From: a virus
Taxonomy: Duplodnaviria; Heunggongvirae; Uroviricota; Caudoviricetes
Length of the DNA stretch: 40,254 bases
IMG/VR virus record: IMGVR_UViG_2541047843_000009
Direction: 5' to 3' (one strand)
Within the stretch, counting starts at the first letter, position 1, and the number at the start of each line of letters is the position of its first letter. The translations under genes were made by a program, and so were the position numbers. Of the stretch, positions 1 through 40,254 are shown one piece after another. Below the pieces are notes generated by a model. The model had not been told where the DNA came from and did no database searches. It worked only from the letters and a program-made list of their open reading frames with translations.

Positions 1-26
1 AAACCTGCCGTAGCAGGTTCTCTTTC

Positions 27-245
27 TCAAAAATTCATATGCCCCTGACCACCTGGCAATGGATGTGGAGGAGCAGTAGCAATCAGTGCGGGTGTCACAA
101 TAAACCGGACCACTGTTTCATGGGTAACAAAAGTGCTCCCGCAGTTAATATTTTGGCACTGGCAGTAACGCTCTTTGGTGCTTTCAGTTACTTGAAAACT
201 GCTCCTTGTGTGTGCCGCATGACCACACTTTGGACAATTCATCAT
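27..245 (-). CDS. ogr: Ogr/Delta-type zinc-finger late transcription activator
   Basis: CPKCGH...CQCQNINC four-Cys pattern; 72 aa from the ATG at 245 (the track start at 290 is a GTG); sits next to D as in P2. Confidence 0.8.
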   Translation of the reverse strand: MMNCPKCGHAAHTRSSFQVTESTKERYCQCQNINCGSTFVTHETVVRFIVTPALIATAPPHPLPGGQGHMNF

Positions 246-313
246 ATCCAGATCCCTACCTTTGCTATCAGAATCATTGTAATGATACACAAAATATCAA
301 TATTGAGAACACT

Positions 314-1414
314 TTATTCCATTTCAAGATCATCAATCTTCACTTCGAGTTCAATACTGGTCGTAAAACCATTATCCGGGCTGACGGTATGAGTCAGAGT
401 CGTAATGGTCCATTCCGCATCATCTATCGGTTGTTTAAAGCCACTAACTTTCACTGGCATTTCCGTGTAAAGATCTGCCCGCCCTTCCGCCAGTTGTAGC
501 GAGAATGACGCAACGCCGCGTTGCAGGCGTTCCCACTGCATTTTCGCTGCCCGTTCAGCGTTGCTCCGGTTGGCATAAGTGCGATTAAGTACCAGCACGT
601 TTTCATCCGTACCCACCAGGTAATCGCCCTGCTTCGCTTCCGGCTCTTTCTTCTGCTTCTTAGTTCTGCGCTTACGCTTCACCGTGGTGCTTTCTTTCTT
701 CGCAGGTTCGCGGGTATGCAACCAGCTGGCAATTACGCCCGTGTAGGCTCCGCGATCTGCCAGGGTAAATCGGTGACTGTCGCCGTCCTTGCGTGTGATA
801 GTGATCACTGGCAGAGGTTTACCAGTGGCGCTTTTGCCCTGCCCCTGCCGGATGAATAACAGATTGCCATTTTTCACCGACGCGATGGCACCGTACTGTC
901 GCGCCAGCCGCATCAGAAAACTGCCGTCACTCTCATTAGTCTGGTCTATATGCTCCACGGGCTTATCCGACAGGTCTTTACCCAGTGCCATCTTCAGCTT
1001 GTGCCGCGCGGCTATTTCCTTCACCACTTCCCCGACGGTGGTCTTATGCCACGATTTTTCACGGCGGGTATTCAGCGTTTCCCGAAAATCAGCACTTCGC
1101 GCCCGGATAGTCAGGCGGTCCGGTGCGCCAGTGTGTTCAATCTCGTCCACTGTGAATGCCCCTTTCGGGAAAAGCGGCTGCCCCTTCCAGCCCAGCGCCA
1201 GCGTAATAACCGCACCACGGCGCGGCAGCACGATTTTTCCGTCAGCGTCATCCAGCTCCAGATCAAGCTGGTCCGCTTCAAAGCCCCGGTTATCCGTCAG
1301 CGTCAAACTCATCAGGCGGTTATCCAGCACAGTGGTGATATCCCTGCCCTCAATACTGATGCTGAATGCGGGAGTTTTGTTGCCTTTGTTAAGCAGTTCA
1401 GAGCTGAAATTCAC
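314..1414 (-). CDS. D: Tail protein D (late control gene D family)
   Basis: 366 aa, position and sequence character of P2 gpD; start overlaps the U stop. Confidence 0.85.
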   Translation of the reverse strand: MNFSSELLNKGNKTPAFSISIEGRDITTVLDNRLMSLTLTDNRGFEADQLDLELDDADGKIVLPRRGAVITLALGWKGQPLFPKGAFTVDEIEHTGAPDRLTIRARSADFRETLNTRREKSWHKTTVGEVVKEIAARHKLKMALGKDLSDKPVEHIDQTNESDGSFLMRLARQYGAIASVKNGNLLFIRQGQGKSATGKPLPVITITRKDGDSHRFTLADRGAYTGVIASWLHTREPAKKESTTVKRKRRTKKQKKEPEAKQGDYLVGTDENVLVLNRTYANRSNAERAAKMQWERLQRGVASFSLQLAEGRADLYTEMPVKVSGFKQPIDDAEWTITTLTHTVSPDNGFTTSIELEVKIDDLEME

Positions 1415-1896
1415 GACAGCAGCCCTCCCACCGTTTTACTGATATCGCTTAAGGCAGACGTTGCCGTGTCCTGCAGATTATTCAGTTGCGCACTGAGATC
1501 ACCGAACATATCGGACAGGGATTCATCCACTCGTTTGAGCGACAGGGTGAACTCAATCCGGCGCGGCATACCGTCGCGGAAAAACTCCGTTTTAGTCTGA
1601 TTCAGTCCCTCAATCACATACATGCCGTAAATCGTGCCGCTGCCTTCAATCAGGGGCCATGCTTTCCCCTGTTCTGCCATCTGCTCCAGTGCCAGCAACG
1701 ACAGCCTGCCGCCTGTTATTTCCGGCATAAGAACACCGGAAAGCGTCAGCATGTCGTTTTCCGGTCCCAGAAACTGCGTGGACGGACGTCGGTTTACCCG
1801 ACTGTTTGCCGCATGTCGCCAGCTGCGTTGATACTGCAGTTCCTGATACGGAACGGTGCGCAGCATAAACACGTACAATCCCAGCACCATCATCAT
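1411..1896 (-). CDS. U: Tail protein U
   Basis: 161 aa, between T and D as in P2; 4-nt overlaps with both neighbours. Confidence 0.8.
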   Translation of the reverse strand: MMMVLGLYVFMLRTVPYQELQYQRSWRHAANSRVNRRPSTQFLGPENDMLTLSGVLMPEITGGRLSLLALEQMAEQGKAWPLIEGSGTIYGMYVIEGLNQTKTEFFRDGMPRRIEFTLSLKRVDESLSDMFGDLSAQLNNLQDTATSALSDISKTVGGLLS

Positions 1897-4800
1897 GCGT
1901 CGTATCCCCCCTGATCGCTGTAGTTACTCCTGGCTTTTGCCTTCAGCCTGCGTTCACGTTCATCAAGCTGGCGTGCCACCTCCCGCGCAATATCCTGCGC
2001 ACTTTGTCCTGGCTGCGTCTGAATGATGATCTGCGTCGGTGCCTCAATCCGTTGAACGAGCGGCACAGTGGCTGCGCGACTCACAATTGCTTCTCCACCT
2101 TTCGCGGGAAGTGCCAAGGGGTGCAACGGTGGAAGCTCTGCTGGCGCGGCAGCAACGCCCATCATTCCGGCAACAACGGCAGCCAGTGCAGCTGTATTTC
2201 TCCGGCTGGTCACATTTGCCGGGCCGTTAACAATTTCCGGCCCGTTTTCACCGACGATGCCAAACTGCCCGCGCGGGATATACCCGCCGCTGTCATACAT
2301 CCCCGCAAAGCCATATCCCCATGATGGAAAACCACCCGATGGCATCATCACTTTACCGTCTGCATTCACCGTCGCAGGTTGCTGACGCGTCACGCTTTCC
2401 GGCAGTTTTGCCTTTGCGGCCTCTTTACTGACAATGCCGAGCTTCTCCAGCAACCAGGAAACGCCGGATTTCAGGGAGTCCAGCGGATGCATGACCATAT
2501 TCAGCCCTTCCGCCAGTGCCTCCCCGAATCGCCGCCCCATTGCCGCTGCGCTCTGCAGTTCGGCAGAGGTCGACTTAACGGGCGTCAGCAGATCAGTAAA
2601 CCAGCCCCACAGCGCCTGCACTTTGTCGCCAATCCACTGGAACACGGGCTTAAGCGGTTCGAACGCTGCACTGATGGGACCTGCCGCCGCTTTGAATCCT
2701 TCCACCACGCCACCGAGAAATGCGGTGATGGGTTGCCAGTATTTCCAGACAACCAGCGCCACGCCCGCCAGTGCAGTAACCACAAGACCTATCGGACTGA
2801 GCAGAGCACCTAACAGACCAGATATGGCATACAGGGCAACGCGCAGCATCGCCAGTGGACCAGATGCCAGTACTCGCAGCACCGTGCCTGCGGCGGCCAG
2901 TCCACCGCGCAGTACCGCCAGAGGATTCATAAACATCACAGCAACAGCACGTAAACCGGATAATCCAGACCGCAAAAGTGCAACCGGCGCACCTGCTACA
3001 GTTTTCAGGACATTTCCCGTCAGTGATGCCGTGCGGCGCAAAGACGACAACGGCGCAGTAAGTAAACCTGCGGCGTTGCCCGATGAAGCAAGCCCGCGTC
3101 GCAGCAGTGCCAGTGGTGCGCCAGCCAGCCAGGACAACGCGCTGCTGGTTCGAGTTACTGCTGCCGTAACGGAAGATAACGTTTTGATACCCAACACAGA
3201 GAATCCCAGACGGATCACTGCCAGCGGCCCCAGCACTGCAGCCAGCGCCACCGCTAAGGTGCCGAGGCCGACGGTAACCGCAGCCACAACAGCCGATGCT
3301 TTCATCAGTGTGCCTGTCAGTTCCGGGTTAGCTTCCACCCAGCGACGCAACGCCCCCGTGACGCTTTTCACCGTGTACAGAATATCCATCAGCGGCTGGC
3401 GCAGCGTTTCGCCCAGGCTGCTGAAGGTGTTCTGCGCTCCGGTTTTGACCAGCAACCACTGCGCAGAAAGTGAATCCTTGTTAATGTCGGATTCTTTCTG
3501 CATGGAGCCAAGCGCATCATTGCCCGCTGTCAGTTTTAACTGACGCTGCAGTTCCGGCAGGTTGTTTGCCAGTTTCGCCGCGTCATCGCCAAACTCTTTA
3601 CCAAACAACATAGTCATGGCAGACAGGCGCTTGTCCTGCGGCAGCGCGTTTACCTTCTCCAGCACGCGCTGGATGGTTCCCATCGCATCCTTCGTCATCT
3701 GCTTTTCAATCACTTCAGGATTGAGTTTCAGCAGATTCATCCCTTCAAAGAAACTCTTGCTTTGCATGGTGGCAATGGACAATTCACGCACCATCGCGTT
3801 TGCTGCACTGGCTGCAACCTCTGGCGCAGCGCCCAGTGTCAGGAAGGTGGAACCCAGCGCCGCCGCTTTACGATAATCCAGACGGTCAGCCACACCGCCC
3901 AGACGTTGCATCACATCAATGATGTCTGCCCCTTTCGACATGGCGTTATCATCCAGATAGTTCAGCGCATCACCGAGCTGTTCAATATTGCGGGTGGGGA
4001 TTTTGTAGAGCTGGGCGATTTTCCCCAGACTTTCTGACAGTTCATCCGCTGGCAGCTCAAAGGCTGTTGCCGCCTTTGCTGCCGTACTGGCGAAGGCCAG
4101 CAGGTCACGTTTCTGATCTTCCCAGCTGTCGTCAGGGTTTGCGACGTTCATGCGCGCACCACCTTCAACCAGTGCAGCGAAGTCCACCGCACCGTTTTCC
4201 ATCGGCAACTGTTCGCTGGCAGCCTTGATGGCATCCTGCATTTCATAAAAACGTGCAGTGCGGTTGCCATTATCGTCACGCAGACCATTGACCTGCTTTG
4301 CCACACCTTTCATGGCATCTTCCATGCTGGTATAGCTTTTTACTGCCGCCATCACTGGCGCACCCATTGCCAGCCCTGCAGCCGTGGTGGTGGCTCCGGC
4401 ACCTGCAATACGATCACGCACCTCCAGCGAACGGGCATAACTGGCACGCGCTGCATTCATCCTGCGCTGAGCTTCCCCCAGTCGCTTCAGCCGCGCCTCC
4501 TGTTTCGAAAGTTCCTGGTTATAACGTGATGTTTCACGGGCTAAACGGGCAGTTGCTCCCGCATCGTCTTTCGCAGAAATTCCCGCCCGGTACAGTTCAG
4601 CACGCACAAGCGCCGTCTGCTGCTGCAGCTTTTTCTGGCGTTCTTCCAGGCGCTGAACAGCCAGCCGTTGACGGCCCAGAGCAACAACCTGACGTTGCGA
4701 AGGCGGCCCCATCGCTCCCAGTTCCTGACTGAGCAAATTTGCACGCTGGCGGGCATAGTTCAGCCTGTCGCCTAATTTCTGATTTTCTGCCTGCAGCTTT

Positions 4801-4970
4801 CGGTAGCTGTCCAGACTGCTCCCGGCCTGATCAAGCTGCTTTATTGCATCGCGGGATTTTTTGACAGCAGCAGCCAGTTCTCTTGAACTGGCCTGCGCAG
4901 ATCGAAATGGGCGGGTGAGCTTGTCAACCGCATTAAGAATGACCTGCAGACGCAGGTTGTTATCACTCAT
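1893..4970 (-). CDS. T: Tail tape measure protein
   Basis: 1025 aa; coiled-coil N-terminal part, Ala/Gly-rich hydrophobic repeats; sits between E/E' and U. Confidence 0.9.
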   Translation of the reverse strand: MSDNNLRLQVILNAVDKLTRPFRSAQASSRELAAAVKKSRDAIKQLDQAGSSLDSYRKLQAENQKLGDRLNYARQRANLLSQELGAMGPPSQRQVVALGRQRLAVQRLEERQKKLQQQTALVRAELYRAGISAKDDAGATARLARETSRYNQELSKQEARLKRLGEAQRRMNAARASYARSLEVRDRIAGAGATTTAAGLAMGAPVMAAVKSYTSMEDAMKGVAKQVNGLRDDNGNRTARFYEMQDAIKAASEQLPMENGAVDFAALVEGGARMNVANPDDSWEDQKRDLLAFASTAAKAATAFELPADELSESLGKIAQLYKIPTRNIEQLGDALNYLDDNAMSKGADIIDVMQRLGGVADRLDYRKAAALGSTFLTLGAAPEVAASAANAMVRELSIATMQSKSFFEGMNLLKLNPEVIEKQMTKDAMGTIQRVLEKVNALPQDKRLSAMTMLFGKEFGDDAAKLANNLPELQRQLKLTAGNDALGSMQKESDINKDSLSAQWLLVKTGAQNTFSSLGETLRQPLMDILYTVKSVTGALRRWVEANPELTGTLMKASAVVAAVTVGLGTLAVALAAVLGPLAVIRLGFSVLGIKTLSSVTAAVTRTSSALSWLAGAPLALLRRGLASSGNAAGLLTAPLSSLRRTASLTGNVLKTVAGAPVALLRSGLSGLRAVAVMFMNPLAVLRGGLAAAGTVLRVLASGPLAMLRVALYAISGLLGALLSPIGLVVTALAGVALVVWKYWQPITAFLGGVVEGFKAAAGPISAAFEPLKPVFQWIGDKVQALWGWFTDLLTPVKSTSAELQSAAAMGRRFGEALAEGLNMVMHPLDSLKSGVSWLLEKLGIVSKEAAKAKLPESVTRQQPATVNADGKVMMPSGGFPSWGYGFAGMYDSGGYIPRGQFGIVGENGPEIVNGPANVTSRRNTAALAAVVAGMMGVAAAPAELPPLHPLALPAKGGEAIVSRAATVPLVQRIEAPTQIIIQTQPGQSAQDIAREVARQLDERERRLKAKARSNYSDQGGYDA

Positions 4971-5142
4971 CGTTGGCCCCGCTTCTCTGAATCGCTTTAT
5001 ACCGCCATTCCAGCACTTCGGTCAGCGGCATAACGTCAGTAACGGATGGCGGCCAGTGAAAAATGGTGGCGATATCTGCCACCAGATCGTCAACCGTCAG
5101 GCTGTCGGTAAACCGGCAAGCACCGACTTCTTCAACAAAAAA
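4963..5142 (-). other. E': E' extension reached by -1 programmed frameshift at TTTTTTG (minus strand, plus coords 5136-5142); the shifted frame stays open to a TGA at 4963-4965, overlapping the T start
   Basis: Translated by hand: the -1 frame after the slippery site gives about 57 codons (VEEVGACRFTDSLTVDDLVADIATIFHWPPSVTDVMPLTEVLEWRYKAIQRSGANDE) and ends inside the first codons of T, as in P2. Confidence 0.7.
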
Positions 5143-5399
5143 GTGACAACCTCAACCGACATGGCAGTGAGATCTGCCGGGTCCATCTCTGCAATTTCCT
5201 GTGCAGTCAGTGCCGGACTGGAGATGCGGGGGATCACGGTCATCATCGCGTTTACATCCATATCCATAATGGCCTGCAGGCGTGTACCGCGCAGCGCACC
5301 GGACTGCGGTTTACGCAGCACAATTTCGGTGATTTCTGTTTTACCGCGCTTGATGGGGGTATCCAGTTGAATGGTCTTTTCAGTCTGCTTATCGCTCAT
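5097..5399 (-). CDS. E: Tail assembly chaperone E (zero-frame product)
   Basis: 100 aa immediately downstream of FII; contains the slippery heptamer near its 3' end. Confidence 0.8.
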   Translation of the reverse strand: MSDKQTEKTIQLDTPIKRGKTEITEIVLRKPQSGALRGTRLQAIMDMDVNAMMTVIPRISSPALTAQEIAEMDPADLTAMSVEVVTFLLKKSVLAGLPTA

Positions 5400-5453
5400 T
5401 TTGCTGTCCTGTCAATTGGGTTCTGGCGCGGTATCCCGCGCCGTTCAGATATA

Positions 5454-5969
5454 TCAGAGGCCGAGGGCGTTGCGGTGCGCTTCCATCAGGTCCACACCGT
5501 CCACAATTTCCACCATGTTGATAAGGTCCACTTCATAGAGCACCTCACCATTGATGGTCAGCTTCGCGTAGCTGTTGGTACTGGTCACTTTGGTGGTGTT
5601 GCTTTCGCCCGTCTTCCACTCGCCGGAATCCACTTCTTTGTGACGTCCACGCACGACAAGCTCCACGGCCTGCACTTCCCCGGTATCGTCACGCTGAATA
5701 GAGCCGGTAAAGCGCAGCTGGATGCCATCCACCGTGGCTTTACCCATCTGTTTAAACAGCAGCAATTCAGTACCACCAATGGAAAATTCTGTGTCCAGCG
5801 CACTGTCATCAAGCCCCAGATCCACATCCACCGCACCCGGCATTCCGCCGCCGCGATACTTCTCATATTTGCGGGTAAATTTCGGCAGCGTCAGCGACTC
5901 AACGATCCCCTGCCAGTTGTTCCCGTCGTTAAACAGGTTCAGGTGTTTTAATTTGCGTGGTAAAGCCAT
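5454..5969 (-). CDS. FII: Tail tube protein FII
   Basis: 171 aa directly downstream of the sheath gene. Confidence 0.85.
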   Translation of the reverse strand: MALPRKLKHLNLFNDGNNWQGIVESLTLPKFTRKYEKYRGGGMPGAVDVDLGLDDSALDTEFSIGGTELLLFKQMGKATVDGIQLRFTGSIQRDDTGEVQAVELVVRGRHKEVDSGEWKTGESNTTKVTSTNSYAKLTINGEVLYEVDLINMVEIVDGVDLMEAHRNALGL

Positions 5970-5978
5970 GTTGTCCCC

Positions 5979-7151
5979 TTACGCGCTGACCTGGCTGGCG
6001 AAATTCACCAGGTACTGATCGGTGATGCGCTGACGCAGCATCAGGTTTTCAAGTGGCGGCACTGGCGTGTAGTCGTAGTCGATGGTGAGTTTTCCGGCTT
6101 TCAGCGTGTCTTTGTCGTTCACCGACTCATCCAGCCAGCAATCACCACCAATGAGATAGCCCTGACTGACCAGGCTGCGCATTTTGGCGCGGATACCTTC
6201 GATAATGTCGCGGGCCAGCGACGGGTTAAGCGGTTTATCCACCGCCCACATGTGTGCTTCTGCCATCGTGTCCATCAGCACCTGCGCCGTGCGGGTGTAG
6301 TTTTCGAAGGCAAAGAGCGGGTCATCACTCAGGCAGCGGGAACCCCAGAAGCGGAAACCGTCTTTACGCACAAGCGTGGTGACGTCGTTCTGGTTCAGCA
6401 GACCTGCATCGGTTGCCGGGTTCTGCAGATCCCAGAACACATCTGCAGAAATTCCGGTGACACCGTTCACGCCCACGTTGGACAGGCTTTTGTGCCATCC
6501 GGTCTGCTCGTCAATTTTGGCGCGCAGACCAAGCGCACGGGCGGTGGCATATGCCGTTGCTTCGGCATTCAGCACCGTGTCCCAGCCAGTAAAGTCAGGC
6601 CAGATCAGCATCCCTTCGCGCTGGCTGAAGTTTTCGCGGTAAGTGATCGCCTCCTGCACTGTCTTGCAGCCATACGCTGACAGGTAAGCAAATCCACGCA
6701 GGCTTTGCGCCACGCTCAGCAACTCAGTAGCTACCGCCTTGGTGTCGTGGCCTGGCACGCCGAGAATGCGCGGTTTAACGCCGAGCTGTGACTGGGCAGA
6801 TAACAGGGCTTTCATACCTGTTTTTTTACCTTCAGCAGTCACTGCGCCGATGATATTGGTCGTGGTTTCGTCTTCCGTTTCACCCTGCGGCACACGCACA
6901 ACAATGGTCACGGGTTTTGCCTGGTCAGCGATGGCATCCAGCGAACGGGCCAGAGTACCTGACTCACCCGCTTTACCGCTGGCAGTCAGCACATCAGTGA
7001 TCAGCACGGGTTTATTAAGAGGAAACATTTTTGCATCGGCATCATCGCCCGTGCAGACCATACCCACGATGGCGGTGCTCACCGTGGTAATAGATCGGGT
7101 GCCTTCGTTGACTTCAACAACGCGCACCCCGTGGTGGTAATCCTGAGCCAT
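5979..7151 (-). CDS. FI: Contractile tail sheath protein FI
   Basis: 390 aa; first gene of the FI-FII-E-T-U-D block. Confidence 0.9.
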
Positions 7152-7227
7152 AGTGGCGAACCTCCTGATTGGATTAGGCTTCGCCCTATGTTGAAGTGAT
7201 TGTGCCTGACAAACAGCTAAGCGCAGT

Positions 7228-7245
7228 TGTGTCGTTATTCACACA
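7228..7245 (-). promoter_or_regulatory. Candidate Ogr-dependent late promoter element (TGT-N12-ACA) upstream of FI
   Basis: tgtgtcgttattcacaca lies 77-94 nt upstream of the FI start. Confidence 0.5.
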
Positions 7246-7293
7246 AAATAACGGTATTTGTCTGCTTGCAGGGATAATCAACATAATGCTGAT

Positions 7294-7860
7294 TCAGGGG
7301 GATTCATTGATCTTATTTGCCGGAAATTTTCTATAAATGGTAGAAACGCCTACATCAAAAATCAGTGCAATACGCTGTATTGATTCTCCGGCCTCGAGTA
7401 AACGCCCAATCTGTGCCCACTGTTCGGTGGTCAACTTAGGACGGCGTCCACCTACTCTGCCTTTGGCACGAGCTGCAGCCAGCCCTGCCCTGGTACGTTC
7501 AACTATCAGTTCGCGTTCCATTTCAGCCAGGGCACCCATGACATGAAAAAAGAAACGGCCCATTGGGGTACTGGTATCAATACTGTCAGTCAGGCTTCTG
7601 AAATTCACACCACGCTGGCGCAACTCTTCTATCAGCGTAACAAGATGCCGCATACTGCGCCCCAACCTGTCCAGCTTCCAGACAACCAGCGTGTCTCCTG
7701 CCGATAGTGTCCTGAGTAGTTTTTTCAGCCCCGGTCTGTCGGACTTAGTGCCACTGATTTTGTCCTCAAAAATCTGCTCACATCCCGCGCAGTTCAGTGC
7801 ATTACGTTGCAAATCGGTGTTCTGGTCATTTGTTGACACGCGTACATAGCCAATAAGCAT
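7294..7860 (-). CDS. Serine DNA invertase, Gin/Hin/Pin/Cin family
   Basis: N-terminal MLIGYVRVSTNDQ with the catalytic Ser, VVWKLDRLGRSM motif and C-terminal helix-turn-helix; GGGGG ribosome-binding site before the ATG at 7860. Confidence 0.9.
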   Translation of the reverse strand: MLIGYVRVSTNDQNTDLQRNALNCAGCEQIFEDKISGTKSDRPGLKKLLRTLSAGDTLVVWKLDRLGRSMRHLVTLIEELRQRGVNFRSLTDSIDTSTPMGRFFFHVMGALAEMERELIVERTRAGLAAARAKGRVGGRRPKLTTEQWAQIGRLLEAGESIQRIALIFDVGVSTIYRKFPANKINESP

Positions 7861-7928
7861 GATCATCCCCCTGAATAAAAACCGGAGATGATGCCAGTTA
7901 GCTGTTACCTCTGCATTTTCTTAAACGT

Positions 7929-7944
7929 TGGTTTAGGAGAAGGC
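7929..7944. repeat. Inversion crossover site, left inverted repeat
   Basis: ttggtttaggagaagg is the exact reverse complement of 9704-9719. Confidence 0.7.
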
Positions 7945-8343
7945 TCAGCATTGCCTGTTGGCGTACCTGTTCCGTGGCCTTCAGTCACACCGCCAACAGG
8001 CTGGCTGAAATGCAACGGTGCAGCTTTTTCTGCCGAAGAGTATCCGGAACTGGCAAAAGTTTATCCGACAAATAAATTGCCAGATTTACGCGGCGAATTC
8101 ATTCGTGGGTGGGATGATGGAAGAGGAATTGATTCAGGACGGACTCTCCTGTCTGCTCAGGACGGGAGCATTGAGGCACACGGCCATGATTACAATGGGG
8201 TCATCTATACTTCTAGCGGTCCTTCCTGGGCTAATACGACGGATGCGGGACACCGGGCATATTCGGGATTTACATCATCATATGGCGGGAGCGAAACCCG
8301 TCCACGAAATATTGCATTTAACTATATCGTGAGGGCTGCATAA
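7945..8343 (+). CDS. Silent alternative C-terminal segment of the tail fibre (expressed only after inversion)
   Basis: Ends ...RPRNIAFNYIVRAA, the receptor-binding C-terminus type of lambda Stf; has no start of its own downstream of the crossover site. Confidence 0.6.
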   Translation, partial: SALPVGVPVPWPSVTPPTGWLKCNGAAFSAEEYPELAKVYPTNKLPDLRGEFIRGWDDGRGIDSGRTLLSAQDGSIEAHGHDYNGVIYTSSGPSWANTTDAGHRAYSGFTSSYGGSETRPRNIAFNYIVRAA

Positions 8344-8945
8344 TGGATAACGCCGTATTAAATAGCGAGCTTATTGCCACGAAGGCGGGGAATATTACCG
8401 TCTATAACTATGATGGTGAGACGCGGGAATATATTTCTGCATCAACTGAATATCTTGCAGTGGGTGTCGGTATTCCAGCATATTCCTGTTTAGACGCTCC
8501 TGTTACATCTAAGGCTGGTTATACAATTTGCCGTTCTGTGGATTTAAAATCATGGGAATATGTGTCAGACCATCGCGGTGAAATCGTCTATAACACCGAA
8601 ACGGGAGATGCCAAAGAAATCACAGCACTAGGCGACTATCCCGAAAATACAACCACTATCGCCCCGTTAACGCCATACGATAAATGGGATGGTGAAAAAT
8701 GGGTGACAGATGTTGAGGCACAACACGGTGCCGCAGTAGAAGCGGCAGAAGCACAGCGCCAGTCACTGATTGATGCAGCAATGGCTTCCATCAGTCTGAT
8801 TCAACTGAAATTACAGGCCGGGCGGAAGCTGACGCAGCCAGAAAACACCCGACTTAACGCTGTGCTGGATTATATTGACGCGGTGACGGCAACAGATACC
8901 AGCACAGCGCCAGACGTCATCTGGCCTGAACTGCCGGAGGCGTAG
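8343..8945 (+). CDS. Alternative tail-fibre assembly protein (Tfa/U'-like)
   Basis: 200 aa; start overlaps the stop of the alternative fibre segment; C-terminal DTSTAPDVIWPELPEA motif. Confidence 0.75.
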   Translation: MDNAVLNSELIATKAGNITVYNYDGETREYISASTEYLAVGVGIPAYSCLDAPVTSKAGYTICRSVDLKSWEYVSDHRGEIVYNTETGDAKEITALGDYPENTTTIAPLTPYDKWDGEKWVTDVEAQHGAAVEAAEAQRQSLIDAAMASISLIQLKLQAGRKLTQPENTRLNAVLDYIDAVTATDTSTAPDVIWPELPEA

Positions 8946-9357
8946 GCCATTCAATATCTGGCGCACCGGAAGTATCGACCAGTTCCAGTGCGTCCAGATA
9001 ATCCAGCCACAAATTATATTGCGCCAGTTCCCCACCTTTCAGGCGACCAATCGCCGCTTTACCAGGCCATTGCTTACTGTTTATGTATTCGTTGACCTGA
9101 TTAATCAATTGCTGCTTTTCCAGTTCGGCTGCGGCAATTTGTTCCTCATGAGTTGGCGGTGGAATATCAATCCATGCAGGCATTCCGTCGATGACACCTC
9201 TGTATTTTCCTTCTGGTGCTTCCTTCATAAATTCGGCGGCAACAGTGTCGTCAATTTCGATTCCATCACCGGGCCATTCGCCGGATTCCTGATAAGCGAT
9301 TTTAAGCTCCACAGGGAAAAACGCATTTTTATCGGCACTGAAAATATATTTCTGCAT
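8917..9357 (-). CDS. G: Tail-fibre assembly protein (currently expressed orientation)
   Basis: 146 aa directly after H; C-terminal VDTSGAPDIEWP motif. Confidence 0.8.
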   Translation of the reverse strand: MQKYIFSADKNAFFPVELKIAYQESGEWPGDGIEIDDTVAAEFMKEAPEGKYRGVIDGMPAWIDIPPPTHEEQIAAAELEKQQLINQVNEYINSKQWPGKAAIGRLKGGELAQYNLWLDYLDALELVDTSGAPDIEWPTPPAVQAR

Positions 9358-9359
9358 TT

Positions 9360-10766
9360 CTACCGTCCTATCGAAATATAACTGAATCTGTATTGCTGTG
9401 AGATATCACTGGTTGCCACACGCCACGCTGAATTACTGATATGTTCAAAATTTACAGACAAAACCTGCGGGGCAGGATTCGACGGGTCTGACTGAACGGC
9501 ATCAGACATAACACTGACTGAAACCATCGGCTGATTAGGGAATGGTATAGGGAAGTGTCCACTGATAAAGCGGGTCGTGTTTCCTGAAAAAGTGCCAAAC
9601 TGAACAATATATCCACCTGGTAGCCTGAACCATCCCGAACCAGAAGCGAATGCTCCCATATCCGGTATCTGATTATCTCCTGTGCCCACATCCCTTTTCG
9701 CCGCTTCTCCTAAACCAAGGTATGTGAGAAGACCAGCTACATCCTTTCCACTCAAATTGGTAAGCGTATTGTCCAGCGGTTGTTTACCTGCCAGCGCATT
9801 AAGCATTGTCGTGGCAAAGTTCGGATCATTCCCCAGTGCCGCCGCCAGTTCGTTCAGTGTATCCAGTGCAGCAGGTGCAGAACCCACCATTCCTGCAATC
9901 GCCGATTTCACAAAAGCCGTAGTGGCAATCTGTGTATTGTTGACCGACTGCGCCGCCGTGGGGGCTGTTGGCGTTCCGGTGAGTGCCGGACTCGACAACG
10001 GTGCTTTTAGTGCCAGCGCATTGTTAATGGTGGTACTGAAATTCGGATCATTGTTAATGGCTGCGGCTATTTCTTTCAGCGTGTCCAGCGTGGCTGGCGC
10101 ACCATTAATAAGGGCCGTCAGTGCCGCCTGTACAAACGCAGTGGTCGCAACCTGCGTGGTATTATTCCCCGCCGCTGGCGTTGGCGCTTTGGGGGTTCCG
10201 GTAAATGTCGGGCTGGCTTTTGGCGCGTACTGTGAATGCGGGTCCGGTGCGGCAAGATGTTTTGCCATCTGATCATCCGCGTACACCTTCAGCTCCAGTG
10301 CCTTGTCATCCACATACTTGCGGGTTGCCAGCACTACAGCAGGGTCGATTTTCAGGGTGATATTGTCCGTGCTGCTGGTAATCAGCACCATGCGCACGGT
10401 CTGAGTGCGCCCGCTACCTTCAGCCAGTTGCGGCTTATAGCTTTCCGGGCAGTTGCCCACGGCAATCAATGCCCCGGACTCATCAAACAAGCCCACTTCA
10501 CGTATCCACCAACCGCCCTCGTTTTCAGGGATCACCTGTTCGGCAATAATCTGGCTGCTGTTCTGCGGGTCGATATAAAGCATATTCAGCGCAGCCCGGC
10601 GTTTCTCATTTACCAGTGCCGTCTGCTTTGCGTCCGGCGTTGGCAATACTCCACTGCCATCGCCCACCGCCATATGGGTAATTTTTAGCGGCACACCGAG
10701 CGCGGCGGCGCTGGCAAGTTTCGCCGCGCCAATATCCGTCAGCAGGGTATAAAATTTTGTGCTCAT
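9360..10766 (-). CDS. H: Tail fibre protein H (constant N-terminus, invertible C-terminus)
   Basis: 468 aa; Ala/Thr-rich repeats (TTQVATTAFV..., NDPNF...); the 3' 345 nt lie inside the invertible segment. Confidence 0.85.
   Translation of the reverse strand: MSTKFYTLLTDIGAAKLASAAALGVPLKITHMAVGDGSGVLPTPDAKQTALVNEKRRAALNMLYIDPQNSSQIIAEQVIPENEGGWWIREVGLFDESGALIAVGNCPESYKPQLAEGSGRTQTVRMVLITSSTDNITLKIDPAVVLATRKYVDDKALELKVYADDQMAKHLAAPDPHSQYAPKASPTFTGTPKAPTPAAGNNTTQVATTAFVQAALTALINGAPATLDTLKEIAAAINNDPNFSTTINNALALKAPLSSPALTGTPTAPTAAQSVNNTQIATTAFVKSAIAGMVGSAPAALDTLNELAAALGNDPNFATTMLNALAGKQPLDNTLTNLSGKDVAGLLTYLGLGEAAKRDVGTGDNQIPDMGAFASGSGWFRLPGGYIVQFGTFSGNTTRFISGHFPIPFPNQPMVSVSVMSDAVQSDPSNPAPQVLSVNFEHISNSAWRVATSDISQQYRFSYISIGR
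9704..9719. repeat. Inversion crossover site, right inverted repeat
   Basis: ccttctcctaaaccaa, reverse complement of 7929-7944, located inside the tail-fibre gene H. Confidence 0.7.
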
Positions 10767-11368
10767 GGATTCACTCTCATTGTGTCAATAACATGGACCG
10801 CCCCGCCTTCATGCGCGGTGCCACCGGAAATAATCGTTTCGTTGATATACGGATAGATCGTGATTTCTTCGCCAAGATAGCTGGCGGCTCCCACCCAATG
10901 CGGGCCGCTGGTCTGCAGATTGATGGACATGCCGATCATGTGGCGGCTACATGGTTTGGCATCGCTTATCAGTCGCTCAAGTTCCAGATAGGTATCTTCA
11001 GTGATGCCCTGGTCCTGCACGCCGATATCCAGGCGAAACGTGCCCGGTGTTTCTCCGGTCTGCCACCACTCAATAATGCGGATCAGGAATCCGAACGGCT
11101 CCACCACCCGCCGCACGGCACTGGTGGTCCCTTTATGCTGATGAATATAAAAAGCATCCTTCACCACCTGGCGCTTGACGCTTTCTGTCCAGCCCTCGTC
11201 CCAGCGATCCACAGAGAACGCCCAGGCGAGATAAGGCAGGAAACTGACCGGACAGGTTGCCGGATTCCACAAGTCACGAAGCGGCACCTGCAGATCAGAA
11301 ATCCCGCTGCAGGTTTGCGCCAGTCGGCGCTCCAGTGGTGTTGAACCCGGTGGCAGCAGACTATTCAT
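10763..11368 (-). CDS. I: Baseplate assembly protein I
   Basis: 201 aa between J and H, P2 order. Confidence 0.8.
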   Translation of the reverse strand: MNSLLPPGSTPLERRLAQTCSGISDLQVPLRDLWNPATCPVSFLPYLAWAFSVDRWDEGWTESVKRQVVKDAFYIHQHKGTTSAVRRVVEPFGFLIRIIEWWQTGETPGTFRLDIGVQDQGITEDTYLELERLISDAKPCSRHMIGMSINLQTSGPHWVGAASYLGEEITIYPYINETIISGGTAHEGGAVHVIDTMRVNP

Positions 11369-12269
11369 CCGTTCCTCCGTTGGTTACGCTCCACTGCGTA
11401 CATGATGCCGCCTGTGTTTTGTTCAGGACCACATCCGCCAGAGGAGAAGCCAGCTCCACACGCTGCACCCCCTCAACATGCAGGGCGGCAAAGATGGCGC
11501 TACGGCGAATATCCCGACCAAGACGCGTCTGACTGGCGATGTACTTCTGCAGGCTGGCTTTTGCCGCTGCCATTACCGGCTCTGCTTCCGGTCCAGGATA
11601 GAGAAAAATGGTGGCATCCACGCGATACGGGATGATTTCTGCGCTGCGAACCGTAAGACGGTCAGCCACCGGGCGGACGTTCTCACTGTTCAGAGCTTTT
11701 TCCACCACGTCCAGCAGGTCTTTTTCTGCAGTTCCATCGCCTTCGCGGCTAAGGACAGTCAGCACCACCTCTGCAGGTGCCGGGCTGGTTGCACTGGCAT
11801 CCGCCACCCGACCGTCGGCGCTTCGGGCATGAAATTCATAAGCTGCAGTTGGCCCCGCAACAGAAAGCCCTTCAAAGGCTGCAGGCACACGCAGGCGCAA
11901 CGCTTCATCGCTTTCCATCACAGCTGCAACGGGCGGCACAGCATCATTATCAGCAGGCGTCACCGTCAGGCGTGTCACGTTGTAGTTGGCAGCGAGCTGG
12001 TCAAGATCGCCGCCCATCGCGTAAGCCACCATCACCGCCTGCGCGGCTTCGTTAATGCGCTGGCGCAGAAGCAACTCACGGTAAGCGTTCTCCTGCAACA
12101 ATTTAGTGGCGGGTTCAGATTCCAGTTCCAGCGTGCGGATCACTGCTTCCTGCTCATCTTTCGGATGAAGCGCCACAAATTCTGCCTTGCGTTCGGCAAG
12201 CAGCGTCTCAAAGTCCGGCACATCCACAATCTGCGGTGCAGGCAACTGCGAAAGGTCAATCACTGCCAT
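11361..12269 (-). CDS. J: Baseplate protein J
   Basis: Start taken at MAVIDLSQLP, about 302 aa; the track's longer start is probably upstream junk. Confidence 0.8.
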   Translation of the reverse strand: MAVIDLSQLPAPQIVDVPDFETLLAERKAEFVALHPKDEQEAVIRTLELESEPATKLLQENAYRELLLRQRINEAAQAVMVAYAMGGDLDQLAANYNVTRLTVTPADNDAVPPVAAVMESDEALRLRVPAAFEGLSVAGPTAAYEFHARSADGRVADASATSPAPAEVVLTVLSREGDGTAEKDLLDVVEKALNSENVRPVADRLTVRSAEIIPYRVDATIFLYPGPEAEPVMAAAKASLQKYIASQTRLGRDIRRSAIFAALHVEGVQRVELASPLADVVLNKTQAASCTQWSVTNGGTDE

Positions 12270-12615
12270 TCTCTGCTCCTGTTGATACGGAAAGGGACAC
12301 AGGCACACCGTTATTCCGCCGCCCGGTCAGCTCCACCACCATTGAACCGTCAAAATTGCTGTTGATGGTGATGGAATCCAGCGTCAACCGTGGCTCCCAG
12401 CGACTCAGCGCCACATACACTGCCGACATGACCTGCAGGCGTAATGCCGGATTTTGTGGCTGATCTATCAGTGCCGACAGCAGGGAACCATATTCCCGGC
12501 GGGCAATACGGCTACCCTGCGGTGTCAGCAGAATGTCCCGCACCGACTGGCGCAGATGATCAATATCAGTAATGACTTTGCCGCTGGTATTGTTCATCCC
12601 GCTATAAAGCGTCAT
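12256..12615 (-). CDS. W: Baseplate wedge protein W
   Basis: 119 aa between V and J. Confidence 0.8.
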   Translation of the reverse strand: MTLYSGMNNTSGKVITDIDHLRQSVRDILLTPQGSRIARREYGSLLSALIDQPQNPALRLQVMSAVYVALSRWEPRLTLDSITINSNFDGSMVVELTGRRNNGVPVSLSVSTGAENGSD

Positions 12616-13190
12616 ACCGGGCCTCCGGTTGTATCGCCGCCTTTCAGGACGCCAGTATGCTGATGCGCATCAACCACGATCCCGTTAGAACTCATCGCTC
12701 CGCCGCCCTGGGTAACGCCACCATTGATCACCACTTCGCTGTTAATGCGCGTGCGGTCAGCCTCCAGTACAAACTCACTGGTTTTCATGGTGATGTTGTC
12801 AGCAGCCTCAATGACCATTGATTTGATGCCCCTGACATACCAGCGCCCGGTGGCGGGTTCGTATTCAAACCAGCCACCGTCAGGATGTTCTGTCACGCAG
12901 GCGTCCGCCGACGTCGACGGTGGTGCGAACTGATTCGAATAGACAGCGGGCAGCGCAAAGGCGGTTTCCAGATTGCCGCCCAGACTCAGCAGCACCACCT
13001 GCTCACCTTCCGATGGTCGCCACCATGTACGGGCATTCCCGGCACGCAGCGTCAGCCAGCTGATCCAGTTGGTTTCAAGCTCGCCCGTTTTCACCCGGCA
13101 AAGCCAGTTTTCCCTGTCCACTTCGGTGACTACCCCTGTGCGGATCAGGTTGGTGATAAGGCGCATGATTTCGGTTAATTGTGCGTTCAT
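12612..13190 (-). CDS. V: Baseplate spike protein V
   Basis: 192 aa; N-terminal domain then a Gly-rich C-terminus, as in P2 gpV. Confidence 0.8.
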   Translation of the reverse strand: MNAQLTEIMRLITNLIRTGVVTEVDRENWLCRVKTGELETNWISWLTLRAGNARTWWRPSEGEQVVLLSLGGNLETAFALPAVYSNQFAPPSTSADACVTEHPDGGWFEYEPATGRWYVRGIKSMVIEAADNITMKTSEFVLEADRTRINSEVVINGGVTQGGGAMSSNGIVVDAHQHTGVLKGGDTTGGPV

Positions 13191-13235
13191 AGGGAAAGGT
13201 TGCCATCAGGGGAAGAAAGGCGGCAGTGCTGCAAC

Positions 13236-13253
13236 TTGTATCAGTGCTGATAC
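13236..13253 (-). promoter_or_regulatory. Candidate Ogr-dependent late promoter element (TGT-N12-ACA) upstream of V
   Basis: Near-palindromic tgtatcagtgctgataca lies 46-63 nt upstream of the V start. Confidence 0.55.
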
Positions 13254-13258
13254 AAAGA

Positions 13259-13705
13259 TCACCCCGCCAGCCATTGCAGAATCATGTCGCGGGTCATTGC
13301 CTCAACATCATCATTTACACCCAGAAGGCGACGCTCTGCGTAACGCACCTCCGGTCCCTTACGACTGACGCGATCTCGCAGGCCGTAATGGTGAACGCGG
13401 GCAATGCGCTGCACCTTGCCTTCAAACTGCACGCTGGCAGAGTCGGTGCTGGCGGCAGTTTTCAGGTATTTTGTGGTGCGCAGCTTTGCAAACATCTGAC
13501 GTTTGATACGGCCTTTTTTACTGCGTGCTGTTACCCGTCGCGGTTCATAGCTGCTGCCGTCAGGGTTGCGCTGCATCCTGATATTCTGCTGCTGTGTCCG
13601 GCGAAGTTCCTGCGCCAGCTGGCGCATCATGCAGCTTCTCGAGGCTGGTTCCAGATTCGCCAGCAAGGCACTCAGCCAGTCGTCCACCTTCTGCAGTTCA
13701 GCCAC
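13259..13705 (-). CDS. S: Tail completion protein S
   Basis: 148 aa, between R and V. Confidence 0.8.
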   Translation of the reverse strand: MAELQKVDDWLSALLANLEPASRSCMMRQLAQELRRTQQQNIRMQRNPDGSSYEPRRVTARSKKGRIKRQMFAKLRTTKYLKTAASTDSASVQFEGKVQRIARVHHYGLRDRVSRKGPEVRYAERRLLGVNDDVEAMTRDMILQWLAG

Positions 13706-14150
13706 GTTTCACCGTCCACATTTCTTCAGGTGCATCAGGTTCCGCTATAGCTTCAACGCTCGACACACTGCCGTCAGTGCTGACCAGCACACGTTCCGTC
13801 AGTTGCAGGTTCAGGCTGATATCACAGACATCGTTGCGCAGAATATCCACCTCAAAGGTGAATAGCTTTTCCCGTAACGCCGGGTTATTGATGGCATCGG
13901 GCTGGTTATCCCTCAGCCACAGCAAAACCGGGGCCATCAGCAGATTCTGGTCGCCGCTGAAATCCTCAATCACCGCGTTCAGTGTGTAACGGTACTCCCA
14001 CGACATGGAGCTGGCCCCCGTGGCAACCAGCGAACCGTTATCCACAAACAGATGCAGTTTGTCCGGGTTATTGCGGACATAAGGCACCGCTTTATTGAGG
14101 GCGTGGCGCAGGGATTGTGGTTTGTTCACTGTTTCGCTCCTGACACGCAA
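13698..14150 (-). CDS. R: Tail completion protein R
   Basis: 150 aa, follows the lysis genes. Confidence 0.8.
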   Translation of the reverse strand: MRVRSETVNKPQSLRHALNKAVPYVRNNPDKLHLFVDNGSLVATGASSMSWEYRYTLNAVIEDFSGDQNLLMAPVLLWLRDNQPDAINNPALREKLFTFEVDILRNDVCDISLNLQLTERVLVSTDGSVSSVEAIAEPDAPEEMWTVKRG

Positions 14151-14382
14151 TAATCATGTCCACTTTGTCTGCACAGACCGCCCAGGCGGCCTCCGTTTCA
14201 TCCAGCAACGCGTTCAGATCACCGTTAGTGCGCGGCGTTGCCTGATCCAGCCGACACGGCGTCACTCGCGGACAACCACTGACGGTAAGCCATACCTCCG
14301 GTGAGTGCCGGACGTTTCCGCAGCCGGATAATGTCAGCAGGCAAAGGAGTATCAGCCCAGCGGCGTAAATCCTCGTTCTCAC
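14092..14382 (-). CDS. lysC: Outer-membrane lipoprotein spanin (Rz1/LysC-like)
   Basis: Starts inside lysB in another frame; signal peptide with lipobox LTLSGC. Confidence 0.65.
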   Translation of the reverse strand: MRTRIYAAGLILLCLLTLSGCGNVRHSPEVWLTVSGCPRVTPCRLDQATPRTNGDLNALLDETEAAWAVCADKVDMIIACQERNSEQTTIPAPRPQ

Positions 14383-14653
14383 GTTTCAGTTCCTCGATCC
14401 GGTGTTGTCGTTGTCTCAGCAGCGTGCTGGTCTGTTCTGCTTCGGCATAGAGCCGCGCCTGCTCCCGGTTATTGGTTTCAGTCAGAATGGACAGGCTGAT
14501 AAGCTGGCTATTGCTCTTTGCCAGTGCCTGGCTTTTGCTCTGCAGCTCGTCTGCCTGCGTGCTGATGGTCTGGCTGGCATCAGCCAGCCGCCACGTCTGC
14601 CAGCCCAGCGCCGCCAGTAATAACGTCAGCACAACCAGCAGCAACCGGTTCAT
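14225..14653 (-). CDS. lysB: Inner-membrane spanin (Rz/LysB-like)
   Basis: 142 aa; N-terminal transmembrane helix then a coiled-coil. Confidence 0.75.
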   Translation of the reverse strand: MNRLLLVVLTLLLAALGWQTWRLADASQTISTQADELQSKSQALAKSNSQLISLSILTETNNREQARLYAEAEQTSTLLRQRQHRIEELKRENEDLRRWADTPLPADIIRLRKRPALTGGMAYRQWLSASDAVSAGSGNAAH

Positions 14654-15027
14654 GCTGCTACCTGTTGCGCCATCTGATTACGGGTGATCCAGAAGGCAAT
14701 AACGGTCAGTAGATAAAAGACCAGGGTAATAGCCCACCCCGTCCAGGCGAGACTTACAACAATCAGCAATCGCATCACCCAACTGGTAAATACGTTTTCT
14801 TTTCGGGTAATTGTCTTCAGCAAAGATGCCCTTAACTCCTGCCAGAGCGGGCCATTCTTAATTAACGCAGCCAGTGCTACCGGAATTACCGCCCATGTCA
14901 GCAAACAGGCTACCCAAACGCCGGACGCTGCCAGTACCGGAAAAATCCCCTGCGGATACACCATTGCTGCGATTAACAGCGCCATCCATAACATCAGAAA
15001 CAGTCCGCTGATTAATTTCTTTTTCAT
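14650..15027 (-). CDS. lysA: Lysis regulator LysA-like multi-pass membrane protein
   Basis: Start taken at MKKKLISGLF, one nt after the K stop; about four hydrophobic helices. Confidence 0.65.
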   Translation of the reverse strand: MKKKLISGLFLMLWMALLIAAMVYPQGIFPVLAASGVWVACLLTWAVIPVALAALIKNGPLWQELRASLLKTITRKENVFTSWVMRLLIVVSLAWTGWAITLVFYLLTVIAFWITRNQMAQQVAA

Positions 15028-15028
15028 T

Positions 15029-15541
15029 TCAGTTTGCTCCCTGTAAACACCAGGCCATCTCCCGCGCACGGCGGTTATCCAGCCCCTGATTAAAAACACC
15101 TTTCACATAAACCCAGCGCGGCAACTGTCGGCATGCATCCGCCCAGCGCCGCTGATTGAGCAATTTCACCAGCGTGGAACTACAGGCATTGCCCGTCCCC
15201 ACGTTGAAGGCAAACGACACCGTAGCGTCATACACCTTCTGCGGCGGCTGTTGCTTCACACACCTTTCCAGCGCCCGCTCCACTCGTAGCACGTTGGAGA
15301 TCAGCCCTTCAGCTGCCTGTCGTTCCGTAATAATTTTGCCGGGAATGACGCCCGACGTATTACCAATGCCGTCGGTCCAGACACCCGCGCTGCACTGATA
15401 CGGCTGCAGACGACAGCCTTCATAATCGGCGATCAGTTTCAGTCCCTCCTCGGAGGTGTGAAGCTGCTGAAACCCCGGCAGCGTGGCAGCAATAGCCAGC
15501 ACGGCCCCGACAAGGCAGCGTTTAACGATTGATGGATTCAT
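15029..15541 (-). CDS. K: Endolysin, T4-lysozyme-like, with an N-terminal signal-anchor-release (SAR)-like hydrophobic segment
   Basis: EG-x8-D/C-x5-T catalytic pattern (EGCRLQPYQCSAGVWTDGIGNT) resembling P1 Lyz; N-terminal CLVGAVLAIAATLPGF. Confidence 0.8.
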   Translation of the reverse strand: MNPSIVKRCLVGAVLAIAATLPGFQQLHTSEEGLKLIADYEGCRLQPYQCSAGVWTDGIGNTSGVIPGKIITERQAAEGLISNVLRVERALERCVKQQPPQKVYDATVSFAFNVGTGNACSSTLVKLLNQRRWADACRQLPRWVYVKGVFNQGLDNRRAREMAWCLQGAN

Positions 15542-15737
15542 AGTCCTCCCGCGAGATCTGCCCGTCGCGCAGAAGCTGGTAGGCTTTGTGTTTGTAGTAC
15601 CAGTTGATAGCCAGCATCAGCACACCGATCATCAGGCCGCCCAGCGTTGAGGCATCCTTGATGGACAAATCGCCCAGCCAGGCCAGCACGACGGCGATGC
15701 AATACGTGATAAAGGCGCTGATTCGCTCAAGCGTCAT
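15522..15737 (-). CDS. Holin, two transmembrane helices (pinholin-like)
   Basis: 71 aa with two hydrophobic helices and a charged C-terminus, immediately upstream of the endolysin. Confidence 0.7.
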   Translation of the reverse strand: MTLERISAFITYCIAVVLAWLGDLSIKDASTLGGLMIGVLMLAINWYYKHKAYQLLRDGQISREDYESINR

Positions 15738-15740
15738 AAT

Positions 15741-15944
15741 TCAGTCCCATAGCTGGACGGTCTGCACGGTGGTGGTTGTCGGAATGTCCGGCAGCTCCAC
15801 CTGCAGCCCGTGAGGTAAAAAGGGGCCGTATTCGGCAAGCCCCGGATTTGCCTTCAGTACCTGCTCCGTGACACCCTGCGTGCGCCCGTAATGACGCCAG
15901 CAAAGTGCGTCCACCGTGTCATACTGATGCGCACGCACTTTCAT
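15741..15944 (-). CDS. X: Tail protein X
   Basis: 67 aa, same length and position as P2 gpX. Confidence 0.75.
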   Translation of the reverse strand: MKVRAHQYDTVDALCWRHYGRTQGVTEQVLKANPGLAEYGPFLPHGLQVELPDIPTTTTVQTVQLWD

Positions 15945-16408
15945 CAGATAAGCTCCACTGTGCAGTGCGGCGCATCCTGCACCCGGCTGATGGCCCAGCG
16001 GGCGTCACGCCATAAATCACCGCTTGCTTCCGCCAGTTCCTCGCCTCGCTTCGCACCGGATGCCGTGGCGTCATAGTCCTGGTAACGTTCGTTGAGCATG
16101 GCGCGTGCCCAGCAGTAAACCGCGTTGAAATAGTGCTGAATGCGCTCGCTTTTGCCGTCCAGTTGTTCCGCCGGGACTTCTGCCAGCGAGGCATACCCCA
16201 GCATCTGCTGGCGTCTGCGAAACTCATACAGCTCTGCGTTGACCTCCGAAATTGCCGACAGGGCAACCTGTTTTAAACGCGGCTGCGTCACCGTGCCGTC
16301 AGTGCGCATCACACTGCGAAACTCCGACAGGTCCACATCAGGCCAGAACGGCGTATTCCTGATGATTTCCGCCTGTTCCGGTGCCTGTTCTGGCGCAACA
16401 AACTTCAT
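15944..16408 (-). CDS. L: Head completion protein L
   Basis: Start taken at the ATG preceded by AGGAG (MKFVAPEQ...); the longer track ORF begins at a GTG. Confidence 0.75.
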   Translation of the reverse strand: MKFVAPEQAPEQAEIIRNTPFWPDVDLSEFRSVMRTDGTVTQPRLKQVALSAISEVNAELYEFRRRQQMLGYASLAEVPAEQLDGKSERIQHYFNAVYCWARAMLNERYQDYDATASGAKRGEELAEASGDLWRDARWAISRVQDAPHCTVELI

Positions 16409-16503
16409 GCTGCTTTCTCCTGAAATAGAGGGCGGTGGACGGGGTTTTGATGTGGCAGTGCCTTTCGCCACCCCGTGCCGCCCGTGCGCGGGGGCACGTT
16501 CTG

Positions 16504-17154
16504 TCAGCGGCTGTCATTGCGCAGTCTGCGCTCCAGCTGCTGTTTGTCTTTTTTCACGCCACAGCGGGGATCGAGCTGTAACGCATGGTTGAGATGATTA
16601 AGGGCAGACGCCGGATTTCTTTCACTCAGGACAGCGCCAATCGCTTTATGCAGACGCGCCCGTGACTGGTCCGGCATATCCATACCGTCTGTCAGCTCCA
16701 GGGTCTGCAGCAACAGATCGGCATCAAAGCCGGTGGCGGCAAGCATTGCGCTCTGGGCTGCATCTGCCATTTCCTCTGCCAGCACGGTCTGCACGTTGCG
16801 GTTACCTAACGGCATCACCCAGCCATGACGCAGGGCGTGACGCCCGATCTCCAGCGCCCCGGCATAATCTCCGGCATCAATGCGCCACAGCATCACGTAC
16901 ATCAGCACGTCATCCTGTTGAGCGCCTCCGGCAGCCAGGACACCCTCCGCCCAGGCGGCGTACTTCGGCAGCAGCTCCACCTTGATTTCCGCTTTTTTGA
17001 CCGTGGACTGAACGCCCTTGAGACGGCGGCGGTCTTCCGCCAGTTGCAGCAGCATCAGGTCATAGCCCGACGCGTGGCGAACGCTGCCGCCCTCGCGGGC
17101 GGCCTGTTCAGCCTGAACGCGCAGGCGATGCTGCCGTGCGGGACTCAGGCTCAT
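16504..17154 (-). CDS. M: Terminase small (endonuclease) subunit M
   Basis: 216 aa between N and L. Confidence 0.8.
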   Translation of the reverse strand: MSLSPARQHRLRVQAEQAAREGGSVRHASGYDLMLLQLAEDRRRLKGVQSTVKKAEIKVELLPKYAAWAEGVLAAGGAQQDDVLMYVMLWRIDAGDYAGALEIGRHALRHGWVMPLGNRNVQTVLAEEMADAAQSAMLAATGFDADLLLQTLELTDGMDMPDQSRARLHKAIGAVLSERNPASALNHLNHALQLDPRCGVKKDKQQLERRLRNDSR

Positions 17155-17157
17155 GAA

Positions 17158-18216
17158 TTACGCTCCGGTTTCTGCTGCTGCGGCGCTGAAGTCGCCAATC
17201 TGGATGTTTTCCACCAGTGCGGCGCAGCGGTAGTCCTCAACCACATAGGCTTCGTTAACGGATTCAAAGTTTTCAATCCGGTCACGTTTCGGGTTGTCGA
17301 TAACTGAGCGGCGGCGGGTGTCTTCCTGCCAGTAGATGGACAGGTTATCCAGACGGGTGATCAGCAGTGCATTCGGCGGGAAGAACGGCGCACGCACGGC
17401 CTGCAGGCCACCCATGCGTTTCTGACTGATGATCATATCGGCAGCCAGTTTTTCACTGTTTTCCTGCTCTTTGTTGACCAGCGGGAAATACTTGTCAGAC
17501 AGCAGTTCACGACCGCAAATCACCACCAGATCGTCATCGTCCTGGTAGACCACATCGATAAGCTCATTGACGGCATCCATCACCACGGCGTCCAGGTTGG
17601 CATATTCGCCACCTTTCCCGACTTTCACCGCACCCGGTGTGGTTTCACCGCCCGTGGTGGTGCTGCCCATGACGTGATCCGGTGCATCTTCACGGATTTT
17701 CTGCAGCCAGCCTTTGTTCACATCCTGCAGCAGCGGGTTTTCGCTACGGTTGGAGGTTTTCGCACGCTTCACGCCGTTAAAGCCGATCATGATGCGGTCC
17801 AGAGCCTGACGTTTCACGATGGCGTCACGGATGCGCACCTGGAAATCCTGAAACTTCGCCCACAGGTCCAGCTTCGCGTAGGTCAGCACCGTGTCAAAGT
17901 TGGTCTGCTCGCATTTATATTCCACATCGACCATCAGCGTCGGATCGACAGGTTCACGCTCTTTCGCGGTGGTGTCAGTGGTTCCGGCAATGGTGCTGCC
18001 AACTCCCAGCCCCAGCAGCTGACCGGACTGCTCAGTCACTGGCGTGACGTTAATCAGCGTCAGGAAAGCGGCGGACTGCTGGATCTGGTCTTCCAGCGTC
18101 TGCTGCACAGACGGCTCCACGGTGAACTTGCTGGACAGTTCTTCAACTGCCACACCGTTCAGACGCGCCAGCTGCTGCAGGTAAGCGTTAAAAGCAAAGC
18201 GGGTATTCTTCTTCAT
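17158..18216 (-). CDS. N: Major capsid protein N
   Basis: 352 aa, downstream of the scaffold gene. Confidence 0.9.
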   Translation of the reverse strand: MKKNTRFAFNAYLQQLARLNGVAVEELSSKFTVEPSVQQTLEDQIQQSAAFLTLINVTPVTEQSGQLLGLGVGSTIAGTTDTTAKEREPVDPTLMVDVEYKCEQTNFDTVLTYAKLDLWAKFQDFQVRIRDAIVKRQALDRIMIGFNGVKRAKTSNRSENPLLQDVNKGWLQKIREDAPDHVMGSTTTGGETTPGAVKVGKGGEYANLDAVVMDAVNELIDVVYQDDDDLVVICGRELLSDKYFPLVNKEQENSEKLAADMIISQKRMGGLQAVRAPFFPPNALLITRLDNLSIYWQEDTRRRSVIDNPKRDRIENFESVNEAYVVEDYRCAALVENIQIGDFSAAAAETGA

Positions 18217-18232
18217 CGGGTTTTGTGCTCCA

Positions 18233-19066
18233 TCAGCAATTGGTCAGAGTGTCAGCGGGGGCGTTACCGCCTGTTGCACGCTGGCGGTAGTCCTGGCGAC
18301 TGTCTTCATGACTCAGCTTGTCCACCAGTTCGTTAAAGGCGGTTTGCTGTGCCTGCAGGGCAGTCTCCAGCTCAGACAGGCGTTCTTCCTGCTCAGACAG
18401 GGATTTTTCGGTGCGTGCGCTCAGGTTCTGCTGCTCAGTGGCGACCAGCTCCACGGCCTTATGCACATCAGAGAACCGGGCGTCATCGGACTGCTCTTTT
18501 TTGGTAAACAGCGCCGTGACGCGGGCAAACAGGGACGGTTTGTCGTCCTGGATTTCTTCCAGTTCGATCACCGTTTCCTCTGCAGCGGTAAAGAGATTGG
18601 CAGGATTCTGCTTGCGGTTTGCCAGCGGGTTATGGGCTGCACTGGCGCTGAATGTCAGCATTTCCGTACCCAGACTGGCAGGGTCATCAGTGGCAGCCAG
18701 GCCGACCAGATAGGCTTTGCCCGTATCAGCGAACTTCGGGCTGACTTCCATAGAGGTGAATAATTTCTGGCCTTTTTTCACCAGTTCCACCAGGGACTCC
18801 GTTGGCTCAACGTCGGCATACAGCGCCATCTTGCCTGCCAGCGGACCTTCCGTGATTTCTTCAGCAAACAGCGCCGTCACCTTGCCGTAGCGGTTAAAGG
18901 TGCTGTCCGGCAGATAAGACTTGATGTGCTCAAGGTTAATCAGCGCGGTATACACCGCCGGGTTGTAGCTGGCTGCCATCTGTTCCAGCCATTCACGCTG
19001 GATTTCGCGTCCGTCGGTGGTGGCACCTTCCACCCCGATGCGAAAACGCTTTGCTTTCACTGTCAT
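18233..19066 (-). CDS. O: Capsid scaffold protein O
   Basis: 277 aa with an acidic coiled-coil C-terminus; divergent from P. Confidence 0.85.
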   Translation of the reverse strand: MTVKAKRFRIGVEGATTDGREIQREWLEQMAASYNPAVYTALINLEHIKSYLPDSTFNRYGKVTALFAEEITEGPLAGKMALYADVEPTESLVELVKKGQKLFTSMEVSPKFADTGKAYLVGLAATDDPASLGTEMLTFSASAAHNPLANRKQNPANLFTAAEETVIELEEIQDDKPSLFARVTALFTKKEQSDDARFSDVHKAVELVATEQQNLSARTEKSLSEQEERLSELETALQAQQTAFNELVDKLSHEDSRQDYRQRATGGNAPADTLTNC

Positions 19067-19144
19067 GAGCCGTGCTCCGTTAGAAAAAACTTACTGGAGC
19101 CTTATGGTTGCGGTGATGGGGGCAGTGAAACAATGCGCGGTATT

Positions 19145-19162
19145 TGTACCGACAACCACACA
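19145..19162 (+). promoter_or_regulatory. Candidate Ogr-dependent late promoter element (TGT-N12-ACA) in the O/P divergent region
   Basis: tgtaccgacaaccacaca lies 47-64 nt upstream of the P start. Confidence 0.5.
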
Positions 19163-19208
19163 AACCGCAGGCGGGGAAAGCCTTCATTCAAGGCTGTAGG
19201 TTTGTGCC

Positions 19209-20975
19209 ATGAACACCACACTGACACCCGCAGATCTCGATCCCCGTCGGCAGGCCATGCTGCTGTACTTTCAGGGATACCGCGTAGCCCGCATTGCTGA
19301 AATGCTGGGCGAGAAAGTTGCAACCGTTCACAGCTGGAAAAAACGCGACAAGTGGGGTGACTATGGGCCGCTGGATCAGATGCAGCTCACCACCGCCGCA
19401 CGCTACTGCCAGCTCATTATGAAGGAGCACAAAGAAGGGAAAGATTTCAAAGAGATTGACCTGCTGGCGCGCCAGTCGGAGCGCCATGCGCGGATCGGCA
19501 AGTTTAACAATGGCGGCAACGAAGCCGACTTAAACCCTAACGTCGCCAACCGCAACAAAGGCCCGCGCCGTCAGCCGGAAAAGAACGTTTTCACCGATGA
19601 ACAGATTGAGAAGTTGGAAGAAATCTTCCATTCCTCCATGTTCAACTACCAGCGCCACTGGTGGGAAGCCGGAAAAACCAACCGCATCCGCAACCTGCTG
19701 AAGTCACGCCAGATCGGCGCGACCTTCTATTTTGCCCGTGAAGCCCTGATTGACGCCCTGCTAACCGGGCGTAACCAGATTTTCCTTTCCGCCAGCAAGG
19801 CTCAGGCCCACGTCTTTAAGCAGTACATCATCGACTTCGCCAAAGAAGTGGAGGTGGAGCTGAAAGGCGATCCGATGGTGCTTCCTAACGGGGCCACGCT
19901 GTACTTCCTCGGCACCAATGCCCGCACGGCCCAGAGTTACCACGGCAACCTGTATCTGGATGAATATTTCTGGATACCGAAATTCCAGGAGCTGCGCAAA
20001 GTGGCTTCCGGTATGGCTATTCACAAAAAATGGCGACAAACCTATTTTTCCACGCCATCCAGCCTGACACACAGTGCTTATCCGTTCTGGTCCGGTGCGC
20101 TGTTCAACCGAGGGCGCAACAAAGCCGATAAGGTGGACATCGACCTGTCCCACAGCAATCTGGCCCCCGGCCTGCTGTGCGCAGACGGGCAGTACCGCCA
20201 GATAGTCACTGTGGAAGATGCGGTGCGCGGCGGCTGTAACCTGTTCGACCTCGACCAGTTGCGCATGGAGTACAGCCCGGACGAATACCAGAACCTGCTG
20301 ATGTGTGAGTTCGTGGACGATCTCGCGTCTGTGTTCCCACTCAGCGAGCTGCAGGCGTGCATGGTGGACAGTTGGGAAGTCTGGACCGACTTTCATGCAC
20401 TGGCCCTGCGCCCGTTTGGCTGGCGCGAAGTGTGGATCGGATATGACCCGGCGAAAGGTACGCAGAACGGCGACAGCGCCGGATGCGTGGTGGTGGCGCC
20501 GCCAGCCGTGCCGGGCGGTAAGTTCCGCATTCTTGAGCGTCACCAGTGGCGCGGAATGGACTTCCGCGCCCAGGCTGACGCCATCAAAAAACTGACCGAA
20601 CAGTACAACGTGACCTATATCGGTATCGACTCAACCGGCGTTGGTCACGGGGTTTACGAGAACGTGAAAGCGTTTTTTCCTGCCGTCCGGGAGTTTGTCT
20701 ACAACCCCAACGTTAAAAACGCCCTGGTACTCAAGGCCTACGACATTATCAGCCACCGCCGTCTGGAGTTTGACGCCGGACACACCGACATAGCGCAGTC
20801 CTTTATGGCAATCCGTCGCGCCACCACCGCCAGTGGCAACCGCCCGACCTATGAAGCCAGCCGCAGCGAAGAAGCCAGCCACGCCGATCTGGCCTGGGCA
20901 ACGATGCACGCACTGTTTAACGAACCGCTGCAGGGCGAATCCGCCAATACCAGCAATATTGTGGAGATTTTTTGA
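19209..20975 (+). CDS. P: Terminase large (ATPase) subunit P
   Basis: 588 aa; 4-nt overlap with Q. Confidence 0.9.
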   Translation: MNTTLTPADLDPRRQAMLLYFQGYRVARIAEMLGEKVATVHSWKKRDKWGDYGPLDQMQLTTAARYCQLIMKEHKEGKDFKEIDLLARQSERHARIGKFNNGGNEADLNPNVANRNKGPRRQPEKNVFTDEQIEKLEEIFHSSMFNYQRHWWEAGKTNRIRNLLKSRQIGATFYFAREALIDALLTGRNQIFLSASKAQAHVFKQYIIDFAKEVEVELKGDPMVLPNGATLYFLGTNARTAQSYHGNLYLDEYFWIPKFQELRKVASGMAIHKKWRQTYFSTPSSLTHSAYPFWSGALFNRGRNKADKVDIDLSHSNLAPGLLCADGQYRQIVTVEDAVRGGCNLFDLDQLRMEYSPDEYQNLLMCEFVDDLASVFPLSELQACMVDSWEVWTDFHALALRPFGWREVWIGYDPAKGTQNGDSAGCVVVAPPAVPGGKFRILERHQWRGMDFRAQADAIKKLTEQYNVTYIGIDSTGVGHGVYENVKAFFPAVREFVYNPNVKNALVLKAYDIISHRRLEFDAGHTDIAQSFMAIRRATTASGNRPTYEASRSEEASHADLAWATMHALFNEPLQGESANTSNIVEIF

Positions 20976-22009
20976 TGGGAAAGAGTAAGAAGAACCGCGC
21001 TGCGGCGACGAAACAGATCCAGCTTAAAAGTCAAACTACAGCCGAAGCATTCAGCTTCGGCGATCCCGTTCCTGTTCTGGACCGCCGAGAACTGCTGGAT
21101 TATGTGGAATGCGTACAGATGGACCGCTGGTATGAGCCGCCCGTCAGCTTTGACGGACTGGCGCGCACCTTCCGCGCTGCCGTTCATCATAGTTCCCCGA
21201 TTGCAGTAAAGTGCAACATTCTGACCAGCACCTACATCCCTCACCCGCTGCTCAGCCAGCAGGCTTTTTCGCGTTTTGTGCAGGACTATCTGGTATTTGG
21301 TAACGCCTACCTGGAGAAACGCACGAACCGCTTCGGTGAAGTTATCGCCCTTGAACCTGCCTTGGCAAAATACACCCGACGCGGGTTAGACCTGGATACC
21401 TACTGGTTTGTGCAATACGGTATGACCACGCAGCCATATCAGTTCACGAAAGGCAGCATCTTTCATCTGATGGAACCGGACATCAACCAGGAGATCTACG
21501 GCCTGCCCGGTTATCTTTCTGCTATTCCATCCGCCCTGCTCAACGAGTCTGCCACGCTGTTCCGCCGCAAGTATTACATTAACGGCAGTCATGCAGGCTT
21601 CATCATGTATATGACCGACGCCGCGCAGAACCAGGAAGATGTGAACAACCTCCGCAACGCGATGAAAAGCGCCAAAGGCCCTGGCAACTTCCGCAACCTG
21701 TTTATGTACTCGCCTAACGGCAAAAAGGACGGGCTTCAGATCATCCCGTTGTCAGAAGTCGCAGCGAAAGATGAATTTCTGAACATCAAGAACGTGAGCC
21801 GGGACGACATGATGGCTGCACACCGCGTACCGCCTCAGATGATGGGAATTTTGCCGAATAATGTTGGGGGGTTTGGGGATGTGGAGAAGGCAAGTCGGGT
21901 ATTTGTTCGTAATGAATTAATACCTTTGCAAAAACGTTTCGAAGAATTAAATTTATGGCTAAAAAATAATATTATTACATTCAAAGAATATCAACTATCC
22001 CTAGACTAA
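20972..22009 (+). CDS. Q: Portal protein Q
   Basis: 345 aa; the last 35 codons or so are AT-rich. Confidence 0.85.
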   Translation: MMGKSKKNRAAATKQIQLKSQTTAEAFSFGDPVPVLDRRELLDYVECVQMDRWYEPPVSFDGLARTFRAAVHHSSPIAVKCNILTSTYIPHPLLSQQAFSRFVQDYLVFGNAYLEKRTNRFGEVIALEPALAKYTRRGLDLDTYWFVQYGMTTQPYQFTKGSIFHLMEPDINQEIYGLPGYLSAIPSALLNESATLFRRKYYINGSHAGFIMYMTDAAQNQEDVNNLRNAMKSAKGPGNFRNLFMYSPNGKKDGLQIIPLSEVAAKDEFLNIKNVSRDDMMAAHRVPPQMMGILPNNVGGFGDVEKASRVFVRNELIPLQKRFEELNLWLKNNIITFKEYQLSLD

Positions 22010-22014
22010 TTAAT

Positions 22015-22035
22015 AACCACCTCTATGAGGTGGTT
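22015..22035. terminator. Bidirectional hairpin between the convergent Q and ORF469
   Basis: Perfect 9-bp stem aaccacctc / gaggtggtt around a 3-nt loop. Confidence 0.5.
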
Positions 22036-22056
22036 AACAAGAATAAACCTAATTAA

Positions 22057-23466
22057 TTACTCATCTACTCTGATTTTTTGTTTTTTATTATTTTGAGTTA
22101 AGACATTTATGGTAATAGATGTATACGGATGAAAGTCAGGAACTATACTTTTAACCTCTCCATTTTCAAGAAAATGATGTGCTATTGAAGGAAATAAATC
22201 AGGATCTACAGGATATTTAGCATTAGGATTATGATACATATTTAAACCTTCTGCCCATGTTTCTGTAATATCGCCTTCTTTCACTTCAAAACTAAATGCT
22301 GCTGGATATAATGCCTCTGGGTCATGATCATGGCAGTAACCACTCCTAAATAATCTAAGGTCACTTCTTCCAAAACCAGCCAGTTTTCCCATCCGATTAA
22401 ACTTCGATATAGTACCACTATTAGAACTAAGGACGGCCGAAATATTTTCAGACTCATCCAAGAAGAAAAAGCCTGAAGGAATTTCCTTTTTCTCAAATTG
22501 ATGCGATATAATTTTCTTAGTTGCTAAACTGTAACATCCATCTTCAGATTTAACATGCTCATAGCGAATACCATAAAGATACTGCCAAAGTGCACTATGG
22601 GACCAAATCATAGAGTTTGGTTCATGAAAATCAGCAATTGCGAAAATTAAAGGATTCCCCTTAACATGTTCTAGATCCCAGTATCGAGTTTTCTTTTTCA
22701 GTTTAGAATAGAGAGAACTTCCAAATTTAATCGGCATATAATTCTCTATTTTCTCTAGCAATTCTTCCTTACTTTTAGGTTCTGATAGCATTTCAGATGA
22801 TTGATTAATATCATTCCCTGTTGGATTAACCGTTACAGCTTCAATGCAAATAGTATTACCATACTTACGTGCCACATAATCAGGGGCATTAAACTGCCTA
22901 TCTAGCCAAAAGTGTTCCTCTCGTAAATATGCGAAAAGATATAACTCCCATAGCCGGGCATCAAAACCTGTTGTCTGAAACTGCTCTATAAAATTCCCGT
23001 CGACATCCTCAAAATGATTCATCATTTCCTTGATTATCCCTGTTGCAGGCGACCAGTTCGCGTATTTACCAAATAATGAAAAATGATGATGAAGTTTATC
23101 TGGTGTAACTATAGGTGTGAATAAATCCATTGCTTTATAAGTTTCATCACCTTGTGGAAATACTTTTACGTTTAATTTAGTATGCTTCCGCATTAATTTC
23201 TTTAGTTTTGCTCGTGCAGAATTCATTTCTGAAACACTAGTAAATAGGTCAATACATCTATATCTCCCACTTAAGTCTCTTGCTAAAACAATACCGCTAT
23301 AATCTTCATCGATTTGATCCAATAATAGTGCCCCTAGCAGGAACTCTCTCGGACTACAGTACCACTCAAACTCATAGCCTAAAAGTTCAGTATTTGGCAT
23401 TCTGGTCCAATCAACAAAAGCATTAAACCTCTCTTTACTCATTTTTTTTATATCAAGAAAAGACAT
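22057..23466 (-). CDS. Hypothetical 469-aa protein; AT-rich cargo gene, candidate anti-phage defence or abortive-infection protein of unassigned family
   Basis: Long ORF in clearly AT-rich DNA between portal and cos, convergent with Q; GAGGT about 9 nt before the ATG; no Walker A motif; no family recognised. Confidence 0.7.
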   Translation of the reverse strand: MSFLDIKKMSKERFNAFVDWTRMPNTELLGYEFEWYCSPREFLLGALLLDQIDEDYSGIVLARDLSGRYRCIDLFTSVSEMNSARAKLKKLMRKHTKLNVKVFPQGDETYKAMDLFTPIVTPDKLHHHFSLFGKYANWSPATGIIKEMMNHFEDVDGNFIEQFQTTGFDARLWELYLFAYLREEHFWLDRQFNAPDYVARKYGNTICIEAVTVNPTGNDINQSSEMLSEPKSKEELLEKIENYMPIKFGSSLYSKLKKKTRYWDLEHVKGNPLIFAIADFHEPNSMIWSHSALWQYLYGIRYEHVKSEDGCYSLATKKIISHQFEKKEIPSGFFFLDESENISAVLSSNSGTISKFNRMGKLAGFGRSDLRLFRSGYCHDHDPEALYPAAFSFEVKEGDITETWAEGLNMYHNPNAKYPVDPDLFPSIAHHFLENGEVKSIVPDFHPYTSITINVLTQNNKKQKIRVDE

Positions 23467-23564
23467 CTTTCTACCTCATCACGAAAAAATATTTTTTCCT
23501 AAAAAGACTTAAGTTAGCTTAATCTATTGATAAAAAAAAGCTAAGTAACGACCAAATACGCGCG

Positions 23565-23583
23565 CTCGTATCCCCGCCACGCC
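23565..23583 (-). other. Candidate cos cohesive-end site
   Basis: Minus strand reads GGCGTGGCGGGGATACGAG; the first 13 nt match the 186/P2 cohesive-end consensus as I recall it (from memory). Confidence 0.45.
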
Positions 23584-23632
23584 TGCCCGCTTTATGTAGT
23601 GGTTTTCATGCACCTGCATGATCTACGCAAAA

Positions 23633-23652
23633 GCCCGCCAGTTCTGGCGGGC
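23633..23652 (-). terminator. Candidate rho-independent terminator of the A-orf-dinI operon
   Basis: Perfect 9-bp GC-rich stem gcccgccag / ctggcgggc followed on the minus strand by TTTTGCG. Confidence 0.45.
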
Positions 23653-23787
23653 CTTAGCAAAAACGATCCTCAAACGATCATGCGATCTCATGCGGCATAG
23701 ACATGCACTACAGAGCTAACGCCTCGCAAGGGCTCGTTGTTCAACCTTGCTGACGCCAGAAGCAAGTTCAGACGCCAGCAACGTTTC

Positions 23788-24021
23788 TTAATGCAGCCAG
23801 CTGTCGTCTTCCCACACCTTCTGCATAATTTTCATCACTTGTTTTCTTTCTTCGTCCAGTTGCAGTCCGGTTAGTTCCACACCGTTAGAGCTACCTTTGC
23901 GAATGCGAATTACCGTTTTGGGATACAGGGGGCGCAGATTGCGGTAAAGCTCGGATTCAAGGGCGTCCAGGGTAGACTGGCTAATCTTCTGCTCTTTATC
24001 GATCATTATTTCAATGCGCAT
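23788..24021 (-). CDS. DinI-like protein
   Basis: 77 aa from MRIEIMIDK..., ending ...VWEDDSWLH, resembling DinI; GGTGA ribosome-binding site. Confidence 0.7.
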   Translation of the reverse strand: MRIEIMIDKEQKISQSTLDALESELYRNLRPLYPKTVIRIRKGSSNGVELTGLQLDEERKQVMKIMQKVWEDDSWLH

Positions 24022-24031
24022 AAAAGTCACC

Positions 24032-24220
24032 TCAGCTGATGACATCCATTGAGCGGTTGTATTCGTGGGTTCTGATTTTTGCCATGAGTTCATCAGTCAA
24101 TTCAGAAACCCACTGCAGAGCCAGCCCCTTCTCTTCATCACTACACTCACTAGCCGCTACAAGCTTAAGAAAAAAATCAATGCGCTGGAGCTTCAAAGAC
24201 TCCAAAAAATAGTCCTGCAT
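24032..24220 (-). CDS. Hypothetical small protein (62 aa)
   Basis: AGGAGG 4-5 nt before the ATG at 24220; the longer track ORF is probably an artefact. Confidence 0.5.
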   Translation of the reverse strand: MQDYFLESLKLQRIDFFLKLVAASECSDEEKGLALQWVSELTDELMAKIRTHEYNRSMDVIS

Positions 24221-24364
24221 CTTTCCTCCTATGACACCACACGCAATGCTGTATGCATAACCACTGTTTATATTTACAGTATATAATAATCTTACTGATG
24301 TAAAACGATTTTTTACGTTCATCAGCCTGGTATTATTAAGAGCACGAATTGTTAACCCGCGTAA

Positions 24365-26779
24365 TTAATACAGGTTCCGCCACTGATCATCTTCCTGCAA
24401 ACGCTGGTTCCGATAGAAGATACGCAGGCCTGCTCCTGACGGAATACTGCCTCCGCGAAGGAGTAAATCGACCTCTTTCTCGCTGCCATCAAATCCTCTG
24501 GACTTCAGCTCATACACGAGCTGCAGTCGCTGATGGTCTGTAATTCGCTGTTTGTAGTCTTTACGCCGTTTCGGTTTCACCAGGCGTAACCTTGCTGCCA
24601 GTTCCCGGCGCTCTTTTTTGCTCATACTGTGCAGGTAATCGTGCAACTCCTTGTCATCCATGCTGGTAATGTCCGTTCTGGGGTCCCCATCAGCTGATTT
24701 ATCTTTCTCCTGTTGGTTCAAATTTTCAGCAAGGGGACAGTTATTGCCACGAGTCCAAGGGGCGCAAGCGCCCTGGTCGGCTGCCGCCTCCTGAACGTCA
24801 ACGGCCTTACGAACCATTTTCCACTTCACGGCATGAGTGCAGATCTTGCCCTCTGCAATAGGTGACCAGATGCCATAAATACGAATGCCGTGATCGCCAT
24901 AGGCGGTCGGCTCTTCGTTGATTTCATAAGCAGTTCTGATAAGGTGATATTTACGGGGAACCAGTACGCCGCCCTGCTTCATGATGTAGGTGGCAAAACA
25001 ACCAGCATCAGCAGCAGCCAGGATTGCATCAAGGCGCGGGTTATCCAGTACCGGCGCACCTGCTTTTTTGTCACCCTGTTGCCTTGCCGCCTGACCAGCC
25101 AGCAATCGCAGTTCACGGTAAGCCTGACGCCCCGGAATGCCAAAGAAGCGGAATTGCTGAACACGATGCAGAGACGCCCAGGCATTCACGTATTCAGCGT
25201 TATCACGCAGGGATTTACCCGTTTCCTTGCTGATCTCGCCAGCCAGACCACGCCCGTCAATGTTCTTACTGATATATTTCGCGATGTAGCTTGTCGGCGT
25301 TCCTTTGCGCGGGTTAATCAACTCAGACTTAAAGCGCGGCCCCGTGTTATTGCCCAGCTCCTCGCGGTCTTCACGGATGGCAAACTTACGCAGTAATGCA
25401 GTGATGGCGCGGCGGTCTTTTTTGCGCATAAAACACAACAGGTGCCAGTGAACTGTACCGTCATGATGCGGCTCAGCCACCCGCACGCCATACCAGCGCA
25501 ATCCGGCTTTGTGCATCGCCTTACGAAATGCAGCAAACATGCCGACCAAATAATCACTGCTTTGTCTTACCGTCGCATTTGTCCAGTTCGGGTTGGGTCT
25601 GCCGTTATTTAGCGTGGAATGGAAACGTGACGGACAGGTGATGGTGTAGAAAACGGCGCAGTCACCGCGCATTTCCGCGATAAGTTCCAGACCTTTAACA
25701 CAGGCCATCATCTCATTGCGGCGATGCGCAGGGTTGCTGCTGCTGGCGTTTACCACATCCTCCATGTCCAGCGTGTCGCCGTCTTCGTTCACCAGTTCAT
25801 GAGAACGGAAAAACTCCAGCGACTTACGGCGCTGCTCACGTTTATGCATCACGGCTTCATAGCTGACATAAGGAGATGCTTTTTTGCTGACCAGGCAGAC
25901 AGCGCGCAACTGCTCTTCCCGCCATTCGCAACGCATCTTCCATAATTTCCGGTACCACCAGTCAGCGCACAACATACGCGCCAGCGAACCCGGAATGAGT
26001 TCATAGGGCACGGGTTTACGGCGGTTTCTTTTCCGACGGAGTTGCTCAAACGCAGGCGGGATAACATCCAGACGCAGGGTTTCCGCTGCCACCTTTTCCC
26101 ATGTCTTGCGGATTTCTTCTGGCTTAACGTCATCGGTGGCATACAAATCACCACAAGCTGCATCAAGGCACATGCTCATATGCGCAGCGACAAGGGTAGA
26201 CAGGCGCTTCACCTGATCCTGACTCATTTCAGGCAGGATAAGCAGGCCATCCAGCCCTTCATGGCTTGCCATAAAGCGAAAAGAAGCGGATAGCTGACTG
26301 TCGCGTACATGCTCCAGTCGTTCCAGACATGGCTTAATCGTCTCACGCAAATAGCGGGAATAAGCCTTTGGCCTGCCCAGGCTGCTGAAGTATTCAATAC
26401 GTTGCATCAGCGGCTTGCTGATATGGGAAGGCTGGGCATTGACGTCCGCCAGAATGACCATATCTGGATTAAAACGCTGCTGCTCATGCGCCAGCTTTGC
26501 CCGACTAATGAGCTTATCCTGCTCCATTTCGCGCTGGACAGGATCACGGGATTCATTAAAGAAATAACGCTCCCAGACCTGATCACTCAGTGCCTCGCGG
26601 CGCAGCTGTTCCTGCTCGTTATCGGCAGCGTACAGAGTGATCAGGTTTGAAAGCGCAGAAACCGGCGCAACTTCCGCCGGGTCCAGATAAGGGTTAATGG
26701 CCTTTTTCGGGCTGTTCCATGAGAACGATGCGGCAGCCTCGTTAAAGCCGCAGCAGTTGTTCATATCGGCATGGCTCAT
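24365..26779 (-). CDS. A: Replication initiation endonuclease A (rolling-circle, HUH type)
   Basis: 804 aa; [10 protein letters not shown] motif; ATGA overlap with the upstream methylase gene. Confidence 0.9.
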
Positions 26780-27633
26780 GCACGTACTCCGTACACGGCA
26801 GAACTATCCACGCCACGCGAATAATCAAATCCCACCCAGCAGCGCGGCCCGGAAACAGCAATGATTTCTGTTGCTGATTTACCCTCGCCAGCTGCCACAC
26901 CGATGCTGCGTTTTGCCTTGATGTAGTGGTGAGTAAAATTGCGATACAGCGAACGGATCAGGGATGTGTCACTGTTAGAAACAATGACCGGATGTCCTTC
27001 TGATGACCGATGTTCAAGAACAGATGCCAGGTGATACTGGTCATCTTCAGTGAAACCATCAGTGTGATAGCCGGAAAACGTACCGTCATACGGCGGATCG
27101 CAATACACCACATCCCCCGCCTTCAACATCGCCAGCGTTTCATCAAAGCTGGCGCAGATAAACGTTGCTCGCTGGGCCTTTTCTGCAAATGCGCGAATTT
27201 CTTTTTCAGGGAAATACGGATTTTTATAATTACCGTAGGGAATGTTGAAATGCCCGCTCTTGTTATAGCGACATAAACCACGGTAACCGTGACGATTGAG
27301 ATACAGGAAATATACCGCTTTCATGAAATCAGTAATTTCAGTGGAGTAATTAAACTCCTGCCTTATGTTGTAATAAGCCACCTCCCTGTTTGCGATCTCA
27401 AATAAAACTCTGGCGCGAGATATAAACGATTCACAATCAGCAGCAACCTTTTTATAGAGGTTGATTAAATCAGGATTAATATCCGCAACCAGATAGCTGG
27501 GGTAATCCGTCTCCATCATCACAGCACAGGAACCCGCGAAAGGTTCAACCAGTCGCGGGCCAGCAGGAAGGTGTTTTTTCAGTTCGGACATAATGGCGGT
27601 TTTATTTCCCGCCCATTTCAGGATGGTGCTCAT
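26776..27633 (-). CDS. DNA N6-adenine methyltransferase, Dam-like
   Basis: DPPY catalytic motif (VVYCDPPY) and N-terminal AdoMet-binding region (EPFAGSCAV); start taken at [11 protein letters not shown]. Confidence 0.85.
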
Positions 27634-27857
27634 ACAGCACCTCCGTTGTAATGTTTGCCTTTCAGCTCTGCGATTTCCTGACAGGTAATGCAAAGCTGCA
27701 CCCCCGGAATGGCACGGCGGCGTGCTGGCGGAATTGGCGCTTCACACTCAACGCAAAGCACGCGGGACACGCCCGGCGTTTTGGCACGGGCAGCACGGAT
27801 ATGACGTTGGCGTTCTTCTTCAACTCGCTGCTGTACGAGATCCATTGCATCAGCCAT
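27630..27857 (-). CDS. TraR/DksA-family C4 zinc-finger protein
   Basis: CVECEAPIP...CITCQ; 75 aa; translationally coupled to both neighbours. Confidence 0.75.
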   Translation of the reverse strand: MADAMDLVQQRVEEERQRHIRAARAKTPGVSRVLCVECEAPIPPARRRAIPGVQLCITCQEIAELKGKHYNGGAV

Positions 27858-28096
27858 CAGTGGATCTCCTGCGCTTCGTTCTGGATTGCTTCAGCAGTCA
27901 CACGCAGCAGTTCTGCCGCTTCGACGTGGTTTAGTTGGCGGGATGTGATATGACACGCCAGGCTATCAAGGCGAGCTGCCATTGCTTCAGCCCTTGCCCG
28001 GCGTTCTTCCAGACGAGCCTCTGTCAGTAAAATATTAAGCCCTGCATCATCCGGTCCGGTTTTAGTCGTGAGGGTTTCAATATTACGCATAATCAA
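27857..28096 (-). CDS. Hypothetical early-region protein (79 aa)
   Basis: ORF in operon context; stop overlaps the next start (TGATG). Confidence 0.5.
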   Translation of the reverse strand: MIMRNIETLTTKTGPDDAGLNILLTEARLEERRARAEAMAARLDSLACHITSRQLNHVEAAELLRVTAEAIQNEAQEIH

Positions 28097-28157
28097 TTCT
28101 CCTGAATTTAGATAAAGGGATGCCCGGCGGGTTTACGCCATTAATTTCATTAGTTGG

Positions 28158-28499
28158 TTAATTCGGCATGGTTAGCCGTCTGGGAAATAAGCTCACCACT
28201 GCACGAAAATGATTCATTGCTTTAATCAGCTCCCGCTTTTCGTCAGTGGTCAGCTCATTAATGCTGATGCTATGACGTTCAGCTGGAATTTTTGCCATAA
28301 AGAATATGGCAGCCAGTGCCCGTTTATTTTGTTCATTATTGATATCCCGTGGATCACGCATATCTTTAATAAACCGCTCAAGCTCTGACTCAATATTCAT
28401 GCCAAAAACTTTCGCCCTTAACTCCGCAATGTGATTAAGTCCATTCAGGCGTTCACCGGGGCTTAATGGAACAGTTGCTGCAGCGCCATTAATTGCCAT
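28158..28499 (-). CDS. Hypothetical early-region protein (113 aa)
   Basis: ORF in the early rightward-type operon; no family recognised. Confidence 0.5.
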   Translation of the reverse strand: MAINGAAATVPLSPGERLNGLNHIAELRAKVFGMNIESELERFIKDMRDPRDINNEQNKRALAAIFFMAKIPAERHSISINELTTDEKRELIKAMNHFRAVVSLFPRRLTMPN

Positions 28500-28521
28500 A
28501 CTTCATATCCCCCAAACGCAG

Positions 28522-28746
28522 CTATCGTTCTTTGTTCTTACGGTAACGCTCAAGAGGAGATACATTTTTTCGTATCGTCTCTTTAACCTGCTCTCCCCGT
28601 AAAAACGTCCCATCCTTTAACGTGAAAAAGTAACTGCCATCGCCCGACAATGACGGATAGCAACAGAGCAAATCATCTTCAGGTACTGAATAACTCTCCC
28701 CTCTGTAACGAAACTGATAAACCACTTCACTTTCTGCCGCATACAT
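28522..28746 (-). CDS. Hypothetical small acidic protein (74 aa)
   Basis: GGAG about 9 nt before the ATG; protein-like composition. Confidence 0.5.
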   Translation of the reverse strand: MYAAESEVVYQFRYRGESYSVPEDDLLCCYPSLSGDGSYFFTLKDGTFLRGEQVKETIRKNVSPLERYRKNKER

Positions 28747-28913
28747 TTGGACTTTCTCCGTTTCCTCGTGGTCAATTCAGACAGCAATTCATCTTGTGAA
28801 TGACATGGATGCCAGCGTTTTCCATTCTCACCCGTGATCCAGCCGTGACCGTAGTGCATTGCCGGACTTTGTTTTACCAGCAGCGACGCAAATGATGGTT
28901 CTTTCGTCAGCAT
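28617..28913 (-). CDS. Hypothetical ORF overlapping 28522-28746 in another frame; possible frameshifted or overlapping gene
   Basis: Start at MLTKEPSF just after cII; the N-terminal half looks protein-like, the C-terminal half is Lys/Arg-rich and overlaps the neighbouring ORF. Confidence 0.3.
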   Translation of the reverse strand: MLTKEPSFASLLVKQSPAMHYGHGWITGENGKRWHPCHSQDELLSELTTRKRRKSKCMRQKVKWFISFVTEGRVIQYLKMICSVAIRHCRAMAVTFSR

Positions 28914-28920
28914 AAGCACC

Positions 28921-29430
28921 TCACAGCAAACCGAATGAAGCACCGAGACCAGTCACAGTATCAACTGCACTCGCCATCGCAGGGTTAGCCTGTAAACGGG
29001 CCTGCAATGAAACAGCCGCCAGCGCCATCAGTCGTGTTACAGAATTAATGCTGCTGATGGCATCACGACGACCGGCACTGGTTTTTACATCGCCAGATAC
29101 CGCACCTGCAGCAACACGCCCGATCTCTGCGGTTGCACTCATGACGTAATGCGGCAGTTTCTCTTTTGCTACCTCATTAATCGGTACACATGGCAGGCAG
29201 TGAATCTGTGCCAGAAAACCATCTATCAGCGTTGAATCTTCAGTCAGATCGGTAAGCAGCCAGATTTCTGGCGCATTGAGCTGATGCGGTTGATCTGGGT
29301 TGAGTTTGTTTCGCAGAGTCTGGACATTCATTCCTGCACGTTCTGCCAGCTTCGCCATATTGTGACGAAGTGCAAAAGCTCTACAGGCTTCATCAAAATG
29401 CGGGTGTTTGGAAATCTTATAATCAAACAT
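28921..29430 (-). CDS. cII: CII-like establishment-of-lysogeny regulator (186 type)
   Basis: 169 aa, the length of 186 CII; helix-turn-helix-like N-terminus; directly downstream of apl. Confidence 0.7.
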   Translation of the reverse strand: MFDYKISKHPHFDEACRAFALRHNMAKLAERAGMNVQTLRNKLNPDQPHQLNAPEIWLLTDLTEDSTLIDGFLAQIHCLPCVPINEVAKEKLPHYVMSATAEIGRVAAGAVSGDVKTSAGRRDAISSINSVTRLMALAAVSLQARLQANPAMASAVDTVTGLGASFGLL

Positions 29431-29462
29431 GCTACCCCCTTAGAAAGTTCTCATAATTGAAC

Positions 29463-29705
29463 TTACTTACCAACAATGACGCGGAAGTTGGAATGACCGA
29501 GGGATTCACGGACCTGATCGGTTTTGTACATTAAATAACGCAGGCTTACGCGGCCTTTGTTTTTTTCCTTCTTGACCATGTATTTAGCAAGCTGACCATG
29601 GTGAATTTTTTGATACACAGAGCCGCGGGAGATACCTTCCCATTCAGCGAACTCAGCAGGCGTTGCCATCTCTTTTGGTACACGAATTGAAATATCAGTA
29701 CTCAT
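29463..29705 (-). CDS. apl: Apl/Cox-like excisionase and repressor of the lysogenic promoter
   Basis: 80-aa basic protein, first gene of the lytic-direction operon, divergent from cI. Confidence 0.7.
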   Translation of the reverse strand: MSTDISIRVPKEMATPAEFAEWEGISRGSVYQKIHHGQLAKYMVKKEKNKGRVSLRYLMYKTDQVRESLGHSNFRVIVGK

Positions 29706-29821
29706 AGTGCAGTATCTCTTAGTTTGGTTTCGTTTTATCTTGTTTTATGTGGTTTGGTTTTGCTTTTCAAACCATGAATGGATATTAAGATCACTTTTTA
29801 TATACGTCAAGAGGTTTGATT
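29706..29821. promoter_or_regulatory. Lysis-lysogeny switch region between the divergent apl and cI genes
   Basis: Direct repeats gtttggttt at 29722-29730 and 29752-29760 in AT-rich DNA. Confidence 0.5.
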
Positions 29822-30454
29822 ATGAGCTTAATCAAAGCGGGAAATGATAGTGGTGGGCGCGATGCAATTAACAGGCTTATTAAGGCTTACAACTTCAGCT
29901 CACGACAGCAGCTCTGCGAACATCTGGAAGTATCCAAAAGCACTATGGCTAACAGATACTTAAGGGATAGCTTTCCTGCCGAATGGGTAATTCAATGTGC
30001 CCTTGAAACAGGAGCTTCCCTTCTATGGCTGGCTACTGGTCAAGGAGATATGTATGCGTGTGAGAACGAAGAAACAAATCTCAAAAATGAACCTCCCGTC
30101 ACTGTAAGACCACTTTCTAAGATCGTTGCTCCTAGCATCAAACGTGTTGAACTGAAGAACGGCGAACTGCAGGCAAGTGATGAAATTCTTATTGATAGCA
30201 GCCTGCTCGATGGTGACTCATCCAACGCTTTATTTGTTAAAACAGCTAATAATAGCTTTGTAGTGGATACGTCCGTTAAACAAGTCAGTAATGGCTTCTG
30301 GTTAGTCGATATGGACGGAGTTAAAAGCATCGTCAAAATTGCGCGCATACCCGGAAACAAAATAGTAGTTAGCCAAGATGACACTTCATTTGAATGTTCT
30401 GTAGATGATGTGGAAGTCGTAGGACGTGCAGTCAAAGTAATCAAGAACCTCTAA
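29822..30454 (+). CDS. cI: CI immunity repressor (186 type)
   Basis: CALETGASLLWLATGQG motif as I recall in 186 CI; start taken at the ATG after GAGG (the track start is a TTG); 210 aa. Confidence 0.8.
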   Translation: MSLIKAGNDSGGRDAINRLIKAYNFSSRQQLCEHLEVSKSTMANRYLRDSFPAEWVIQCALETGASLLWLATGQGDMYACENEETNLKNEPPVTVRPLSKIVAPSIKRVELKNGELQASDEILIDSSLLDGDSSNALFVKTANNSFVVDTSVKQVSNGFWLVDMDGVKSIVKIARIPGNKIVVSQDDTSFECSVDDVEVVGRAVKVIKNL

Positions 30455-30457
30455 CTT

Positions 30458-31474
30458 ATGACCATCAGAAAACAGCCGAACGGAAAATGGTTGTGTGAGT
30501 GCTATCCCAATGGACGCAATGGTAAGCGCGTGCGTAAGCAATTTGCTACCAAAGGCGAAGCCATTGCATTTGAAAGCTTCACAATGGAAGAAGTGAACAA
30601 AAAACCGTGGTTAGGAGAAAAGGATGATCGGCGACACCTATCAGAATTAATTGAGCTTTGGTATTCCCTGTATGGTCAGACACTCGCAGACCCCAAGCGC
30701 CTCATGGCGAAACTTAGAATTATCTGTAATGGTCTAGGCGACCCCATCGCCTCAGAACTGACAGCCGGTGACTTTACGAAATACCGCGAAGCACGGTTAA
30801 AAGGTGAAGTACGAAATGAAGATGGCACGTTTATGTCGCCCGTTAAGCCCCGCACGGTAAACCTTGAACAGCGCAATCTATCATCTGTTTTTGGTACGCT
30901 GAAAAAGCTGGGCCACTGGTCAGCCCCCAACCCGCTTGCTGGGCTGCCAACATTTAAAATTGCTGAGAGTGAATTGGCGTTCCTGACCCCGGAAGAAATT
31001 AAACGTCTGCTGGATGCCTGCGCCGATTCTCAAAGCTCCAGCCTGCTTTTGATTGCAAAAATATGCCTGGCCACCGGCGCACGCTGGAGCGAAGCCGAAA
31101 ACCTGCAGAGTCATCAGGTATCAAAATACCGTATCACTTATACCAAGACCAAAGGCAAGAAAAACCGAACTGTGCCTATTTCTAAGGATTTATATGAAGA
31201 ACTGCCTAAGAATAGGGGGAAGTTATTCACCCCATGCAGAAAAGCCTTTGAGCGTGCAGTAAAGCGGGCTGGTATCGATCTGCCAGAGGGTCAATGTACT
31301 CACGTTCTGCGTCATACATTCGCTAGCCATTTTATGATGAATGGTGGAAACATATTGGTTTTGCGGGATATCCTAGGACATTCAGATATAAAAATGACCA
31401 TGGTCTATGCACACTTCGCCCCAGACCATTTAGAAGATGCCGTAACTAAAAATCCTTTATTTAATTTGAGGTAA
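30458..31474 (+). CDS. int: Tyrosine integrase (P2/186 type)
   Basis: 338 aa; C-terminal ...HVLRHTFASHF...LGHSDIKMTMVYAH catalytic region with the Tyr. Confidence 0.9.
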   Translation: MTIRKQPNGKWLCECYPNGRNGKRVRKQFATKGEAIAFESFTMEEVNKKPWLGEKDDRRHLSELIELWYSLYGQTLADPKRLMAKLRIICNGLGDPIASELTAGDFTKYREARLKGEVRNEDGTFMSPVKPRTVNLEQRNLSSVFGTLKKLGHWSAPNPLAGLPTFKIAESELAFLTPEEIKRLLDACADSQSSSLLLIAKICLATGARWSEAENLQSHQVSKYRITYTKTKGKKNRTVPISKDLYEELPKNRGKLFTPCRKAFERAVKRAGIDLPEGQCTHVLRHTFASHFMMNGGNILVLRDILGHSDIKMTMVYAHFAPDHLEDAVTKNPLFNLR

Positions 31475-31484
31475 GTAGTAATTT

Positions 31485-32153
31485 ATGAATAGCGAACTAG
31501 AGTTACTTATAAAAATATTATTCCCTTCCCTATCTGCCATTATATCCTTATTAGGGCTTAAAACAGGGTGGACTTATAAAAAAGATAAACTATTCACATC
31601 ACGTAAAAACATTAGCGAATTTTCATATCAGATGTATAAAAGCAGTGAAGATCCGACCTTCAAAAAACTGGCGGAAGATTACGGCATTGCTGCATTAACC
31701 AAAGATAACACATTGACAAAAAAACAAAGATTAATATTACTCAACACAACAAACCCCGTTAGCGATATAGATAATTATTCCAAATGTCAAAGTCTAATTT
31801 CCATTACCACCCATAAAGAAATATTCGCATGGAATAAAAAAAGATATAAATACAGCATATATAGAAAATTAATAAAAATCATAACAACTCTAATTTACTT
31901 CATGAGCAGTCTCATCGTAGCACTTCCTTTCAGTTATTCTGTTGTAGTAAGTGCTAAGATGATGGAGAAGATAAACCATCTAACTACTTGGCAATACTTT
32001 GGTTTAAGCAGCTATTTTGTGGTATCGGGAGTAGCAATATGCTTTATCTGCCTAGATAAGCTCTCCAAGATTAAGATCGCCGAGAGATTAATCGTTTCGA
32101 ATAGGCGTTTAGGCGACAAATGCAGTGGCGGCACTTTGGCGGCAGAAAGTTAA
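31485..32153 (+). CDS. Hypothetical AT-rich membrane protein (222 aa, about 3 transmembrane helices); candidate moron or superinfection-exclusion gene
   Basis: Starts 10 nt after the int stop; hydrophobic helices at the N-terminus and around residues 133-157 and 172-191; very AT-rich. Confidence 0.6.
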   Translation: MNSELELLIKILFPSLSAIISLLGLKTGWTYKKDKLFTSRKNISEFSYQMYKSSEDPTFKKLAEDYGIAALTKDNTLTKKQRLILLNTTNPVSDIDNYSKCQSLISITTHKEIFAWNKKRYKYSIYRKLIKIITTLIYFMSSLIVALPFSYSVVVSAKMMEKINHLTTWQYFGLSSYFVVSGVAICFICLDKLSKIKIAERLIVSNRRLGDKCSGGTLAAES

Positions 32154-32237
32154 AAACCCATAAAACGGACAGACACCGCATAAATCTAACCAACTGAAAA
32201 TCAAAGCAAATCATTGTTTTTACAGACATTGAAATGC

Positions 32238-32282
32238 TATGTAGGAATTTCGGACGCGGGTTCAACTCCCGCCAGCTCCACC
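32238..32282 (+). other. ssrA: 45-nt copy of the tmRNA (ssrA) 3' end; prophage att core at the prophage-host junction
   Basis: atgtaggaatttcggacgcgggttcaactcccgccagctccacca matches the ssrA 3' terminus as I recall it; the sequence upstream does not continue as ssrA, so this is a core duplicate. Confidence 0.7.
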
Positions 32283-32386
32283 AATCATGATTGGACGGTG
32301 TAAGGACAACACCAACAAAAACAGGAAGTTAGCAGTCTCAGCAGGACACCGACCAGACGGTGAGGAGACAAAAAAGGATACGCAAA

Positions 32387-32440
32387 GGAGCCGCGGCTCC
32401 CAAGTGACATGAAAGCCCGCATCTGCGGGCTTTTTCGTTT
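32387..32440 (+). terminator. Structured region: 14-nt palindrome (32387-32400) plus an intrinsic terminator hairpin and T-run (32415-32440)
   Basis: ggagccgcggctcc, then gcccgc-atct-gcgggc followed by tttttcgttt. Confidence 0.5.
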
Positions 32441-32583
32441 CATCTGCAAAAATGTCTATACATCAGCCGCCACAAACGGAGCAACAGCCTTTATTGGTGT
32501 GGGTGTTAAATTGACAAGGTACCTGCGACAGGAGATTTCTTGTTTATTTGTAATGCCACTGTTCTTTATCAGGAAGGTGATTA

Positions 32584-32853
32584 ATGGAAAATCTACTTTT
32601 TGTGATGTGTTGGATTAAAGATCATCATGTGATGTCATTAACTTTTGGCGTCTTATCTGCAATTTTATGGATTAAATCTGCTACAGCAAAAGTTGAGTTA
32701 GGCAAAAAAATTGTCATGGTTACGTATGAAGATCCCGAACTTAACGTGAATCTCCATGATTTCTTCGCCACTGCGCGGCTTCAATCTAAGTACAATTCAT
32801 TTGCAGCATTGTCTGCAGCAGCAACCGCGCTATTCCAGATTATTGGTTTGTAA
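32584..32853 (+). CDS. Hypothetical small hydrophobic protein (89 aa)
   Basis: AGGAAGGTGA ribosome-binding site; two hydrophobic segments; AT-rich. Confidence 0.45.
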   Translation: MENLLFVMCWIKDHHVMSLTFGVLSAILWIKSATAKVELGKKIVMVTYEDPELNVNLHDFFATARLQSKYNSFAALSAAATALFQIIGL

Positions 32854-32991
32854 TGCTTACCAGCCCCAAATTAATCAATACCCAGTGGTATTAGCAATGT
32901 CCGCTTCAAGTACATACATTCTTAAGACATTTGGGCACTGTCATGTCTGTCGGGGGAGTAGGTTAAAATCCTCTCGTGCAAAATTTCTTAG

Positions 32992-33354
32992 CTAGAGAAT
33001 ACAAAGAACATCATCTGGTGTTAACACAGAGTCTTCTACGTACTCAGGGTGGTTACGTAATACATCTCTCTGATGTCTCAAGATCTGCGCTGGAATTTCT
33101 TGCTCATCCACAATTTTGGCAGTATCCAGCAAAATACTGCCACACCTTATTTCCAGCAAAACAAAGCGATTCCACTCTGGACCGTTAGAACACAAAAGGT
33201 CAAACAAAACCTCACCTGTAGCCTGTGAATTGCCCAGTATAACAGAAAGCCTCTTCTCGATTTCGTGAACTGAAGTCAAGGGGTTCTCGTAGCCAGTCGC
33301 CATAACGACGGCAATGAGAGCCCCTGAGACGTTAACACCTGTTATTTCAAACAA
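32992..33354 (-). CDS. rnlB: RnlB-like antitoxin
   Basis: 120 aa; start overlaps the rnlA-like stop by 8 nt; resembles E. coli RnlB (from memory). Confidence 0.65.
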   Translation of the reverse strand: MFEITGVNVSGALIAVVMATGYENPLTSVHEIEKRLSVILGNSQATGEVLFDLLCSNGPEWNRFVLLEIRCGSILLDTAKIVDEQEIPAQILRHQRDVLRNHPEYVEDSVLTPDDVLCIL

Positions 33355-34417
33355 TATACAAATCCTTAATAATTCCCCATGCCTGTCTGGCCTTAGTCAT
33401 CAGTCGTGCCATGTCAGAAACCATACGGCTTGTGTCGACAACTATCTCCATATGGAACAGGCCATGACGTTCTCTGTTAAAGAAAGTATAGGCATCATTA
33501 ATGGTCTTAACCTTAGCTGACGATAAATTGCATCCAAATTGTTGTTTCAGAATAAATTCACTCCCAATTTTATCAAAATAAGGTCCGAAACCATCCTGCG
33601 TGATTGGCATGCCATATCGGTACATTGTTGATTTAAGTACTCCCTCAACTGAACGTAATTCAGGATACAACAACATACAGTAATCGGGTAAATCGGGGGC
33701 GGCGAGTTTAACACACAGCCCAGAAACGAGCAATTTTTCAACATTCTTATGCAATAGTGGGTACGCATCCCCCATTTCACACTCTAGATGTGAGCGAGCA
33801 ACTTCTTTCTGAACTATATACGCTTTGCCATCGTCCTGACGAATGAGAACTTTTTCCAGACCTTGTAAATCGAGTAGCTCTGACAAGTTGAATATAAACA
33901 CTCTATAACATGACAATGGACGCCCTTGTATTTGTAGTGTTCCATTTCTGTGATGCAGACTAACTGTCAACTCATCCTGAAATTCTGGCGAATGAATTTT
34001 CCACACCGTTGTATGAGTGTTCCGTAAGTATTCGTAAAATTGTATATGTGGCTGCTCTGCTGAGAGCTGAAGTACAGATAAAACGTTCGCTTCAACGAAC
34101 CCTTGTAACACCATATTTACCTGTTCAAATTCTGCAGGATTGATGGTTTCATAGAGATTATCAGCCAACTCTTTGCCAAGATTATGATTAGCTCCTGTTT
34201 GATACTGGACTGTAGACGTCCCTCCGTTATTATAGAAAATGTTAACAGTTGCCAAAGCTTCTCCTGGTTTAGCAAACACAACCCGAAGTCCTGCTCTTGT
34301 ACCAGGCATTGGTCCAATTGAATGGACGGAATAGTTTTTATTTTCAATAAATGCCCTAGACGTAGCCTCAATAGTTGTCCGATCCAAATTTAAATTAGTG
34401 TAGTTCCTGACTGTCAT
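33347..34417 (-). CDS. rnlA: RnlA-like endoribonuclease toxin (RNase LS family)
   Basis: 356 aa from MTVRNYTNLNL..., resembling the E. coli RnlA N-terminus and length (from memory); two-gene operon with the antitoxin. Confidence 0.65.
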   Translation of the reverse strand: MTVRNYTNLNLDRTTIEATSRAFIENKNYSVHSIGPMPGTRAGLRVVFAKPGEALATVNIFYNNGGTSTVQYQTGANHNLGKELADNLYETINPAEFEQVNMVLQGFVEANVLSVLQLSAEQPHIQFYEYLRNTHTTVWKIHSPEFQDELTVSLHHRNGTLQIQGRPLSCYRVFIFNLSELLDLQGLEKVLIRQDDGKAYIVQKEVARSHLECEMGDAYPLLHKNVEKLLVSGLCVKLAAPDLPDYCMLLYPELRSVEGVLKSTMYRYGMPITQDGFGPYFDKIGSEFILKQQFGCNLSSAKVKTINDAYTFFNRERHGLFHMEIVVDTSRMVSDMARLMTKARQAWGIIKDLYIV

Positions 34418-34476
34418 TTGCTTAACCCTATAAAAAACTTTAGCAAACTCTACAATATAGCCCCTCTTTAGTCTAA

Positions 34477-34760
34477 TCAGGCGCTGTATCCTGAAATCGG
34501 GTACCGATAATATCCCTCCTGCAGCCATGTGTTGGTGTTAACAAGATACTGTGTATCAATTGAATCCGTCAGACTGCAAAAGTTGATACCTCTTTCGCGC
34601 AGTTCCTCCACCAGCACGACAAGATGCCTCATACTGCGCCTCAGTCGGTCCAGTTTCCAGACCACCAGAGTGTCACCTGCCGATAATGTCCTGAGAAATT
34701 TTTTAGCCCGGGTCTTTCGGGCGTTGTAACGCTGATTTTATCTTCAAAATCAGCGCGCAT
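34477..34760 (-). pseudogene. Truncated, frameshifted Pin-type DNA invertase remnant
   Basis: MVWKLDRLRRSMRHLVVLVEELRERGINFCSLTDSIDT matches the central part of the invertase at 7294-7860; DNA similarity continues upstream out of frame; the C-terminal helix-turn-helix half is missing. Confidence 0.7.
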
Positions 34761-34817
34761 TCTTCTTAGGCCAGCAAGTTCTTATATGTGACGTGACTGT
34801 GGCTACAACAGATACGA

Positions 34818-34880
34818 TTATTCCATAACAGGGCTTGCAGGCCACTCAATATCCGGTGCAGTTGATGTATCAACACGATT
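34818..34880 (-). pseudogene. Tail-fibre assembly gene remnant (C-terminal about 20 codons only)
   Basis: ...[19 protein letters not shown] matches the C-terminal motif of the Tfa proteins at 8343-9357; upstream codons are not protein-like. Confidence 0.55.
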
Positions 34881-34953
34881 CAACAACACCCGATACTTCT
34901 TCCATGCTGAAAGCAATGATGCCGTTCCTAAGTTGCATTTACAGCCACCTTTT

Positions 34954-35250
34954 TCACCCGCGCTCAACCAACAACCAGACCAGCAGACACGCCACCACCG
35001 GCACAGCAAAATCCATCAGGCTTGCCACATCCCACGCGCGCGGATCAAAACCGCCCCACCACGGCATATTCATACGCTTGCCATGCCCGAACATTTCAAT
35101 CCAGCGATATTCTGCCTGGGTGTGCTCACGCGCAATGAAGAACGTACAACCGGCTATCGCACCGTAAGCCCACTTTCCGGTAAAAAGACCAACCAGTACC
35201 TGTGCGACCACAGCACAAAGTGCATGAAGTAAGGGACTTATATCCATCAT
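34954..35250 (-). CDS. Hypothetical small membrane protein (98 aa)
   Basis: Two hydrophobic helices; lies downstream of the lambdoid tail-fibre genes. Confidence 0.5.
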
Positions 35251-35259
35251 TTCCTCCTT

Positions 35260-35538
35260 TCAGCTCCATTCCCGAAGCGGAGTTTCCAGCTCCACGTCAT
35301 AATCCGAGAATACAGAAACATCAAACAAGTCATCAAGAATGCGAATGTTGACAAAATAACCGTCATTCCGGATACAGACAGGTTCTCCCTCTTCTGTTAC
35401 CCCTGTTTCTGTGTAGGTGAAACCAATTTCATCAACTAACAGTTTATTCTGGAGGTCTTCATCTTCCGCCCAGCCAAGAGATGACAGGAAGGCCTTAAAC
35501 TGCAGTTTGTCATGAAACTTCAAAGTTAAATCTTTCAT
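35260..35538 (-). CDS. Hypothetical acidic protein coupled to stf; possible tail-fibre chaperone
   Basis: 92 aa; start overlaps the stf stop (ATGA). Confidence 0.5.
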   Translation of the reverse strand: MKDLTLKFHDKLQFKAFLSSLGWAEDEDLQNKLLVDEIGFTYTETGVTEEGEPVCIRNDGYFVNIRILDDLFDVSVFSDYDVELETPLREWS

Positions 35539-37601
35539 ACGGCCTCTTTTAATTGCCTGTCATTTAATTCTTTATGCCATATGCGGAAATTGCGAATATG
35601 GCCAAACAGATGTCGTTCTCCAGTATTCGTCTGCCCTCCAAATCGGATATTTTTATCAGCGGTCACGCCATTATATTCACAATAAACTTCATTAACCGCT
35701 TTACCATTTGTCACCACATGAAAGTGACCATCAGCTTTTGCAATACATCCAAATGTGGTTTTCTCTGCAAATACATCTGTCGCTGCGCTATTAACATACG
35801 AGCCTGAAGGGTTTGACAGACTCATATATAACTTACCACTACCTCTGTTGATTGCTGCAATTGCTGATTGCCCGGTATTGGCTGCTGCTATATCCCACAC
35901 GCGGGGTGCGGCGTTTGGTGCAATATCCCAGTTTTTATGAATCTCAAGTAAAAAAGTAAATGGTAACTTATAAAGATTATTTCTGGTGGGGATACTAACC
36001 AAATCACTGGCTCTTGTCGTTGCGCTGCCTCCTGAAATAATAAATGATGATACACACGGCCCATTCTCTACTTGTGGGGTGGCAAGATAAATATAGTCAC
36101 CAGATACTGTTGCCCCACCCTGCTTAGGAGAATACTGTATCTGAGAGCCTATTTTTAACTCACCATCAATTGCCTGAATCGTTGCCTCTGCAAAAATCCA
36201 GCCTGTGGTCTTATCCTTCCTGACTCGTGCCGTAATTCTGCCGGAAGCACCACCTGTCATATTAATTTCAAGCGTTTGCGTATCAATGTACGCATCGCCA
36301 AGAAAAGTTGTTGCACTACCATCATACTTATCAAACCGGATACGTAACCTTACCTGTCGTTCTGTTTTAAAACGACATGAGGTTGTCACGTACTTGTTAT
36401 CGCCTGAGACATCAACTGACTTTGTTGCAGCAATTGATGCCATATTAATAGCCGAGGTTTGCCCAATCAGAGAATCGTTGCAGACAAACTTTCCATATGT
36501 AAAACCAAAACAATCCGTCCCGGTTTCGGGCACATCCATGTTTGACGACCTCCCCCAGCTGGCTGGACTTTCCGAATTGAGCATGTAGTTCGTTCTTTGC
36601 CCCTCAATAAGCAGGCCATCACACTCAAATCGCGGCTCATTAATTTCCGCCGTTTTCAGTTCGCCAGATTTGTTGATATATGTTGCCGTTGATGCGCGAC
36701 TGAAATTAACCTGTTTATCATCGGCGACCTGAACCACATCGTCACCAATGGCTATTTTTTTATAGCCCGGAGAAAACCCCGCAATCATATCCAGTGAATC
36801 GTTAAACGGTATCCACACATCAGGCAGCGGCGGCACTATATTCGCATAGGGCTCTGCAGTCACCTCCGCAGCGGCTTCTGCGCGGTCTGCCGCCTTTTCA
36901 GCTCGTGTCGCTGCTAACAGAGCCTCATCCTTTTTCTGCCCGGCCTTTGTTGCGTCTGCTGCGGCCTCCCGCGCTTTTGTGGTGGCAGTTTCAGCTGCAG
37001 TTGTCGCTGATGATGCTTCACGACGTGCTGCGTCAGCATTTTCTGCGGATTTCTCCTCTGACGCCCGGGCATTAGTCTCTGAAAGTGATGCTGATGTTGC
37101 TGCTTTTTCTGATGCTGTTTTAGAAGATGCAGCAGCTTTCGCGCTGTTACCTGCATTCGTCTCTGATGTTTTCGCCGCGTTCCTGGACGATGCCGCTGCA
37201 GTTTCGGATTTCTTTGCCGCCGCTGCGCTCTGAGAGGCGACTTCAGCGTTGCGTGCCGCCTCTTCCACCATCTTTTCAAAACGATACAGTGCCTCCGGAC
37301 GAACATCATCTTCTGTTGCAGCGCCCAGAAAATCATTCAATGTCCCCGGTTTAGAATCCTCATACACGGTAATGGTCCCGGCATGTGAAGGCGGAAAACC
37401 TTCAACCAACAGGGTGACGCTGTACTGGCCATACTCAACATCCATGCTGTAACGCCCGGCTTCATCCGGATTTTCAGAGGCCACCGTGTTCACCAGTACC
37501 GTGGTGCTGTTACGTTTTGCTTTGAGCTGAATGGTGCAGTTCTGTATCGGTTTTCCTGCACCGTCTTTCAGCACGCCTGAAATCTGTACTGCCATATTCA
37601 C
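35535..37601 (-). CDS. stf: Lambdoid side tail fibre protein
   Basis: N-terminus MAVQISGVLKDGAGKPIQNCTIQLKA... matches lambda Stf; Ala/Ser-rich low-complexity shaft; distinct C-terminal domain. Confidence 0.85.
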   Translation of the reverse strand: MNMAVQISGVLKDGAGKPIQNCTIQLKAKRNSTTVLVNTVASENPDEAGRYSMDVEYGQYSVTLLVEGFPPSHAGTITVYEDSKPGTLNDFLGAATEDDVRPEALYRFEKMVEEAARNAEVASQSAAAAKKSETAAASSRNAAKTSETNAGNSAKAAASSKTASEKAATSASLSETNARASEEKSAENADAARREASSATTAAETATTKAREAAADATKAGQKKDEALLAATRAEKAADRAEAAAEVTAEPYANIVPPLPDVWIPFNDSLDMIAGFSPGYKKIAIGDDVVQVADDKQVNFSRASTATYINKSGELKTAEINEPRFECDGLLIEGQRTNYMLNSESPASWGRSSNMDVPETGTDCFGFTYGKFVCNDSLIGQTSAINMASIAATKSVDVSGDNKYVTTSCRFKTERQVRLRIRFDKYDGSATTFLGDAYIDTQTLEINMTGGASGRITARVRKDKTTGWIFAEATIQAIDGELKIGSQIQYSPKQGGATVSGDYIYLATPQVENGPCVSSFIISGGSATTRASDLVSIPTRNNLYKLPFTFLLEIHKNWDIAPNAAPRVWDIAAANTGQSAIAAINRGSGKLYMSLSNPSGSYVNSAATDVFAEKTTFGCIAKADGHFHVVTNGKAVNEVYCEYNGVTADKNIRFGGQTNTGERHLFGHIRNFRIWHKELNDRQLKEAV

Positions 37602-37610
37602 TCCACAAAT

Positions 37611-37635
37611 AAAAAAGGCGCCATTTCTGGCGCCC
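37611..37635 (-). terminator. Hairpin with T-tract between J and stf
   Basis: ggcgcc-atttct-ggcgcc followed on the minus strand by six T. Confidence 0.5.
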
Positions 37636-37653
37636 GTATTTGGGTTATAAAAT

Positions 37654-40254
<2,601 letters not shown>

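Follow-up and report, generated by a model that had tools for sequence, protein, structure and literature searches.

A predicted two-state tail-fibre switch of the Din invertase family in a P2-like Escherichia coli prophage

When a DNA invertase gene in a prophage is flanked on one side by the tail sheath gene FI and on the other by the tail-fibre genes, the question arises of whether that prophage is able to exchange the receptor-binding end of its tail fibre. The locus considered here lies within a stretch of 40,254 nucleotides of viral DNA (the window), and the module that it contains very probably constitutes a two-state Din-family (Pin/Gin/Cin/Hin-type) invertible tail-fibre switch in a P2-like (Peduoviridae) E. 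coli prophage (Table 1). Prophages of this kind are recognized by the order of their late genes, V-W-J-I-H-(G)-[slot]-FI-FII-E-T-U-D-ogr, by gpA, and by a P2-type capsid, portal, and terminase; the Pfam domains found in the window include Tail_P2_I, Phage_tail_fib, the sheath domains, and Phage_GPA, and the same assignment comes from the RefSeq annotation of a 99.9% identical prophage. An earlier note on this DNA had placed the module in the Z/fun slot of P2, and this placement agrees with the P2 record, in which G and FI flank fun(Z), and with the description of this slot as a hotspot of P2-like phages that often encodes a DNA invertase and in which the adjacent genes are inverted (bioRxiv 10.1101/2024.10.15.618418, 2024 preprint).

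Table 1. Positions in the window of the features of the tail-fibre module and of its neighbours.
Feature	Position	Strand	Size or sequence	Domains and remarks
FI tail sheath gene	5979..7151	-		Pfam Phage_sheath_1, Phage_sheath_1C, Gp18_domIII_N; left neighbour of the module
Serine DNA invertase, Din family (Pin/Gin-type)	7294..7860	-	188 aa	Pfam Resolvase and HTH_7
Left crossover site, invertase-proximal	7916..7941	.	26 bp, TTTTCTTAAACG TT GGTTTAGGAGAA	core 7928-7929
Silent alternative fibre C-terminus, collar-domain, StfE'-like	7930..8343	+		Pfam Collar, E=1.1e-14; ends ...NIAFNYIVRAA
TfaE-like tail fibre assembly chaperone	8343..8945	+	200 aa	Pfam Caudo_TAP, E=7e-32; cognate of the silent cassette
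TfaP-like tail fibre assembly chaperone	8917..9357	-	146 aa	Pfam Caudo_TAP, E=5e-33
Variable C-terminal part of H, now fused	9360..9716	-		Pfam Gp53-like_C, H residues 381-468
Right crossover site, inside H	9705..9730	.	26 bp, TTCTCCTAAACC AA GGTATGTGAGAA	core 9717-9718
Constant N-terminal part of H	9717..10766	-	350 codons	Pfam Phage_tail_fib, residues 1-150
Baseplate/tail gene I	10763..11368	-		Pfam Tail_P2_I, E=7e-55; upstream of H, transcriptional entry to H

The invertase is encoded by an open reading frame spanning 7294-7866 on the minus strand, with FI on one side and the fibre genes, including H, on the other, as had been described earlier. A start at 7866 is possible; the ATG at 7860 is the likely one, giving a protein of 188 residues and matching the annotation of the gene in relatives, where it measures 567 nt. 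The Resolvase domain (residues 5-137, E=2.9e-53) is followed by an HTH_7 domain (residues 140-183, E=6.4e-16), the structure of Gin (PDB 3UJ3) aligns with the protein without gaps across residues 1-184 (E=4e-92), and Hin's DNA-binding domain (1HCR) matches residues 141-185 (E=2.5e-8). The matches from a search of NCBIfam were all below threshold, and the serine recombinase equivalogs concerned are unrelated. The earlier note had called the module Gin-type; the nearest characterized invertase is PinE of e14 (86% amino acid identity) and not Gin of Mu (75%). The protein carries the nucleophile Ser9, its MLIGYVRVST and KLDRLGRS motifs are identical to those of Gin, and these motifs align with S10 and the D67/R68/R71 region of gamma-delta resolvase; the invertase is intact, its catalytic apparatus included. 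Residues Q151, R154, and L155 of Hin, together with basic residues at positions 47, 48, and 51, are reported to be conserved only in Fis/enhancer-dependent invertases (PMC3798978), and their counterparts Q150/R153/L154 and K46/K47/R50 (Gin numbering, from alignment) are present in the window's protein.

A search for inverted repeats returned two arms at 7916-7942 and 9704-9730 (27 nt, 81% complementary), containing a perfect repeat of 15 bp, TTGGTTTAGGAGAAG, at 7928-7942 (+) and 9704-9718 (-). The earlier note had given repeats of 16 bp at 7929-7944 and 9704-9719, of which the right-hand coordinates stand, while the left-hand ones are shifted by 1-2 nt and the perfect repeat is 1 bp shorter. 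A chance origin of the repeat is ruled out by a shuffle test, in which zero 15-bp repeats are expected across 100 dinucleotide-preserving shuffles. The two 26-bp sites are inverted relative to each other and share a 12-2-12 layout, which is also that of Mu gix and e14 pix; each matches a palindromic consensus at 21/24 positions, and their TT and AA cores are identical once inverted, with strand exchange at the left site probably taking place at its core. The right site corresponds to codons 346-354 of the 468 codons of H, in agreement with the earlier claim that the right repeat lies within this gene, and encodes ..LLTYLGLGE.. on the minus strand. No further crossover site scoring at least 17/24 was found in the 40-kb window besides these two, and the window does not fit a multiple-inversion system of the shufflon or Min type, in which there are more than two crossover sites and hence more than two variants.

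Between the sites lies a segment of 1.79 kb, close to the 1.8 kb first proposed, that holds two alternative fibre C-termini, each paired with its own assembly chaperone. The silent C-terminus, which had already been recognized by its ...NIAFNYIVRAA end, is called as an open reading frame at 7888-8343 (+) because an ATG falls outside the segment; this collar-domain cassette is 62% identical to stfE' of e14, and the 200-residue chaperone that accompanies it is 85.5% identical to TfaE. The 146-residue chaperone is 56% identical to TfaP and runs in the same direction as H in the present state. The two Caudo_TAP genes are convergent, as had been noted, and overlap by 29 bp. H in its present form (9360-10766, minus strand, 468 aa) consists of a constant part that is collinear in all relatives, in either orientation of the segment, and of a variable part that falls within the block inverted in E. 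coli MSB1_4I. Simulated inversion of the segment produces an in-frame, open H' of 487 aa ending in NIAFNYIVRAA. No sign of a diversity-generating retroelement (DGR) or other diversification mechanism was seen in the module, since every open reading frame in it is accounted for.

The strongest evidence for the switch is comparative and comes from MSB1_4I: the copy of the prophage in that strain is 99.9-100% identical across 32 kb and has precisely this segment (7925-9718) inverted, with the breaks at the two sites. Identity reaches 100% in the flank at 1-7942, 99.94% in the inverted segment, and 99.93% across 9704-32439, and a synthetic flipped junction is present in MSB1_4I at 100% identity. 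Phage 500465-1, classified in the genus Wadgaonvirus of the Peduoviridae, and Klebsiella phage KP12 are likewise flipped with identical breakpoints, and homology in the flipped relatives breaks at 7925-7942 on the left and at 9704-9721 on the right. Both orientations are common in relatives: at a coverage of at least 80%, 365 E. coli genomes contain the flipped junction and 37 the junction as it stands in the window, and among 80 IMG/VR loci, 31 have the collar cassette in the silent position and 21 in the expressed one. The intact invertase, the 12-2-12 sites, the in-frame H', and the flipped MSB1_4I prophage together bear out the earlier proposal that site-specific inversion swaps the C-terminus of the fibre.

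The two arrangements might instead have arisen through RecA-dependent recombination between the repeats, or through horizontal replacement of cassettes, rather than through inversion catalyzed by the invertase. Cassettes clearly do move horizontally, as seen in Salmonella phage MET_P1_103_31, where the interior of the segment is 94.7% identical, the backbone is 66-79% identical, and identity jumps sharply at the right site, and the IMG/VR loci show cassettes in mosaic combinations. However, the perfect repeat is merely 15 bp, a length too short for efficient RecA recombination, the breakpoints are canonical 26-bp Din sites adjoining an intact invertase that is 86% identical to PinE, and what separates the isogenic pair is a clean inversion (1 mismatch over 1794 bp) rather than a replacement, all of which makes such an origin extremely improbable. 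A further reading, hinted at by the jump in identity at the right site, is that the segment serves as an exchangeable cassette between diverged Peduoviridae backbones, its transfer being mediated or delimited by the Din sites through an invertase-catalyzed or site-templated swap between co-resident prophages. This is considered unlikely; if it were true, the switch would also be a portal for gaining new receptor-binding modules.

Inversion by the invertase would begin with its binding as dimers to the two inverted 26-bp sites. If Hin and Gin are a guide, the dimers would next synapse on an enhancer that is bound by Fis and located in the 5' portion of the gene for the invertase. All four strands would then be cut at the 2-bp TT/AA core, half of the tetramer would rotate by 180 degrees, and religation would leave the 1.79-kb segment at 7929-9717 inverted. 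Transcription from the late operon, and translation, would enter through the 350 constant codons of H, so that expression would be limited to the cassette co-oriented with H: the gp53-like C-terminus and the 146-residue chaperone in the state of the window, and the collar-domain C-terminus with the 200-residue TfaE-like chaperone in the inverted state. The particles released from a population of lysogens would thus be of two receptor specificities. Host-range switching by such a swap of tips, as envisaged in the earlier note, may be expected from analogy with the known systems, as may dependence on Fis and the rate of switching.

A cis-acting recombinational enhancer of this kind would comprise a pair of Fis sites within the 5' portion of the gene, some 100 bp away from the closer of the crossover sites. 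Two G-N13-C cores are conserved with gin and pinE, at nucleotides 22-36 and 71-85 of the gene, where they overlap conserved codons; they lie 49 bp apart, and the core at nucleotides 22-36 is 97 bp from the crossover core. The spacing in the Hin enhancer is 48 bp. A scan of the 5' end of the invertase gene with a Fis consensus (GNTYAAWWWTTRANC) gave no match here and two in gin, and is uninformative, while identity to gin at third codon positions along the gene revealed no clear enhancer footprint. Across 72 unique homologues, codons 1-15 have the least synonymous diversity (pi3 of 0.08-0.12, compared with 0.2-0.4 elsewhere), a dip that is inseparable from constraint on translation start. Taken with the conserved G-N13-C cores, this dip is suggestive only as a trace of a Fis enhancer. 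When promoters and terminators were sought around the module by consensus, no signal exceeded what shuffled sequences would give.

These signals bear on whether the switch might be a fossil, invertible in an ancestor and now locked in this prophage, for instance because the promoter of the invertase is weak or silent or the enhancer has been lost, such that the gp53-like fibre alone is made. The consensus scan picked up no sigma-70-like promoter upstream of the invertase, the enhancer is not demonstrable from sequence, and some relatives have decayed, with a frameshifted invertase in p13P477T-2 and an IS1 element within the module of CFSAN051542. Even so, a locked state is very unlikely, given that the invertase reading frame is intact, as are the two sites, the two cassettes, and the two chaperones, and that a near-identical prophage stands in the opposite orientation; with only about 10 substitutions in 32 kb between the two, inversion must have been very recent in this lineage.

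The class of system to which this probable switch belongs is already published, in the e14 P segment, the Mu G segment, the inversions of P2-like prophages in EPEC, and the 2024 preprint on the Z/fun slot. Biologically, it would be one further case of a well-understood bet-hedging host-range switch that makes no open question newly testable, and its practical value is confined to annotation, where it indicates which fibre the prophage currently expresses. The "phage tail protein" called at 7888-8343 would be read as a silent cassette and not as a stand-alone gene, and assemblies of the region as depicting one of two population states.

The P segment of e14 in E. coli K-12 (stfP-tfaP / tfaE-stfE'-pinE), whose inversion has been shown experimentally (PMC4272514), shares its layout with the module, including a 29-bp overlap between convergent chaperone genes, a silent C-terminal cassette beside the invertase, and a TT/AA core. 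Its pinE-proximal site, TTTTCATAAACG TT GGTTTGGGAGAA, is almost identical to the left site of the window, TTTTCTTAAACG TT GGTTTAGGAGAA. Conversely, e14 is lambdoid and defective, and its fibre gene is truncated, whereas the window holds an apparently complete P2-like prophage with a full-length P2-type H, and the second cassette of the window differs from that of e14 in being gp53-like. The Mu G segment follows the same logic, with Sc/Sv-U alternating with Sv'-U' and a fibre gene that contains one of the crossover sites, and Mu gix, TTATCCAAAACC TC GGTTTACAGGAA, has the 26-bp architecture of the window sites. It differs in its TC/GA core (TT/AA in the window), its length of 3 kb, its much longer variable parts, and its phage backbone, and the Mu fibre cassettes have no detectable similarity to those of the window, save for a weak chaperone match.

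In the P2-like prophages of EPEC E2348/69, coexisting orientations of tail-fibre loci have been measured by sequencing (Goldberg et al., 2014, PMC4272514), and one of these loci has three repeats and four variants (PMC4272514), compared with the two sites of the window. As described, the EPEC loci agree with the module in phage family, in genomic slot, and in mechanism. The Din subfamily, whose serine invertases depend on Fis and an enhancer, also includes the Salmonella Hin/hix flagellar switch, the P1 Cin/C segment, and p15B Min. Hin flips a promoter, whereas the switch in the window would flip a coding cassette, and Min carries out multiple inversions among six sites. A few relatives (L038, L042, and L053) carry 3-4 crossover sites.

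The evidence best supports reading the module as a Din-family invertible tail-fibre switch of the textbook kind, at an already known site in the prophage, which is P2-like and carries the module in its minus-strand late tail operon. P2 itself has fun(Z) between G and FI according to its record; here that slot is filled by the invertase together with the second cassette and its chaperone, as the earlier note had proposed. The arrangement is already described in the literature, and the prophage is already in RefSeq. Coexisting orientations have been measured in two P2-like prophages of EPEC E2348/69 and in e14 (Goldberg et al., 2014; PMC4272514), and a 2024 phage-hotspot preprint reports that the Z/fun hotspot of P2-like phages often encodes a DNA invertase with adjacent genes inverted (10.1101/2024.10.15.618418). 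The P segment of e14 is homologous to the segment studied here, with TfaE 85.5% and the StfE'-like cassette 62% identical.

Features of the tail operon and its invertible segment
Feature	Coordinates	Strand	Basis or remarks
Tape measure	1893-4970	-	Gene order, Pfam
E	5097-5399	-	Gene order, Pfam
FII	5454-5969	-	Gene order, Pfam
FI sheath	5979-7151	-	Gene order, Pfam
Module	between FI and H		Gene order, Pfam
DNA invertase ORF	7294-7866	-	Resolvase and HTH_7 domains (Pfam); between FI and H
Collar-domain fibre C-terminus, ORF	7888-8343	+	Inside repeats; ends NIAFNYIVRAA
Left site	7916-7941		TTTTCTTAAACG TT GGTTTAGGAGAA
Caudo_TAP chaperone, 200 aa	8343-8945	+	Inside repeats
Caudo_TAP chaperone, 146 aa	8917-9357	-	Inside repeats; convergent to the 200-aa one
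gp53-like C-terminal domain		-	Inside repeats; last 118 codons of H
H	9360-10766	-	Gene order, Pfam
Right site	9705-9730		TTCTCCTAAACC AA GGTATGTGAGAA
I	10763-11368	-	Gene order, Pfam
J, W, V	beyond I, in that order	-	Gene order, Pfam

The proposed site-specific inversion is borne out by the same prophage in E. coli MSB1_4I (NZ_LR898874.1), which aligns collinearly with window 1-7942 (100%) and 9704-32439 (99.93%) and on the opposite strand with 7925-9718 (99.94%), the blocks overlapping precisely at both crossover sites. A synthetic flipped right junction finds a match of 100% identity in MSB1_4I. The segment is flipped at the same breakpoints in phage 500465-1, whose flanks are 99.6% identical, and in Klebsiella phage KP12; APEC-O117H42 and p13P477T-2 have the orientation of the window. 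The flipped junction was detected in 365 E. coli genomes (at least 80% coverage) and the as-is junction in 37; cassette diversity confounds these numbers, which should not be taken as switching frequencies. Of 80 IMG/VR contigs whose invertase is 86-100% identical, nearly all have two sites, one of which precedes the invertase ATG by ~81 bp; 31 of the contigs hold the collar-type cassette in its silent state and 21 have it joined to H. Decayed modules also occur: in p13P477T-2 (L003, CP019275.1), the invertase is frameshifted into two ORFs, and the H31 locus (CFSAN051542) holds an IS1A inside the module. Both are presumably locked.

The two convergent chaperone genes, the NIAFNYIVRAA C-terminus and the H-internal right repeat described from the sequence are all present. 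H is at present a 468-aa protein (...LLTYLGLGEAAKRD...), followed by the 146-aa chaperone. Simulated joining of its constant part (10766 to 9717) to 7930-8343 gives an open, in-frame H' of 487 aa (...LLTYLGLGEGSALPVGVPVPWP...NIAFNYIVRAA), with a TfaE-like chaperone gene overlapping its stop codon by one base. The late operon can reach only the cassette co-oriented with H, and the opposite one lacks a constant part. The silent cassette resembles a gene through the ATG at 7888, which lies outside the segment; in either state, the silent cassette takes up an outside ATG of this kind, and a second example is found in locus L007 (3332-3730). In RefSeq, orientation decides whether the silent copy is listed as a separate "phage tail protein" or "gp53-like domain-containing protein"; in invertible modules, such a stand-alone gene call is probably an artefact of annotation. 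An 18-nt inverted repeat within the segment (8864-8881/8990-9007, 89% complementary) is read as arising from a C-terminal motif common to both convergent chaperones (..LDYIDA../..LDYLDA..).

An inverted-repeat search of the window returned arms at 7916-7942 and 9704-9730. The 16-bp repeats previously reported do exist, with left coordinates 1-2 nt off and a perfect core (TTGGTTTAGGAGAAG) of 15 bp rather than 16, at 7928-7942(+) and 9704-9718(-) and nowhere else in the 40-kb window; none is expected by chance (100 shuffles). Each repeat forms the inner portion of a site with 12-2-12 architecture, 26 bp in length. Between the two sites, the inner halves are exact reverse complements, the outer halves are unlike each other, and the 2-bp cores are identical when orientation is considered. 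The Mu gix site, taken from the annotated G-segment boundaries of the Mu record, reads TTATCCAAAACC TC GGTTTACAGGAA, and those of e14 read CTCTCGAAAACC TT GGTTTGGGAGAA and TTCTCCCAAACC AA CGTTTATGAAAA, the invertase-proximal one being almost the same as its counterpart here. A shufflon-like system is ruled out, as a palindromic-consensus scan of the whole window found no further site reaching at least 17 of 24 positions; the two sites alone imply a two-state switch. Three IMG/VR contigs (L038, L042 and L053), in which the invertase is 97% identical, contain 3-4 crossover sites, with cassettes that look duplicated or additional; they may undergo multiple inversions, as reported for a P2-like locus of EPEC with three repeats.

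The invertase probably starts at the ATG at 7860, giving a predicted 188 aa, since relatives are annotated as 567-nt genes. Over residues 1-184 it aligns without gaps to Mu Gin (PDB 3UJ3; E=4e-92), and the match takes in the nucleophile Ser9 and the KLDRLGRS motif. The "Gin-type" label is right as to the Din subfamily, but at 86% identity to PinE of e14 versus 75% to Gin, "Pin-type" is more exact. Hin residues Q151, R154, and L155 and basic residues 47, 48, and 51 are conserved solely in Fis/enhancer-dependent invertases (McLean et al., PMC3798978); their equivalents by the Gin alignment are Q150, R153, L154, K46, K47, and R50. The DNA enhancer itself is putative here. A Fis consensus scan of the invertase gene gave no match. 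Two G-N13-C cores (gene nt 22-36 and 71-85) are common to this gene, pinE and gin, both overlapping conserved codons. A distance of 97 bp separates the first of them from the crossover core, close to the ~100 bp given for Hin (PMC3798978). Synonymous diversity across 72 unique homologues is at its minimum at codons 1-15.

Horizontal exchange of fibre modules has long been known, and the mosaicism seen on alignment fits it. Compared with Salmonella phage MET_P1_103_31 (a Peduovirus), identity is 66-79% in the backbone (69% in the sheath, 79% in the invertase, 66-70% in the constant part of H) and 94.7% in the segment interior (8292-9730), whose relative orientation there is the opposite one. 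The distal collar-cassette stretch ~8121-8292 (+) is identical in MSB1_4I and IMG/VR locus L043 and does not align with most relatives (APEC-O117H42, p13P477T-2, phage 500465-1, MET_P1_103_31); this hypervariable stretch is presumably the receptor-binding tip. Participation of the crossover sites themselves in such exchange has a low probability.

The prophage of MSB1_4I is homologous up to ~32439, and in that strain it has another chromosomal context, adjoining ypjA. Just past the prophage end lies an RnlB antitoxin and RnlA (RNase LS) toxin pair (32992-34528, -), and beyond the prophage a decayed second module comprises a Din-type invertase fragment (residues 46-96, 86% to the intact one) and a C-terminal tail fibre assembly protein fragment (34552-34704 and 34821-34928, both -). 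No crossover sites were detected near it, and no trans target for the intact invertase is obvious here. Lambdoid tail genes at 35535-40239 (-), which encode a side tail fibre containing phage_tail_N and the tip-attachment protein J, indicate that a second prophage or remnant abuts the region. Within the prophage, a 222-aa ORF adjoining the integrase (31485-32153, +), hypothetical in the MSB1_4I annotation and matching nothing in Pfam or PADLOC, may be cargo at the prophage end. The P2 old/tin hotspot, between the portal gene and gpA, holds a low-GC island (GC 0.35-0.42 vs ~0.55) with a 469-aa gene (22057-23466, -) that lacks a Pfam match but in PADLOC matches PD-T7-1, an anti-phage defence protein, over the full length (E=1.3e-196). 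The prophage also encodes a D12-class Dam-type adenine methyltransferase (26776-27693, -; orphan MTase in PADLOC) and a DinI-like protein (23788-24093, -).

Follow-up and report, generated by a model that had tools for sequence, protein, structure and literature searches.

A P2-type lysis cassette encoding an HP1-family holin, a putative pinholin, and an endolysin resembling P1 Lyz

Described lysis systems and layout of the cassette

The described lysis systems that were compared with the genes analyzed here are those of phages HP1, P1, 21 and P2, together with those of several P2-like phages. In HP1, Hol behaves like a pinholin and Lys like a SAR endolysin whose export depends on Sec, as seen for Lys from azide sensitivity (PMC7312051), and another HP1-family holin, that of LambdaSo, is a pinholin as well (bioRxiv 10.1101/2024.01.23.576932). 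P1 Lyz is the prototype of the membrane-tethered SAR endolysins (PMC9025707) and requires C13 for its activation (PMC3556154). P2 encodes a holin with three transmembrane domains (TMDs), Y (PF04550, phrog_175), and a soluble endolysin, K (phrog_90; PMC3091744).

We analyzed a stretch of 40,254 nucleotides of viral DNA (IMG/VR record IMGVR_UViG_2541047843_000009, Caudoviricetes), which is referred to as the window. The preliminary description had located lysis genes at 15029-15737 and proposed a P2-type order with lysA, lysB and lysC downstream. Two minus-strand ORFs were found to fill exactly this interval. The three downstream genes were recovered by profile matches and gpX (PF05489) was recognized upstream, in agreement with the proposed order. 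The genes are as follows.

15741..15944, minus strand: gpX (P2 tail protein X), adjoining the lysis genes on their upstream side (PF05489 at 2.2e-34; phrog_46)
15522..15737, minus strand: class II holin of the HP1 family, putative pinholin, 71 aa (PF16080, phrog_20, hydropathy)
15029..15541, minus strand: SAR endolysin by strong support, 170 aa, GH24/T4-lysozyme fold, P1 Lyz subtype (PF00959, P1 Lyz match)
14650..15027, minus strand: lysA-like polytopic membrane protein, 125 aa, ATG at 15027 (NF038378 at 121.6 bits; phrog_162 at 2.2e-43)
14225..14653, minus strand: lysB, Rz-like inner-membrane spanin (TIGR03495 at 173.9 bits; phrog_89; hydropathy)
14092..14382, minus strand: lysC, Rz1-like outer-membrane lipoprotein spanin (NF038368 at 121.9 bits; PF23793; sequence)

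The gene order is X - holin - endolysin - lysA - lysB - lysC - R, and the 3' end of the holin gene overlaps the start of the endolysin gene by 20 nt. As in P2, the cassette is located between gpX and the R and S genes, its lysA (phrog_162), lysB (TIGR03495) and lysC (NF038368) belong to the same families, and the spanin genes have an overlapped architecture. The holin and the endolysin, however, showed no homology to P2 Y and K in the Pfam and PHROG assignments, which differ for both proteins, and K, an unrelated enzyme, gave an E-value of 0.006 over 26 residues when compared with the endolysin by BLASTP. As Y and K fall into different families, the holin-endolysin module has been swapped.

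The HP1 cassette resembles the one in the window in several respects. A PF16080 holin gene lies directly upstream of, and overlaps, the gene of a P1-Lyz-type endolysin with the same trio of cysteines, the holin has no dual start, a LysB-like gene follows, and the phage background is P2-like. It differs in having no lysA and in its position after the tail tube gene, whereas the present cassette follows gpX. The arrangement in P1 is different again, since lyz comes before lydD and has no linkage to lydA/lydB, whereas the endolysin gene studied here is located downstream of its holin gene.

The cassette is the ordinary lysis gene set of Klebsiella and E. coli P2-like prophages and has already been described; a publication on a phage with 97% identity has commented on its nature. 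When the nucleotide sequence of the cassette was compared, identities of 97.6% (Klebsiella phage 4LV2017) and 97.3% (KP12) were observed. These two phages, Fels-2 and Midge share the identical order X-hol-lys-lysA-lysB-lysC-R, with only point differences. For Fels-2, identity is 80% in the holin and 90-91% in each of the two endolysin segments that were compared. In Midge the five genes are annotated as 'holin class II / SAR endolysin / putative antiholin / i-spanin / o-spanin'.

The holin is encoded in at least 570 IMG/VR loci, a number obtained from an alignment search that returned 100%-identical holins only and that gauges abundance, not diversity. The diverse holin neighbourhoods considered below were drawn from a phage collection instead. 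Among the 80 IMG/VR loci that were fetched, 78 encode an identical endolysin with its N-terminus and catalytic motif intact; one of the remaining two carries a frameshift just past endolysin E41 and the other yielded an unrelated ORF. As the cassette recurs across many IMG/VR loci, it is not a chance feature. It is abundant in prophages of Klebsiella, E. coli, Salmonella and related bacteria, and its discovery value is small.

Scans of the window for tRNA and Rfam families found nothing, and a promoter/terminator scan around the cassette gave background levels. Plus-strand ORFs overlapping the cassette had no support and were treated as spurious.

The endolysin, its start codon and its N-terminal segment

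The endolysin had been described as an enzyme of the T4-lysozyme type with an E/D/T catalytic triad and an N-terminal hydrophobic stretch, as in SAR endolysins such as P1 Lyz. The match to Pfam Phage_lysozyme (PF00959 at 1.4e-39) confirmed the enzyme type. Its best solved (PDB) relative was P1 Lyz 1xjt (E-value 1e-26), in an alignment that begins at residue 13, within the hydrophobic segment, and identity to P1 Lyz is only about 35-37%. The muramidase domain contains the motif defined as E-x8-(D/C)-x5-T (PMC3556154, PMC9239132). The triad itself had to be revised. When aligned to T4 lysozyme (E11/D20/T26) and P1 Lyz (E42/C51/T57), it reads E41/C50/T56, with Cys at the Asp position, and the same is true of P1 Lyz and HP1 Lys. 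This correction to E/C/T strengthens the P1 Lyz analogy. The endolysin of phage 21, R21, has an E/D/T triad and no cysteine switch, and differs in this from the E/C/T enzyme found here.

Common features of the endolysin and P1 Lyz are the GH24 lysozyme fold, an uncharged hydrophobic N-terminal SAR segment after basic residues, the E-x8-C-x5-T triad, one Cys at Glu+2 and another where the SAR segment begins. On the other hand, the endolysin lacks the 11-residue insertion that P1 and HP1 have after the NVG motif.

Two reference records bear on the start codon, as RefSeq/GenBank use a short GTG start for 4LV2017 (NC_047818 gp20) and Fels-2 (STM2715). If this internal GTG were used here, the product (157-158 aa) would be a soluble cytoplasmic enzyme freed via the holin holes. 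We consider this extremely unlikely. The internal GTG has no Shine-Dalgarno site, whereas a strong one (GGGAGGA) is found 3-4 nt ahead of the ATG at 15541, and the 13 codons upstream of the GTG are conserved in translation (xxSIVKRC) even in relatives that are only about 55% identical. The long start is used in the records of KP12, Midge, EtG and Yersinia phages. Moreover, the short form would still open with a truncated hydrophobic stretch. By truncating the endolysin start, the 4LV2017 and Fels-2 reference records hide the SAR segment and the regulatory cysteine.

The protein read from the ATG at 15541 does contain the hydrophobic stretch, CLVGAVLAIAATLPGF, at residues 9-24 (C9-F24), with K7 and R8 just before it. 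This segment consists of 16 uncharged residues (44% G/A/S/T) and is weakly hydrophobic; its best 15-residue dG of +1.5 is borderline for a stable insertion. It is shorter than the corresponding stretch of P1 Lyz (20 uncharged residues) and also less hydrophobic. C9, C43 and C50 align with P1 Lyz C13, C44 and C51, and the pattern in HP1 Lys is identical. Furthermore, a Cys is located in or beside the N-terminal segment in 17 of the 19 relatives that share no more than 80% identity and have a hydrophobic segment and the E-C-C-T pattern. The two without it look N-terminally truncated. A Cys at the triad position was rejected as a mark of SAR regulation when taken alone, as about 50 soluble relatives also carry it; it tells something only when it occurs together with the N-terminal Cys.

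An AlphaFold model of the endolysin, built on a 36-sequence alignment, had a pLDDT of 96 with block means of 97-98 for residues 11-30 (a single-sequence run gave a pLDDT of 43 and was unusable). Among PDB structures the model was best matched by 1xjt, which is P1 Lyz in its active form, with a TMq of 0.85 over 173 columns; the inactive form, 1xju, reached 0.57. The full-length alignment of the model to 1xjt implies that residues 11-30 would belong to the fold.

We also considered that the N-terminus could be a conventional Sec signal peptide that is removed, which would yield a soluble enzyme in the periplasm. Its hydrophobic core is indeed short, and in Midge and Yen06.16-2 it has only 14 uncharged residues; A16-I17-A18 (AxA) within the segment is a possible signal-peptidase site that is kept across the subfamily; and SignalP predicted a signal peptide in HP1 Lys (PMC7312051). 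However, A-I-A is also found within the segment of P1 Lyz, the membrane-tethered prototype (PMC9025707). Cleavage would lose C9, the residue aligned with P1 Lyz C13, at which a Cys is so widely kept among the relatives. The segment is conserved as strongly as the mature domain (0.64-0.73 versus 0.61-0.64 for the catalytic domain with Midge, Yen06.16-2 and ENT90), it is modelled with high pLDDT, and the model as a whole matches full-length active P1 Lyz. In addition, an active muramidase that is secreted constitutively would lyse the cells prematurely. A cleaved signal peptide is therefore very improbable, and assignment of the endolysin to the SAR type, like P1 Lyz, is strongly supported by the sequence and model matches to P1 Lyz, the cysteine trio, the co-conserved N-terminal Cys and the conserved segment. 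With regard to enzybiotic use, the enzyme would be membrane-targeted and is predicted to be disulfide-regulated, with a triad Cys instead of Asp.

The holin and the question of hole size

Two transmembrane helices had been noted in the 71-aa protein, and hydrophobic segments were indeed observed at residues ~6-22 (TMD1) and ~29-48 (TMD2), followed by a charged C-terminal tail, KHKAYQLLRDGQISREDYESINR, as in a class II holin. The protein matched PF16080 (HP1 family) at 36.7 bits (cut-off 28.8), while the score for PF04971 (phage 21 S) was 23.2 bits and below the cut-off of 26. It falls into phrog_20 (1.9e-26), which it has in common with HP1 Hol, and its NCBI name is 'HP1 family phage holin'. 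In the pairwise comparison with HP1 Hol, identity was 21% with an insignificant E-value of 0.19, so that the profile match is the significant one.

The holin was compared with that of phage 21, S21; the S21 sequence used was verified by a single check, a match of 122 bits to PF04971. Both holins have about 70 aa, two TMDs and a charged C-terminus, and both genes are located upstream of a SAR endolysin gene. Both also have three small residues spaced four positions apart in TMD2, here S30-x3-G34-x3-G38, in register with the phage 21 S positions and relative to the N(W/L)Y(Y/F)K anchor. Ten close holin relatives (56-86% identity) all retain G34 and G38, and nearly all of them retain S30.

The two proteins differ in that the S21 gene has two start codons, one giving the holin and one the antiholin. 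In the holin gene analyzed here no dual start was found: the ATG is preceded, two codons before it, by an in-frame TGA (the gpX stop), and no further Met occurs close to the N-terminus. HP1 Hol likewise has no dual start, and thus we concluded that a dual start does not define the pinholin class. A further difference is seen in TMD1, which in S21 is rich in Gly/Ala/Ser and SAR-like (summed Hessa dG +6.2; 65% small residues), whereas in the holin it is strongly hydrophobic (-0.56; 35%). TMD1 of HP1 Hol is weakly hydrophobic (+3.9), and values of +3.3 to +5.6 were obtained for other relatives. The SAR-like, weakly hydrophobic TMD1 of phage 21 S68 is hence not found in this holin. Its strongly hydrophobic TMD1 makes a mechanism like that of phage 21, with TMD1 exiting the bilayer, doubtful, and does not argue against small holes as such.

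When the neighbourhoods of ten diverse relatives were inspected (Fels-2, ENT90, EtG, Midge, Yen06.16-2, Yen210.17, Ep4, C171, Val-yong3 and HP1), the holin gene was in all cases directly upstream of the gene of an endolysin with a hydrophobic N-terminus. Three endolysin subtypes were represented. The pairing was never with a soluble endolysin, as expected if this holin family cannot release soluble enzymes. This observation argues against a reading in which the endolysin is of the SAR type but the 71-aa protein is a canonical large-hole class II holin and LysA would serve as a separate antiholin, a role that has been proposed for it in P2. Such a reading is rather unlikely, even though several features agree with it: TMD1 is hydrophobic enough for a stable membrane helix and is better conserved than TMD2, a dual-start antiholin is absent from the holin gene, and a P2-type LysA is kept in the cassette. 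Canonical holins also serve SAR endolysins, as in the case of P1 LydA and of R21 in lambda (PMC9025707). Besides the pairing, small holes are favoured by the two HP1-family members that behave as pinholins, by the TMD2 pattern in register with phage 21 S, and by the relatives from Ep4 and C171, which pass the thresholds of the HP1 and phage 21 S profiles alike. The support for the 71-aa holin being a pinholin is indirect. For the orthologous holin of KP12, a heptamer model was presented by the authors of that study, with low confidence (pLDDT ~51).

Proposed course of lysis and the accessory genes

The genes probably constitute the late lysis cassette of a P2-like prophage (Peduoviridae, Elveevirus/Fels-2-like), in which an HP1-type module takes the place of P2 Y-K while lysA, lysB and lysC are kept, and which would work by the pinholin/SAR pathway as originally proposed. 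By analogy with P1 Lyz (PMC3556154, PMC9239132, PMC9025707), the endolysin would be exported by Sec and stay anchored on the periplasmic side of the inner membrane through the uncleaved and weakly hydrophobic SAR segment. It would be inactive in this state, with the triad residue C50 held in a disulfide with C43. The two-helix holin would build up in the membrane, trigger at a programmed time and collapse the proton-motive force, most likely by forming small holes. The SAR segment would then exit the bilayer and pack on the catalytic domain, where the thiol of C9 may attack the C43-C50 disulfide, leaving C50 free and the muramidase active. The LysB and LysC spanin pair would subsequently disrupt the outer membrane, and LysA probably modulates the timing of lysis.

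The lysA-like protein has about 3-4 hydrophobic segments and shares phrog_162 with P2 LysA and with the 'putative antiholin' of Midge, and its pairwise similarity to P2 LysA is weak (E-value 0.002). It is a candidate for an antiholin or for a factor that sets the timing of lysis, and the label 'endolysin' that is attached to the LysA family is wrong. A more far-reaching idea is that the HP1-family holin of the Fels-2/Elveevirus phages gained a stably hydrophobic, highly conserved TMD1 and lost the dual start, so that it triggers unlike phage 21 S68, and that timing passed to LysA, which was retained although its original partner P2 Y gave way to an unrelated holin. We regard this idea as tentative and on balance unlikely. 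If true, LysA would have a generic action, directed at membrane energisation or at the SAR endolysin, and would not act by binding one specific holin.

With respect to the lysA start, a longer ORF of 149 aa begins at a GTG at 15099, and the NF038378 match begins at residue 25 of this ORF; the longer form is probably not used. LysB has an N-terminal TMD and LysC has the lipobox LSG-C21. As in P2, lysC overlaps the 3' part of lysB and runs past its end.

Gene content and mosaicism of the lysis cassette

The whole window is a P2-like prophage, in which the lysis cassette is flanked by capsid, terminase, tail and integrase genes. The cassette genes and the neighbouring tail gene are as follows:

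15741-15944, minus strand, gpX, tail protein X (PF05489)
15522-15737, minus strand, holin, 71 aa (PF16080, HP1 holin family)
15029-15541, minus strand, endolysin, 170 aa (PF00959 at 1.4e-39)
14650-15027, minus strand, lysA-like membrane protein, 125 aa (NF038378, phrog_162)
14225-14653, minus strand, lysB, i-spanin (TIGR03495)
14092-14382, minus strand, lysC, o-spanin (NF038368, PF23793)

The endolysin ATG lies within the 3' end of the holin gene (20-nt overlap) and is preceded by a GGGAGGA Shine-Dalgarno sequence located in the holin coding sequence. For the lysA-like gene, the ATG at 15027, one base past the endolysin stop, was taken as the true start because the profile aligns with the long ORF only from residue 25 onwards. 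LysC carries a lipobox (LSG-C21) and has the P2-style overlapped architecture.

When the cassette was compared with that of P2, the P2 proteins Y (PF04550, phrog_175) and K (phrog_90) were found to be unrelated to the holin and endolysin. Both lysB and lysC are clearly equivalogs of their P2 counterparts. P2 LysA (227 bits), the 'putative antiholin' of phage Midge and the lysA-like protein all belong to phrog_162, the pairwise similarity of the last to P2 LysA being weak (E=0.002). The cassette is thus a mosaic of an HP1-type holin and an endolysin of the SAR (signal-anchor-release) type in a P2-type frame, and the same mosaic is found in Fels-2, the 186-like phages Midge and EtG, and ENT90. 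The P2-type order with lysA, lysB and lysC downstream, as given in the preliminary description, is borne out by the phrog_162, TIGR03495 and NF038368 matches.

The cassette is already known and ordinary. Over 2 kb its identity is 97.6% with the Elveevirus Klebsiella phage 4LV2017 (Peduoviridae), 97.3% with KP12 and 80-90% with Salmonella Fels-2-type phages. At least 570 IMG/VR loci encode the holin alone, and the NCBI name 'HP1 family phage holin' covers Klebsiella, E. coli, Salmonella, Citrobacter, Enterobacter and Cronobacter. In GenBank, the Midge homologues are labelled 'holin class II / SAR endolysin / putative antiholin / i-spanin / o-spanin'. The KP12 endolysin orthologue (KP12.peg.319), part of a P2-type cassette (peg.316-320), has a conserved P1 Lyz SAR domain and its model aligns to 1XJT with a TM-align score of 0.83; its authors also sought a pinholin, and their heptamer model of the holin orthologue (peg.320) was of low confidence (PMC9902359).

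The endolysin and its N-terminal segment

The best solved relative of the endolysin is P1 Lyz (1xjt, E=1e-26), with the alignment starting at residue 13, within the hydrophobic segment. In a multiple alignment, E41/C50/T56 correspond to E11/D20/T26 of T4 lysozyme and E42/C51/T57 of P1 Lyz. The region 15029-15737 had been described as a SAR endolysin with an E/D/T triad and a two-helix pinholin; this observation is real and its interpretation essentially right, except for the triad, which is an E-x8-C-x5-T variant since C50 occupies the position of T4 lysozyme D20. In P1 Lyz, a disulfide holds the triad cysteine until activation (PMC3556154, PMC9239132, PMC9025707). The P1 Lyz residues C44 and C13 have their equivalents in C43 and in C9, with which the hydrophobic segment begins.

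Conservation of the cysteine trio was analyzed in the best 150 50%-cluster representatives. The triad-position cysteine alone is not diagnostic, as it also occurs in about 50 soluble relatives. Of the 19 relatives that show at most 80% identity and combine the E-C-C-T pattern with a hydrophobic segment at the N-terminus, 17 have a cysteine in or beside that segment, and the other two look N-terminally truncated. Identity to the window endolysin over residues 5-26 and 27-170 was 0.73 and 0.61 for Yen06.16-2, 0.70 and 0.64 for ENT90, and 0.64 and 0.62 for Midge. Within this close subfamily the N-terminal segment is thus no less conserved than the catalytic domain, which is not the usual pattern for a signal peptide that is cleaved off.

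Cleavage as a signal peptide would fit a segment that is short (16 uncharged residues, compared with 20 in P1 Lyz), marginally hydrophobic and in possession of a conserved A-I-A motif. However, A-I-A is also present in P1 Lyz, the prototype membrane-tethered SAR endolysin (PMC9025707), and we consider cleavage improbable. The AlphaFold model (36-sequence alignment) has a pLDDT of 96, with residues 11-30 at 97-98. Its best PDB match is again 1xjt, the 'active form of P1 phage endolysin Lyz' (TMq 0.85, 173 columns), whereas truncated inactive P1 Lyz (1xju) gave a TMq of only 0.57. Together, the conservation, the cysteine trio and the model argue that the segment is kept in the mature enzyme, in the manner of a SAR endolysin, the type first proposed.

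The holin as a candidate pinholin

The holin scored 36.7 bits against PF16080 (cut-off 28.8) and a sub-threshold 23.2 bits against PF04971, the phage 21 S family (cut-off 26). Pairwise similarity to HP1 Hol was not significant (E=0.19), whereas the profile match was, and phrog_20 is common to both. Holin relatives in Pseudomonas phages Ep4 and C171 exceed the cut-offs of both profiles, so the two families grade into each other. For phage 21 the comparison used S21 and R21 sequences, S21 (the pinholin) being checked only by its 122-bit PF04971 match.

Hydropathy supports the two transmembrane helices noted earlier, at residues 6-22 (TMD1) and 29-48 (TMD2), followed by a charged tail. TMD2 contains S30-x3-G34-x3-G38, in register with small-residue positions of phage 21 S when the N(W/L)Y(Y/F)K anchor serves as the reference point; among 10 close relatives (56-86% identity) both glycines are invariant and S30 nearly so. 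TMD1 is more conserved than TMD2 and strongly hydrophobic (summed Hessa dG -0.56), in contrast to S21 (+6.2), HP1 (+3.9) and others (+3.3 to +5.6). The holin in the window cannot have a dual start, because its ATG is preceded at a distance of two codons by the in-frame stop of gpX.

Two characterised family members point to a pinholin function. HP1 Hol was lethal to E. coli but caused neither lysis nor leakage of beta-galactosidase; it is required for lysis in Haemophilus, and azide, a SecA inhibitor, blocked HP1 phage release, which was read as Sec-dependent export of HP1 Lys (PMC7312051). The HP1-family holin of LambdaSo depolarised the membrane and is partnered by a SAR endolysin (bioRxiv 10.1101/2024.01.23.576932).

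Ten diverse relatives (28-80% identity) from P2-like, lambdoid, T7-like and other phages were also compared. All ten are directly followed by an endolysin with a hydrophobic N-terminus, of three subtypes: P1-Lyz-like (cysteine trio), R21-like (E/D/T) and a third in Autographiviridae Ep4 and C171. Such exclusive pairing is to be expected of a holin family that is unable to let soluble enzymes out. A pinholin is therefore the function we favour for the 71-aa protein, as probable and not as established, because the strongly hydrophobic, well-conserved TMD1 and the missing dual start weigh against a phage-21-like mechanism.

In related holins of EtG (L090 1795-2016), Yen06.16-2 (L088 1795-2016) and Yen210.17 (L089 1801-2016), the annotated N-termini read MGLTMEK, MGLKMEK or MKMEK. 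As with S71/S68 of phage 21, such N-termini may be dual-start holin/antiholin motifs.

Proposed lysis pathway and deviating gene calls

Direct results are the genes present and their order, the families they belong to, the residues that correspond, the patterns of conservation and the structural model; each dynamic step of lysis is modelled on homologues. The Sec system would export the endolysin and C9-F24 would tether it to the membrane, with a C43-C50 disulfide keeping it inactive. Triggering of the holin would depolarise the membrane, and the released SAR segment would pack onto the domain in the conformation predicted by AlphaFold. C9 would then attack the disulfide and free C50, giving active enzyme. 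LysB and LysC would disrupt the outer membrane, with LysA tuning the timing.

In RefSeq, 4LV2017 gp20 (157 aa; L001 2530-3003) and Fels-2 STM2715 (L091 2030-2506) start at an internal GTG. This drops MNPSIVKRCLVGA (window 15503-15541, minus strand), half of the SAR segment including the regulatory cysteine. The short form was rejected, the Shine-Dalgarno sequence and conserved N-terminus favouring 170 aa.

Among L007-L086, two IMG/VR loci have a 199-aa product in which the endolysin runs on, in frame, into the last 33 residues of the gpV-like baseplate protein (window 12612-13190 and 15029-15541); this implies that lysA-lysB-lysC-R-S were deleted and that these loci are defective prophage remnants. 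One further locus has a frameshifted endolysin (79 aa). The 50%-cluster representatives P0121-P0126, P0150 and P0151 are 97-98% identical to the endolysin and much longer (200-549 aa), and the match is confined to their own initial 136-161 residues or to an internal stretch. Frameshifted or mis-assembled gene calls are the probable cause, not real fusions.

The phrog_162 proteins (P2 LysA membrane proteins, lysis timing), including that at window 14650-15027, have no muralytic domain. PHROG labels them 'endolysin', and this label has passed to the RefSeq names of P2 lysA (L003 1210-1635), 4LV2017 gp21 and EtG gp11 (L090 2509-2940).

Past the P2-like integrase (30458-31474), window 33000-37000 matched E. 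coli prophage genes for tail fibres and for tail-fibre assembly at about 97% identity over only 54% coverage, which suggests a second phage-derived region adjoining the P2-like prophage.

Follow-up and report, generated by a model that had tools for sequence, protein, structure and literature searches.

The locus examined here raises the question of what a lone AT-rich gene contributes to a P2/186-like prophage from its position between the portal gene and the cohesive-end site (cos). The window, i.e., the whole stretch of viral DNA that was analyzed (40,254 nucleotides), had been described before, and that preliminary description presented the gene as an uncharacterized orphan that fitted no family and as a candidate for single-gene anti-phage cargo. 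We found that the gene belongs to a known family, PD-T7-1, and lies in a hotspot that is likewise known, and that it holds little new biology. With a probability of about 80%, it is a PD-T7-1 single-protein defense gene that forms a self-contained, acquired cassette in the cos-proximal hotspot of a 186-like prophage, reaching from the portal stop codon to cos.

The cargo cassette and its prophage setting

The prophage in the window is of the 186 type and encodes portal, terminase, capsid, and tail proteins, a replication endonuclease, a Dam-like methylase, CII, Fil, CI, and an integrase. The features at and around the locus are listed in Table 1.

Table 1. Positions of the cassette, its parts, and the neighboring prophage features in the window
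Feature	Position	Strand	Details
Portal gene (P2 Q / 186 W homologue)	20972..22009	+	Left anchor of the hotspot
Variable AT-rich cargo cassette	22010..23558	unstranded	Hairpin, gene, and upstream region; portal stop codon to cos
Perfect hairpin	22014-22023 and 22027-22036 (arms)		10-bp stem, 3-nt loop; separates the convergent portal and defense genes
Defense gene (window gene)	22057..23466	-	469 aa; ATG start at 23466, TAA stop
Beta-rich C-terminal region	22096..22629	-	Residues 280-457
71-aa ORF	22281-22496	-	Nested in the defense gene on the same strand
Predicted PD-(D/E)xK-type nuclease core	22630..23001	-	Residues 156-279
N-terminal alpha/beta module	23137..23466	-	Residues 1-110; helix, four-stranded antiparallel sheet, helix; acidic cluster D50/D53/D55/D64
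AT-rich upstream region	23467..23558	-	GAGGT at 23473-23477; presumed own promoter
cos cohesive-end sequence GGCGTGGCGGGGATACGAG	23583..23565 (read on minus strand)	-	13/19 nt as in the annotated phage 186 cos
DinI/Tum-like gene	23788-24093		Between cos and the replication endonuclease gene
62-aa ORF	24032-24220		Between cos and the replication endonuclease gene
Replication endonuclease (P2 A homologue)	24365..26779	-	Right anchor of the hotspot

Other P2/186-like prophages and phages were similar to the window up to approximately position 22009, at the portal stop codon, and again from 23559 onward, and these two breakpoints set the boundaries of the cassette. Its near edge follows the portal stop codon directly, and its far edge lies 6 nt from the cohesive-end sequence. 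The GC content of the cassette was 34.3%, compared with 54.6% and 51.5% in the two flanks, and local values were between 0.26 and 0.38 over approximately 21900–23550 against 0.53–0.60 outside, in line with the AT-rich stretch amid GC-rich flanks that had been pointed out before. This difference in composition (34% against 52–55%) suggests that the cassette is of foreign origin and was acquired horizontally.

The preliminary description had placed the gene between the portal gene and a candidate cos, and comparison with phage 186 confirmed this position. In phage 186, cos is annotated as GGCGTGGCGGGGAAAGCAT, the first 13 nt of which are common to the window sequence; the upstream cos junction (cataaagNgggca joined to GGCGTGGCGGGGA) and the sequence 'cataaag(c/t)gggca' directly preceding cos are also common to both. 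In contrast to the window, the equivalent portal–cos interval of phage 186 measures only 176 nt and carries the portal-gene terminator tW.

The cassette is 1549 bp long and contains a single real gene; the 71-aa ORF nested within it was the only other ORF listed. The probability of a 469-codon ORF without a stop, computed with the base composition of the ORF itself, was 2.4e-17, and the longest stop-free run had 472 codons, whereas 500 shuffled versions of the cassette gave a mean of 78 and a maximum of 144. The GC content at codon positions 1, 2, and 3 of the ORF was 0.45, 0.34, and 0.26, a pattern typical of coding sequence, which indicates that the ORF is coding and did not arise by chance. 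These data agree with the one long minus-strand ORF, convergent with the portal gene, that had been reported from inspection. A sequence scan of the 469-aa protein revealed no Walker A motif, as had also been stated. The protein is identical to WP_000008839.1, named 'hypothetical protein' in RefSeq; in some sources it appears under the name 'glycosaminoglycan attachment protein'.

Two details of the flanking signals required correction. The GAGGT motif ahead of the ATG is present, and its distance from the start codon is 6 nt instead of approximately 9 nt. The hairpin next to the portal gene is perfect, as had been claimed, and is larger than the 9 bp first assigned to it (22015-22035), with its 10-bp stem extending over 22014-22036. 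This hairpin has no T-run and was not called in the terminator scan; it may possibly act as a bidirectional terminator. Likewise, a simple sigma-70 scan called no promoter upstream of the defense gene, and a promoter of its own is presumed within the upstream region because the cassette is autonomous.

Cargo of the slot in other genomes

We compared the content of this slot among complete genomes of E. coli using a 3.4-kb query (21000-24400) that extended from the end of the portal gene across the cassette into the beginning of gene A. The portal-to-A interval was matched in 1290 of the 5426 genomes, whereas at least 80% of the query, i.e., the same cargo, was matched in only 22. The other P2/186-like prophages carried different cargo in the same slot, including TIR-domain proteins, retrons Ec67 and St85, AIPR, DUF262, and DUF4145 proteins, RES NAD+ phosphorylase, P-loop ATPases, and RelA/SpoT-like proteins. 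Comparison of the slot among such prophages had been proposed in the preliminary description, and its outcome bears out the view taken there that the cos-proximal slot is a hotspot of swappable cargo.

On the genetic map of P2, old and tin are found on the side of cos that faces gene A, whereas the window cassette lies on the portal side, and the proteins encoded by old and tin are unrelated to the window protein. Both P2 genes nevertheless resemble the window gene, as interpreted here, in being swappable anti-phage cargo at the cos-proximal locus (Odegrip et al., 2006; Rousset et al., 2022, PMC9122126). The slot between portal and A is a published defense hotspot of P2, in which P2 itself carries old and tin (Rousset et al., 2022, PMC9122126; Vassallo et al., 2022, PMC9519451). 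Not all cargo of this hotspot is defensive, as exemplified by partition systems and the cytolethal distending toxin (Rousset et al., 2022, PMC9122126).

The window gene itself was found in 25 complete E. coli genomes with at least 99.6% identity, in every case on the chromosome and annotated as 'hypothetical protein'. The carriers include the ExPEC/APEC strains S88, BEN5202, UPEC132, and ExPEC XM. An IS1 element interrupts the gene in 2 of the 25 copies, which indicates that it is dispensable. The exact protein, WP_000008839, is already listed as 'hypothetical' in the hotspot table of Rousset et al. (2022, PMC9122126); among the literature searched, it was present only in that table and was not found in main texts. 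The same authors cloned a P2-hotspot system of strain S88 (pFR103, 'putative HEPN'). Strain S88 carries the window gene, and we considered whether the two were the same; this identification was rejected, as the cloned insert encodes a protein beginning with MNDIFVLTREE.

Membership in the PD-T7-1 family and tested relatives

To place the protein, we searched it against defense models and general family libraries. The PADLOC model of PD-T7-1 (PDLC04073) was matched with an E-value of 1.3e-196 and 651.7 bits, with residues 7-457 of the window protein aligned to positions 2-449 of the 452-position profile. The PADLOC model of PD-T7-5 was also matched, over residues 113-436 (E = 1.4e-56, 190 bits). 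The single-gene layout of PD-T7-1 is present in the cassette, in which no partner accompanies the one real gene. A defense-model search had been suggested in the preliminary description, and this full-length match to a validated defense family, together with the variable slot, supports the single-gene anti-phage cargo proposed there.

The gene is not an orphan. A word-indexed search returned more than 3700 homologues, and a profile search of a library of representatives at 50% identity returned 3014 clusters at E ≤ 0.001 and 714 at E ≤ 1e-30. General libraries were uninformative: Pfam gave no family match at E-values up to 10, NCBIfam gave only noise and nothing relevant, sequence searches of the PDB, run both with the window protein and with a profile of the family, yielded no relevant match, and the match in PHROGs was phrog_8571, of 'unknown function'. 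The blank results from Pfam, NCBIfam, and PDB sequences explain why the protein could not be placed at first, and the PD-T7-1 label can be obtained automatically from PADLOC or standard defense-annotation tools. The label has practical value for a protein that is annotated as 'hypothetical' in RefSeq and whose clade shares only 31% identity with the prototype.

PD-T7-1, a single gene from strain ECOR46, was among 21 systems obtained by functional selection in E. coli; expressed from its native promoter on a low-copy vector, the prototype lowered plaquing without affecting adsorption, and protection was stronger against the T-even phages (T2/T4/T6) than against T7 (Vassallo et al., 2022, PMC9519451). 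The authors labeled the protein 'Nuclease' and regarded it as a putative DNase on the basis of weak HHpred matches to Hjc and other PD-(D/E)xK models with probabilities of at most 80% (Vassallo et al., 2022, PMC9519451). A second family member, the homologue of strain NILS69, gives protection against a Teseptimavirus and also reduces the size of T7 plaques. In the papers that mention PD-T7-1 or PD-T7-5 proteins, we found no mechanistic or biochemical data.

The prototype locus was recovered by scanning metagenome contigs with the published reverse primer, which returned one contig. Both cloning primers of Vassallo et al. matched this contig exactly and bracketed an ORF of 449 aa, with margins of 45 nt and 302 nt as published in their Table S2; the same primers are absent from the window. 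The prototype (RCQ85672.1) and the window protein were 31% identical with 50% positives over 453 residues (BLASTP; E = 3e-73). Like the window gene, the prototype is a single-gene system that resides on a mobile element and has an upstream region of its own, and the two proteins share the family model, the full-length three-module layout, and the invariant residues. They differ in length (449 versus 469 aa) and in position, as the prototype resides between a P4-type integrase gene and a D5/primase-like gene, outside any P2/186 portal–cos slot. A common 449-aa protein of E. coli, found in phage mEp460_ev081, was examined as a candidate for the prototype and rejected because of two mismatches to the forward primer; it is 60% identical to the true prototype.

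Relatives with 32–36% identity to the window protein occupy other accessory slots. In the Yersinia phage vB_YpM_46 (Peduovirus) the relative is located between the tail-fiber assembly and tail-sheath genes, in a Klebsiella Reipivirus it is located among the tail genes, and a further relative is encoded by the lambdoid phage mEp460_ev081.

These data bear on an improbable alternative, according to which the window gene is a moron that benefits the prophage or host in another way and the window clade gives no anti-phage protection; the gene might, for instance, exclude only related P2-like phages, take part in the lytic cycle of the prophage, or serve host fitness or virulence. The low identity to the prototype, the non-defensive part of the hotspot cargo (Rousset et al., 2022, PMC9122126), and the several ExPEC/APEC carriers are compatible with such a role. 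On the other side, all family-invariant residues are kept in the window protein, and its relatives are found in other moron or defense slots of Peduoviridae, a lambdoid phage, and a P4-like element. Moreover, the prototype scores 511 bits on the PD-T7-1 model, below the score of the window protein, which makes the latter a central rather than a marginal member of the family. Under the preferred reading as a defense gene, a lysogen would express the protein from the upstream region of the cassette and, by analogy with the prototype, would be protected against superinfecting lytic phages.

Predicted fold, effector, and modular layouts

To obtain structural information on the putative effector, we used an AlphaFold2 model based on an alignment of 53 sequences (pLDDT 88.6, pTM 0.89). 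The model confidently predicts three modules, i.e., the N-terminal module, the core, and the beta-rich C-terminal region. The helix, antiparallel sheet, and second helix of the N-terminal module are predicted for residues 1-100. In the core, the model contains a helix (168-183), strands at 187-188, 197-201, and 204-213, a second helix (233-256), and a strand at 273-279, and this arrangement corresponds to the secondary structure expected of PD-(D/E)xK proteins. Among 150–154 family representatives, Q164, R171, E174, P195, D196, E209, and K255 were 100% conserved, and all of these PD-T7-1 invariant residues are kept in the window protein. D156, F334, K355, R358, E402, W404, N413, and P414 were near-invariant among 154 sequences, and those from F334 onward fall in the C-terminal region. 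In the model, the first helix of the core carries E174, the second strand opens with P195-D196, and the third strand contains E209, placements that agree with the acidic positions of the canonical motif (E on helix 1, (P)D at strand 2, and (D/E)-x-K on strand 3).

The invariant set argues for a PD-(D/E)xK-type nuclease and not for a nucleotidyltransferase. The effector would accordingly differ from that suggested by three motif-like strings in the preliminary description, which were examined in 154 representatives. For the nucleotidyltransferase-like G-S...D-x-E pattern, G249 and S250 were conserved in 71–73%, and the acidic positions were D in 10% (D264) and E in 18% (E266); these are the D and E of 'YWDLEH', which had been numbered D254 and E256, off by ten. 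In the HDHD cluster (GYCHDHD), H379 was kept in 15%, D380 in 39%, H381 in 34%, and D382 in 55%, and in the R-x4-H pattern (RSGYCH), R374 was kept in 81% and the histidine, H379, in the same 15%. An effector of the nucleotidyltransferase type or a phosphohydrolase of the HD/HDHD type is thus suggested by strings in a single sequence that are poorly conserved in the family; no structural neighbor with a nucleotidyltransferase or HD fold was seen, and we regard this reading as highly improbable.

At the sequence level, the nuclease assignment is weak, and no match to a PD-(D/E)xK sequence model was found for the window protein in Pfam, NCBIfam, or PDB sequence searches. At the structural level, Foldseek searches of the PDB and BFVD returned nothing at E ≤ 0.001, and the C-terminal region (residues 280-457) had no convincing match. 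The weak structural neighbors were mostly DNases and restriction enzymes, including EC869 CdiA-CT, Hjc, BsmI, BstEII, HincII, Upx, and NucC. From the model and the conserved residues, we propose that the effector is a metal-dependent PD-(D/E)xK-type nuclease with E174, D196, and E209 as its putative acidic triad.

At the canonical lysine position of the (D/E)xK motif, two residues after E209, the residue was V in 50% and T in 47% of the representatives. Relocation of this lysine is known within the PD-(D/E)xK superfamily. In the predicted structure, an invariant lysine (K255) is found where the second helix ends and is the prime candidate for a catalytic lysine that has moved. The catalytic lysine would then lie off the third strand, with K255 as its likeliest replacement and R171 or K355/R358 as alternatives.

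Among known defense systems, Shedu (SduA) and Gao_Upx resemble the predicted window protein in combining, within one protein, a PD-(D/E)xK core with accessory sensing domains and in having no methylase, and both Upx (9wuf) and the nuclease domain of Shedu (8ti9) were among the weak structural neighbors. However, these systems have no detectable sequence homology to the window protein, their accessory domains differ, and they do not share the replacement of the (D/E)xK lysine by V or T. The CdiA-CT nuclease domains (4g6v and 4g6u) aligned with the window protein over approximately 115 residues at 8–12% identity; unlike the window protein, these domains are the tips of secreted toxins and have cognate immunity proteins.

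The CdiA-CT match, together with the activity of PD-T7-1 against T-even phages, the DNA of which is heavily modified, is the reason for considering an RNA target. The family and the defense role would be the same, and the effector would cut RNA (e.g., tRNA or rRNA), halting translation and causing abortive infection. We consider this unlikely, though a more serious alternative than those discussed above, given that most structural neighbors are DNases or restriction enzymes, that PD-T7-1 was classed as a putative DNase by its authors (Vassallo et al., 2022, PMC9519451), and that no RNA-binding module was recognized.

In the preferred reading, in which the effector is a PD-(D/E)xK-type nuclease, infection by certain lytic phages would trigger cleavage or expose the substrate. 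The N-terminal module of approximately 110 aa and the beta-rich C-terminal region may govern activation or the choice of target, keeping the nuclease inactive or restricted in its targets at other times. As the cassette encodes no partner methylase or antitoxin, discrimination between self and non-self would be intrinsic to the protein.

Comparison of the family revealed three layouts of these modules. In the first, represented by the window protein, the module of approximately 110 aa precedes the core. The second consists of the core alone (approximately 345–375 aa), as in PD-T7-5 of E. coli UMB0934, a validated single-gene defense that was likewise labeled 'Nuclease' (Vassallo et al., 2022, PMC9519451). 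PD-T7-5 has the nuclease core and C-terminal region in common with the window protein and lacks the N-terminal module, and the window protein fits the PD-T7-1 model far better than that of PD-T7-5. The third is circularly permuted: it begins with the core, and its C-terminus carries a clear homologue of the module. Examples of this layout (P0172, P0186, and P0212) start near 'DLF.P.V', and two of them end with 'VFPQ(G)D'.

The module is therefore N-terminal in the window protein, absent in PD-T7-5, and C-terminal in the permuted relatives. A tentative interpretation, which we hold to be possible rather than probable, is that PD-T7-1 and PD-T7-5 are modular nucleases in which this acidic module can be detached and serves for sensing or autoinhibition and the catalytic lysine lies off the third strand. 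If so, the window clade would recognize another phage trigger and hence have another phage range, and comparison of the three layouts would provide a handle on how a nuclease that has no methylase tells phage from self. Concrete mutants and chimeras for mechanistic studies can be derived from the invariant residues, the confidently predicted structure, and the layouts in which the module is permuted or missing. Separately, one family representative was observed to have a repeat-rich C-terminal extension that appeared TPR-like by eye.

Architecture, naming and inactivation of the PD-T7-1 gene

Comparison within the PD-T7-1 family revealed a circular permutation of the domain order. The acidic module of approximately 110 residues is N-terminal in the window protein (encoded by window 23137-23466), unlike in the permuted family representatives P0172, P0186, and P0212, in which it follows the core; PD-T7-5-like proteins lack the module altogether. 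The PADLOC PD-T7-1 model gave the clade of the window protein a better score, 651.7 bits, than the validated prototype, at 511 bits. Public names for the family encoded at window 22057-23466 are of no help: RefSeq uses "hypothetical protein," and some UniRef and GenBank records use "glycosaminoglycan attachment protein."

In two Escherichia coli strains from broiler chickens, the window gene was split by an IS1 insertion; therefore, this putative defence gene of the PD-T7-1 family is dispensable and open to inactivation.

Genomic settings of relatives and of the prototype

Relatives with 32-36% identity to the window protein were found in other phage accessory slots, and the slot in Yersinia phage vB_YpM_46 corresponds in position to the second P2 hotspot (Z/fun). 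The experimentally tested prototype gene is flanked by a P4-type integrase gene on one side and a D5_N/Pox_D5 primase-helicase-like gene on the other, suggesting that it is housed in a P4-like satellite or island.

Coordinates of features within the prophage and at related loci
Feature	Location	Strand	Remarks
IS1-split gene copy	NZ_CP050031.1 1136354-1138540		hit H14
IS1-split gene copy	NZ_CP050036.1		hit H15
Relative, Yersinia phage vB_YpM_46 (Peduovirus)	L002 4989-6338		between tail-fibre assembly and tail-sheath genes
Relative, Klebsiella Reipivirus	L006 5001-6359		among tail genes
Relative, lambdoid phage mEp460_ev081	L003 3989-5338		between replication genes and hok/rem/Q antiterminator genes
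PD-T7-1 prototype	L009 6416-7765 (metagenome contig QZLJ01001264.1)		both published cloning primers match exactly
P4-type integrase	L009 4774-6141
D5_N/Pox_D5 gene	L009 8831-10651
Apparently invertible tail-fibre (host-range) segment region	window 7294-9703		serine invertase plus inverted stretch
Serine invertase	window 7294-7866		Resolvase plus HTH_7
Dam-like DNA adenine methylase	window 26776-27633	-	PADLOC "orphan methyltransferase," E = 3e-111
Integrase	window 30458-31474
222-aa ORF	window 31485-32153	+	integrase end of prophage, next to integrase

Other genes of the prophage

The prophage of strain MSB1_4I was identical to the window prophage apart from window 7943-9703 (1761 bp), which matches the equivalent MSB1_4I segment exactly once reverse-complemented. 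This segment is flanked by inverted copies of (C)TTGGTTTAGGAGAAG and adjoined by the serine invertase gene and by tail-fibre assembly genes in opposite orientations; it resembles a switch of the Gin/Cin/Pin type captured here in its alternative orientation.

The Dam-like methylase gene, which overlaps the end of the replication endonuclease gene A, is a conserved backbone gene outside the cargo cassette. The 222-aa ORF, which had no match in Pfam or PADLOC, could be a second accessory gene. Identity to MSB1_4I stops at 32277, a position that may mark a prophage or chromosome boundary.

What the first reader, a model, noticed from the sequence alone, without database searches (positions are those of the whole stretch)
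26776..27857. Phage-borne Dam-like methylase translationally coupled into the replication operon
Seen in sequence: the TraR-like gene, the Dam-like methylase (DPPY motif) and replication gene A are chained by overlapping stop/start codons (TGATG at 27855-27859, ATGA at 27630-27633 and at 26776-26779). Inference: the methylase is co-expressed with replication initiation and could act as an orphan anti-restriction or regulatory methylase.
Basis: partly seen in the sequence, partly recalled or inferred. Interest (0 to 1): 0.4.

Follow-up and report, generated by a model that had tools for sequence, protein, structure and literature searches.

The report
Prophage Dam methylase upstream of replication gene
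This is an ordinary, already annotated DNA adenine (Dam-type) methylase gene in the early replication operon of a P2/186-family prophage of E. coli, found in about a quarter of complete E. coli genomes and first described in 1990 in the retron-Ec67 prophage.

Summary
On the minus strand, a DUF2732 gene, a TraR/DksA zinc-finger gene, a 285-aa Dam gene (26776-27633) and replication gene A (24365-26779) are joined by TGATG, ATGA and ATGA.

The methylase belongs to the Dam family:
- 46% identical to E. coli Dam.
- DPPY is present.
- Six of seven listed GATC-contact residues are kept.
- dN/dS is 0.06-0.13.

None of this is new. The same 2.2 kb lies in 1247 of 5426 complete E. coli genomes with the same annotation. 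The exact protein is in NCBI. Its 90% cluster includes a protein named "retron EC67 DNA adenine methylase".

Tight joining to gene A is a property of gene A, not of Dam. P2, 186 and relatives join A equally tightly to unrelated upstream genes. The phage 186 record says A needs upstream translation.

The operon appears to be the repressor-controlled lytic operon, so a role in lysogens is unlikely.

One modest new point: gpA clades in which most members carry Dam keep GATC (observed/expected about 0.8). The Dam-less P2 and 186 clades avoid it (0.25-0.35). This holds only between clades.

Interest is low.

The parts
26776..27633 (-). Dam-family orphan DNA adenine methylase gene, 285 aa, ATG at 27633 and TGA at 26776-26778
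   Evidence: PF02086 E 1e-76. TIGR00571 scores 322 bits against a cutoff of 115. E 2e-73 to E. coli Dam structures 2G1P/4GOL. Best PADLOC model is oMTase, E 3e-111. The identical protein is NCBI EJN6477520.1. dN/dS is 0.13 against Fels-2 and 0.06 against KP12.
27088..27099 (-). Catalytic DPPY motif (residues 179-182), coded GATCCGCCGTAT
   Evidence: Invariant in alignment A1. Present in all 132 Dam copies found in related loci.
27526..27540 (-). AdoMet-binding motif I in the variant form FAGSC (E. coli Dam has FVGAG)
   Evidence: The same form occurs in nearly all phage copies.
27630..27857 (-). TraR/DksA C4 zinc-finger gene, 75 aa (P2 Orf82-like)
   Evidence: PF01258 E 4e-11. TIGR02419 scores 67 bits against a cutoff of 59.7. 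phrog_54.
27857..28090 (-). DUF2732 gene (P2 Orf80 / 186 Orf79-like). Its TGA overlaps the TraR ATG by one base.
   Evidence: PF10809 E 3e-29. Homologues are annotated at 234 nt.
24365..26779 (-). Replication gene A, 804 aa, rolling-circle initiator. The putative nick site at the origin lies near 24757, placed by alignment with the P2 and 186 ori positions.
   Evidence: PF05840 E 4e-128. Ori mapping.
26776..26779 (-). ATGA junction: Dam stop and A start
   Evidence: The same 4-nt overlap occurs in 53 of 65 Dam-carrying loci of this clade.
27630..27633 (-). ATGA junction: TraR stop and Dam start
27855..27859 (-). TGATG junction: DUF2732 stop and TraR start
26777..26797 (-). Predicted RNA hairpin that pairs the A start codon with the last codons of Dam
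   Evidence: z -2.9 for the 101-nt stretch. Pairing probability of the AUG is 0.99. It is not an outlier among the prophage's genes.
27621..27644 (-). Predicted RNA hairpin that pairs the Dam Shine-Dalgarno GGAGG with Dam codons 2-5
   Evidence: z -2.9.
29782..29810 (-). pR-like promoter (TTGACG, 17-nt spacer, TAATAT) between the cI-like and apl-like genes. Presumed start of the early lytic transcript that carries Dam and A.
   Evidence: Position matches pR of phage 186.

Best explanation
The gene encodes a GATC-specific Dam-type methylase carried as cargo in the variable slot just upstream of replication gene A, in the early lytic operon of a 186/Fels-2-like P2-family prophage of E. coli.

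It is transcribed from the repressor-controlled early promoter. It is therefore made when the phage replicates, not in the quiescent lysogen.

The overlapping stop and start codons, with start regions folded into small hairpins, tie translation of A to translation of whatever gene lies upstream. Here that gene is Dam, so methylase and replication initiator appear together.

The most likely benefit is that the phage's own Dam methylates the burst of rolling-circle replicated DNA, which host Dam cannot keep up with. Progeny DNA would then not be left unmethylated at GATC. Unmethylated GATC is exposed to MutH and to GATC-cutting restriction enzymes in the next host.

Shown here: gene identity, operon layout, junctions, conservation, and the clade-level GATC contrast.

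Inferred: enzyme activity, timing of expression, dependence of A on Dam translation, and the protective role.
For: Identity:
- Dam family by three profile libraries and by solved structures.
- In alignment A1, E. coli Dam residues K9, Y119, L122, R124, P134 and Y138 are kept as K6, Y117, L120, R122, P132 and Y136. DPPY is kept.
- The roles of these residues in reading GATC are described in PMC4417163.
- Purifying selection: dN/dS 0.06-0.13.
- The DPPY motif is present in all 132 copies found in related loci. One further locus, L038, has a frameshifted Dam.
- A member of the same 90% cluster is named retron EC67 DNA adenine methylase. Hsu et al. 1990 described that Dam, as cited in PMC7826664.

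Timing:
- The gene order int, cI, then apl-like, cII, Fil, DUF5347, DUF2732, TraR, Dam, A on the opposite strand matches the CI-repressed pR operon of phage 186.
- A pR-like site is the only promoter match on this strand.

Coupling:
- The 186 record states that translation to the end of orf84 appears necessary for translation of A.
- A is overlapped or abutted by unrelated upstream genes across four gpA clades.
- The A start codon or its Shine-Dalgarno is predicted to be paired in the window and in 186, Fels-2, SEN8 and P2.

Benefit:
- In 306 IMG/VR loci, GATC observed/expected is 0.25 in the P2 clade and 0.35 in the 186 clade. Both lack Dam.
- It is 0.81 and 0.85 in the two clades where most members carry Dam.
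- In gene A alone the values are 0.03 and 0.31 against 0.88 and 0.90.
- These phages all occur in E. coli or close relatives.
- GATC avoidance in enterobacterial phages, poor methylation of phage DNA and MutH damage are documented in PMC5014478, which cites McClelland 1984 and Deschavanne and Radman 1991.
Against: - No enzyme assay was possible, and I could not read the 1990 paper.
- Motif I lacks the second glycine (FAGSC), and the intercalating N120 is replaced by R118. Both changes are conserved in the clade, so they are probably tolerated.
- The GATC contrast rests on only four clades. Within the two clades where most members carry Dam, members without Dam are not significantly poorer in GATC (0.77 against 0.81, p 0.11; 0.83 against 0.85, p 0.47). 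The association could be phylogenetic inertia or have another cause.
- The host already has Dam, so the phage copy may be redundant in the usual host.
- Pairing of the A start region is not unusual compared with other genes of the same prophage.
- No GATC lies at the predicted nick site.
Confidence: 0.6

Rival explanations
1. Epigenetic or regulatory methylase acting in the lysogen. The prophage Dam would add to or replace host Dam methylation and so change host or prophage gene expression.
For: - Dam methylation does regulate prophage genes and excision in Salmonella, including the related phage SopE-phi (PMC7380047).
- A conserved cluster of three GATC sites lies at 23665-23687, next to a terminator upstream of the PD-T7-1 gene.
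Against: - The gene appears to sit deep in the lytic operon, behind a CI-controlled promoter. No promoter-like site lies nearer on its strand.
- The host's own Dam already methylates GATC.
- The documented effects are attributed to host Dam.
Confidence: 0.1
2. Pure anti-restriction cargo. The methylase exists only to pre-methylate progeny DNA against GATC-cutting restriction systems (DpnII/MboI type) in future hosts, with no link to replication or mismatch repair.
For: - Phage orphan methylases expressed on exit are a recognised anti-restriction strategy (PMC12707154).
- GATC is under-represented in every phage whose host encodes an enzyme that cuts methylated GATC (Type IIM; PMC6286503).
- The gene is an orphan.
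Against: - Enterobacterial hosts are already Dam-positive, so progeny would be largely methylated anyway.
- Methylated GATC makes DNA a target for DpnI-type enzymes.
- This reading overlaps with the best explanation and cannot be separated from it by sequence.
Confidence: 0.2
3. Neutral or selfish passenger. The slot upstream of A accepts any gene that preserves translational read-in to A, and Dam is simply one of several interchangeable fillers with little benefit to the phage.
For: The slot holds unrelated genes in different phages:
- P2 has DUF5405 Orf83.
- 186 has an exonuclease-like gene, DUF5405 and a PAPS-reductase-like gene.
- L078 has a 136-aa ORF.
- Several relatives have an empty slot with TraR directly against A.

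The 186 record calls the slot genes 'not essential'.
Against: - Strong purifying selection: dN/dS 0.06-0.13.
- The DPPY motif is kept in all 132 detected copies across two gpA clades.
- More than 4000 sequences fall in one 90% cluster.
- The clade-level GATC contrast.
Confidence: 0.1

Closest known systems
Dam methylase of the retron-Ec67 prophage (Hsu, Inouye and Inouye, PNAS 1990; the element is a 186-related prophage according to Dodd and Egan 1996)
   Same: It is carried by a 186-related E. coli prophage. A member of the window protein's 90%-identity cluster, also 285 aa, is named 'retron EC67 DNA adenine methylase'. The element and its Dam gene are described in PMC7826664 and PMC6868368.
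   Different: This window has no retron. The hotspot between the DinI-like gene and the portal gene holds a PD-T7-1 defence gene instead. I could not read the 1990 paper, so its activity data are not cited.
Fels-2 STM2730 and the Dam genes of SopE-phi, SEN8, RE2010, Cartapus and Klebsiella phages 4LV2017 and KP12
   Same: The position is the same, between the DksA-like gene and gene A, with an overlapping junction. Protein identity is 73% (Fels-2, SEN8, SopE-phi) to 99% (KP12).
   Different: In Fels-2 and SEN8 the junction is a 10-nt overlap as annotated, or a GTGA overlap. SEN8 also has an exonuclease gene in the slot.
Escherichia coli Dam (structures 2G1P, 4GOL)
   Same: Same fold family, DPPY, and the K9, Y119, L122, R124, P134 and Y138 equivalents.
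   Different: - Only 46% identical.
- Below the NCBIfam equivalog cutoff (288 against 441 bits).
- N120 becomes R.
- Motif I is FAGSC.
- Five residues after DPPY are deleted.
- It has a different 25-residue C-terminal tail.
- It is phage-borne and expressed from the lytic operon.
orf84 to A translational coupling in coliphage 186
   Same: An ATGA overlap between gene A and the gene upstream, with the A start codon predicted to lie in a stem.
   Different: The upstream gene in 186 is a PAPS-reductase-like protein, not a methylase. The dependence on upstream translation is recorded for 186 and was not tested for this phage.
Other phage Dam enzymes: P1 Dmt, T4 Dam, HP1 Dam, VT-2/933W Dam
   Same: They are GATC methylases made during lytic growth. 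P1 needs methylated pac sites. HP1 carries its Dam in the same early operon as rep.
   Different: - P1 is 36% identical and T4 is 23% identical.
- The HP1 enzyme is a different, shorter family and lies downstream of rep.
- This phage packages from cos, so no pac-type requirement is expected.

Membership tests
Dam family (D12 class, alpha-type N6-adenine DNA methyltransferase, GATC-specific) | Full-length match to the D12-class and dam profiles above curated cutoffs | tested here: met
   PF02086 scores 258 bits against a cutoff of 22, covering profile positions 1-253 of 253. TIGR00571 scores 322 bits against a cutoff of 115.
Dam family (D12 class, alpha-type N6-adenine DNA methyltransferase, GATC-specific) | Catalytic DPPY motif | tested here: met
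   D179-Y182, invariant in A1. Present in all 132 related phage copies.
Dam family (D12 class, alpha-type N6-adenine DNA methyltransferase, GATC-specific) | AdoMet-binding motif I, FxGxG | tested here: inconclusive
   The motif reads FAGSC. The second glycine is a cysteine. This form is conserved throughout the phage clade, which suggests it works, but that was not shown.
Dam family (D12 class, alpha-type N6-adenine DNA methyltransferase, GATC-specific) | Residues of E. coli Dam that read GATC (K9, Y119, N120, L122, R124, P134, Y138, as listed in PMC4417163) | tested here: met
   Six of seven are kept: K6, Y117, L120, R122, P132 and Y136. N120 is replaced by R118.
Dam family (D12 class, alpha-type N6-adenine DNA methyltransferase, GATC-specific) | Methylation of GATC adenine shown by enzyme assay or methylome | not testable with these tools
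   This needs expression in a dam-negative host followed by DpnI/MboI digestion or SMRT/nanopore calling.
Housekeeping E. coli Dam orthologue (NCBIfam equivalog NF008152) | Score above the equivalog cutoff | tested here: not met
   288 bits against a cutoff of 441. It is a phage paralogue, not the chromosomal dam.
Type II restriction-modification system | A cognate restriction endonuclease gene next to the methylase | tested here: not met
   The neighbours are a TraR/DksA gene and gene A. The best PADLOC model is orphan methyltransferase.
P2/186-family (Peduoviridae) early lytic operon | gpA replication initiator with DksA-like (Orf82) and DUF2732 (Orf80) genes upstream on the same strand, facing a divergent cI and int | tested here: met
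   Pfam assignments. Gene order matches 186, Fels-2 and P2 records. The identical prophage is annotated in E. coli MSB1_4I.
P2/186-family (Peduoviridae) early lytic operon | Transcription from a repressor-controlled early promoter (pR/Pe), silent in the lysogen | tested here: inconclusive
   A promoter-like site lies at 29782-29810 in the right place. Repression by CI is inferred from the 186 record.
Translationally coupled gene pair (termination-reinitiation type) | Stop and start codons overlap by 4 or 1 nt on the same strand | tested here: met
   Three consecutive junctions.
Translationally coupled gene pair (termination-reinitiation type) | Downstream start region masked by RNA structure involving the upstream coding sequence | tested here: inconclusive
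   Hairpins are predicted at the A start and at the Dam Shine-Dalgarno. The degree of pairing is within the range of other genes of the prophage.
Translationally coupled gene pair (termination-reinitiation type) | Downstream translation depends on upstream translation | not testable with these tools
   This is recorded only for 186 orf84 and A, in the annotation of NC_001317.

The most novel reading that the evidence does not exclude
Carrying a Dam gene tied to the replication initiator is what frees a whole lineage of P2-family phages from the GATC avoidance shown by P2 and 186. In gene A, GATC observed/expected is 0.03 (P2 clade) and 0.31 (186 clade), against about 0.9 in the clades where most members carry Dam. 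On this reading the phage methylase is a counter-measure to MutH or to GATC-directed attack on under-methylated rolling-circle DNA. The two strategies, purging the site or bringing the methylase, would be alternatives within one phage family in one host species.
Probability: 0.3. Interest if true: 0.4.

Novelty: already known. Interest (0 to 1): 0.12.

Why it matters
The finding matters little as it stands. The gene, its neighbours and the overlapping junctions are annotated in more than a thousand complete E. coli genomes and dozens of phage records.

Two points could be useful.

First, the tight joining to gene A belongs to gene A and its variable upstream slot. Any cargo placed there, methylase or not, is produced together with the replication initiator.

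Second, the clade-level contrast in GATC content offers a cheap natural test of an old idea. The idea is that enterobacterial phages either avoid GATC or must methylate it themselves. P2, 186 and the Dam-carrying relatives share a host and a replication mechanism, so they would be a clean system for testing it. [quoted passage not shown]

Tried and rejected
- GATC depletion in the window. There are 119 sites against 136 expected from shuffles, which is not significant. With a trinucleotide-based model the prophage part has observed/expected 0.75.
- A link between GATC and the origin. I mapped the putative nick site to about 24757 by alignment with P2 and 186. No GATC lies at it. The nearest are 85 and 135 nt away.
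- RNA masking of start sites as a distinctive feature. The A start codon has pairing probability 0.99, but three other genes of the prophage reach 0.97 or more. Overall pairing of the start region ranks sixth of 30, so I treat this only as consistent with coupling.
- A within-clade test of Dam against GATC content. The differences were not significant (p 0.11 and 0.47). Dam-less members mostly have TraR directly against A.
- An internal promoter for Dam. None was found by the consensus scan.
- Literature. Hsu et al. 1990 (PMC55184) and Murphy et al. 2013 (PMC3837797) are not held. A search for STM2730 gave one unrelated paper. A search for 186 translational coupling found no primary paper.
- My first dN/dS run was wrong because of an unnoticed one-residue gap. 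I redid it with a codon alignment.
- I did not run structure prediction. Solved E. coli Dam structures at 46% identity make it unnecessary.
Full report
**Observation.** The stretch was read directly and re-checked with a script. All three junctions are on the minus strand:
- 27855-27859 reads TGATG. The TGA of a DUF2732 gene shares its A with the ATG of the TraR-like gene.
- 27630-27633 reads ATGA. This is the TraR stop and the Dam start.
- 26776-26779 reads ATGA. This is the Dam stop and the gene A start.

The chain therefore links four genes, not three. Dam runs from the ATG at 27633 to the TGA at 26776-26778, giving 285 aa. The longer mechanical ORF from a TTG at 27693 is not used in any annotated relative. 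Each start has its own Shine-Dalgarno sequence: AGGAG, GGAGG and GGAG. DPPY is at residues 179-182, window 27088-27099.

**What the genes are.**
- Pfam assigns the four proteins to DUF2732, the DksA/TraR C4 zinc finger, the D12-class N6-adenine methyltransferase (E 1e-76, full profile) and phage gpA (E 4e-128).
- NCBIfam places the methylase in the dam subfamily, at 322 bits against a cutoff of 115. It scores below the E. coli Dam equivalog cutoff, at 288 against 441 bits. It is therefore a Dam paralogue, not the chromosomal gene.
- It matches solved E. coli Dam structures at E 2e-73 and is 46% identical to E. coli Dam.
- PMC4417163 describes how E. coli Dam reads GATC. R124 contacts the fourth-pair guanine. 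Y119 intercalates. L122 and P134 contact the inner pairs. K9 and Y138 read the first pair. N120 hydrogen-bonds to a base.
- An alignment with E. coli Dam and 12 phage or prophage homologues (A1) shows K6, Y117, L120, R122, P132, Y136 and DPPY at the matching positions.
- Three features differ from E. coli Dam and are conserved in the phage clade. N120 becomes R118. Motif I reads FAGSC instead of FVGAG. Five residues after DPPY are missing.
- No endonuclease gene is adjacent, and the best PADLOC model is 'orphan methyltransferase'.
- The gene is under purifying selection. dN/dS is 0.13 against Fels-2 and 0.06 against KP12.
- All 132 copies detected in related viral loci keep DPPY. One further locus, L038, carries a frameshifted copy.

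**Where it is.** The window is an E. coli prophage of the P2 family, of the 186/Fels-2 type.
- Rightward-reading genes are a CI-like repressor (29816-30454) and an integrase.
- Leftward-reading genes are an Apl/Cox-like gene, CII, Fil, DUF5347, DUF2732, TraR, Dam and A. A DinI-like gene, a defence gene and the head and tail genes follow.
- The 2.2-kb segment 26300-28500 is 100% identical in several complete E. coli genomes. It occurs in 1247 of 5426 of them. In the records listed, the genes under the match are annotated as DNA adenine methylase, replication endonuclease, and DUF5347, DUF2732 and TraR/DksA family proteins. In MSB1_4I the annotated coordinates show the same overlaps.
- It is 97-98% identical in Klebsiella phages 4LV2017 and KP12 and in an E. 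coli phage.
- The exact protein is in NCBI. Its 90% cluster has 4038 members, one of them named 'retron EC67 DNA adenine methylase'.
- The retron-Ec67 element, later recognised as a 186-related prophage, was reported in 1990 to encode a Dam methylase (Hsu et al., cited in PMC7826664 and PMC6868368).
- PMC7826664 lists a Klebsiella prophage with the same gene sizes and the same overlaps.
- The arrangement is therefore already known and very common.

**The coupling belongs to gene A, not to the methylase.**
- The curated phage 186 record says of the gene just upstream of A (orf84, PAPS-reductase-like): 'translation to end of orf84 appears necessary for translation of A protein'. It also marks a terminator inside A that is expected to act if A is not translated.
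- 186 joins orf84 to A by ATGA.
- P2 overlaps Orf83 and A by 11 nt.
- Fels-2 and SEN8 overlap Dam and A by 10 nt as annotated, or by GTGA. ESSI-2 uses ATGA.
- The slot between the DksA-like gene and A holds different cargo in different phages. P2 has DUF5405. 186 has an exonuclease-like gene, DUF5405 and orf84. SEN8 has an exonuclease gene and Dam. Fels-2 and this window have Dam alone.
- I analysed 306 viral loci around gpA from four gpA clades. A possible A start overlaps or abuts the upstream ORF in nearly all of them. This is an 11-nt overlap in 73 of 75 P2-clade loci, and a 4-nt overlap in 53 plus a 1-nt overlap in 8 of 65 Dam-carrying loci of this clade. The start was chosen by a heuristic, so these counts are approximate.
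- RNA folding places the A start codon in a stem formed with the last codons of Dam. It places the Dam Shine-Dalgarno in a stem with Dam codons 2-5. Both stretches have z about -2.9.
- The A start codon or its Shine-Dalgarno is also predicted to be paired in 186, Fels-2, SEN8 and P2.
- This fits coupling but is not distinctive. Several other genes of the same prophage are equally paired.

**Timing.** The only promoter-like site on this strand between 23.4 and 30.5 kb is at 29782-29810. It lies between the repressor gene and the apl-like gene, where 186 has pR, which CI represses. By inference, Dam is made in lytic growth and not in the resting lysogen. The proposed test on uninduced lysogens would also be uninformative.

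**What it is for.**
- Reviews state that many phages carry Dam homologues, that orphan methylases are often expressed on exit to protect exported DNA, and that P1 needs Dam methylation at pac (PMC12707154).
- The role of phage Dam enzymes is still described as not well understood (PMC7556043).
- I looked for a signal in the sequences. The window itself is not depleted in GATC. No GATC lies at the predicted origin nick site near 24757.
- The GATC content of relatives differs sharply between clades. I used expected counts from GAT, ATC and AT frequencies. Median observed/expected values are in the table.

| gpA clade | Dam in locus | Loci | GATC obs/exp, whole locus | GATC obs/exp, gene A only |
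|---|---|---|---|---|
| P2 | no | 75 | 0.25 | 0.03 |
| 186 | no | 76 | 0.35 | 0.31 |
| This window's clade | yes | 65 | 0.81 | 0.88 |
| This window's clade | no | 10 | 0.77 | 0.94 |
| ESSI-2 | yes | 66 | 0.85 | 0.90 |
| ESSI-2 | no | 14 | 0.83 | 0.89 |

- GATC avoidance in enterobacterial phages is an old observation. So are inefficient methylation of phage DNA and damage by MutH at unmethylated GATC (PMC5014478, citing McClelland 1984 and Deschavanne and Radman 1991).
- The contrast suggests two alternatives within one phage family: purge GATC, or carry a methylase made together with the rolling-circle initiator.
- The caveat is serious. There are only four clades. Inside the two clades where most members carry Dam, the members that lack Dam are not significantly poorer in GATC (p 0.11 and 0.47). 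Most of these have TraR directly against A.
- I give the protective role about even odds. I give the causal link to GATC content about 0.3.

**Comparison and verdict.**
- The closest known items are the retron-Ec67 prophage Dam, Fels-2 STM2730 and its relatives in Salmonella, Klebsiella and E. coli phages, E. coli Dam for the enzyme, and the orf84-A coupling of phage 186 for the junction.
- Membership in the Dam family is met on profile scores, DPPY and six of seven listed base-contact residues. Motif I is a variant. Enzyme activity could not be tested.
- It is not a restriction-modification system, and it is not the housekeeping dam orthologue.
The feature is already known, and interest is low.

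Noticed in passing
window 22057-23466 (-): A 469-aa protein annotated 'hypothetical' in RefSeq matches the PADLOC model for the PD-T7-1 anti-phage defence protein over its full length (E 1e-196). It sits between the DinI-like gene and the portal gene. Retrons Ec67 and Ec86 sit next to cos in related prophages.
   Followed up: partly
window 23620-23687: Four GATC sites lie within 68 bp, three of them within 24 bp (GATCGCATGATCGTTTGAGGATCG on the minus strand). They lie just before a strong terminator-like hairpin (GGCCCGCCAGAACTGGCGGGCTTTT), downstream of the DinI-like gene and upstream of the PD-T7-1 gene. The triple cluster is conserved in Klebsiella phage KP12 and E. coli MSB1_4I. Its function is unknown.
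   Followed up: partly
window 32201-40254: The right flank is part of a different, lambdoid prophage, with an RnlA toxin, a tail fibre and the gpJ tip protein. It is strongly depleted in GATC, with 6 sites against 29 expected. The P2-family prophage next to it is not.
   Followed up: partly
window 28522-28746 (-) and 28617-28913 (-): Two overlapping ORFs in different frames both have family support. The annotated Fil gene matches PF10893 (E 7e-23). An unannotated 74-aa ORF matches phrog_4312 end to end (E 4e-53). One of the two calls may be spurious, or both may be real.
   Followed up: no
window 7294-9357: A resolvase-type DNA invertase gene (7294-7866) lies next to oppositely oriented tail-collar and tail-fibre-assembly genes (7888-8945 and 8917-9357). 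This looks like an invertible host-range segment.
   Followed up: no
proteins P0008, P0009, P0094, P0059, P0063: Database proteins fuse most of this Dam (72-90% of its length, 90-100% identical) to a phage gpD tail domain (PF05954) or to a gpA domain (PF05840). They may be prophage deletion remnants, frameshifts or assembly errors.
   Followed up: no
window 31485-32153 (+): A 222-aa ORF with predicted hydrophobic stretches lies just after the integrase gene, at the prophage edge. It has no Pfam, NCBIfam or PADLOC match. It is annotated as hypothetical in the identical prophage of MSB1_4I.
   Followed up: no
L006 (Yersinia phage vB_YenM_42.18) 3501-4280: tblastn finds a 54%-identical Dam-like stretch that is not annotated as a gene. 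It overlaps small hypothetical CDSs and the annotated start of an unusually long gpA (4144-6921). This may be a decayed or mis-annotated Dam.
   Followed up: no

Follow-up and report, generated by a model that had tools for sequence, protein, structure and literature searches.

The stretch of viral DNA analysed here (40,254 nt, IMG/VR record IMGVR_UViG_2541047843_000009; referred to as the window) contains an open reading frame, designated ORF222, between the integrase gene and the attachment site of a prophage. The analysis established that ORF222 is a real, selectively maintained, single-gene cargo cassette, which belongs to an uncharacterised protein family (phrog_21256) and is placed in a documented minor hotspot. 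Since this slot often holds anti-phage genes, ORF222 is a reasonable candidate for a phage-exclusion protein. Tenants of P2 hotspots without a known function are common, and the presence of ORF222 would not surprise a specialist; what is new here is a defined family that has no sequence or structural relatives and occupies a clear habitat.

The left 32 kb of the window constitute a prophage of the P2 family (186/Fels-2 type). Towards the att site, the order of its components is 186-type CI, tyrosine integrase, ORF222 and attR. The features referred to in the text are listed below.

22057-23466, minus strand: PD-T7-1 defence gene (469 aa, 34% GC; PADLOC 1.4e-196, 652 bits, full-length match)
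29816-30454, plus strand: gene for a 186-type CI (Pfam Phage_CI_repr, 8e-33; Phage_CI_C, 8e-40)
30458-31474, plus strand: int, encoding an ssrA-specific tyrosine integrase of the Fels-2/SopEPhi type (Pfam Int_N, Phage_integrase)
31466-32125, plus strand: cargo module (33% GC), missing from the empty-slot relatives (alignment with E. coli T28R and phage SEN8)
31468-31471, plus strand: GAGG, a Shine-Dalgarno-like motif, which abuts the int stop codon (31472-31474) and lies 13 nt before the ATG
31485-32153, plus strand: ORF222 (ATG start, 222 aa), a member of phrog_21256
31503-31559, plus strand: predicted TM1, aa 7-25 (hydropathy, charge bias; AF2 helix 2-54)
31560-31868, plus strand: predicted basic cytoplasmic domain of about 105 aa (21-22 K/R vs 10 D/E), helical with one beta-hairpin
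31869-32057, plus strand: predicted TM2 (aa 129-157), periplasmic loop (158-171) and TM3 (172-191) (hydropathy, AF2)
32058-32105, plus strand: conserved C-terminal helix, predicted to be cytoplasmic, with which the family core ends (S.I.IAE.LI.SNR; alignments A1 and A2)
32106-32153, plus strand: allele-specific 15-residue tail (RLGDKCSGGTLAAES, followed by the stop codon), made of ancestral int-3'/attP-arm DNA
32126-32144, plus strand: direct repeat, two copies of TGGCGGCA starting at 32126 and 32137 (11 nt start to start)
32239-32283, plus strand: 45-nt copy of the ssrA 3' end (ATGTAGGAATTTCGGACGCGGGTTCAACTCCCGCCAGCTCCACCA), the attR core

Apart from the block at 32239-32283, the window has no copy of the ssrA 3' end, and neither ARAGORN nor Rfam detected a tmRNA gene in it; the block was therefore assigned as attR, with attL and ssrA itself lying beyond the left edge. 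In E. coli genomes with the same locus, the early region (Rha/Apl-CII-Fil-DUF5347-DUF2732-TraR-Dam-gpA) is encoded by the other strand. The PD-T7-1 gene is situated between the portal gene (20972-22009) and gpA (24365-26779), i.e. in the main P2 hotspot (old/tin) and, taken together with ORF222, it reveals that the prophage has cargo in two hotspots.

An earlier note on this DNA had described a very AT-rich ORF of 222 aa, which starts 10 nt downstream of the int stop codon, ends 85 nt before the ssrA core and encodes hydrophobic helices. This description proved accurate throughout: the int stop codon ends at 31474 and the core starts at 32239, the GC content rises from 34.4% in ORF222 to 46.5% in int and to 55% in the structural half of the prophage (window positions 1-21500), and the Kyte-Doolittle peaks (residues 7-25, 129-157 and 172-191) match the helices. 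ORF222 is a genuine gene, and a chance reading frame is ruled out, because a stop-free run of at least 150 codons (observed, 214) never arose when the 660-nt module was shuffled 5000 times (first-order Markov), and the analytic probability of an open run of this length is about 2e-8. Of 5426 complete E. coli genomes, 29 have the allele with its frame intact (at least 99% identity), all 29 with full-length coverage, and every copy with annotation listed or inspected is annotated as a CDS.

The same note regarded ORF222 as acquired cargo, a view that is borne out by the empty-slot relatives, in which int is joined directly to the attP arm and which therefore delimit the cargo to the base. In both T28R and SEN8, int (ending KNPLHNLNWHR and stop) runs straight into the attP arm (ATGGCGGCACTTTGGCGGCAG, continuing to TAAAAAC), which is followed by the ssrA core. 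Compared with these sequences, the left junction of the cargo lies after position 31465 and the right junction between 32108 and 32125, and homology to the attP arm of Fels-2-like phages begins at 32126. The integrase shares 92-94% aa identity with Int of Fels-2, RE2010, SEN8 and Cartapus. Its C-terminus reads NPLFNLR, as opposed to NPLHNLNWHR in the empty-slot relatives (alignment A3), since the cargo junction lies inside the old 3' end of int.

The 33% GC module holds the entire family core of the protein, ending with IAERLIVSNR. The last 14 codons of ORF222 (LGDKCSGGTLAAES, then stop), starting from 32109, represent read-through of the old int-3'/attP-arm DNA, and most homologues (207-209 aa) are devoid of the 15-residue tail. 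Both TGGCGGCA repeats fall within these last codons, and are thus translated as part of the borrowed C-terminal tail. The same attP-arm repeat is common to T28R and SEN8, and occurs in a variant form, TGGCGACA, in a second allele of the cargo (P0008). The repeats probably constitute Int arm-type sites. The whole cargo module is located within attR, i.e. inside the mobilised element.

It was also stated in the earlier note that int normally abuts attP in such phages. This holds for Fels-2, SEN8 and Yersinia phage MLG42, in which the slot is empty, but not for the lineage as a whole, in which the slot is usually filled. The int family is present in 222 of the 5426 complete E. coli genomes. The ORF222 allele was found in 29 of these 222, a number equal to that of the genomes with an int at least 95% identical (15 + 14), and the P0008 allele (53% aa identity to ORF222) in two. 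Ten other int-bearing E. coli prophages were sampled: nine contained a different gene in the slot and one had none. The occupants in the sampled E. coli included (i) hypothetical proteins of 352-419 aa, (ii) a pair of 403 and 300 aa, (iii) an HNH protein (nuclease) and (iv) an anti-phage dCTP deaminase (L049:3995-5728; PADLOC dCTPase, 483 bits), encoded in the int-attR slot on the strand opposite to int. Elsewhere, the slot is occupied by orphans of 401 aa (RE2010, Cartapus and SopEPhi), 516 aa (a Klebsiella phage) and 339 aa (E. coli 13P477T). At least 10 different occupants, the dCTP deaminase included, were thus recorded among the relatives.

A 2026 paper lists integrase-att as a minor P2 defence hotspot, which contains 3% of P2 systems (PMC13586616). 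The locus studied here agrees with this hotspot in having variable genes between int and att, within the mobilised element, and the int-attP slot is a hypervariable, recognised minor hotspot rather than an oddity. The divergence of the alleles greatly exceeds that of the flanks (the cargo is 53% identical, Int 94%). Like other cargo of P2-family hotspots (old, tin and fun of P2; PD-T7-1; the integrase-att genes), ORF222 is AT-rich, swappable and inserted at a fixed junction but it matches no PADLOC model.

Two further observations concern neighbouring slots and tenants. The 401-aa orphan, which recurs in this slot in Salmonella and E. coli phages (L012:204-1409 in RE2010, L013:584-1789 in Cartapus and L051:3627-4832 in E. 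coli UTME-8), which had no match in Pfam or PADLOC, is labelled 'RES protein, NAD+ binding' in one record. A prophage remnant of Kosakonia sacchari (L041:1063-2753) carries genes of 221 and 342 aa with no known function between CI and int, a gap which constitutes a further variable position in the 186-like lysogenic operon; the phrog_21256 homologue of this element is placed elsewhere, between gpA and ogr/portal.

ORF222 matches phrog_21256 (PHROGs v4, listed as of unknown function) along its whole length (residues 1-222 on profile positions 1-222; E = 6.6e-155, 514 bits), and all 41 diverse aligned homologues match this family and no other. A word-indexed search returned 22 clusters (90% identity level), which come from E. 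coli, Siccibacter, Cronobacter and Klebsiella, and an exhaustive profile search of 1.84 billion representatives returned 76 clusters (50% identity level), of which 40 reached E <= 1e-10. The family reaches Orbaceae, Rahnella, Kosakonia, Citrobacter, Lonsdalea, Burkholderia and a Massilia-like genome. Nearly all of its members are 200-230 aa long, and length, topology and motifs are kept family-wide down to 17-25% identity. A second large protein search, with alignment A2, added little; a profile search of genome contigs with alignment A1 gave no confirmed locus, and neither the 50,697 deposited phage genomes nor the 72,556 plasmids searched by tblastn contained a match. Pfam, PADLOC, NCBIfam and PDB sequence searches produced no match that could be credited for ORF222 or the 41 homologues. 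The best scores among the 5027 models of PADLOC-DB v2.0.0, none of them significant, were those for Cas2_II (0.0073) and 1TM-TIR (0.012), each with one of the 41 members; the 1TM-TIR match was not repeated in other members and was discarded.

The main habitat of the family is the lysogenic-operon end of 186-like prophages. At 22 of 23 IMG/VR loci the homologue is located downstream of int and CI, on the same strand (locus L032 has neither CI nor int within the fetched stretch), with Int being 66-100% and the cargo 47-100% identical. The CI immunity types vary among the loci carrying the cassette, and at three loci an extra gene separates int from the homologue. 186-like prophages of E. coli, Rosenbergiella, Acerihabitans, Rahnella and a metagenome have homologues (29-53% identity) encoded downstream of cI/int and on their strand. 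The order is CI-int-homologue in Rosenbergiella (34% identity); the prophages of Acerihabitans, Rahnella and the metagenome (29-36% identity) have no int there, and their homologue comes immediately behind cI or is separated from it by one or two unrelated genes. A Kosakonia homologue (25% identity) is placed between gpA and ogr/portal, the classical old/tin site and main P2 defence hotspot, and that of Burkholderia ubonensis adjoins genes for a DNA methylase, a DUF2357/PDDEXK_7 protein and Vsr, with a transposase next door. The homologues of K. quasipneumoniae, Orbaceae and P0052 are chromosomal orphans among metabolic or housekeeping genes. No neighbouring gene was common to the contexts examined, which argues that the family acts alone. 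ORFs of 156 and 160 aa between cI and the homologue in Rahnella and Acerihabitans were considered as possible partners and rejected, as they are mutually unrelated. The earlier note would have been contradicted by a conserved core gene with a known non-defence role; the gene found here is recurrent beside cI/int, yet sporadic.

The K. quasipneumoniae homologue (L010/L011:6001-6624, 50% identity) stands alone between genes for an FAD monooxygenase and a LysR regulator, and its 90%-identity cluster comprises 245 member sequences. With no prophage nearby, it looks like a domesticated copy.

Hydropathy analysis and AF2 modelling both predict three transmembrane helices, and the charge bias predicts an N-out orientation. 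The N-terminus of ORF222 is acidic and is predicted to face the periplasm; the positive-inside rule puts it there together with the 14-residue loop between TM2 and TM3, and assigns the remainder of the protein to the cytoplasm. Family members share this layout, in which a loop of 100-115 aa (about 20 K/R vs about 11 D/E) separates the N-terminal TM from two further TMs, followed by a short helix containing AE.LI. Conservation is highest in the cytoplasmic domain (YGIAALTKD..LT..QR..LL, PV.DID.YSKC and W.KKRY..YR) and lowest in the periplasmic loop. R82 is the sole nearly invariant charged residue in the family, which suggests that the protein is probably not an enzyme.

An AF2 model built with 18 close sequences was poor (pLDDT 63), whereas that built with the 41 diverse sequences was confident (pLDDT 91.7, pTM 0.79). 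In the latter, the TM1 helix continues to residue 54 and is followed by a helical bundle with a beta-hairpin (57-116), TM2 (124-154), a short periplasmic helix and TM3, which extends to residue 215. The model has no structural neighbour among solved structures or viral models.

Several known membrane proteins were compared with ORF222. Its nearest analogue is SieA of P22, which is not a relative. SieA, a superinfection-exclusion protein with three TM helices that blocks DNA injection, like ORF222 by prediction is a small, partner-less, prophage-encoded inner-membrane protein specified by a single gene, and the sequences of both show the order TM1, basic cytoplasmic segment, TM2-TM3 hairpin and short conserved cytoplasmic tail. 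The cytoplasmic domain of ORF222 is about twice the length of that of SieA, and the genomic positions differ: SieA is encoded in the immI region of P22 and ORF222 at the cI-int-attP end of a P2-like phage. Kinship was rejected, as the hhalign probability, 9% with the single sequence, fell to 2.9% when alignment A2 was compared with the SieA alignment A4. Pfam PF26849 (SieA) matched neither ORF222 (threshold E <= 0.1) nor any of the 41 members (threshold E <= 0.01). The types of the SieA family share under 30% identity with one another and have the conserved cytoplasmic C-terminal motif FxRYPxEAxxFNK (PMC10883804). This motif is missing from ORF222, whose tail reads KLSKIKIAERLIVSNRR (family consensus S.I.IAE.LI.SNR).

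RexB of lambda is likewise a membrane protein; its gene follows cI in the immunity operon, and lysogens make the protein, which excludes other phages. However, it has four TM helices and needs RexA, whereas ORF222 has three predicted TMs and no conserved partner, and homology was rejected (hhalign, 0.1%). TolQ/ExbB (MotA_ExbB, PF01618) was taken up as a lead owing to its identical topology, a low Foldseek rank and one NCBIfam match. These proteins resemble ORF222 in size (230-244 vs 222 aa), N-out orientation and the succession of TM1, a cytoplasmic loop of about 100 aa and a TM2-TM3 hairpin, and also in TM helices that reach into the cytoplasm. This relationship was rejected as well: hhalign gave 0.6% for TolQ and 0.4% for ExbB, there was no Pfam match to PF01618 and no TolR/ExbD-type partner gene beside ORF222, and the NCBIfam tolQ match (8e-4, one of the 41 members) was treated as due to chance.

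The earlier note had suggested superinfection exclusion, abortive infection or lysogenic conversion as the function, a guess which fits the position, predicted topology and neighbours of ORF222. In phage 186, pE and pL drive the lysogenic operon, from which CI and Int are expressed (PMC8538670). A consensus scan detected no promoter or terminator motif between int and ORF222, and the simplest expectation, by analogy with 186, is that the gene is expressed by read-through in lysogens. We infer co-transcription, expression in the lysogen, an anti-phage function and a block of entry. ORF222 would be transcribed together with cI and int from the lysogenic promoters, and its product made continuously in the lysogen. 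The protein would insert into the inner membrane in the N-out orientation, with three helices, of which TM1 and TM2 flank the conserved basic domain (about 105 aa) on the cytoplasmic side, and with just some 20 residues protruding into the periplasm. It would then stop the delivery of phage genomes across the cytoplasmic membrane, matching SieA in logic and topology, not in ancestry, and would shield the lysogen, and hence the prophage, from other phages.

The best explanation of ORF222 would therefore be a lysogen-expressed inner-membrane protein that blocks genome delivery by other phages, and we put it forward tentatively, as having somewhat less than an even chance of being correct. In favour of an entry block are the small size of the protein, its lack of a partner and apparently of enzymatic activity, the constitutive expression that the position of the gene implies, and a predicted topology similar to that of SieA. 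For the family as a whole, it is nearly an even question whether the members of phrog_21256, hitherto unrecognised in this role, are inner-membrane anti-phage factors that are expressed by lysogens, work as single proteins, adopt a fold without neighbour among solved structures or viral models, and spread as a cassette among the cI/int operons of 186-like prophages across Enterobacterales, with occasional domestication in chromosomes.

An unlikely alternative is that ORF222 is an effector-sensor of abortive infection, whose cytoplasmic domain would sense a phage product, upon which the subunits would form a pore or collapse the membrane potential, and the lysogen would die before the invader replicates. 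By analogy, this would amount to the logic of lambda RexB, or of the 2-TM effectors of CBASS or SLATT, compressed into one protein. The conservation pattern described above is consistent with such a role, and so is the AF2 model, in which TM1 and TM3 extend as long cytoplasmic helices bearing a small globular domain, similar to a sensor on a stalk. The location of the gene in the cI operon, as for rexAB in lambda, also agrees, while the hotspot and the restriction-modification neighbours suit this mechanism and the entry block alike. However, ORF222 shows no likeness to RexB or to the SLATT Pfam models, the TM effectors of PADLOC gave one chance match among the 41 members, the helices are free of polar or charged pore-lining residues, and no recognisable sensor-type domain is present. 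In addition, the stable stand-alone copies in K. quasipneumoniae argue against a hair-trigger toxin.

A non-defence role in lysogenic conversion or envelope fitness is also doubtful; the protein might, for example, resemble immunity proteins against pore-forming bacteriocins or T6SS toxins, or be an accessory to acyltransferases or envelope homeostasis. Small inner-membrane proteins with three to four TMs are the classic form of immunity proteins against pore-formers. In a Massilia-like genome the homologue belongs to a GtrA/acyltransferase cluster, where an Acyl_transf_3 gene ends 20 nt before it; VasX_N and Tle1-like genes accompany another homologue in a T6SS effector island; and the chromosomal orphans among metabolic genes would also accord with this role. 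These contexts are, however, single and mutually inconsistent, none of the prophage copies examined has a toxin or acyltransferase neighbour, and the dominant habitat is the prophage lysogenic operon, together with defence hotspots.

It is improbable that ORF222 serves the cycle of the prophage itself, by acting from the membrane on integration/excision, on the maintenance or induction of lysogeny, or on lysis timing. The tight linkage with cI/int in many diverged 186-like prophages and the overlap of the 3' end of the gene with the putative Int arm sites would suit this role, but the gene is absent from Fels-2, SEN8, MLG42, 186-type relatives and about 190 of the 222 E. coli prophages of the int family (which have unrelated genes in the slot, or none), homologues also occur outside prophages, and the arm overlap is an allele-specific read-through that is not conserved. 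Least probable is a decaying or functionless hitchhiker at a recombination-prone junction, since the borrowed stop codon (from attP-arm DNA) and the suboptimal Shine-Dalgarno spacing are set against the full-length preservation of the allele in all 29 genomes, the family-wide conservation of length, topology and motifs, and the co-evolution signal that lifts the AF2 pLDDT from 63 to 92. Both of these readings are made less likely by the fact that the gene occurs sporadically in close relatives but is conserved in different orders.

The search for new immune mechanisms has been productive in prophage hotspots, whose membrane-only, non-enzymatic tenants are the least understood. The searches made here found no inner-membrane superinfection-exclusion protein for the P2/186 family; the literature searched reports no anti-phage phenotype for ORF222, and contains nothing under its protein accessions. 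With its defined junctions, alleles that are 53% identical in isogenic contexts and a confident model, phrog_21256 offers a compact single-gene test case. A positive phenotype, if found, would confirm that the int-att slot functions as a defence hotspot, and would provide a second, unrelated solution of the SieA type; a negative one would be a warning against inferring function from hotspot position. Should exclusion follow a new route (for example, jamming the entry of contractile-tailed phage genomes at the inner membrane, or sensing of a phage product by the conserved cytoplasmic domain), this would be a new mechanism class of prophage exclusion.

Additional features were recorded to the right of attR. 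About 125 nt past the ssrA core copy, at 32407-32436, there is a GC-rich hairpin with a T-run (AAGCCCGCATCTGCGGGCTTTTT), which looks like an intrinsic terminator, although it was not called by the consensus terminator scan; it could stop read-through from cI-int-ORF222. Just outside attR, an RnlA toxin (393 aa; domains RnlA_toxin_N, RnlA_toxin, DBD and HEPN) and an RnlB antitoxin (120 aa) are encoded on the minus strand (32992-34528). An ORF of 89 aa (32584-32853, plus strand) located between attR and rnlB contains a hydrophobic segment and matches phrog_14357 (unknown function, 4e-33). None of the complete E. coli genomes of the collection covers 80% or more of the right flank. The remainder of this flank corresponds to that end of a lambdoid prophage which encodes the tail fibre, gpJ and Lom, and this indicates that two elements are arranged in tandem at ssrA.

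Follow-up and report, generated by a model that had tools for sequence, protein, structure and literature searches.

What is the last piece of a bacterial tmRNA gene (ssrA) doing between two blocks of phage genes, and to which of them does it belong? The stretch of DNA analysed here, referred to as the window, comprises 40,254 nt, and a preliminary description based on its letters alone had left two points open: which element owns the ssrA-derived core, and whether the elements stand in tandem. Our findings offer an answer to both, in that the core would overlap the attachment sites of both elements and these would be arranged in tandem, in the order ssrA, P2-like prophage, core plus trailer fragment, lambdoid prophage. 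We regard it as very probable that positions 32239-32284 are a displaced ssrA 3' fragment made by the integration of a Fels-2/SopEphi-type phage, and that this fragment doubles as the attL of the adjoining lambdoid prophage.

The fragment itself, the 45-mer ATGTAGGAATTTCGGACGCGGGTTCAACTCCCGCCAGCTCCACCA, lies on the + strand at 32239-32283, occurs a single time in the window, and reproduces the final 45 nt of E. coli ssrA, CCA included, without a mismatch. No match was found in any of 100 shuffled sequences, even with three mismatches permitted, and the annotated ssrA 3' end matches the window from exactly 32239 on in every one of the 5,426 complete E. coli genomes compared. The preliminary description had the fragment begin at 32238; the fragment is real, and its true start lies one base further on. 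ARAGORN reported zero tmRNA or tRNA genes in the window, and Rfam gave no match at the gathering score. In permissive mode, the Rfam tmRNA model scored 33.9 bits against a threshold of 47, with a convincing alignment only for the 3' 45 nt. These null results fit a gene fragment, and the features of a functional tmRNA gene, namely a 5' acceptor strand, a tag reading frame and pseudoknots, are absent at this place. The earlier view of these 45 nt as a tmRNA 3' end with CCA and with the rest of ssrA missing was therefore correct, and neither program shows a functional ssrA covering the position, which had been named beforehand as an observation that would speak against an attachment-site reading.

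The attachment site was delineated through a four-way alignment in which the ssrA end of JJ1886 served as attB, the ssrA end of MSB1_4I, a strain bearing the same P2-like phage as the window, as attL, the window as attR, and phage Cartapus as attP. The block of identity common to all four is 46 nt long (32239-32284). To its left the window continues in attP and to its right in attB, with attL showing the reciprocal pattern; the right flank of the window is also the sequence that follows intact ssrA in unoccupied strains. In Cartapus, attP (locus L005, 9906-9951) stands where the int-side and ogr-side arms meet, between the int-side cargo gene and a 160-aa ORF that adjoins ogr. Similarly, the GenBank record of Fels-2 carries an annotated attP of 47 nt, split across the record ends, with the same first base as the window core.

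Arm-type repeats flank the core on both sides. Those of the P arm in the window stand at -130, -115 and -104 from the core, that is, 104-130 nt to its left, and the repeats at -115 and -104 are also found in Cartapus and RE2010. Those of the P' arm stand at +91 and +102 from the core start (loci L003, L005, which is Cartapus, and L036), at the same distances in Cartapus and RE2010. The repeat core GGCG[A/G]CA is the complement of the 186-type arm consensus tgccGCCActt (PMC3448106). The junction of P arm and core is present in 93 of the 5,426 complete E. coli genomes. The alignment of attB, attP, attL and attR supports the earlier proposal that the fragment is the att core of the P2-like prophage at an ssrA-derived site. 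The result fixes the right boundary of this prophage at 32284, together with the left boundary of the lambdoid one, and the junction is an ordinary duplicated attachment site of an already-known kind (Fels-2, SopEphi, "Traffic at the tmRNA gene"). The coordinates of the features are collected in Table 1.

Table 1. Features at and around the ssrA-derived junction, in window coordinates.
Feature	Position	Strand	Evidence or remarks
Fels-2-type P2-like (Peduoviridae) prophage body	1..32238	.	ogr through CI, int and 222-aa ORF
186-type CI repressor, first gene of the CI-int-ORF222 unit aimed at the att site	29822..30454	+	RefSeq annotation of identical VCSW8 / MSB1_4I proteins; Pfam Phage_CI_repr
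Tyrosine integrase, 338 aa	30458..31474	+	Pfam Int_N (E 3e-29, arm-binding) and Phage_integrase (E 1.5e-25, catalytic)
222-aa cargo ORF (phrog_21256, unknown function)	31485..32153	+	Variable slot between int and att site
186-type integrase arm-type repeats, n=3, GGCG[A/G]CA cores at 32112, 32127, 32138	32109..32146	+	int-side (P) arm
Common core, 46 nt: last 45 nt of ssrA (T-arm, 3' acceptor strand, CCA) plus one A	32239..32284	+	attR, int-proximal junction of the P2-like prophage; four-way att alignment
Lambdoid att homology: last 27 nt of ssrA plus 152-nt trailer/terminator	32256..32438	+	Lambdoid-linked sequence variant
Perfect 14-nt palindrome CCAATCATGATTGG, overlapping CCA	32281..32294	.	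Identical in 7 of 8 aligned copies after ssrA or fragment
Perfect 14-nt palindrome GGAGCCGCGGCTCC, small trailer hairpin	32387..32400	.	Folding energy -10 kcal/mol
Putative intrinsic-terminator hairpin with T-run: AAAGCCCGCA-TC-TGCGGGCTTT at 32412-32433 (10-bp arms), then TTCGTTT	32412..32441	+	Inverted-repeat search and folding
Lambdoid cargo, 89-aa ORF	32584..32853	+	
RnlB antitoxin	32992..33354	-	Pfam RnlB_antitoxin
RnlA toxin	33347..34417	-	Pfam RnlA domains
Lambdoid tail end, including recombinase remnant	34477..40254	-	Pfam, PHROGs, annotated JJ1886 homologues; 99.925% identity to GCA_964040575.1 (locus L012)
Two small ORFs in the lambdoid tail end	34954-35250, 35260-35538	-	
Side tail fibre	35535-37601	-	Lambdoid tail end
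Tip attachment protein J, running off the window	37654-40239	-	Lambdoid tail end

To the left of the core, the preliminary description had seen a P2/186-like prophage ending with int. A complete-looking P2/186-like prophage is indeed present, and its end is formed by CI, int and the extra 222-aa ORF rather than by int itself. Its genes run from ogr (27-245, - strand) through D, U, tape measure, sheath, tube, an invertible tail-fibre cassette, baseplate, lysis, head, terminase and portal, and then through the PD-T7-1 cargo gene, gpA, Dam, CII, an Apl-like gene, CI, int and the 222-aa ORF; the part that lies beyond the window is solely the final 606 nt at the ogr end, consisting of the P' arm and the 160-aa ORF. 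Save for one inverted segment, the prophage matches, at 99.9-100% identity, one that is annotated in E. coli MSB1_4I and is located there between ssrA and a copy of the core, and it is the annotation of this 99.9%-identical prophage that documents the P2-type late gene order and the CI/CII/Apl-like switch. The early region is 85-96% identical at the DNA level to Fels-2, RE2010, Cartapus and Klebsiella prophages (Kp4865-2), and the best DNA matches of this region, the only one compared, span both Felsduovirus and Elveevirus. The integrase shares 311 of 337 residues (92%) with that of Fels-2. For the 222-aa ORF, whose last codons overlap the arm-type repeats, no family was found in Pfam, NCBIfam or PADLOC; in Cartapus and RE2010 this place between int and att is taken up by a 401-aa RES-domain gene, and in Fels-2 there is no gene.

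The inverted segment corresponds to a 1.8-kb cassette of tail-fibre and tail-fibre-assembly genes (7925-9718), which lies in the opposite orientation to its counterpart in the MSB1_4I prophage and adjoins a DNA invertase gene (phrog_125; 7294-7866, - strand). The cassette, an invertible host-range segment, is seen here in its alternative orientation. The 468-aa fibre protein encoded by the inverted cassette is rare, with 11 contigs in public assemblies. A 469-aa cargo gene of low GC content (35%) is located between the portal gene and the DinI/gpA region (22057-23466, - strand); its product matches the PD-T7-1 anti-phage defence protein (PADLOC, E 1e-196) and no Pfam or NCBIfam family. Elsewhere, this slot is taken by an AIPR protein, as in RE2010, or by a TIR-domain protein, as in an O157:H16 strain.

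The other end of the P2-like prophage could be read on scaffold KE700850.1 (GCA_000459075.1), to which the window is base-identical over the stretches compared (window 1-18343 and 27485-36153), both of which place window position 1 at record position 2,590,138. On this scaffold, ARAGORN identifies an intact tmRNA gene (tag ANDENYALAA; locus L045, 1145-1507) downstream of smpB; this gene ends 606 nt before window position 1, and its final 45 nt are identical to 32239-32283, at the int end some 33 kb further on. The preliminary description had suggested a search for the same 45-mer left of ogr, beyond the window, and had held that the lack of a second core copy at the other prophage end would count against its reading; the 45-mer is there, as the end of the intact ssrA, and a core copy does lie next to ogr. 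The intact gene is followed by a phage terminator hairpin, the arm repeats, the 160-aa ORF and ogr. Since this phage-supplied terminator (-25.1 kcal/mol, z -5.7) stands directly after the CCA, ssrA remains complete and terminated in the lysogen.

A comparison with an unoccupied ssrA locus, likewise proposed earlier, was provided by GCA_964040575.1 and strain ST167, both of which give empty sites. In the GCA_964040575.1 chromosome (locus L012), smpB and an intact ssrA are joined directly to the equivalent of 32239-40254, with 99.925% identity over 8,016 nt, so that this locus is the window arrangement minus the P2-like phage. In ST167, ssrA is followed by a 160-nt trailer and the convergent ypjA, with no island, a layout which shows that trailer and terminator are native to the ssrA locus. 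An unoccupied attB with matching outer flanks is likewise present in JJ1886 and ST167.

To the right of the core, the material that had been set down as belonging to a different prophage consists of lambdoid prophage genes according to Pfam and PHROGs, and the Pfam families in its tail end are phage_tail_N, Phage-tail_3, Ig_J and Ig_GpJ_C. The preliminary description had also called this a second degraded element. A second element does adjoin the first; degradation was not seen in the window, and the prophage is full-length in related strains. For instance, in JJ1886 the block of trailer, RnlAB and tail fibre comes after the intact ssrA and forms the first part of a full lambdoid prophage of 45 kb, which also has a tyrosine integrase pointing outward (locus L007, 42129-43295), two cargo genes and a second partial ssrA copy. 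At the two ends of this prophage lie the copies of a 186-bp direct repeat (91% identity) that comprises the ssrA 3' end and the whole trailer (399-583 and 46139-46323 of the same locus). By analogy with such JJ1886-type relatives, the lambdoid prophage in the genome of the window would also be complete and would also use ssrA.

The RnlA/RnlB (RNase LS) pair (32992-34417) is cargo at the tail-fibre end, and the same block is found in lambdoid prophages at several chromosomal sites. In the JJ1886 prophage, the cargo slot between int and att (L007 43354-46066) contains an AAA ATPase weakly similar to PtuA/MADS-type defence ATPases and a Dam-like methylase, a slot that parallels the one between int and att in the P2-like phage. 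In the phage collection searched, no lambdoid phage with the ssrA-trailer-RnlAB layout was found; the matches were restricted to lambda-like pieces of the tail-fibre region.

The trailer in the window is the lambdoid-linked variant: it is identical through and beyond the terminator in GCA_964040575.1 (locus L012) and near-identical through and just beyond the terminator in lambdoid prophages at other sites, whereas the native variant, the one linked to ypjA, departs from it at about 32438, immediately past the T-run. Judged from the sequence, 32239-32438 would thus hold two overlapping attachment sites, the 46-nt core of the P2-like phage and the lambdoid homology of 27 nt plus trailer, and by virtue of this overlap the same stretch would be the attR of the former and the attL of the latter.

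The palindrome and the terminator-like hairpin with a T-run that had been noticed after the fragment are both present, and a second 14-nt palindrome was also found. The first palindrome is imperfect in the distal copy of JJ1886, and the second reads GGAGTCGCGACTCC there, a double change by which the palindrome is kept. Over the whole window, four perfect 14-nt palindromes were counted against 2.5 ± 1.5 in shuffled sequences, which is not unusual, and this window-wide count was dropped as evidence. Two palindromes at most 120 nt apart, both conserved in other copies, are more than chance. The terminator region (32405-32445) folds at -18.8 kcal/mol (z = -5.5), with none of 200 shuffles as stable, and the folding energies of the hairpin range from -16.9 to -18.8 kcal/mol. 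A simple consensus terminator scan did not flag the hairpin at 32412-32433; being G+C-rich, followed by a T-run and conserved in structure, it is nevertheless a predicted intrinsic (rho-independent) terminator. Its stem has undergone a compensatory change, from GCCCGC/GCGGGC to GCCCAC/GTGGGC in native copies, which together with the change in the palindrome suggests selection on the structure of the trailer or on a candidate binding site. In strains without the P2-like phage this hairpin is the predicted terminator of ssrA; here it is orphaned downstream of CI-int-ORF222.

Could the fragment be the attL of the lambdoid prophage only, with the P2-like prophage having arrived otherwise, through homologous recombination or an unrelated attachment site, so that the 45-mer would be no P2-like core at all? 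The last 27 nt and the trailer do travel with lambdoid cargo even at sites other than ssrA, and the trailer variant of the window is the one linked to lambdoid prophages. However, the match to ssrA extends leftward to 32239, which is 17-19 nt more than in any of the copies linked to lambdoid prophages, and its left limit is exactly that of the attP core of Cartapus and Fels-2. What lies to the left of 32239 is the phage P arm with its arm repeats, and the other end of the P2-like prophage abuts an intact ssrA. We therefore consider this explanation very improbable.

Slightly less credible still are two others, to which we give about the same small weight. The junction might be an assembly artefact, in which ssrA 3' ends with trailer, present in up to three copies (one inferred, beyond the window), were misjoined in the scaffold; the source is indeed a scaffold-level assembly, and the composite is absent from the 5,426 complete RefSeq genomes. 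Against a misjoin, each half is attested at 99.9% identity at least in finished genomes, with breakpoints at the same bases, the other prophage end is correctly joined to ssrA in the same scaffold, and in an L012-type strain the only place open to a phage dependent on the 46-nt core is the one between ssrA and trailer, exactly as observed; moreover, tandem arrays do exist, since other ssrA islands come after this phage in finished genomes. The fragment might also be what is left of an ssrA gene after decay into a pseudogene, or a tRNA-like small RNA with a function, instead of an attachment scar, a notion to which the retention of a perfect T-arm and CCA, with a terminator after them, lends some colour. 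Yet it has none of the 5' parts of the gene and fails to register as a gene in ARAGORN and Rfam, as described above, there is no promoter-like site on the + strand within 31400-33000, its sharp boundary coincides with that of attP, and an intact ssrA lies 33 kb to the left. The displaced att fragment of a Fels-2/SopEphi-type phage, shared with the lambdoid prophage, is thus the reading retained here.

According to the mechanism proposed for this reading, a P2-like temperate phage would integrate into the 3' end of the tmRNA gene through site-specific recombination by its tyrosine integrase, its attP bringing a 46-nt copy of the ssrA 3' end between 186-type arm repeats. Recombination would leave an intact gene at the ogr end, composed of the host 5' part, the core and the phage-supplied terminator, while the second copy of the core would stay at the int end as the copy in the window. 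This insertion would have taken place in, or been followed by the formation of, a chromosome whose ssrA is also occupied by the lambdoid prophage. The predicted attP of the excised P2-like phage would consist of the arm at 31485-32238, the 46-nt core and the arm AATAAATCAAGGGG, and the predicted repaired site would have ssrA joined to ATCATGATTGG. The integrase and the Apl-like protein may still be able to excise the phage, and excision would be expected to restore a wild-type ssrA, since the fragment in the window has no lesion. The orphaned terminator may now end the transcripts of the CI-int-ORF222 unit.

As for the order of events, the lambdoid phage probably came first and the P2-like phage second, a history that is the simpler one because an L012-type strain (GCA_964040575.1) exists; integration in the reverse order would yield the same sequence. 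The exact composite of P2-like and lambdoid prophages, absent from the 5,426 complete RefSeq E. coli genomes, was seen only in a scaffold-level assembly. Next to the same junction, other assemblies have P4-type integrase islands, ypjA or glaH, and such varied neighbours indicate that stacking at ssrA is routine. Among the loci with the int-ORF222-core junction (L025-L034), P4-type integrase islands follow in six, one of them interrupted by IS21, and ypjA, glaH or a lambdoid prophage in the others; the base after the CCA varies with the neighbour. This variety at the junction points to heavy turnover at the site.

Of the known systems, Fels-2 and SopEphi have ssrA as their integration site, and the 3' sequence that they displace, CGCCAGCTCCACCA, stays intact (PMC10107115 Table 1; PMC3448106). 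That table, in which Williams 2003 is the source for Fels-2 and Pelludat et al. 2003 the one for SopEphi, also includes CP4-57 and others, whose displaced sequences have lesions, so that tmRNA is inactivated when they excise. The window phage shares with these Salmonella phages the target gene, the first base of the core, a matching core length (46 nt here, 47 nt as annotated for Fels-2), the 92% identical integrase, the 186-type CI/CII/Apl-like switch, the arm repeats, an int pointing at the att site and an unmutated displaced fragment. It differs from them in that the host here is E. coli, in a 160-aa ORF between core and ogr and in its hotspot cargo (PD-T7-1), and from Fels-2 in the 222-aa cargo ORF between int and P arm, a place that is empty in that phage.

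CP4-57 of E. coli K-12 and CP4So of Shewanella likewise lie at the 3' end of ssrA, and there too the displaced fragment becomes the 3' end of the gene after excision. In contrast to the window, their fragment has a lesion (delta-T357), so that excision inactivates tmRNA, and their integrase is of the P4 type. As the fragment in the window is wild-type, excision should here be neutral, unlike that of CP4-57-type prophages. In the MSB1_4I copy of the same phage (locus L004, about 11576; also L032), the displaced fragment lacks 5 nt (CTCCA), a deletion of the kind listed as a lesion of other ssrA islands in Table 1 of PMC10107115. Excision in MSB1_4I would give a defective tmRNA if strand exchange lies upstream of this deletion.

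The array also resembles the stacking of islands at the tmRNA gene as presented in PMC10107115, in which several integrative elements target distinct parts of the ssrA 3' end and come to be separated by displaced fragments. In the present case, the two cores, of 46 nt and 27 nt, overlap within a single fragment, and other genomes contain the same phage followed by P4-type integrase islands. The difference is that this particular pair of elements is absent from the complete-genome collection.

Copies of the last 25-27 nt of ssrA with the trailer, the 89-aa ORF and RnlBA were also observed inside lambdoid prophages that are not at ssrA, both on the thrW/ptwF side (L009 9673-9860, L010, L016 and L018) and on the icd side (L015 9675-9860). 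These internal copies are of the same sequence variant as the window and start at the equivalents of 32256 or 32258, which gives two different left junctions, both at the boundary between T-stem and T-loop of ssrA. For the 379-aa ORF that precedes the internal fragment in the thrW-site lambdoid prophages, no family was found in NCBIfam, PADLOC or PHROGs. A further context of the L009-type left flank, in strain 22AR0434, is one more composite.

Sequences of this kind are the sole mildly unusual point of the analysis, and they resemble the attB sequences described inside lambda-like prophages ("prophage-in-prophage"), derived from yecE, ompW and other sites (PMC8112680). In both cases, att sequences of chromosomal origin lie at the tail-fibre/cargo end of lambda-like prophages. 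The sites described there are yecE-, ompW- and other-derived, whereas the candidate site considered here is ssrA-derived. It is possible, although rather unlikely, that the 27 nt of ssrA with the 152-nt trailer/terminator are a portable lambdoid module and not just a scar. By analogy, such a module could serve as an attB of the ssrA type that prophages carry within them, and so offer elements that target ssrA a landing pad of the prophage-in-prophage kind. It could also be a retained former attP, a relic that still supplies a terminator.

For the source strain, these findings indicate a two-prophage array at ssrA, of little import beyond annotation. More broadly, the locus is an example of the use of overlapping parts of a single small RNA gene by several elements, a principle that is already established.

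Follow-up and report, generated by a model that had tools for sequence, protein, structure and literature searches.

A Probable RnlA-RnlB Toxin-Antitoxin Allele at the ssrA End of an Escherichia coli Lambdoid Prophage

We analyzed a stretch of DNA of 40,254 nucleotides (the window) and propose that two overlapping genes within it very probably make up an intact and functional version of RnlA-RnlB, a type II toxin-antitoxin system of E. coli. A lambdoid prophage at ssrA carries the two genes as a 1.49-kb cassette. The proposal draws on sequence comparisons of the two products, their domains and catalytic residues, the gene order and the setting of the same allele in other genomes. The pair is an already annotated and already discussed allele, real but ordinary.

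The toxin and antitoxin genes

The rnlA-like toxin gene (33347-34417, minus strand) runs from an ATG start to a TGA stop and encodes 356 amino acids. The gene of its cognate RnlB-family antitoxin lies directly downstream in the same operon (32992-33354, minus strand), starts with TTG and encodes 120 amino acids. The two genes overlap by 8 nt (33347-33354) with the toxin gene first, and the Shine-Dalgarno sequence of rnlB (AAGGA) sits within the last rnlA codons. An alternative ATG at 34528 would give RnlA a length of 393 aa, a reading that found no support in K-12 homology or in RefSeq. Because the homology with K-12 RnlA starts exactly at the Met of 34417 and the length annotated in RefSeq elsewhere is 1071 nt, we chose the 356-aa start over the longer reading.

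We compared both products with solved structures. The rnlA-like product matched RnlA end to end (6y2p_A, residues 1-356, E=4.2e-167) and again over its full length (4i8o_A, E about 4e-167), and the rnlB-like product matched RnlB (6y2p_C, E=8.2e-51). This similarity of the pair to solved RnlA and RnlB is far beyond chance; the match of the larger product to LsoA (5hy3_A) was weak (E=1e-13). Identity to the proteins of K-12 MG1655 was 71.4% for RnlA and 69.2% for RnlB. The preliminary description of this DNA had proposed an rnlA/rnlB-like pair similar to that of E. coli, and the proposal was borne out by these matches as well as by the domains, gene order and catalytic residues; the coordinates, lengths and overlap that it gave for the 356-aa and 120-aa open reading frames were right, with the minus strand omitted.

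Four Pfam domains were found in the toxin above their curated cutoffs: RnlA_toxin_N (PF19417, residues 6-87), RnlA_toxin (PF15935, 98-183), RnlA-toxin_DBD (PF19034, 203-324) and HEPN_RnaseLS (PF18869, 234-336). The 120-aa protein carried RnlB_antitoxin (PF15933, E=1.5e-23), likewise above the curated cutoff. The rnlA-like product is predicted to be a three-domain HEPN endoribonuclease, made up of an NTD, an NRD and a DBD/HEPN domain. No model in PADLOC 2.0 or NCBIfam matched RnlA or RnlB, and in view of the strong Pfam and PDB matches we attribute this result to libraries that hold no suitable model.

Taken domain by domain, identity to K-12 RnlA was 69% for the NTD, 77% for the NRD and 69% for the HEPN/DBD domain, and conservation was lowest at residues 271-330 (50-60% identity). 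Residues R255, E258, R318 and H323 of K-12 RnlA were reported from mutagenesis to be needed for RNase activity and toxicity (PMC8266594). All four were kept in the window toxin, as R255, E258, R317 and H322, and the HEPN Rx4-6H motif was present together with the conserved Arg/Glu; the dimer-switch residues V206 and D245 were likewise kept. Relative to K-12, dN/dS was 0.12 for rnlA and 0.22 for rnlB, with a dS between the two alleles of about 1.6 that puts synonymous sites near saturation. The low dN/dS values show that both genes have been held under purifying selection.

The cassette and the prophages at ssrA

The rnlAB pair is a discrete, portable cassette (32994-34479, minus strand) with sharp borders that are common to unrelated loci. 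We placed the borders by homology to independent loci; the cassette starts 62 nt before the rnlA ATG and ends with the stop codon of rnlB. In blastn comparisons, two loci with an 87% allele (L016/L017) matched the window at 34479-32994 only, a locus with a 79% allele (L014) matched it at 34477-32994 only, and the K-12 match spanned 34464-33008, with unrelated flanks in each case. Other rnlAB alleles occupy settings without any invertase: the 87% allele has a T5orf172 gene and a umuC-like gene as neighbors, a P4-integrase/ArdC element carries the 79% allele beside Druantia DruA, and a Proteus allele adjoins a prophage integrase. The 79% locus comes from Logan SRR27257701 (L014, 7262-14564), where rnlAB sits directly upstream of a Druantia-like operon comprising DruA, large ORFs and a DEAD/helicase protein, a defense-island context.

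The upstream end of the cassette is a conserved leader or promoter-proximal block (34418-34479, minus strand) that contains the motif TATTGTAGAGTTT and was recognized by alignment to the K-12 upstream region. A consensus scan for sigma-70 promoters and terminators did no better than shuffled sequence, with 5 promoter sites found against 5.6 expected.

The window holds the last 45 nt of ssrA (tmRNA), the attachment core (32239-32283, plus strand), which match the 3' end of K-12 ssrA at 100%. This core is present in a single copy and forms the right junction of a P2/186-like prophage (1-32238); tRNA/tmRNA and Rfam scans of the window detected neither a complete tmRNA nor a tRNA. A 185-nt stretch that comprises the phage-borne ssrA 3' end and the downstream terminator (32251-32435, plus strand) represents the lambdoid att homology. 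E. coli JJ1886 has a second copy of it, 92% identical, at the far end of the prophage, which lies at a distance of 45.8 kb and directly ahead of the core gene glaH. Since about 4170 E. coli genomes have the ~92% version, the copy beside rnlAB is the one supplied by the phage. In JJ1886 the att repeats bracket the whole prophage, rnlAB included, with a full gene set between the repeats; the window shows just the 8 kb of the prophage nearest to att, up to an assembly gap.

Rightward from the end of ssrA, the order is a 152-nt stretch of ssrA-downstream sequence that includes the terminator, a gene for a hypothetical 89-aa protein, rnlB, rnlA and an invertase (pin) fragment, followed by a 36-codon remnant of tfa, two small ORFs, a side tail fiber gene and gpJ. 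The 89-aa gene (32584-32853, plus strand) is convergent with rnlB and matched phrog_14357 (E=4e-33), with no Pfam hit. It lies between rnlB and ssrA in every examined locus with the window allele (JJ1886 and L006-L013), and 66 complete genomes have the stretch that carries it; it is accessory prophage cargo, outside the toxin-antitoxin pair.

The tail end of the lambdoid prophage (34954-40239, minus strand) is on the same strand as rnlAB and matched phrog_2148/phrog_31, phrog_1419, phrog_1361 and phrog_1443. PHROG assignments identified the C-terminal part of gpJ (37654-40239, minus strand) and the side tail fiber (35535-37601, minus strand), and the whole tail end is co-linear with the prophages of JJ1886 and of two further loci (L007/L008). 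From these matches and the gene order, rnlAB appears to belong to the cargo of the lambdoid prophage at ssrA, in the accessory end next to att (the 'b-region' position). The P2/186-like prophage integrated later, into the same ssrA end and in front of rnlAB.

Two small conserved ORFs of 92 aa (35260-35538, minus strand, phrog_1361) and 98 aa (34954-35250, minus strand, phrog_1443), neither with a Pfam domain, follow the side tail fiber in place of a conventional tfa. They share about 91% DNA identity with genes located just downstream of the tail-fiber genes of many lambda-like phages, and may be fiber chaperones or cargo. The two prophages stand in tandem at ssrA, the P2/186-like prophage first (1-32283) and the lambdoid prophage with rnlAB second (32284-40254). 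In other strains (L006-L013) the lambdoid prophage stands by itself, or another P2-like prophage takes this position. From 23347 to 40254 the window matches the E. coli scaffold KE700850.1 (GCA_000459075.1) at 100% identity. We considered and rejected a split gpJ in the source strain, as the apparent split is a run of Ns in KE700850.1. The right end of the window (40240-40254; L009 4019-4163) coincides with this scaffold gap inside gpJ; the apparent division of gpJ into two genes there is an assembly artifact, not a mutation.

The P2/186-like prophage encodes its own integrase (30458-31474) and CI repressor (29816-30454), and several of its other genes deserve a brief record. A 469-aa product without a Pfam domain (22057-23466, minus strand) matched a PADLOC model for a gene known from anti-phage defense, PD-T7-1 (E=1.3e-196). 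Its gene has replication gene A (24365-26779) on one side and the portal/terminase region on the other, adjoins a DinI-like gene (23788-24093), and occupies the classic P2 old/tin cargo hotspot. An apparently intact tail-fiber inversion module (7294-10766) consists of a fiber gene (9360-10766, minus strand), tfa (8917-9357, minus strand), an inverted alternative tfa (8343-8945, plus strand), an inverted fiber C-end with a Collar domain (7888-8343, plus strand) and a full 190-aa invertase (7294-7866, minus strand). A gix-type crossover pattern had no match anywhere in the window, this intact module included, which marks the pattern as inadequate and the search as uninformative. The gene of a predicted 222-aa protein (31485-32153, plus strand; phrog_21256, E=7e-155), with no convincing Pfam or PADLOC hit, separates the P2-like integrase gene from the att site. 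At locus L011 this place is taken by an unrelated ORF of 408 aa, indicating a variable cargo position.

We surveyed the distribution of the pair in 5426 complete E. coli genomes and found rnlAB in 436, with the window allele (at least 95% DNA identity) in 73, the K-12 allele (about 73%) in 363 and none between. PGAP names the products 'type II toxin-antitoxin system RnlA family toxin / RnlB family antitoxin'. The exact RnlA protein was present in 144 blocks of an assembly collection, and in all eight displayed places (24 contigs read) it lay between a lambdoid tail module and either ssrA/smpB or an inserted P2-like prophage. Among strains, the cassette was retained while the adjacent tail-fiber module was swapped or, in one locus (L010), IS-disrupted. 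More widely, the RnlA family comprised 114 clusters at E<=1e-20, with members in Proteus, Morganella, Providencia, Vibrio, Shewanella and Pseudomonas.

A tblastn search of 50,697 sequenced phage genomes returned no RnlA homologue, which leaves carriage by an active phage undocumented. The 89-aa neighbor likewise gave no tblastn match in the phage collection, whose only DNA matches fell in the small ORFs that follow the tail fiber. Plasmid homologues of RnlA, LsoA included, were all below 60% identity. A scan of genome contigs with RnlA returned two K-12-type loci only and was uninformative on the window allele.

Putative role of the pair and its place beside pin

The mechanism that we propose is drawn from the K-12 system (PMC5308261; PMC8266594). 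RnlA (RNase LS) would act as a HEPN endoribonuclease, and labile RnlB would bind the active HEPN dimer and block its active site. Both proteins would be made from one operon with the toxin first, and translation of rnlB would begin at its TTG, within the overlap with the end of rnlA. If the K-12 case is a guide, a phage such as T4 would shut off host expression, upon which the unstable RnlB would disappear; free RnlA, stimulated by RNase HI, would degrade mRNAs and abort phage growth, and a phage could escape by supplying its own antitoxin, Dmd. In K-12, RNase HI is also required for RnlB to neutralize RnlA, and an anti-T4 (dmd-) role of RnlA has been demonstrated (PMC5308261). Activity against T4 dmd- together with inhibition by Dmd is known for K-12 RnlA and LsoA only. 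For the window allele we infer both the anti-phage role and the phage range from this system.

The window RnlA is probably toxic, on good indirect evidence from E. coli JJ1886. In this strain, CRISPRi knock-down of rnhA was toxic, and rnhA essentiality was lost in one suppressor clone that carried an IS in rnlA plus an mfd mutation (bioRxiv 10.1101/2020.05.25.114553). The weight of the suppressor for the window allele comes from the close agreement of the proteins, which differ from those of JJ1886 by three residues in RnlA and one in RnlB. The rnhA/rnlA result in JJ1886 also fits the dependence of K-12 RnlB on RNase HI.

We entertain, tentatively, the possibility that the allele is insulated, meaning that it would not be neutralized by K-12 RnlB and/or would resist T4 Dmd, and that late read-through upon induction could boost its expression. 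The most divergent stretch of RnlA (271-330) falls in the HEPN/Dmd-binding domain, the alleles in E. coli genomes form two discrete groups, and rnlAB is on the same strand as the late tail operon of the prophage without an evident terminator between them. Insulation, if real, would make the pair an arms-race variant whose phage range differs.

The pair might serve mainly as an addiction or stabilization module, maintaining the prophage end or the ssrA island by post-segregational killing rather than defending against phage. Such a role would suit its position at the extreme att-proximal prophage end, in a recombination hotspot with stacked elements such as the P2-like prophage beside it, and would also suit the persistence of the cassette next to a tail-fiber module that changes between strains. 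However, the K-12 homologue acts against T4 (dmd-) (PMC5308261), and related alleles occur in defense-type settings, at prophage ends and next to dedicated defense systems, as in the case of Druantia DruA; we consider a mainly stabilizing role rather unlikely. Addiction and defense are not mutually exclusive.

Upstream of rnlA lies a dead fragment of a pin-type DNA invertase, a serine recombinase (34552-34748, minus strand), that we identified by Pfam and by tblastn with the intact 190-aa invertase of the P2/186-like prophage as the query. Residues 48-98 aligned at 86% and residues 33-50 in another frame; the fragment corresponds to residues ~33-98 of 190, with a frameshift near 34700 that puts its first 18 codons in a different frame. 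The Pfam Resolvase domain was matched at positions 68-106 of 145 only. The fragment has no start, no N-terminal catalytic serine region and no C-terminal DNA-binding (helix-turn-helix) half, and is not a complete invertase of the Pin/Gin/Hin type. These features mark it as a pseudogene fragment, and the JJ1886 copy is annotated in RefSeq as 'frameshifted; missing N-terminus and C-terminus'. DNA identity to the invertase of the P2-like prophage was only 75%, so that the fragment is not a recent copy of that gene. Farther upstream, a 5'-truncated tfa (tail-fiber-assembly) remnant (34821-34928, minus strand) keeps the last 36 codons only and aligned by tblastn with residues 159-194 of the 194-aa JJ1886 Tfa at 92% identity.

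The preliminary description had pictured a 3'-truncated pin and a pair inserted into, or recombined against, the inversion module. A truncated invertase is indeed present, but as a frameshifted internal fragment with both ends missing; a discrete, sharp-bordered cassette does stand next to a broken pin, but without a 3' half of pin beyond rnlB. That the cassette was inserted straight into an intact pin gene and split it is quite improbable. In its favor, the cassette has sharp, portable borders, and the pin homology ends only 72 nt from the upstream border of the cassette. Nevertheless, the 3' half of pin was absent both downstream of rnlB and anywhere in 31400-35600, and a repeat search around the cassette returned chance-level short matches only, with no target-site duplication, no inverted ends and no flanking repeats. 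The pin gene is also 5'-truncated and frameshifted, which would call for several separate decay or deletion events. A relative with the same flanks and no rnlAB was not found, nor was the ancestral layout of an intact pin without rnlAB in the phage collection. The missing 3' half speaks for a replacement or a deletion, and against simple insertion, as the event that put the cassette beside pin; as long as no relative with an intact pin is found, we prefer this reading.

That the two genes are an inactive relic, prophage junk in decay that merely keeps its reading frames, is hardly credible: pseudogene fragments (pin, tfa) are the immediate neighbors and no sigma-70 promoter was recognizable in the consensus scan, but both ORFs are full length with all catalytic residues intact, dN/dS is low over saturated synonymous divergence, the identical protein recurs in the assembly collection, and the IS in the near-identical rnlA of the JJ1886 suppressor of rnhA essentiality implies an active toxin.

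As a functional allele of RnlA-RnlB, the pair would be a tidy example of a portable two-gene defense cassette with fixed borders, which settles at accessory ends in mobile elements of various kinds. The ssrA hotspot would accumulate defense cargo, first a lambdoid prophage with rnlAB and then a P2-like prophage with PD-T7-1. Strains that carry the allele are expected to need RNase HI (rnhA). They may also restrict T-even-like phages that are dmd-defective or Dmd-less, which bears on the choice of hosts and therapeutic phages. Beyond correct annotation, the locus itself has little significance.

Comparison with known systems

The closest known counterpart is the rnlAB allele of JJ1886 (ST131), and essentially the same allele occurs in about 70 other complete E. 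coli genomes. JJ1886 and the window share 99% DNA identity over 32239-34919, with co-linearity ending at 34919. They also share the flanks of the pair (ssrA, the 89-aa ORF and the pin fragment) and the lambdoid prophage at ssrA. The two differ upstream of the pin fragment, where the tail-fiber module has been exchanged and the 36 codons of tfa in the window stand against an intact gene in JJ1886, and by the P2/186-like prophage that is integrated in ssrA ahead of rnlAB in the window. The JJ1886 genes were noted by the authors of that study as 72% identical to K-12 (bioRxiv 10.1101/2020.05.25.114553).

The K-12 RnlA-RnlB pair (RNase LS, CP4-57) shares with the window the three-domain HEPN toxin, the antitoxin fold family and the catalytic residues, as well as the toxin-first order, the 8-nt overlap, the TTG start of rnlB and a mobile element at ssrA. 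The K-12 features given in the preliminary description (an RnlA of 357 aa, an RnlB of 123 aa and a location in CP4-57 next to ssrA) were confirmed. The window RnlA is one residue shorter, and the window RnlB has 120 residues against 123 and a different C-terminus. The two alleles share only 71%/69% protein and 73% DNA identity, and none of the complete E. coli genomes has an intermediate form. Their carriers also differ, the accessory end of a lambdoid prophage in the window and the P4-like CP4-57 in K-12.

LsoA-LsoB of plasmid pOSAK1 (E. coli O157:H7) is an anti-T4 toxin-antitoxin pair inhibited by Dmd, and its toxin belongs to the same RnlA/LsoA HEPN family as the window RnlA. LsoA is distant from the window RnlA, with about 18% identity by tblastn in addition to the weak match in the PDB search, and LsoA-LsoB is carried on a small plasmid, unlike the prophage-borne pair of the window.

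Follow-up and report, generated by a model that had tools for sequence, protein, structure and literature searches.

A probably inert scar of an invertase pseudogene and a tfa remnant between the tail fibre genes and the ssrA attachment site of a lambdoid prophage

The window analysed here, a stretch of 40,254 nucleotides of Caudoviricetes DNA (IMG/VR record IMGVR_UViG_2541047843_000009), matched E. coli prophages in all of its pieces, at 90-99% identity. From position 1 to ~32283 it consisted of a P2/186-like prophage, ending at a 3' fragment of the tmRNA gene ssrA (32194..32283, plus strand) that represents an attachment-site copy. This fragment was detected with Rfam only at a relaxed threshold (tmRNA, E=3e-9), and the match to E. 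coli JJ1886 described below also starts in ssrA; ARAGORN reported no tRNA or tmRNA over the window, the ssrA piece being below its size reach. Because the fragment has the P2/186-like prophage to its left and a lambdoid end to its right, we read the arrangement as two prophages in tandem at ssrA. The tandem junction (31300-33100) was not covered to 80% or more by any complete E. coli genome of the collection. The P2/186-like prophage included GPA and portal genes, and its end near ssrA held a CI-type repressor (29816-30454), an integrase (30458-31474) and a 222-aa ORF of PHROG 21256. Beside its portal gene, a 469-aa ORF (22057-23466, minus strand) matched PD-T7-1 in PADLOC (E=1e-196) without a Pfam domain and looks, from this match, like anti-phage cargo of the P2-like prophage. 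A DinI-like ORF (23788-24093, minus strand; PF06183, E=1e-22) lay near the homologue of replication gene A.

On the lambdoid side, the minus-strand order was J (40239-37654), the side tail fibre gene stf, ORFs of 92 and 98 aa, a scrap of the tail fibre assembly gene tfa, a spacer, a relic of a pin-type invertase gene, a linker, rnlA, rnlB and the ssrA fragment. Both scraps thus lay downstream of the lambdoid stf, where the initial annotation of this DNA had put them. The stf gene (35535..37601, minus strand; 688 aa; PHROG 1419) encoded a lambdoid N-terminal domain (PF08400, E=6e-68) and a C-terminal part not of the tfa type. The ORFs of 92 aa (35260..35538, minus strand; PHROG 1361) and 98 aa (34954..35250, minus strand; PHROG 1443) were assigned to a replacement fibre-tip module, which appears to have displaced tfa. 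As a whole, the fibre-tip module (34954-37601, minus strand) was a mosaic, with a lambdoid Stf N-terminus, a C-terminus like PHROG 1419 and Laminin_G_3, and the two small ORFs in place of tfa. By eye, the 98-aa product looks hydrophobic and possibly membrane-spanning.

At the other side of the scraps, abutting the 3' break of the invertase relic, were rnlA (33347..34420, minus strand), encoding the RNase LS toxin with four RnlA Pfam domains, and the antitoxin gene rnlB (32992..33354, minus strand); both bear these names in the PGAP annotation of JJ1886. The RnlA N-terminal, RnlA_toxin and DBD/HEPN domains and the adjacent RnlB all scored above Pfam cut-offs, so that the pair is predicted to be a type II toxin-antitoxin system. 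Homology to rnlAB of K-12 covered window positions 33008-34464 at 73% DNA identity. The complete RnlA/RnlB cassette (32992-34420, minus strand; 73% to rnlAB of K-12 CP4-57) sits where the 3' half of the invertase was lost. Defence-type cargo past tfa and pin varied among prophages. The window shares rnlAB with JJ1886 and strain 410; a DEAD/DEAH helicase pair (helicase plus hypothetical gene) takes its place in strains C4 and LB858871, while strain Z1323PEC0012 has a McrBC-like pair and e14 has mcrA.

The invertase relic (34549..34763, minus strand; 215 nt) corresponded to nt 75-290, or codons ~25-97 of 184, of pinE from the e14 element of K-12, and contained three 1-nt indels. Among named genes pinE was the closest (86.4% identity over 213 nt). 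Alignments placed the start of pin homology in the window at 34549 or 34553 and its end at 34763. The initial annotation had begun the feature at 34477, which holds for the open frame; positions 34477-34548, however, are read-through of unrelated sequence to the next stop. The similarity it had noticed to the intact invertase of the P2-like prophage (7294..7866, minus strand; 190 aa; Resolvase and HTH_7 domains) was real: the alignment it proposed for 34477-34900, run as a blastn comparison of 34400-35050 with 7200-9400, paired 34547-34749 with 7569-7771 at 156 of 204 positions (76%, E=2e-38), and the relic was indeed out of frame. A second, short match in this comparison paired up the tfa ends. 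Some 150 phage invertases (P2-like, Mu-like and P1/P7) matched the relic at 70-83%, all ending at the same two boundaries, and together with the 86% to pinE and the 76% to 7294-7866 these identities support descent from the Gin/Pin/Hin/Cin family.

The gene had been described as truncated at its 3' end; this stands, and the 5' end is cut as well. Absent from the relic were pinE nt 1-74, the first 24 codons with the catalytic serine region, and all sequence past nt ~290 of 555, with the E-helix and HTH_7. Accordingly, a search for the catalytic serine motif (YVRVST..., first ~24 codons) found none in the relic, where tfa flank stands upstream of nt 75. Nor did Pfam recover a full resolvase catalytic domain in one open frame, given the three indels: ORF 34477-34665 matched positions 68-106 of the 145 in Resolvase (E=2e-9), and the longest frame held nothing more of that domain. 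No C-terminal HTH_7 domain was found downstream of the relic, which is followed by unrelated linker and then rnlA. Being cut at both ends, the relic lacks both the catalytic N-terminus and the HTH. The 84-nt linker (34465..34548), bounded by the end of K-12 rnlAB homology at 34464 and the start of pin homology, matched neither the K-12 rnlAB flanks nor any invertase.

The tfa remnant (34818..34944, minus strand) comprised the last ~34-42 codons including the stop. A tfa C-terminal fragment had been recognized before, correctly, as the alignment to JJ1886 tfa and the match to Caudo_TAP indicate, though it had been put at 20 codons. Its counterpart in JJ1886, where tfa is intact at 585 nt, was nt 457-585; the two were almost the same over the final ~100 nt, with indels and decay before that. 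Identity to the intact 3' end was 98%, and homology broke at ~34919-34944. Identity to the tfa 3' ends of the K-12 Rac and Qin prophages was 86%. Pfam matched Caudo_TAP (PF02413) positions 101-130 of 131 in the remnant (E=4e-14), and a full-length domain with a start codon was not present there. In strain C4 the scrap was joined to the same 98-aa ORF, and PGAP lists it there as an N-terminally truncated tail fiber assembly protein. The reading of the scrap as a piece of an inversion module did not survive, as it lay on the same strand as stf and was 98% identical to the 3' end of an ordinary intact tfa. On this evidence we regard it as the 3' end of the resident tfa rather than an inverted tfa' copy.

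Rfam also gave a partial match to IS009 (RF02111) at 34861-34956 (minus strand), overlapping the tfa remnant. At the gathering threshold, IS009 matches lay wholly within the sense strand of the coding sequences of tfaR, tfaQ and JJ1886 tfa (comparator loci L003, positions 5755-5953; L004, 4345-4543; and L001, 6561-6759), and the partial match is explained by the family sitting inside tfa. Rfam lists IS009 as an RNA gene; its matches may merely follow tfa genes.

Only 54 nt separated the tfa stop from the pin relic (34764..34817, minus strand). This spacer is the natural 3' flank of this type of tfa and not invertase-derived, since it also stands behind tfa where pin is absent: strain Z1323PEC0012 had the same flank after tfa and no pin relic, the match beginning at window position 34772. 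We had considered the spacer as a heavily decayed pin 5' end, on a weak MAFFT alignment to pin nt 1-74, and rejected this reading, as identity falls abruptly at nt 75, from ~86-98% to near random.

To locate crossover sites, the window was scanned with the consensus TTnTCnnAAACC NN GGTTTnnGAnAA (18 specified positions), in which TTnTCnnAAACC is the half-site of crossover sites of ~26 bp; it was drawn from the inverted repeat 7916-7942 / 9704-9730 of the intact system and from Din-family sites. Over the whole window, 17 of 18 positions were matched at 7916 and 9705 only, and the next best score was 13. These two are the sites of the P2-like prophage itself, one adjoining the intact invertase (7916..7941) and the other inside a P2-like tail fibre gene (9705..9730). 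The region 7294-9730 seems to form a complete inversion system, with alternative fibre ends and tfa genes on opposite strands, and parts of it were 82-86% identical to the e14 P region. As a positive control, the scan recovered both known ends of the e14 P segment, at 17 of 18 each. Around the relic (34300-35300) the best score was 11 of 18, a background value met by 37 positions in the window.

These results bear on an earlier proposal that the lambdoid prophage holds a decayed second inversion system on which the intact invertase at 7294-7866 could still act through surviving sites. Action in trans between prophages is real, the P segment of e14 being inverted by PinQ from the Qin prophage (PMC12529663), and an intact invertase that belongs to the relic's family is encoded in the window; the idea was thus reasonable in principle, and it is the substrate that is missing. 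The search for crossover-like repeats near the relic, which had been suggested along with it, yielded none above background, and the window has no sites but the two in the P2-like prophage. Region 32100-37700 was also free of inverted repeats of 16 nt or longer, and no ORF for an alternative fibre C-terminus or tfa' ran antiparallel to stf between that gene and the relic. The Fis-dependent enhancer of such systems lies in the 5' part of the invertase gene, and that of P7 is annotated at cin nt 19-86; with the relic starting at nt 75, ~12 nt of the equivalent would be left, by positional homology only, so that the enhancer may be mostly lost, and a surviving one was set aside on these positional grounds. 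Since no crossover site survives in the lambdoid part as a substrate, trans-inversion there is unsupported, and we consider a still drivable system very improbable. Nothing in the scar appears able to catalyse or to undergo inversion.

We evaluated how widely the relic occurs and found at least 80% of window 34540-34960 in ~120 of 5426 complete E. coli genomes; ~2900 E. coli genomes matched the relic in this search. In JJ1886 (ST131), window 32239-34919 was matched at 98.8%, covering the ssrA interior, a hypothetical gene, rnlB, rnlA, the pseudogene and, beyond it, an intact tfa. The pseudogene there, P423_RS30830, lies between rnlA and tfa and is described by PGAP as 'recombinase family protein; frameshifted; incomplete; missing N-terminus and C-terminus'. 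It and its equivalents carry the same allele, 98-99% identical from the ssrA fragment through rnlB, rnlA and the pin relic to the tfa 3' end. JJ1886 differs from the window in its intact 194-aa Tfa and 1008-aa Stf, where the window has another fibre-tip module and the tfa tail only. The relic is therefore already known, as standard annotation flags it in many E. coli genomes, and since PGAP already annotates the pseudogene in JJ1886 and equivalents the feature is not new. What the collection did not contain was the exact combination seen in the window: no complete E. coli genome carried at least 80% of 34300-35300, and the 50-nt junction between the tfa relic and the 98-aa ORF had no exact match in a species-representative genome collection.

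The same comparison disposes of the view that the gene is really intact and only seems frameshifted and truncated through errors of sequencing or assembly. The initial annotation had allowed for an intact full-length frame to emerge on resequencing, but the gene has lost both of its ends, which goes beyond a shift in frame, and many complete genomes, each sequenced independently, carry the allele at 98-99% identity. No point in favour of error was found; we excluded a sequencing artefact as the cause and regard an intact gene here as scarcely conceivable.

Could the relic instead have been co-opted to regulate rnlA or the fibre operon, for instance in the form of a promoter, a terminator or a small RNA? 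Its 98% conservation among rnlAB carriers would fit, as would a weak terminator-like hairpin at 34720-34733 (plus strand) and a 9-bp stem, GCTGATTTT/AAAATCAGC, read from the sequence, that the relic creates. Yet the high identity would be expected just as well if the whole block of 2.7 kb had a recent common ancestor, no sigma-70-like promoter was found in 34300-35300 (1.3 expected by chance), and the pin part matched no Rfam family. We think such a role quite improbable.

More about the origin of the relic could be learned from carriers that differ in what flanks it. Strain 410 matched window 32256-34763 at 98.3%, the match stopping exactly at 34763, and had the same break between rnlAB and the pin 3' end. 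Its pin runs on to the start codon (nt 1-290 kept), including nt 1-74 that are lost in the window. Beyond pin there followed a pix-like site (16 of 18 positions), a gp53-like fibre end and tfa' on the plus strand, and a second site (14 of 18) in a minus-strand fibre gene; the fibre gene beside rnlAB in this strain was without the lambdoid N-terminal domain. With its inverted segment still in place, strain 410 represents an intermediate state. In strain H105, a lambdoid prophage with the genes L-K-I-J-lom-stf had the complete layout stf-tfa-tfa'-stf'-pin, although its recombinase was truncated, with one site of 18 of 18 adjoining the recombinase and another of 15 of 18 inside stf. Past this inversion layout, the H105 locus (L011, NZ_CP021454.1 2649800-2666000) held two more tfa 3' scraps and a methyltransferase, and tfa tails seem to pile up in this cargo region. 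Strains C4 and LB858871 shared the junction of tfa flank to pin nt 75 with the window, but their relics reach pin nt ~325 and abut the helicase cargo.

A detailed comparison, limited to five other E. coli loci (JJ1886, C4, LB858871, strain 410 and K-12 e14) where carriers number more than 120, divided the relic in two. In the six-way alignment, positions 34763-34696 differed from strain 410 at 16 of 68 sites and from C4 at 3 of 68. Over 34695-34549 the pattern was reversed, with 4 differences in 147 from strain 410 (97% identical) and 35 in 147 from C4. The contrast between the 5' and 3' portions was significant by Fisher's test for strain 410 (p=4e-6) and, in the opposite direction, for C4 (p=4e-4). 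Both -1 frameshifts fell in the C4-like part, and strain 410 was without them. The relic is thus, by these alignments, a chimera of a 5' third (34696..34763, minus strand) like that of C4 and LB858871, apparently inherited with the tfa flank, and 3' two-thirds (34549..34695, minus strand) like those of strain 410, apparently inherited with the rnlAB cassette. On the simplest reading, homologous recombination would have had its crossover within the pin remnant, somewhere between window positions 34696 and 34678.

The likeness to strain 410 also suggests that the pin relic might be foreign to this lambdoid lineage and was imported whole with rnlAB from an e14-like element. In that strain the 97% identical 3' two-thirds accompany rnlAB next to a fibre gene with no lambdoid N-terminus, and the closest named gene is e14 pinE and not the lambdoid pinR or pinQ. 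The 5' third, however, which contains the two frameshifts and the junction to the tfa flank, is common to the lambdoid prophages of C4 and LB858871, which have other cargo and another 3' break. Because it is shared by lambdoid prophages of different cargo, this third was once resident beside a lambdoid tfa, so that import is true for part of the relic only; as an account of the whole it is unlikely.

Known systems show what such a module looks like when complete. In K-12, e14 has a full pinE of 184 codons, two sites (17 of 18 each) and an invertible segment of stfP/tfaP/tfaE/stfE', none of which the window copy has; of pinE, the relic retains nt 75-290 at 86% nucleotide identity. The e14 element also resembles the window in its cargo, with the defence gene mcrA directly beyond pin as rnlAB is here. 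The G (Mu), C (P1/P7) and Min (p15B) systems and that at 7294-9730 in the window use invertases of the same family as the relic; unlike it, they retain all components, from the invertase and its two crossover sites to the enhancer and the alternative fibre ends. In the cryptic lambdoid prophages Rac and Qin of K-12, pinR and pinQ lie just past stf-tfa with no local invertible segment. Unlike the relic they are intact, and they are convergent with tfa and too divergent for a blastn match to it; PinQ is the invertase that acts in trans on e14 (PMC12529663).

We consider it highly probable that the cargo end of the lambdoid prophage carries, in the stretch from its tail fibre genes to the ssrA attachment site, an inert scar made of two parts with separate histories. 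From the directly observed sequence relationships we infer an order of events and a mechanism of recombination as follows. The ancestor would have carried an inversion module of the form stf-tfa-[tfa'-stf']-pin. A deletion, from just past the tfa stop to pin nt 75, would have removed the invertible half, the crossover site and pin nt 1-74, fusing the tfa 3' flank to pin nt 75 and leaving the co-directional layout stf-tfa-spacer-pin'. In a separate event, the 3' half of pin would have been cut at nt ~290 beside an RnlA/RnlB cassette. Homologous recombination within the pin remnant may then have joined the lineage with tfa flank and pin 5' relic to that with pin 3' relic and rnlAB. Finally, recombination in the conserved tfa 3' end would have brought in the new fibre tip, that is, the Stf C-terminus and the two small ORFs, leaving the last ~40 tfa codons behind. 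This latest swap is pieced together from its two halves, as no complete E. coli genome has the exact combination across 34300-35300. The shared nt-75 junction and the mosaic could in principle stem from other sequences of recombination, the order being unprovable from extant genomes. An eroded fibre-inversion module, as first proposed, is therefore partly right: strain 410 and H105 indicate that pin came from a Pin-type module, but the relic, a mosaic, did not simply decay in place.

In itself the relic matters little; it was correctly spotted and is an ordinary pseudogene scar. Its modest value would be as a marker, suggesting that a Pin-type fibre-switching module was present in the ancestry of this lambdoid lineage, that its fibre tip was later replaced wholesale, and that a predicted anti-phage RnlAB toxin-antitoxin cassette now occupies the former position of the invertase. 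The mosaic offers a small, concrete case of leftover homology letting prophages shuffle tail fibre and defence modules. We tentatively raise the possibility, on balance doubtful, that homologous recombination repeatedly uses the dead pin fragment, and also the conserved 3' end of tfa, as a linker when lambdoid prophages exchange the defence cargo that lies between their tail fibre genes and attachment site. If so, the chimeric relic would be one recorded exchange, and invertase relics would both mark and help to mobilise a hotspot of defence cargo in such prophages.
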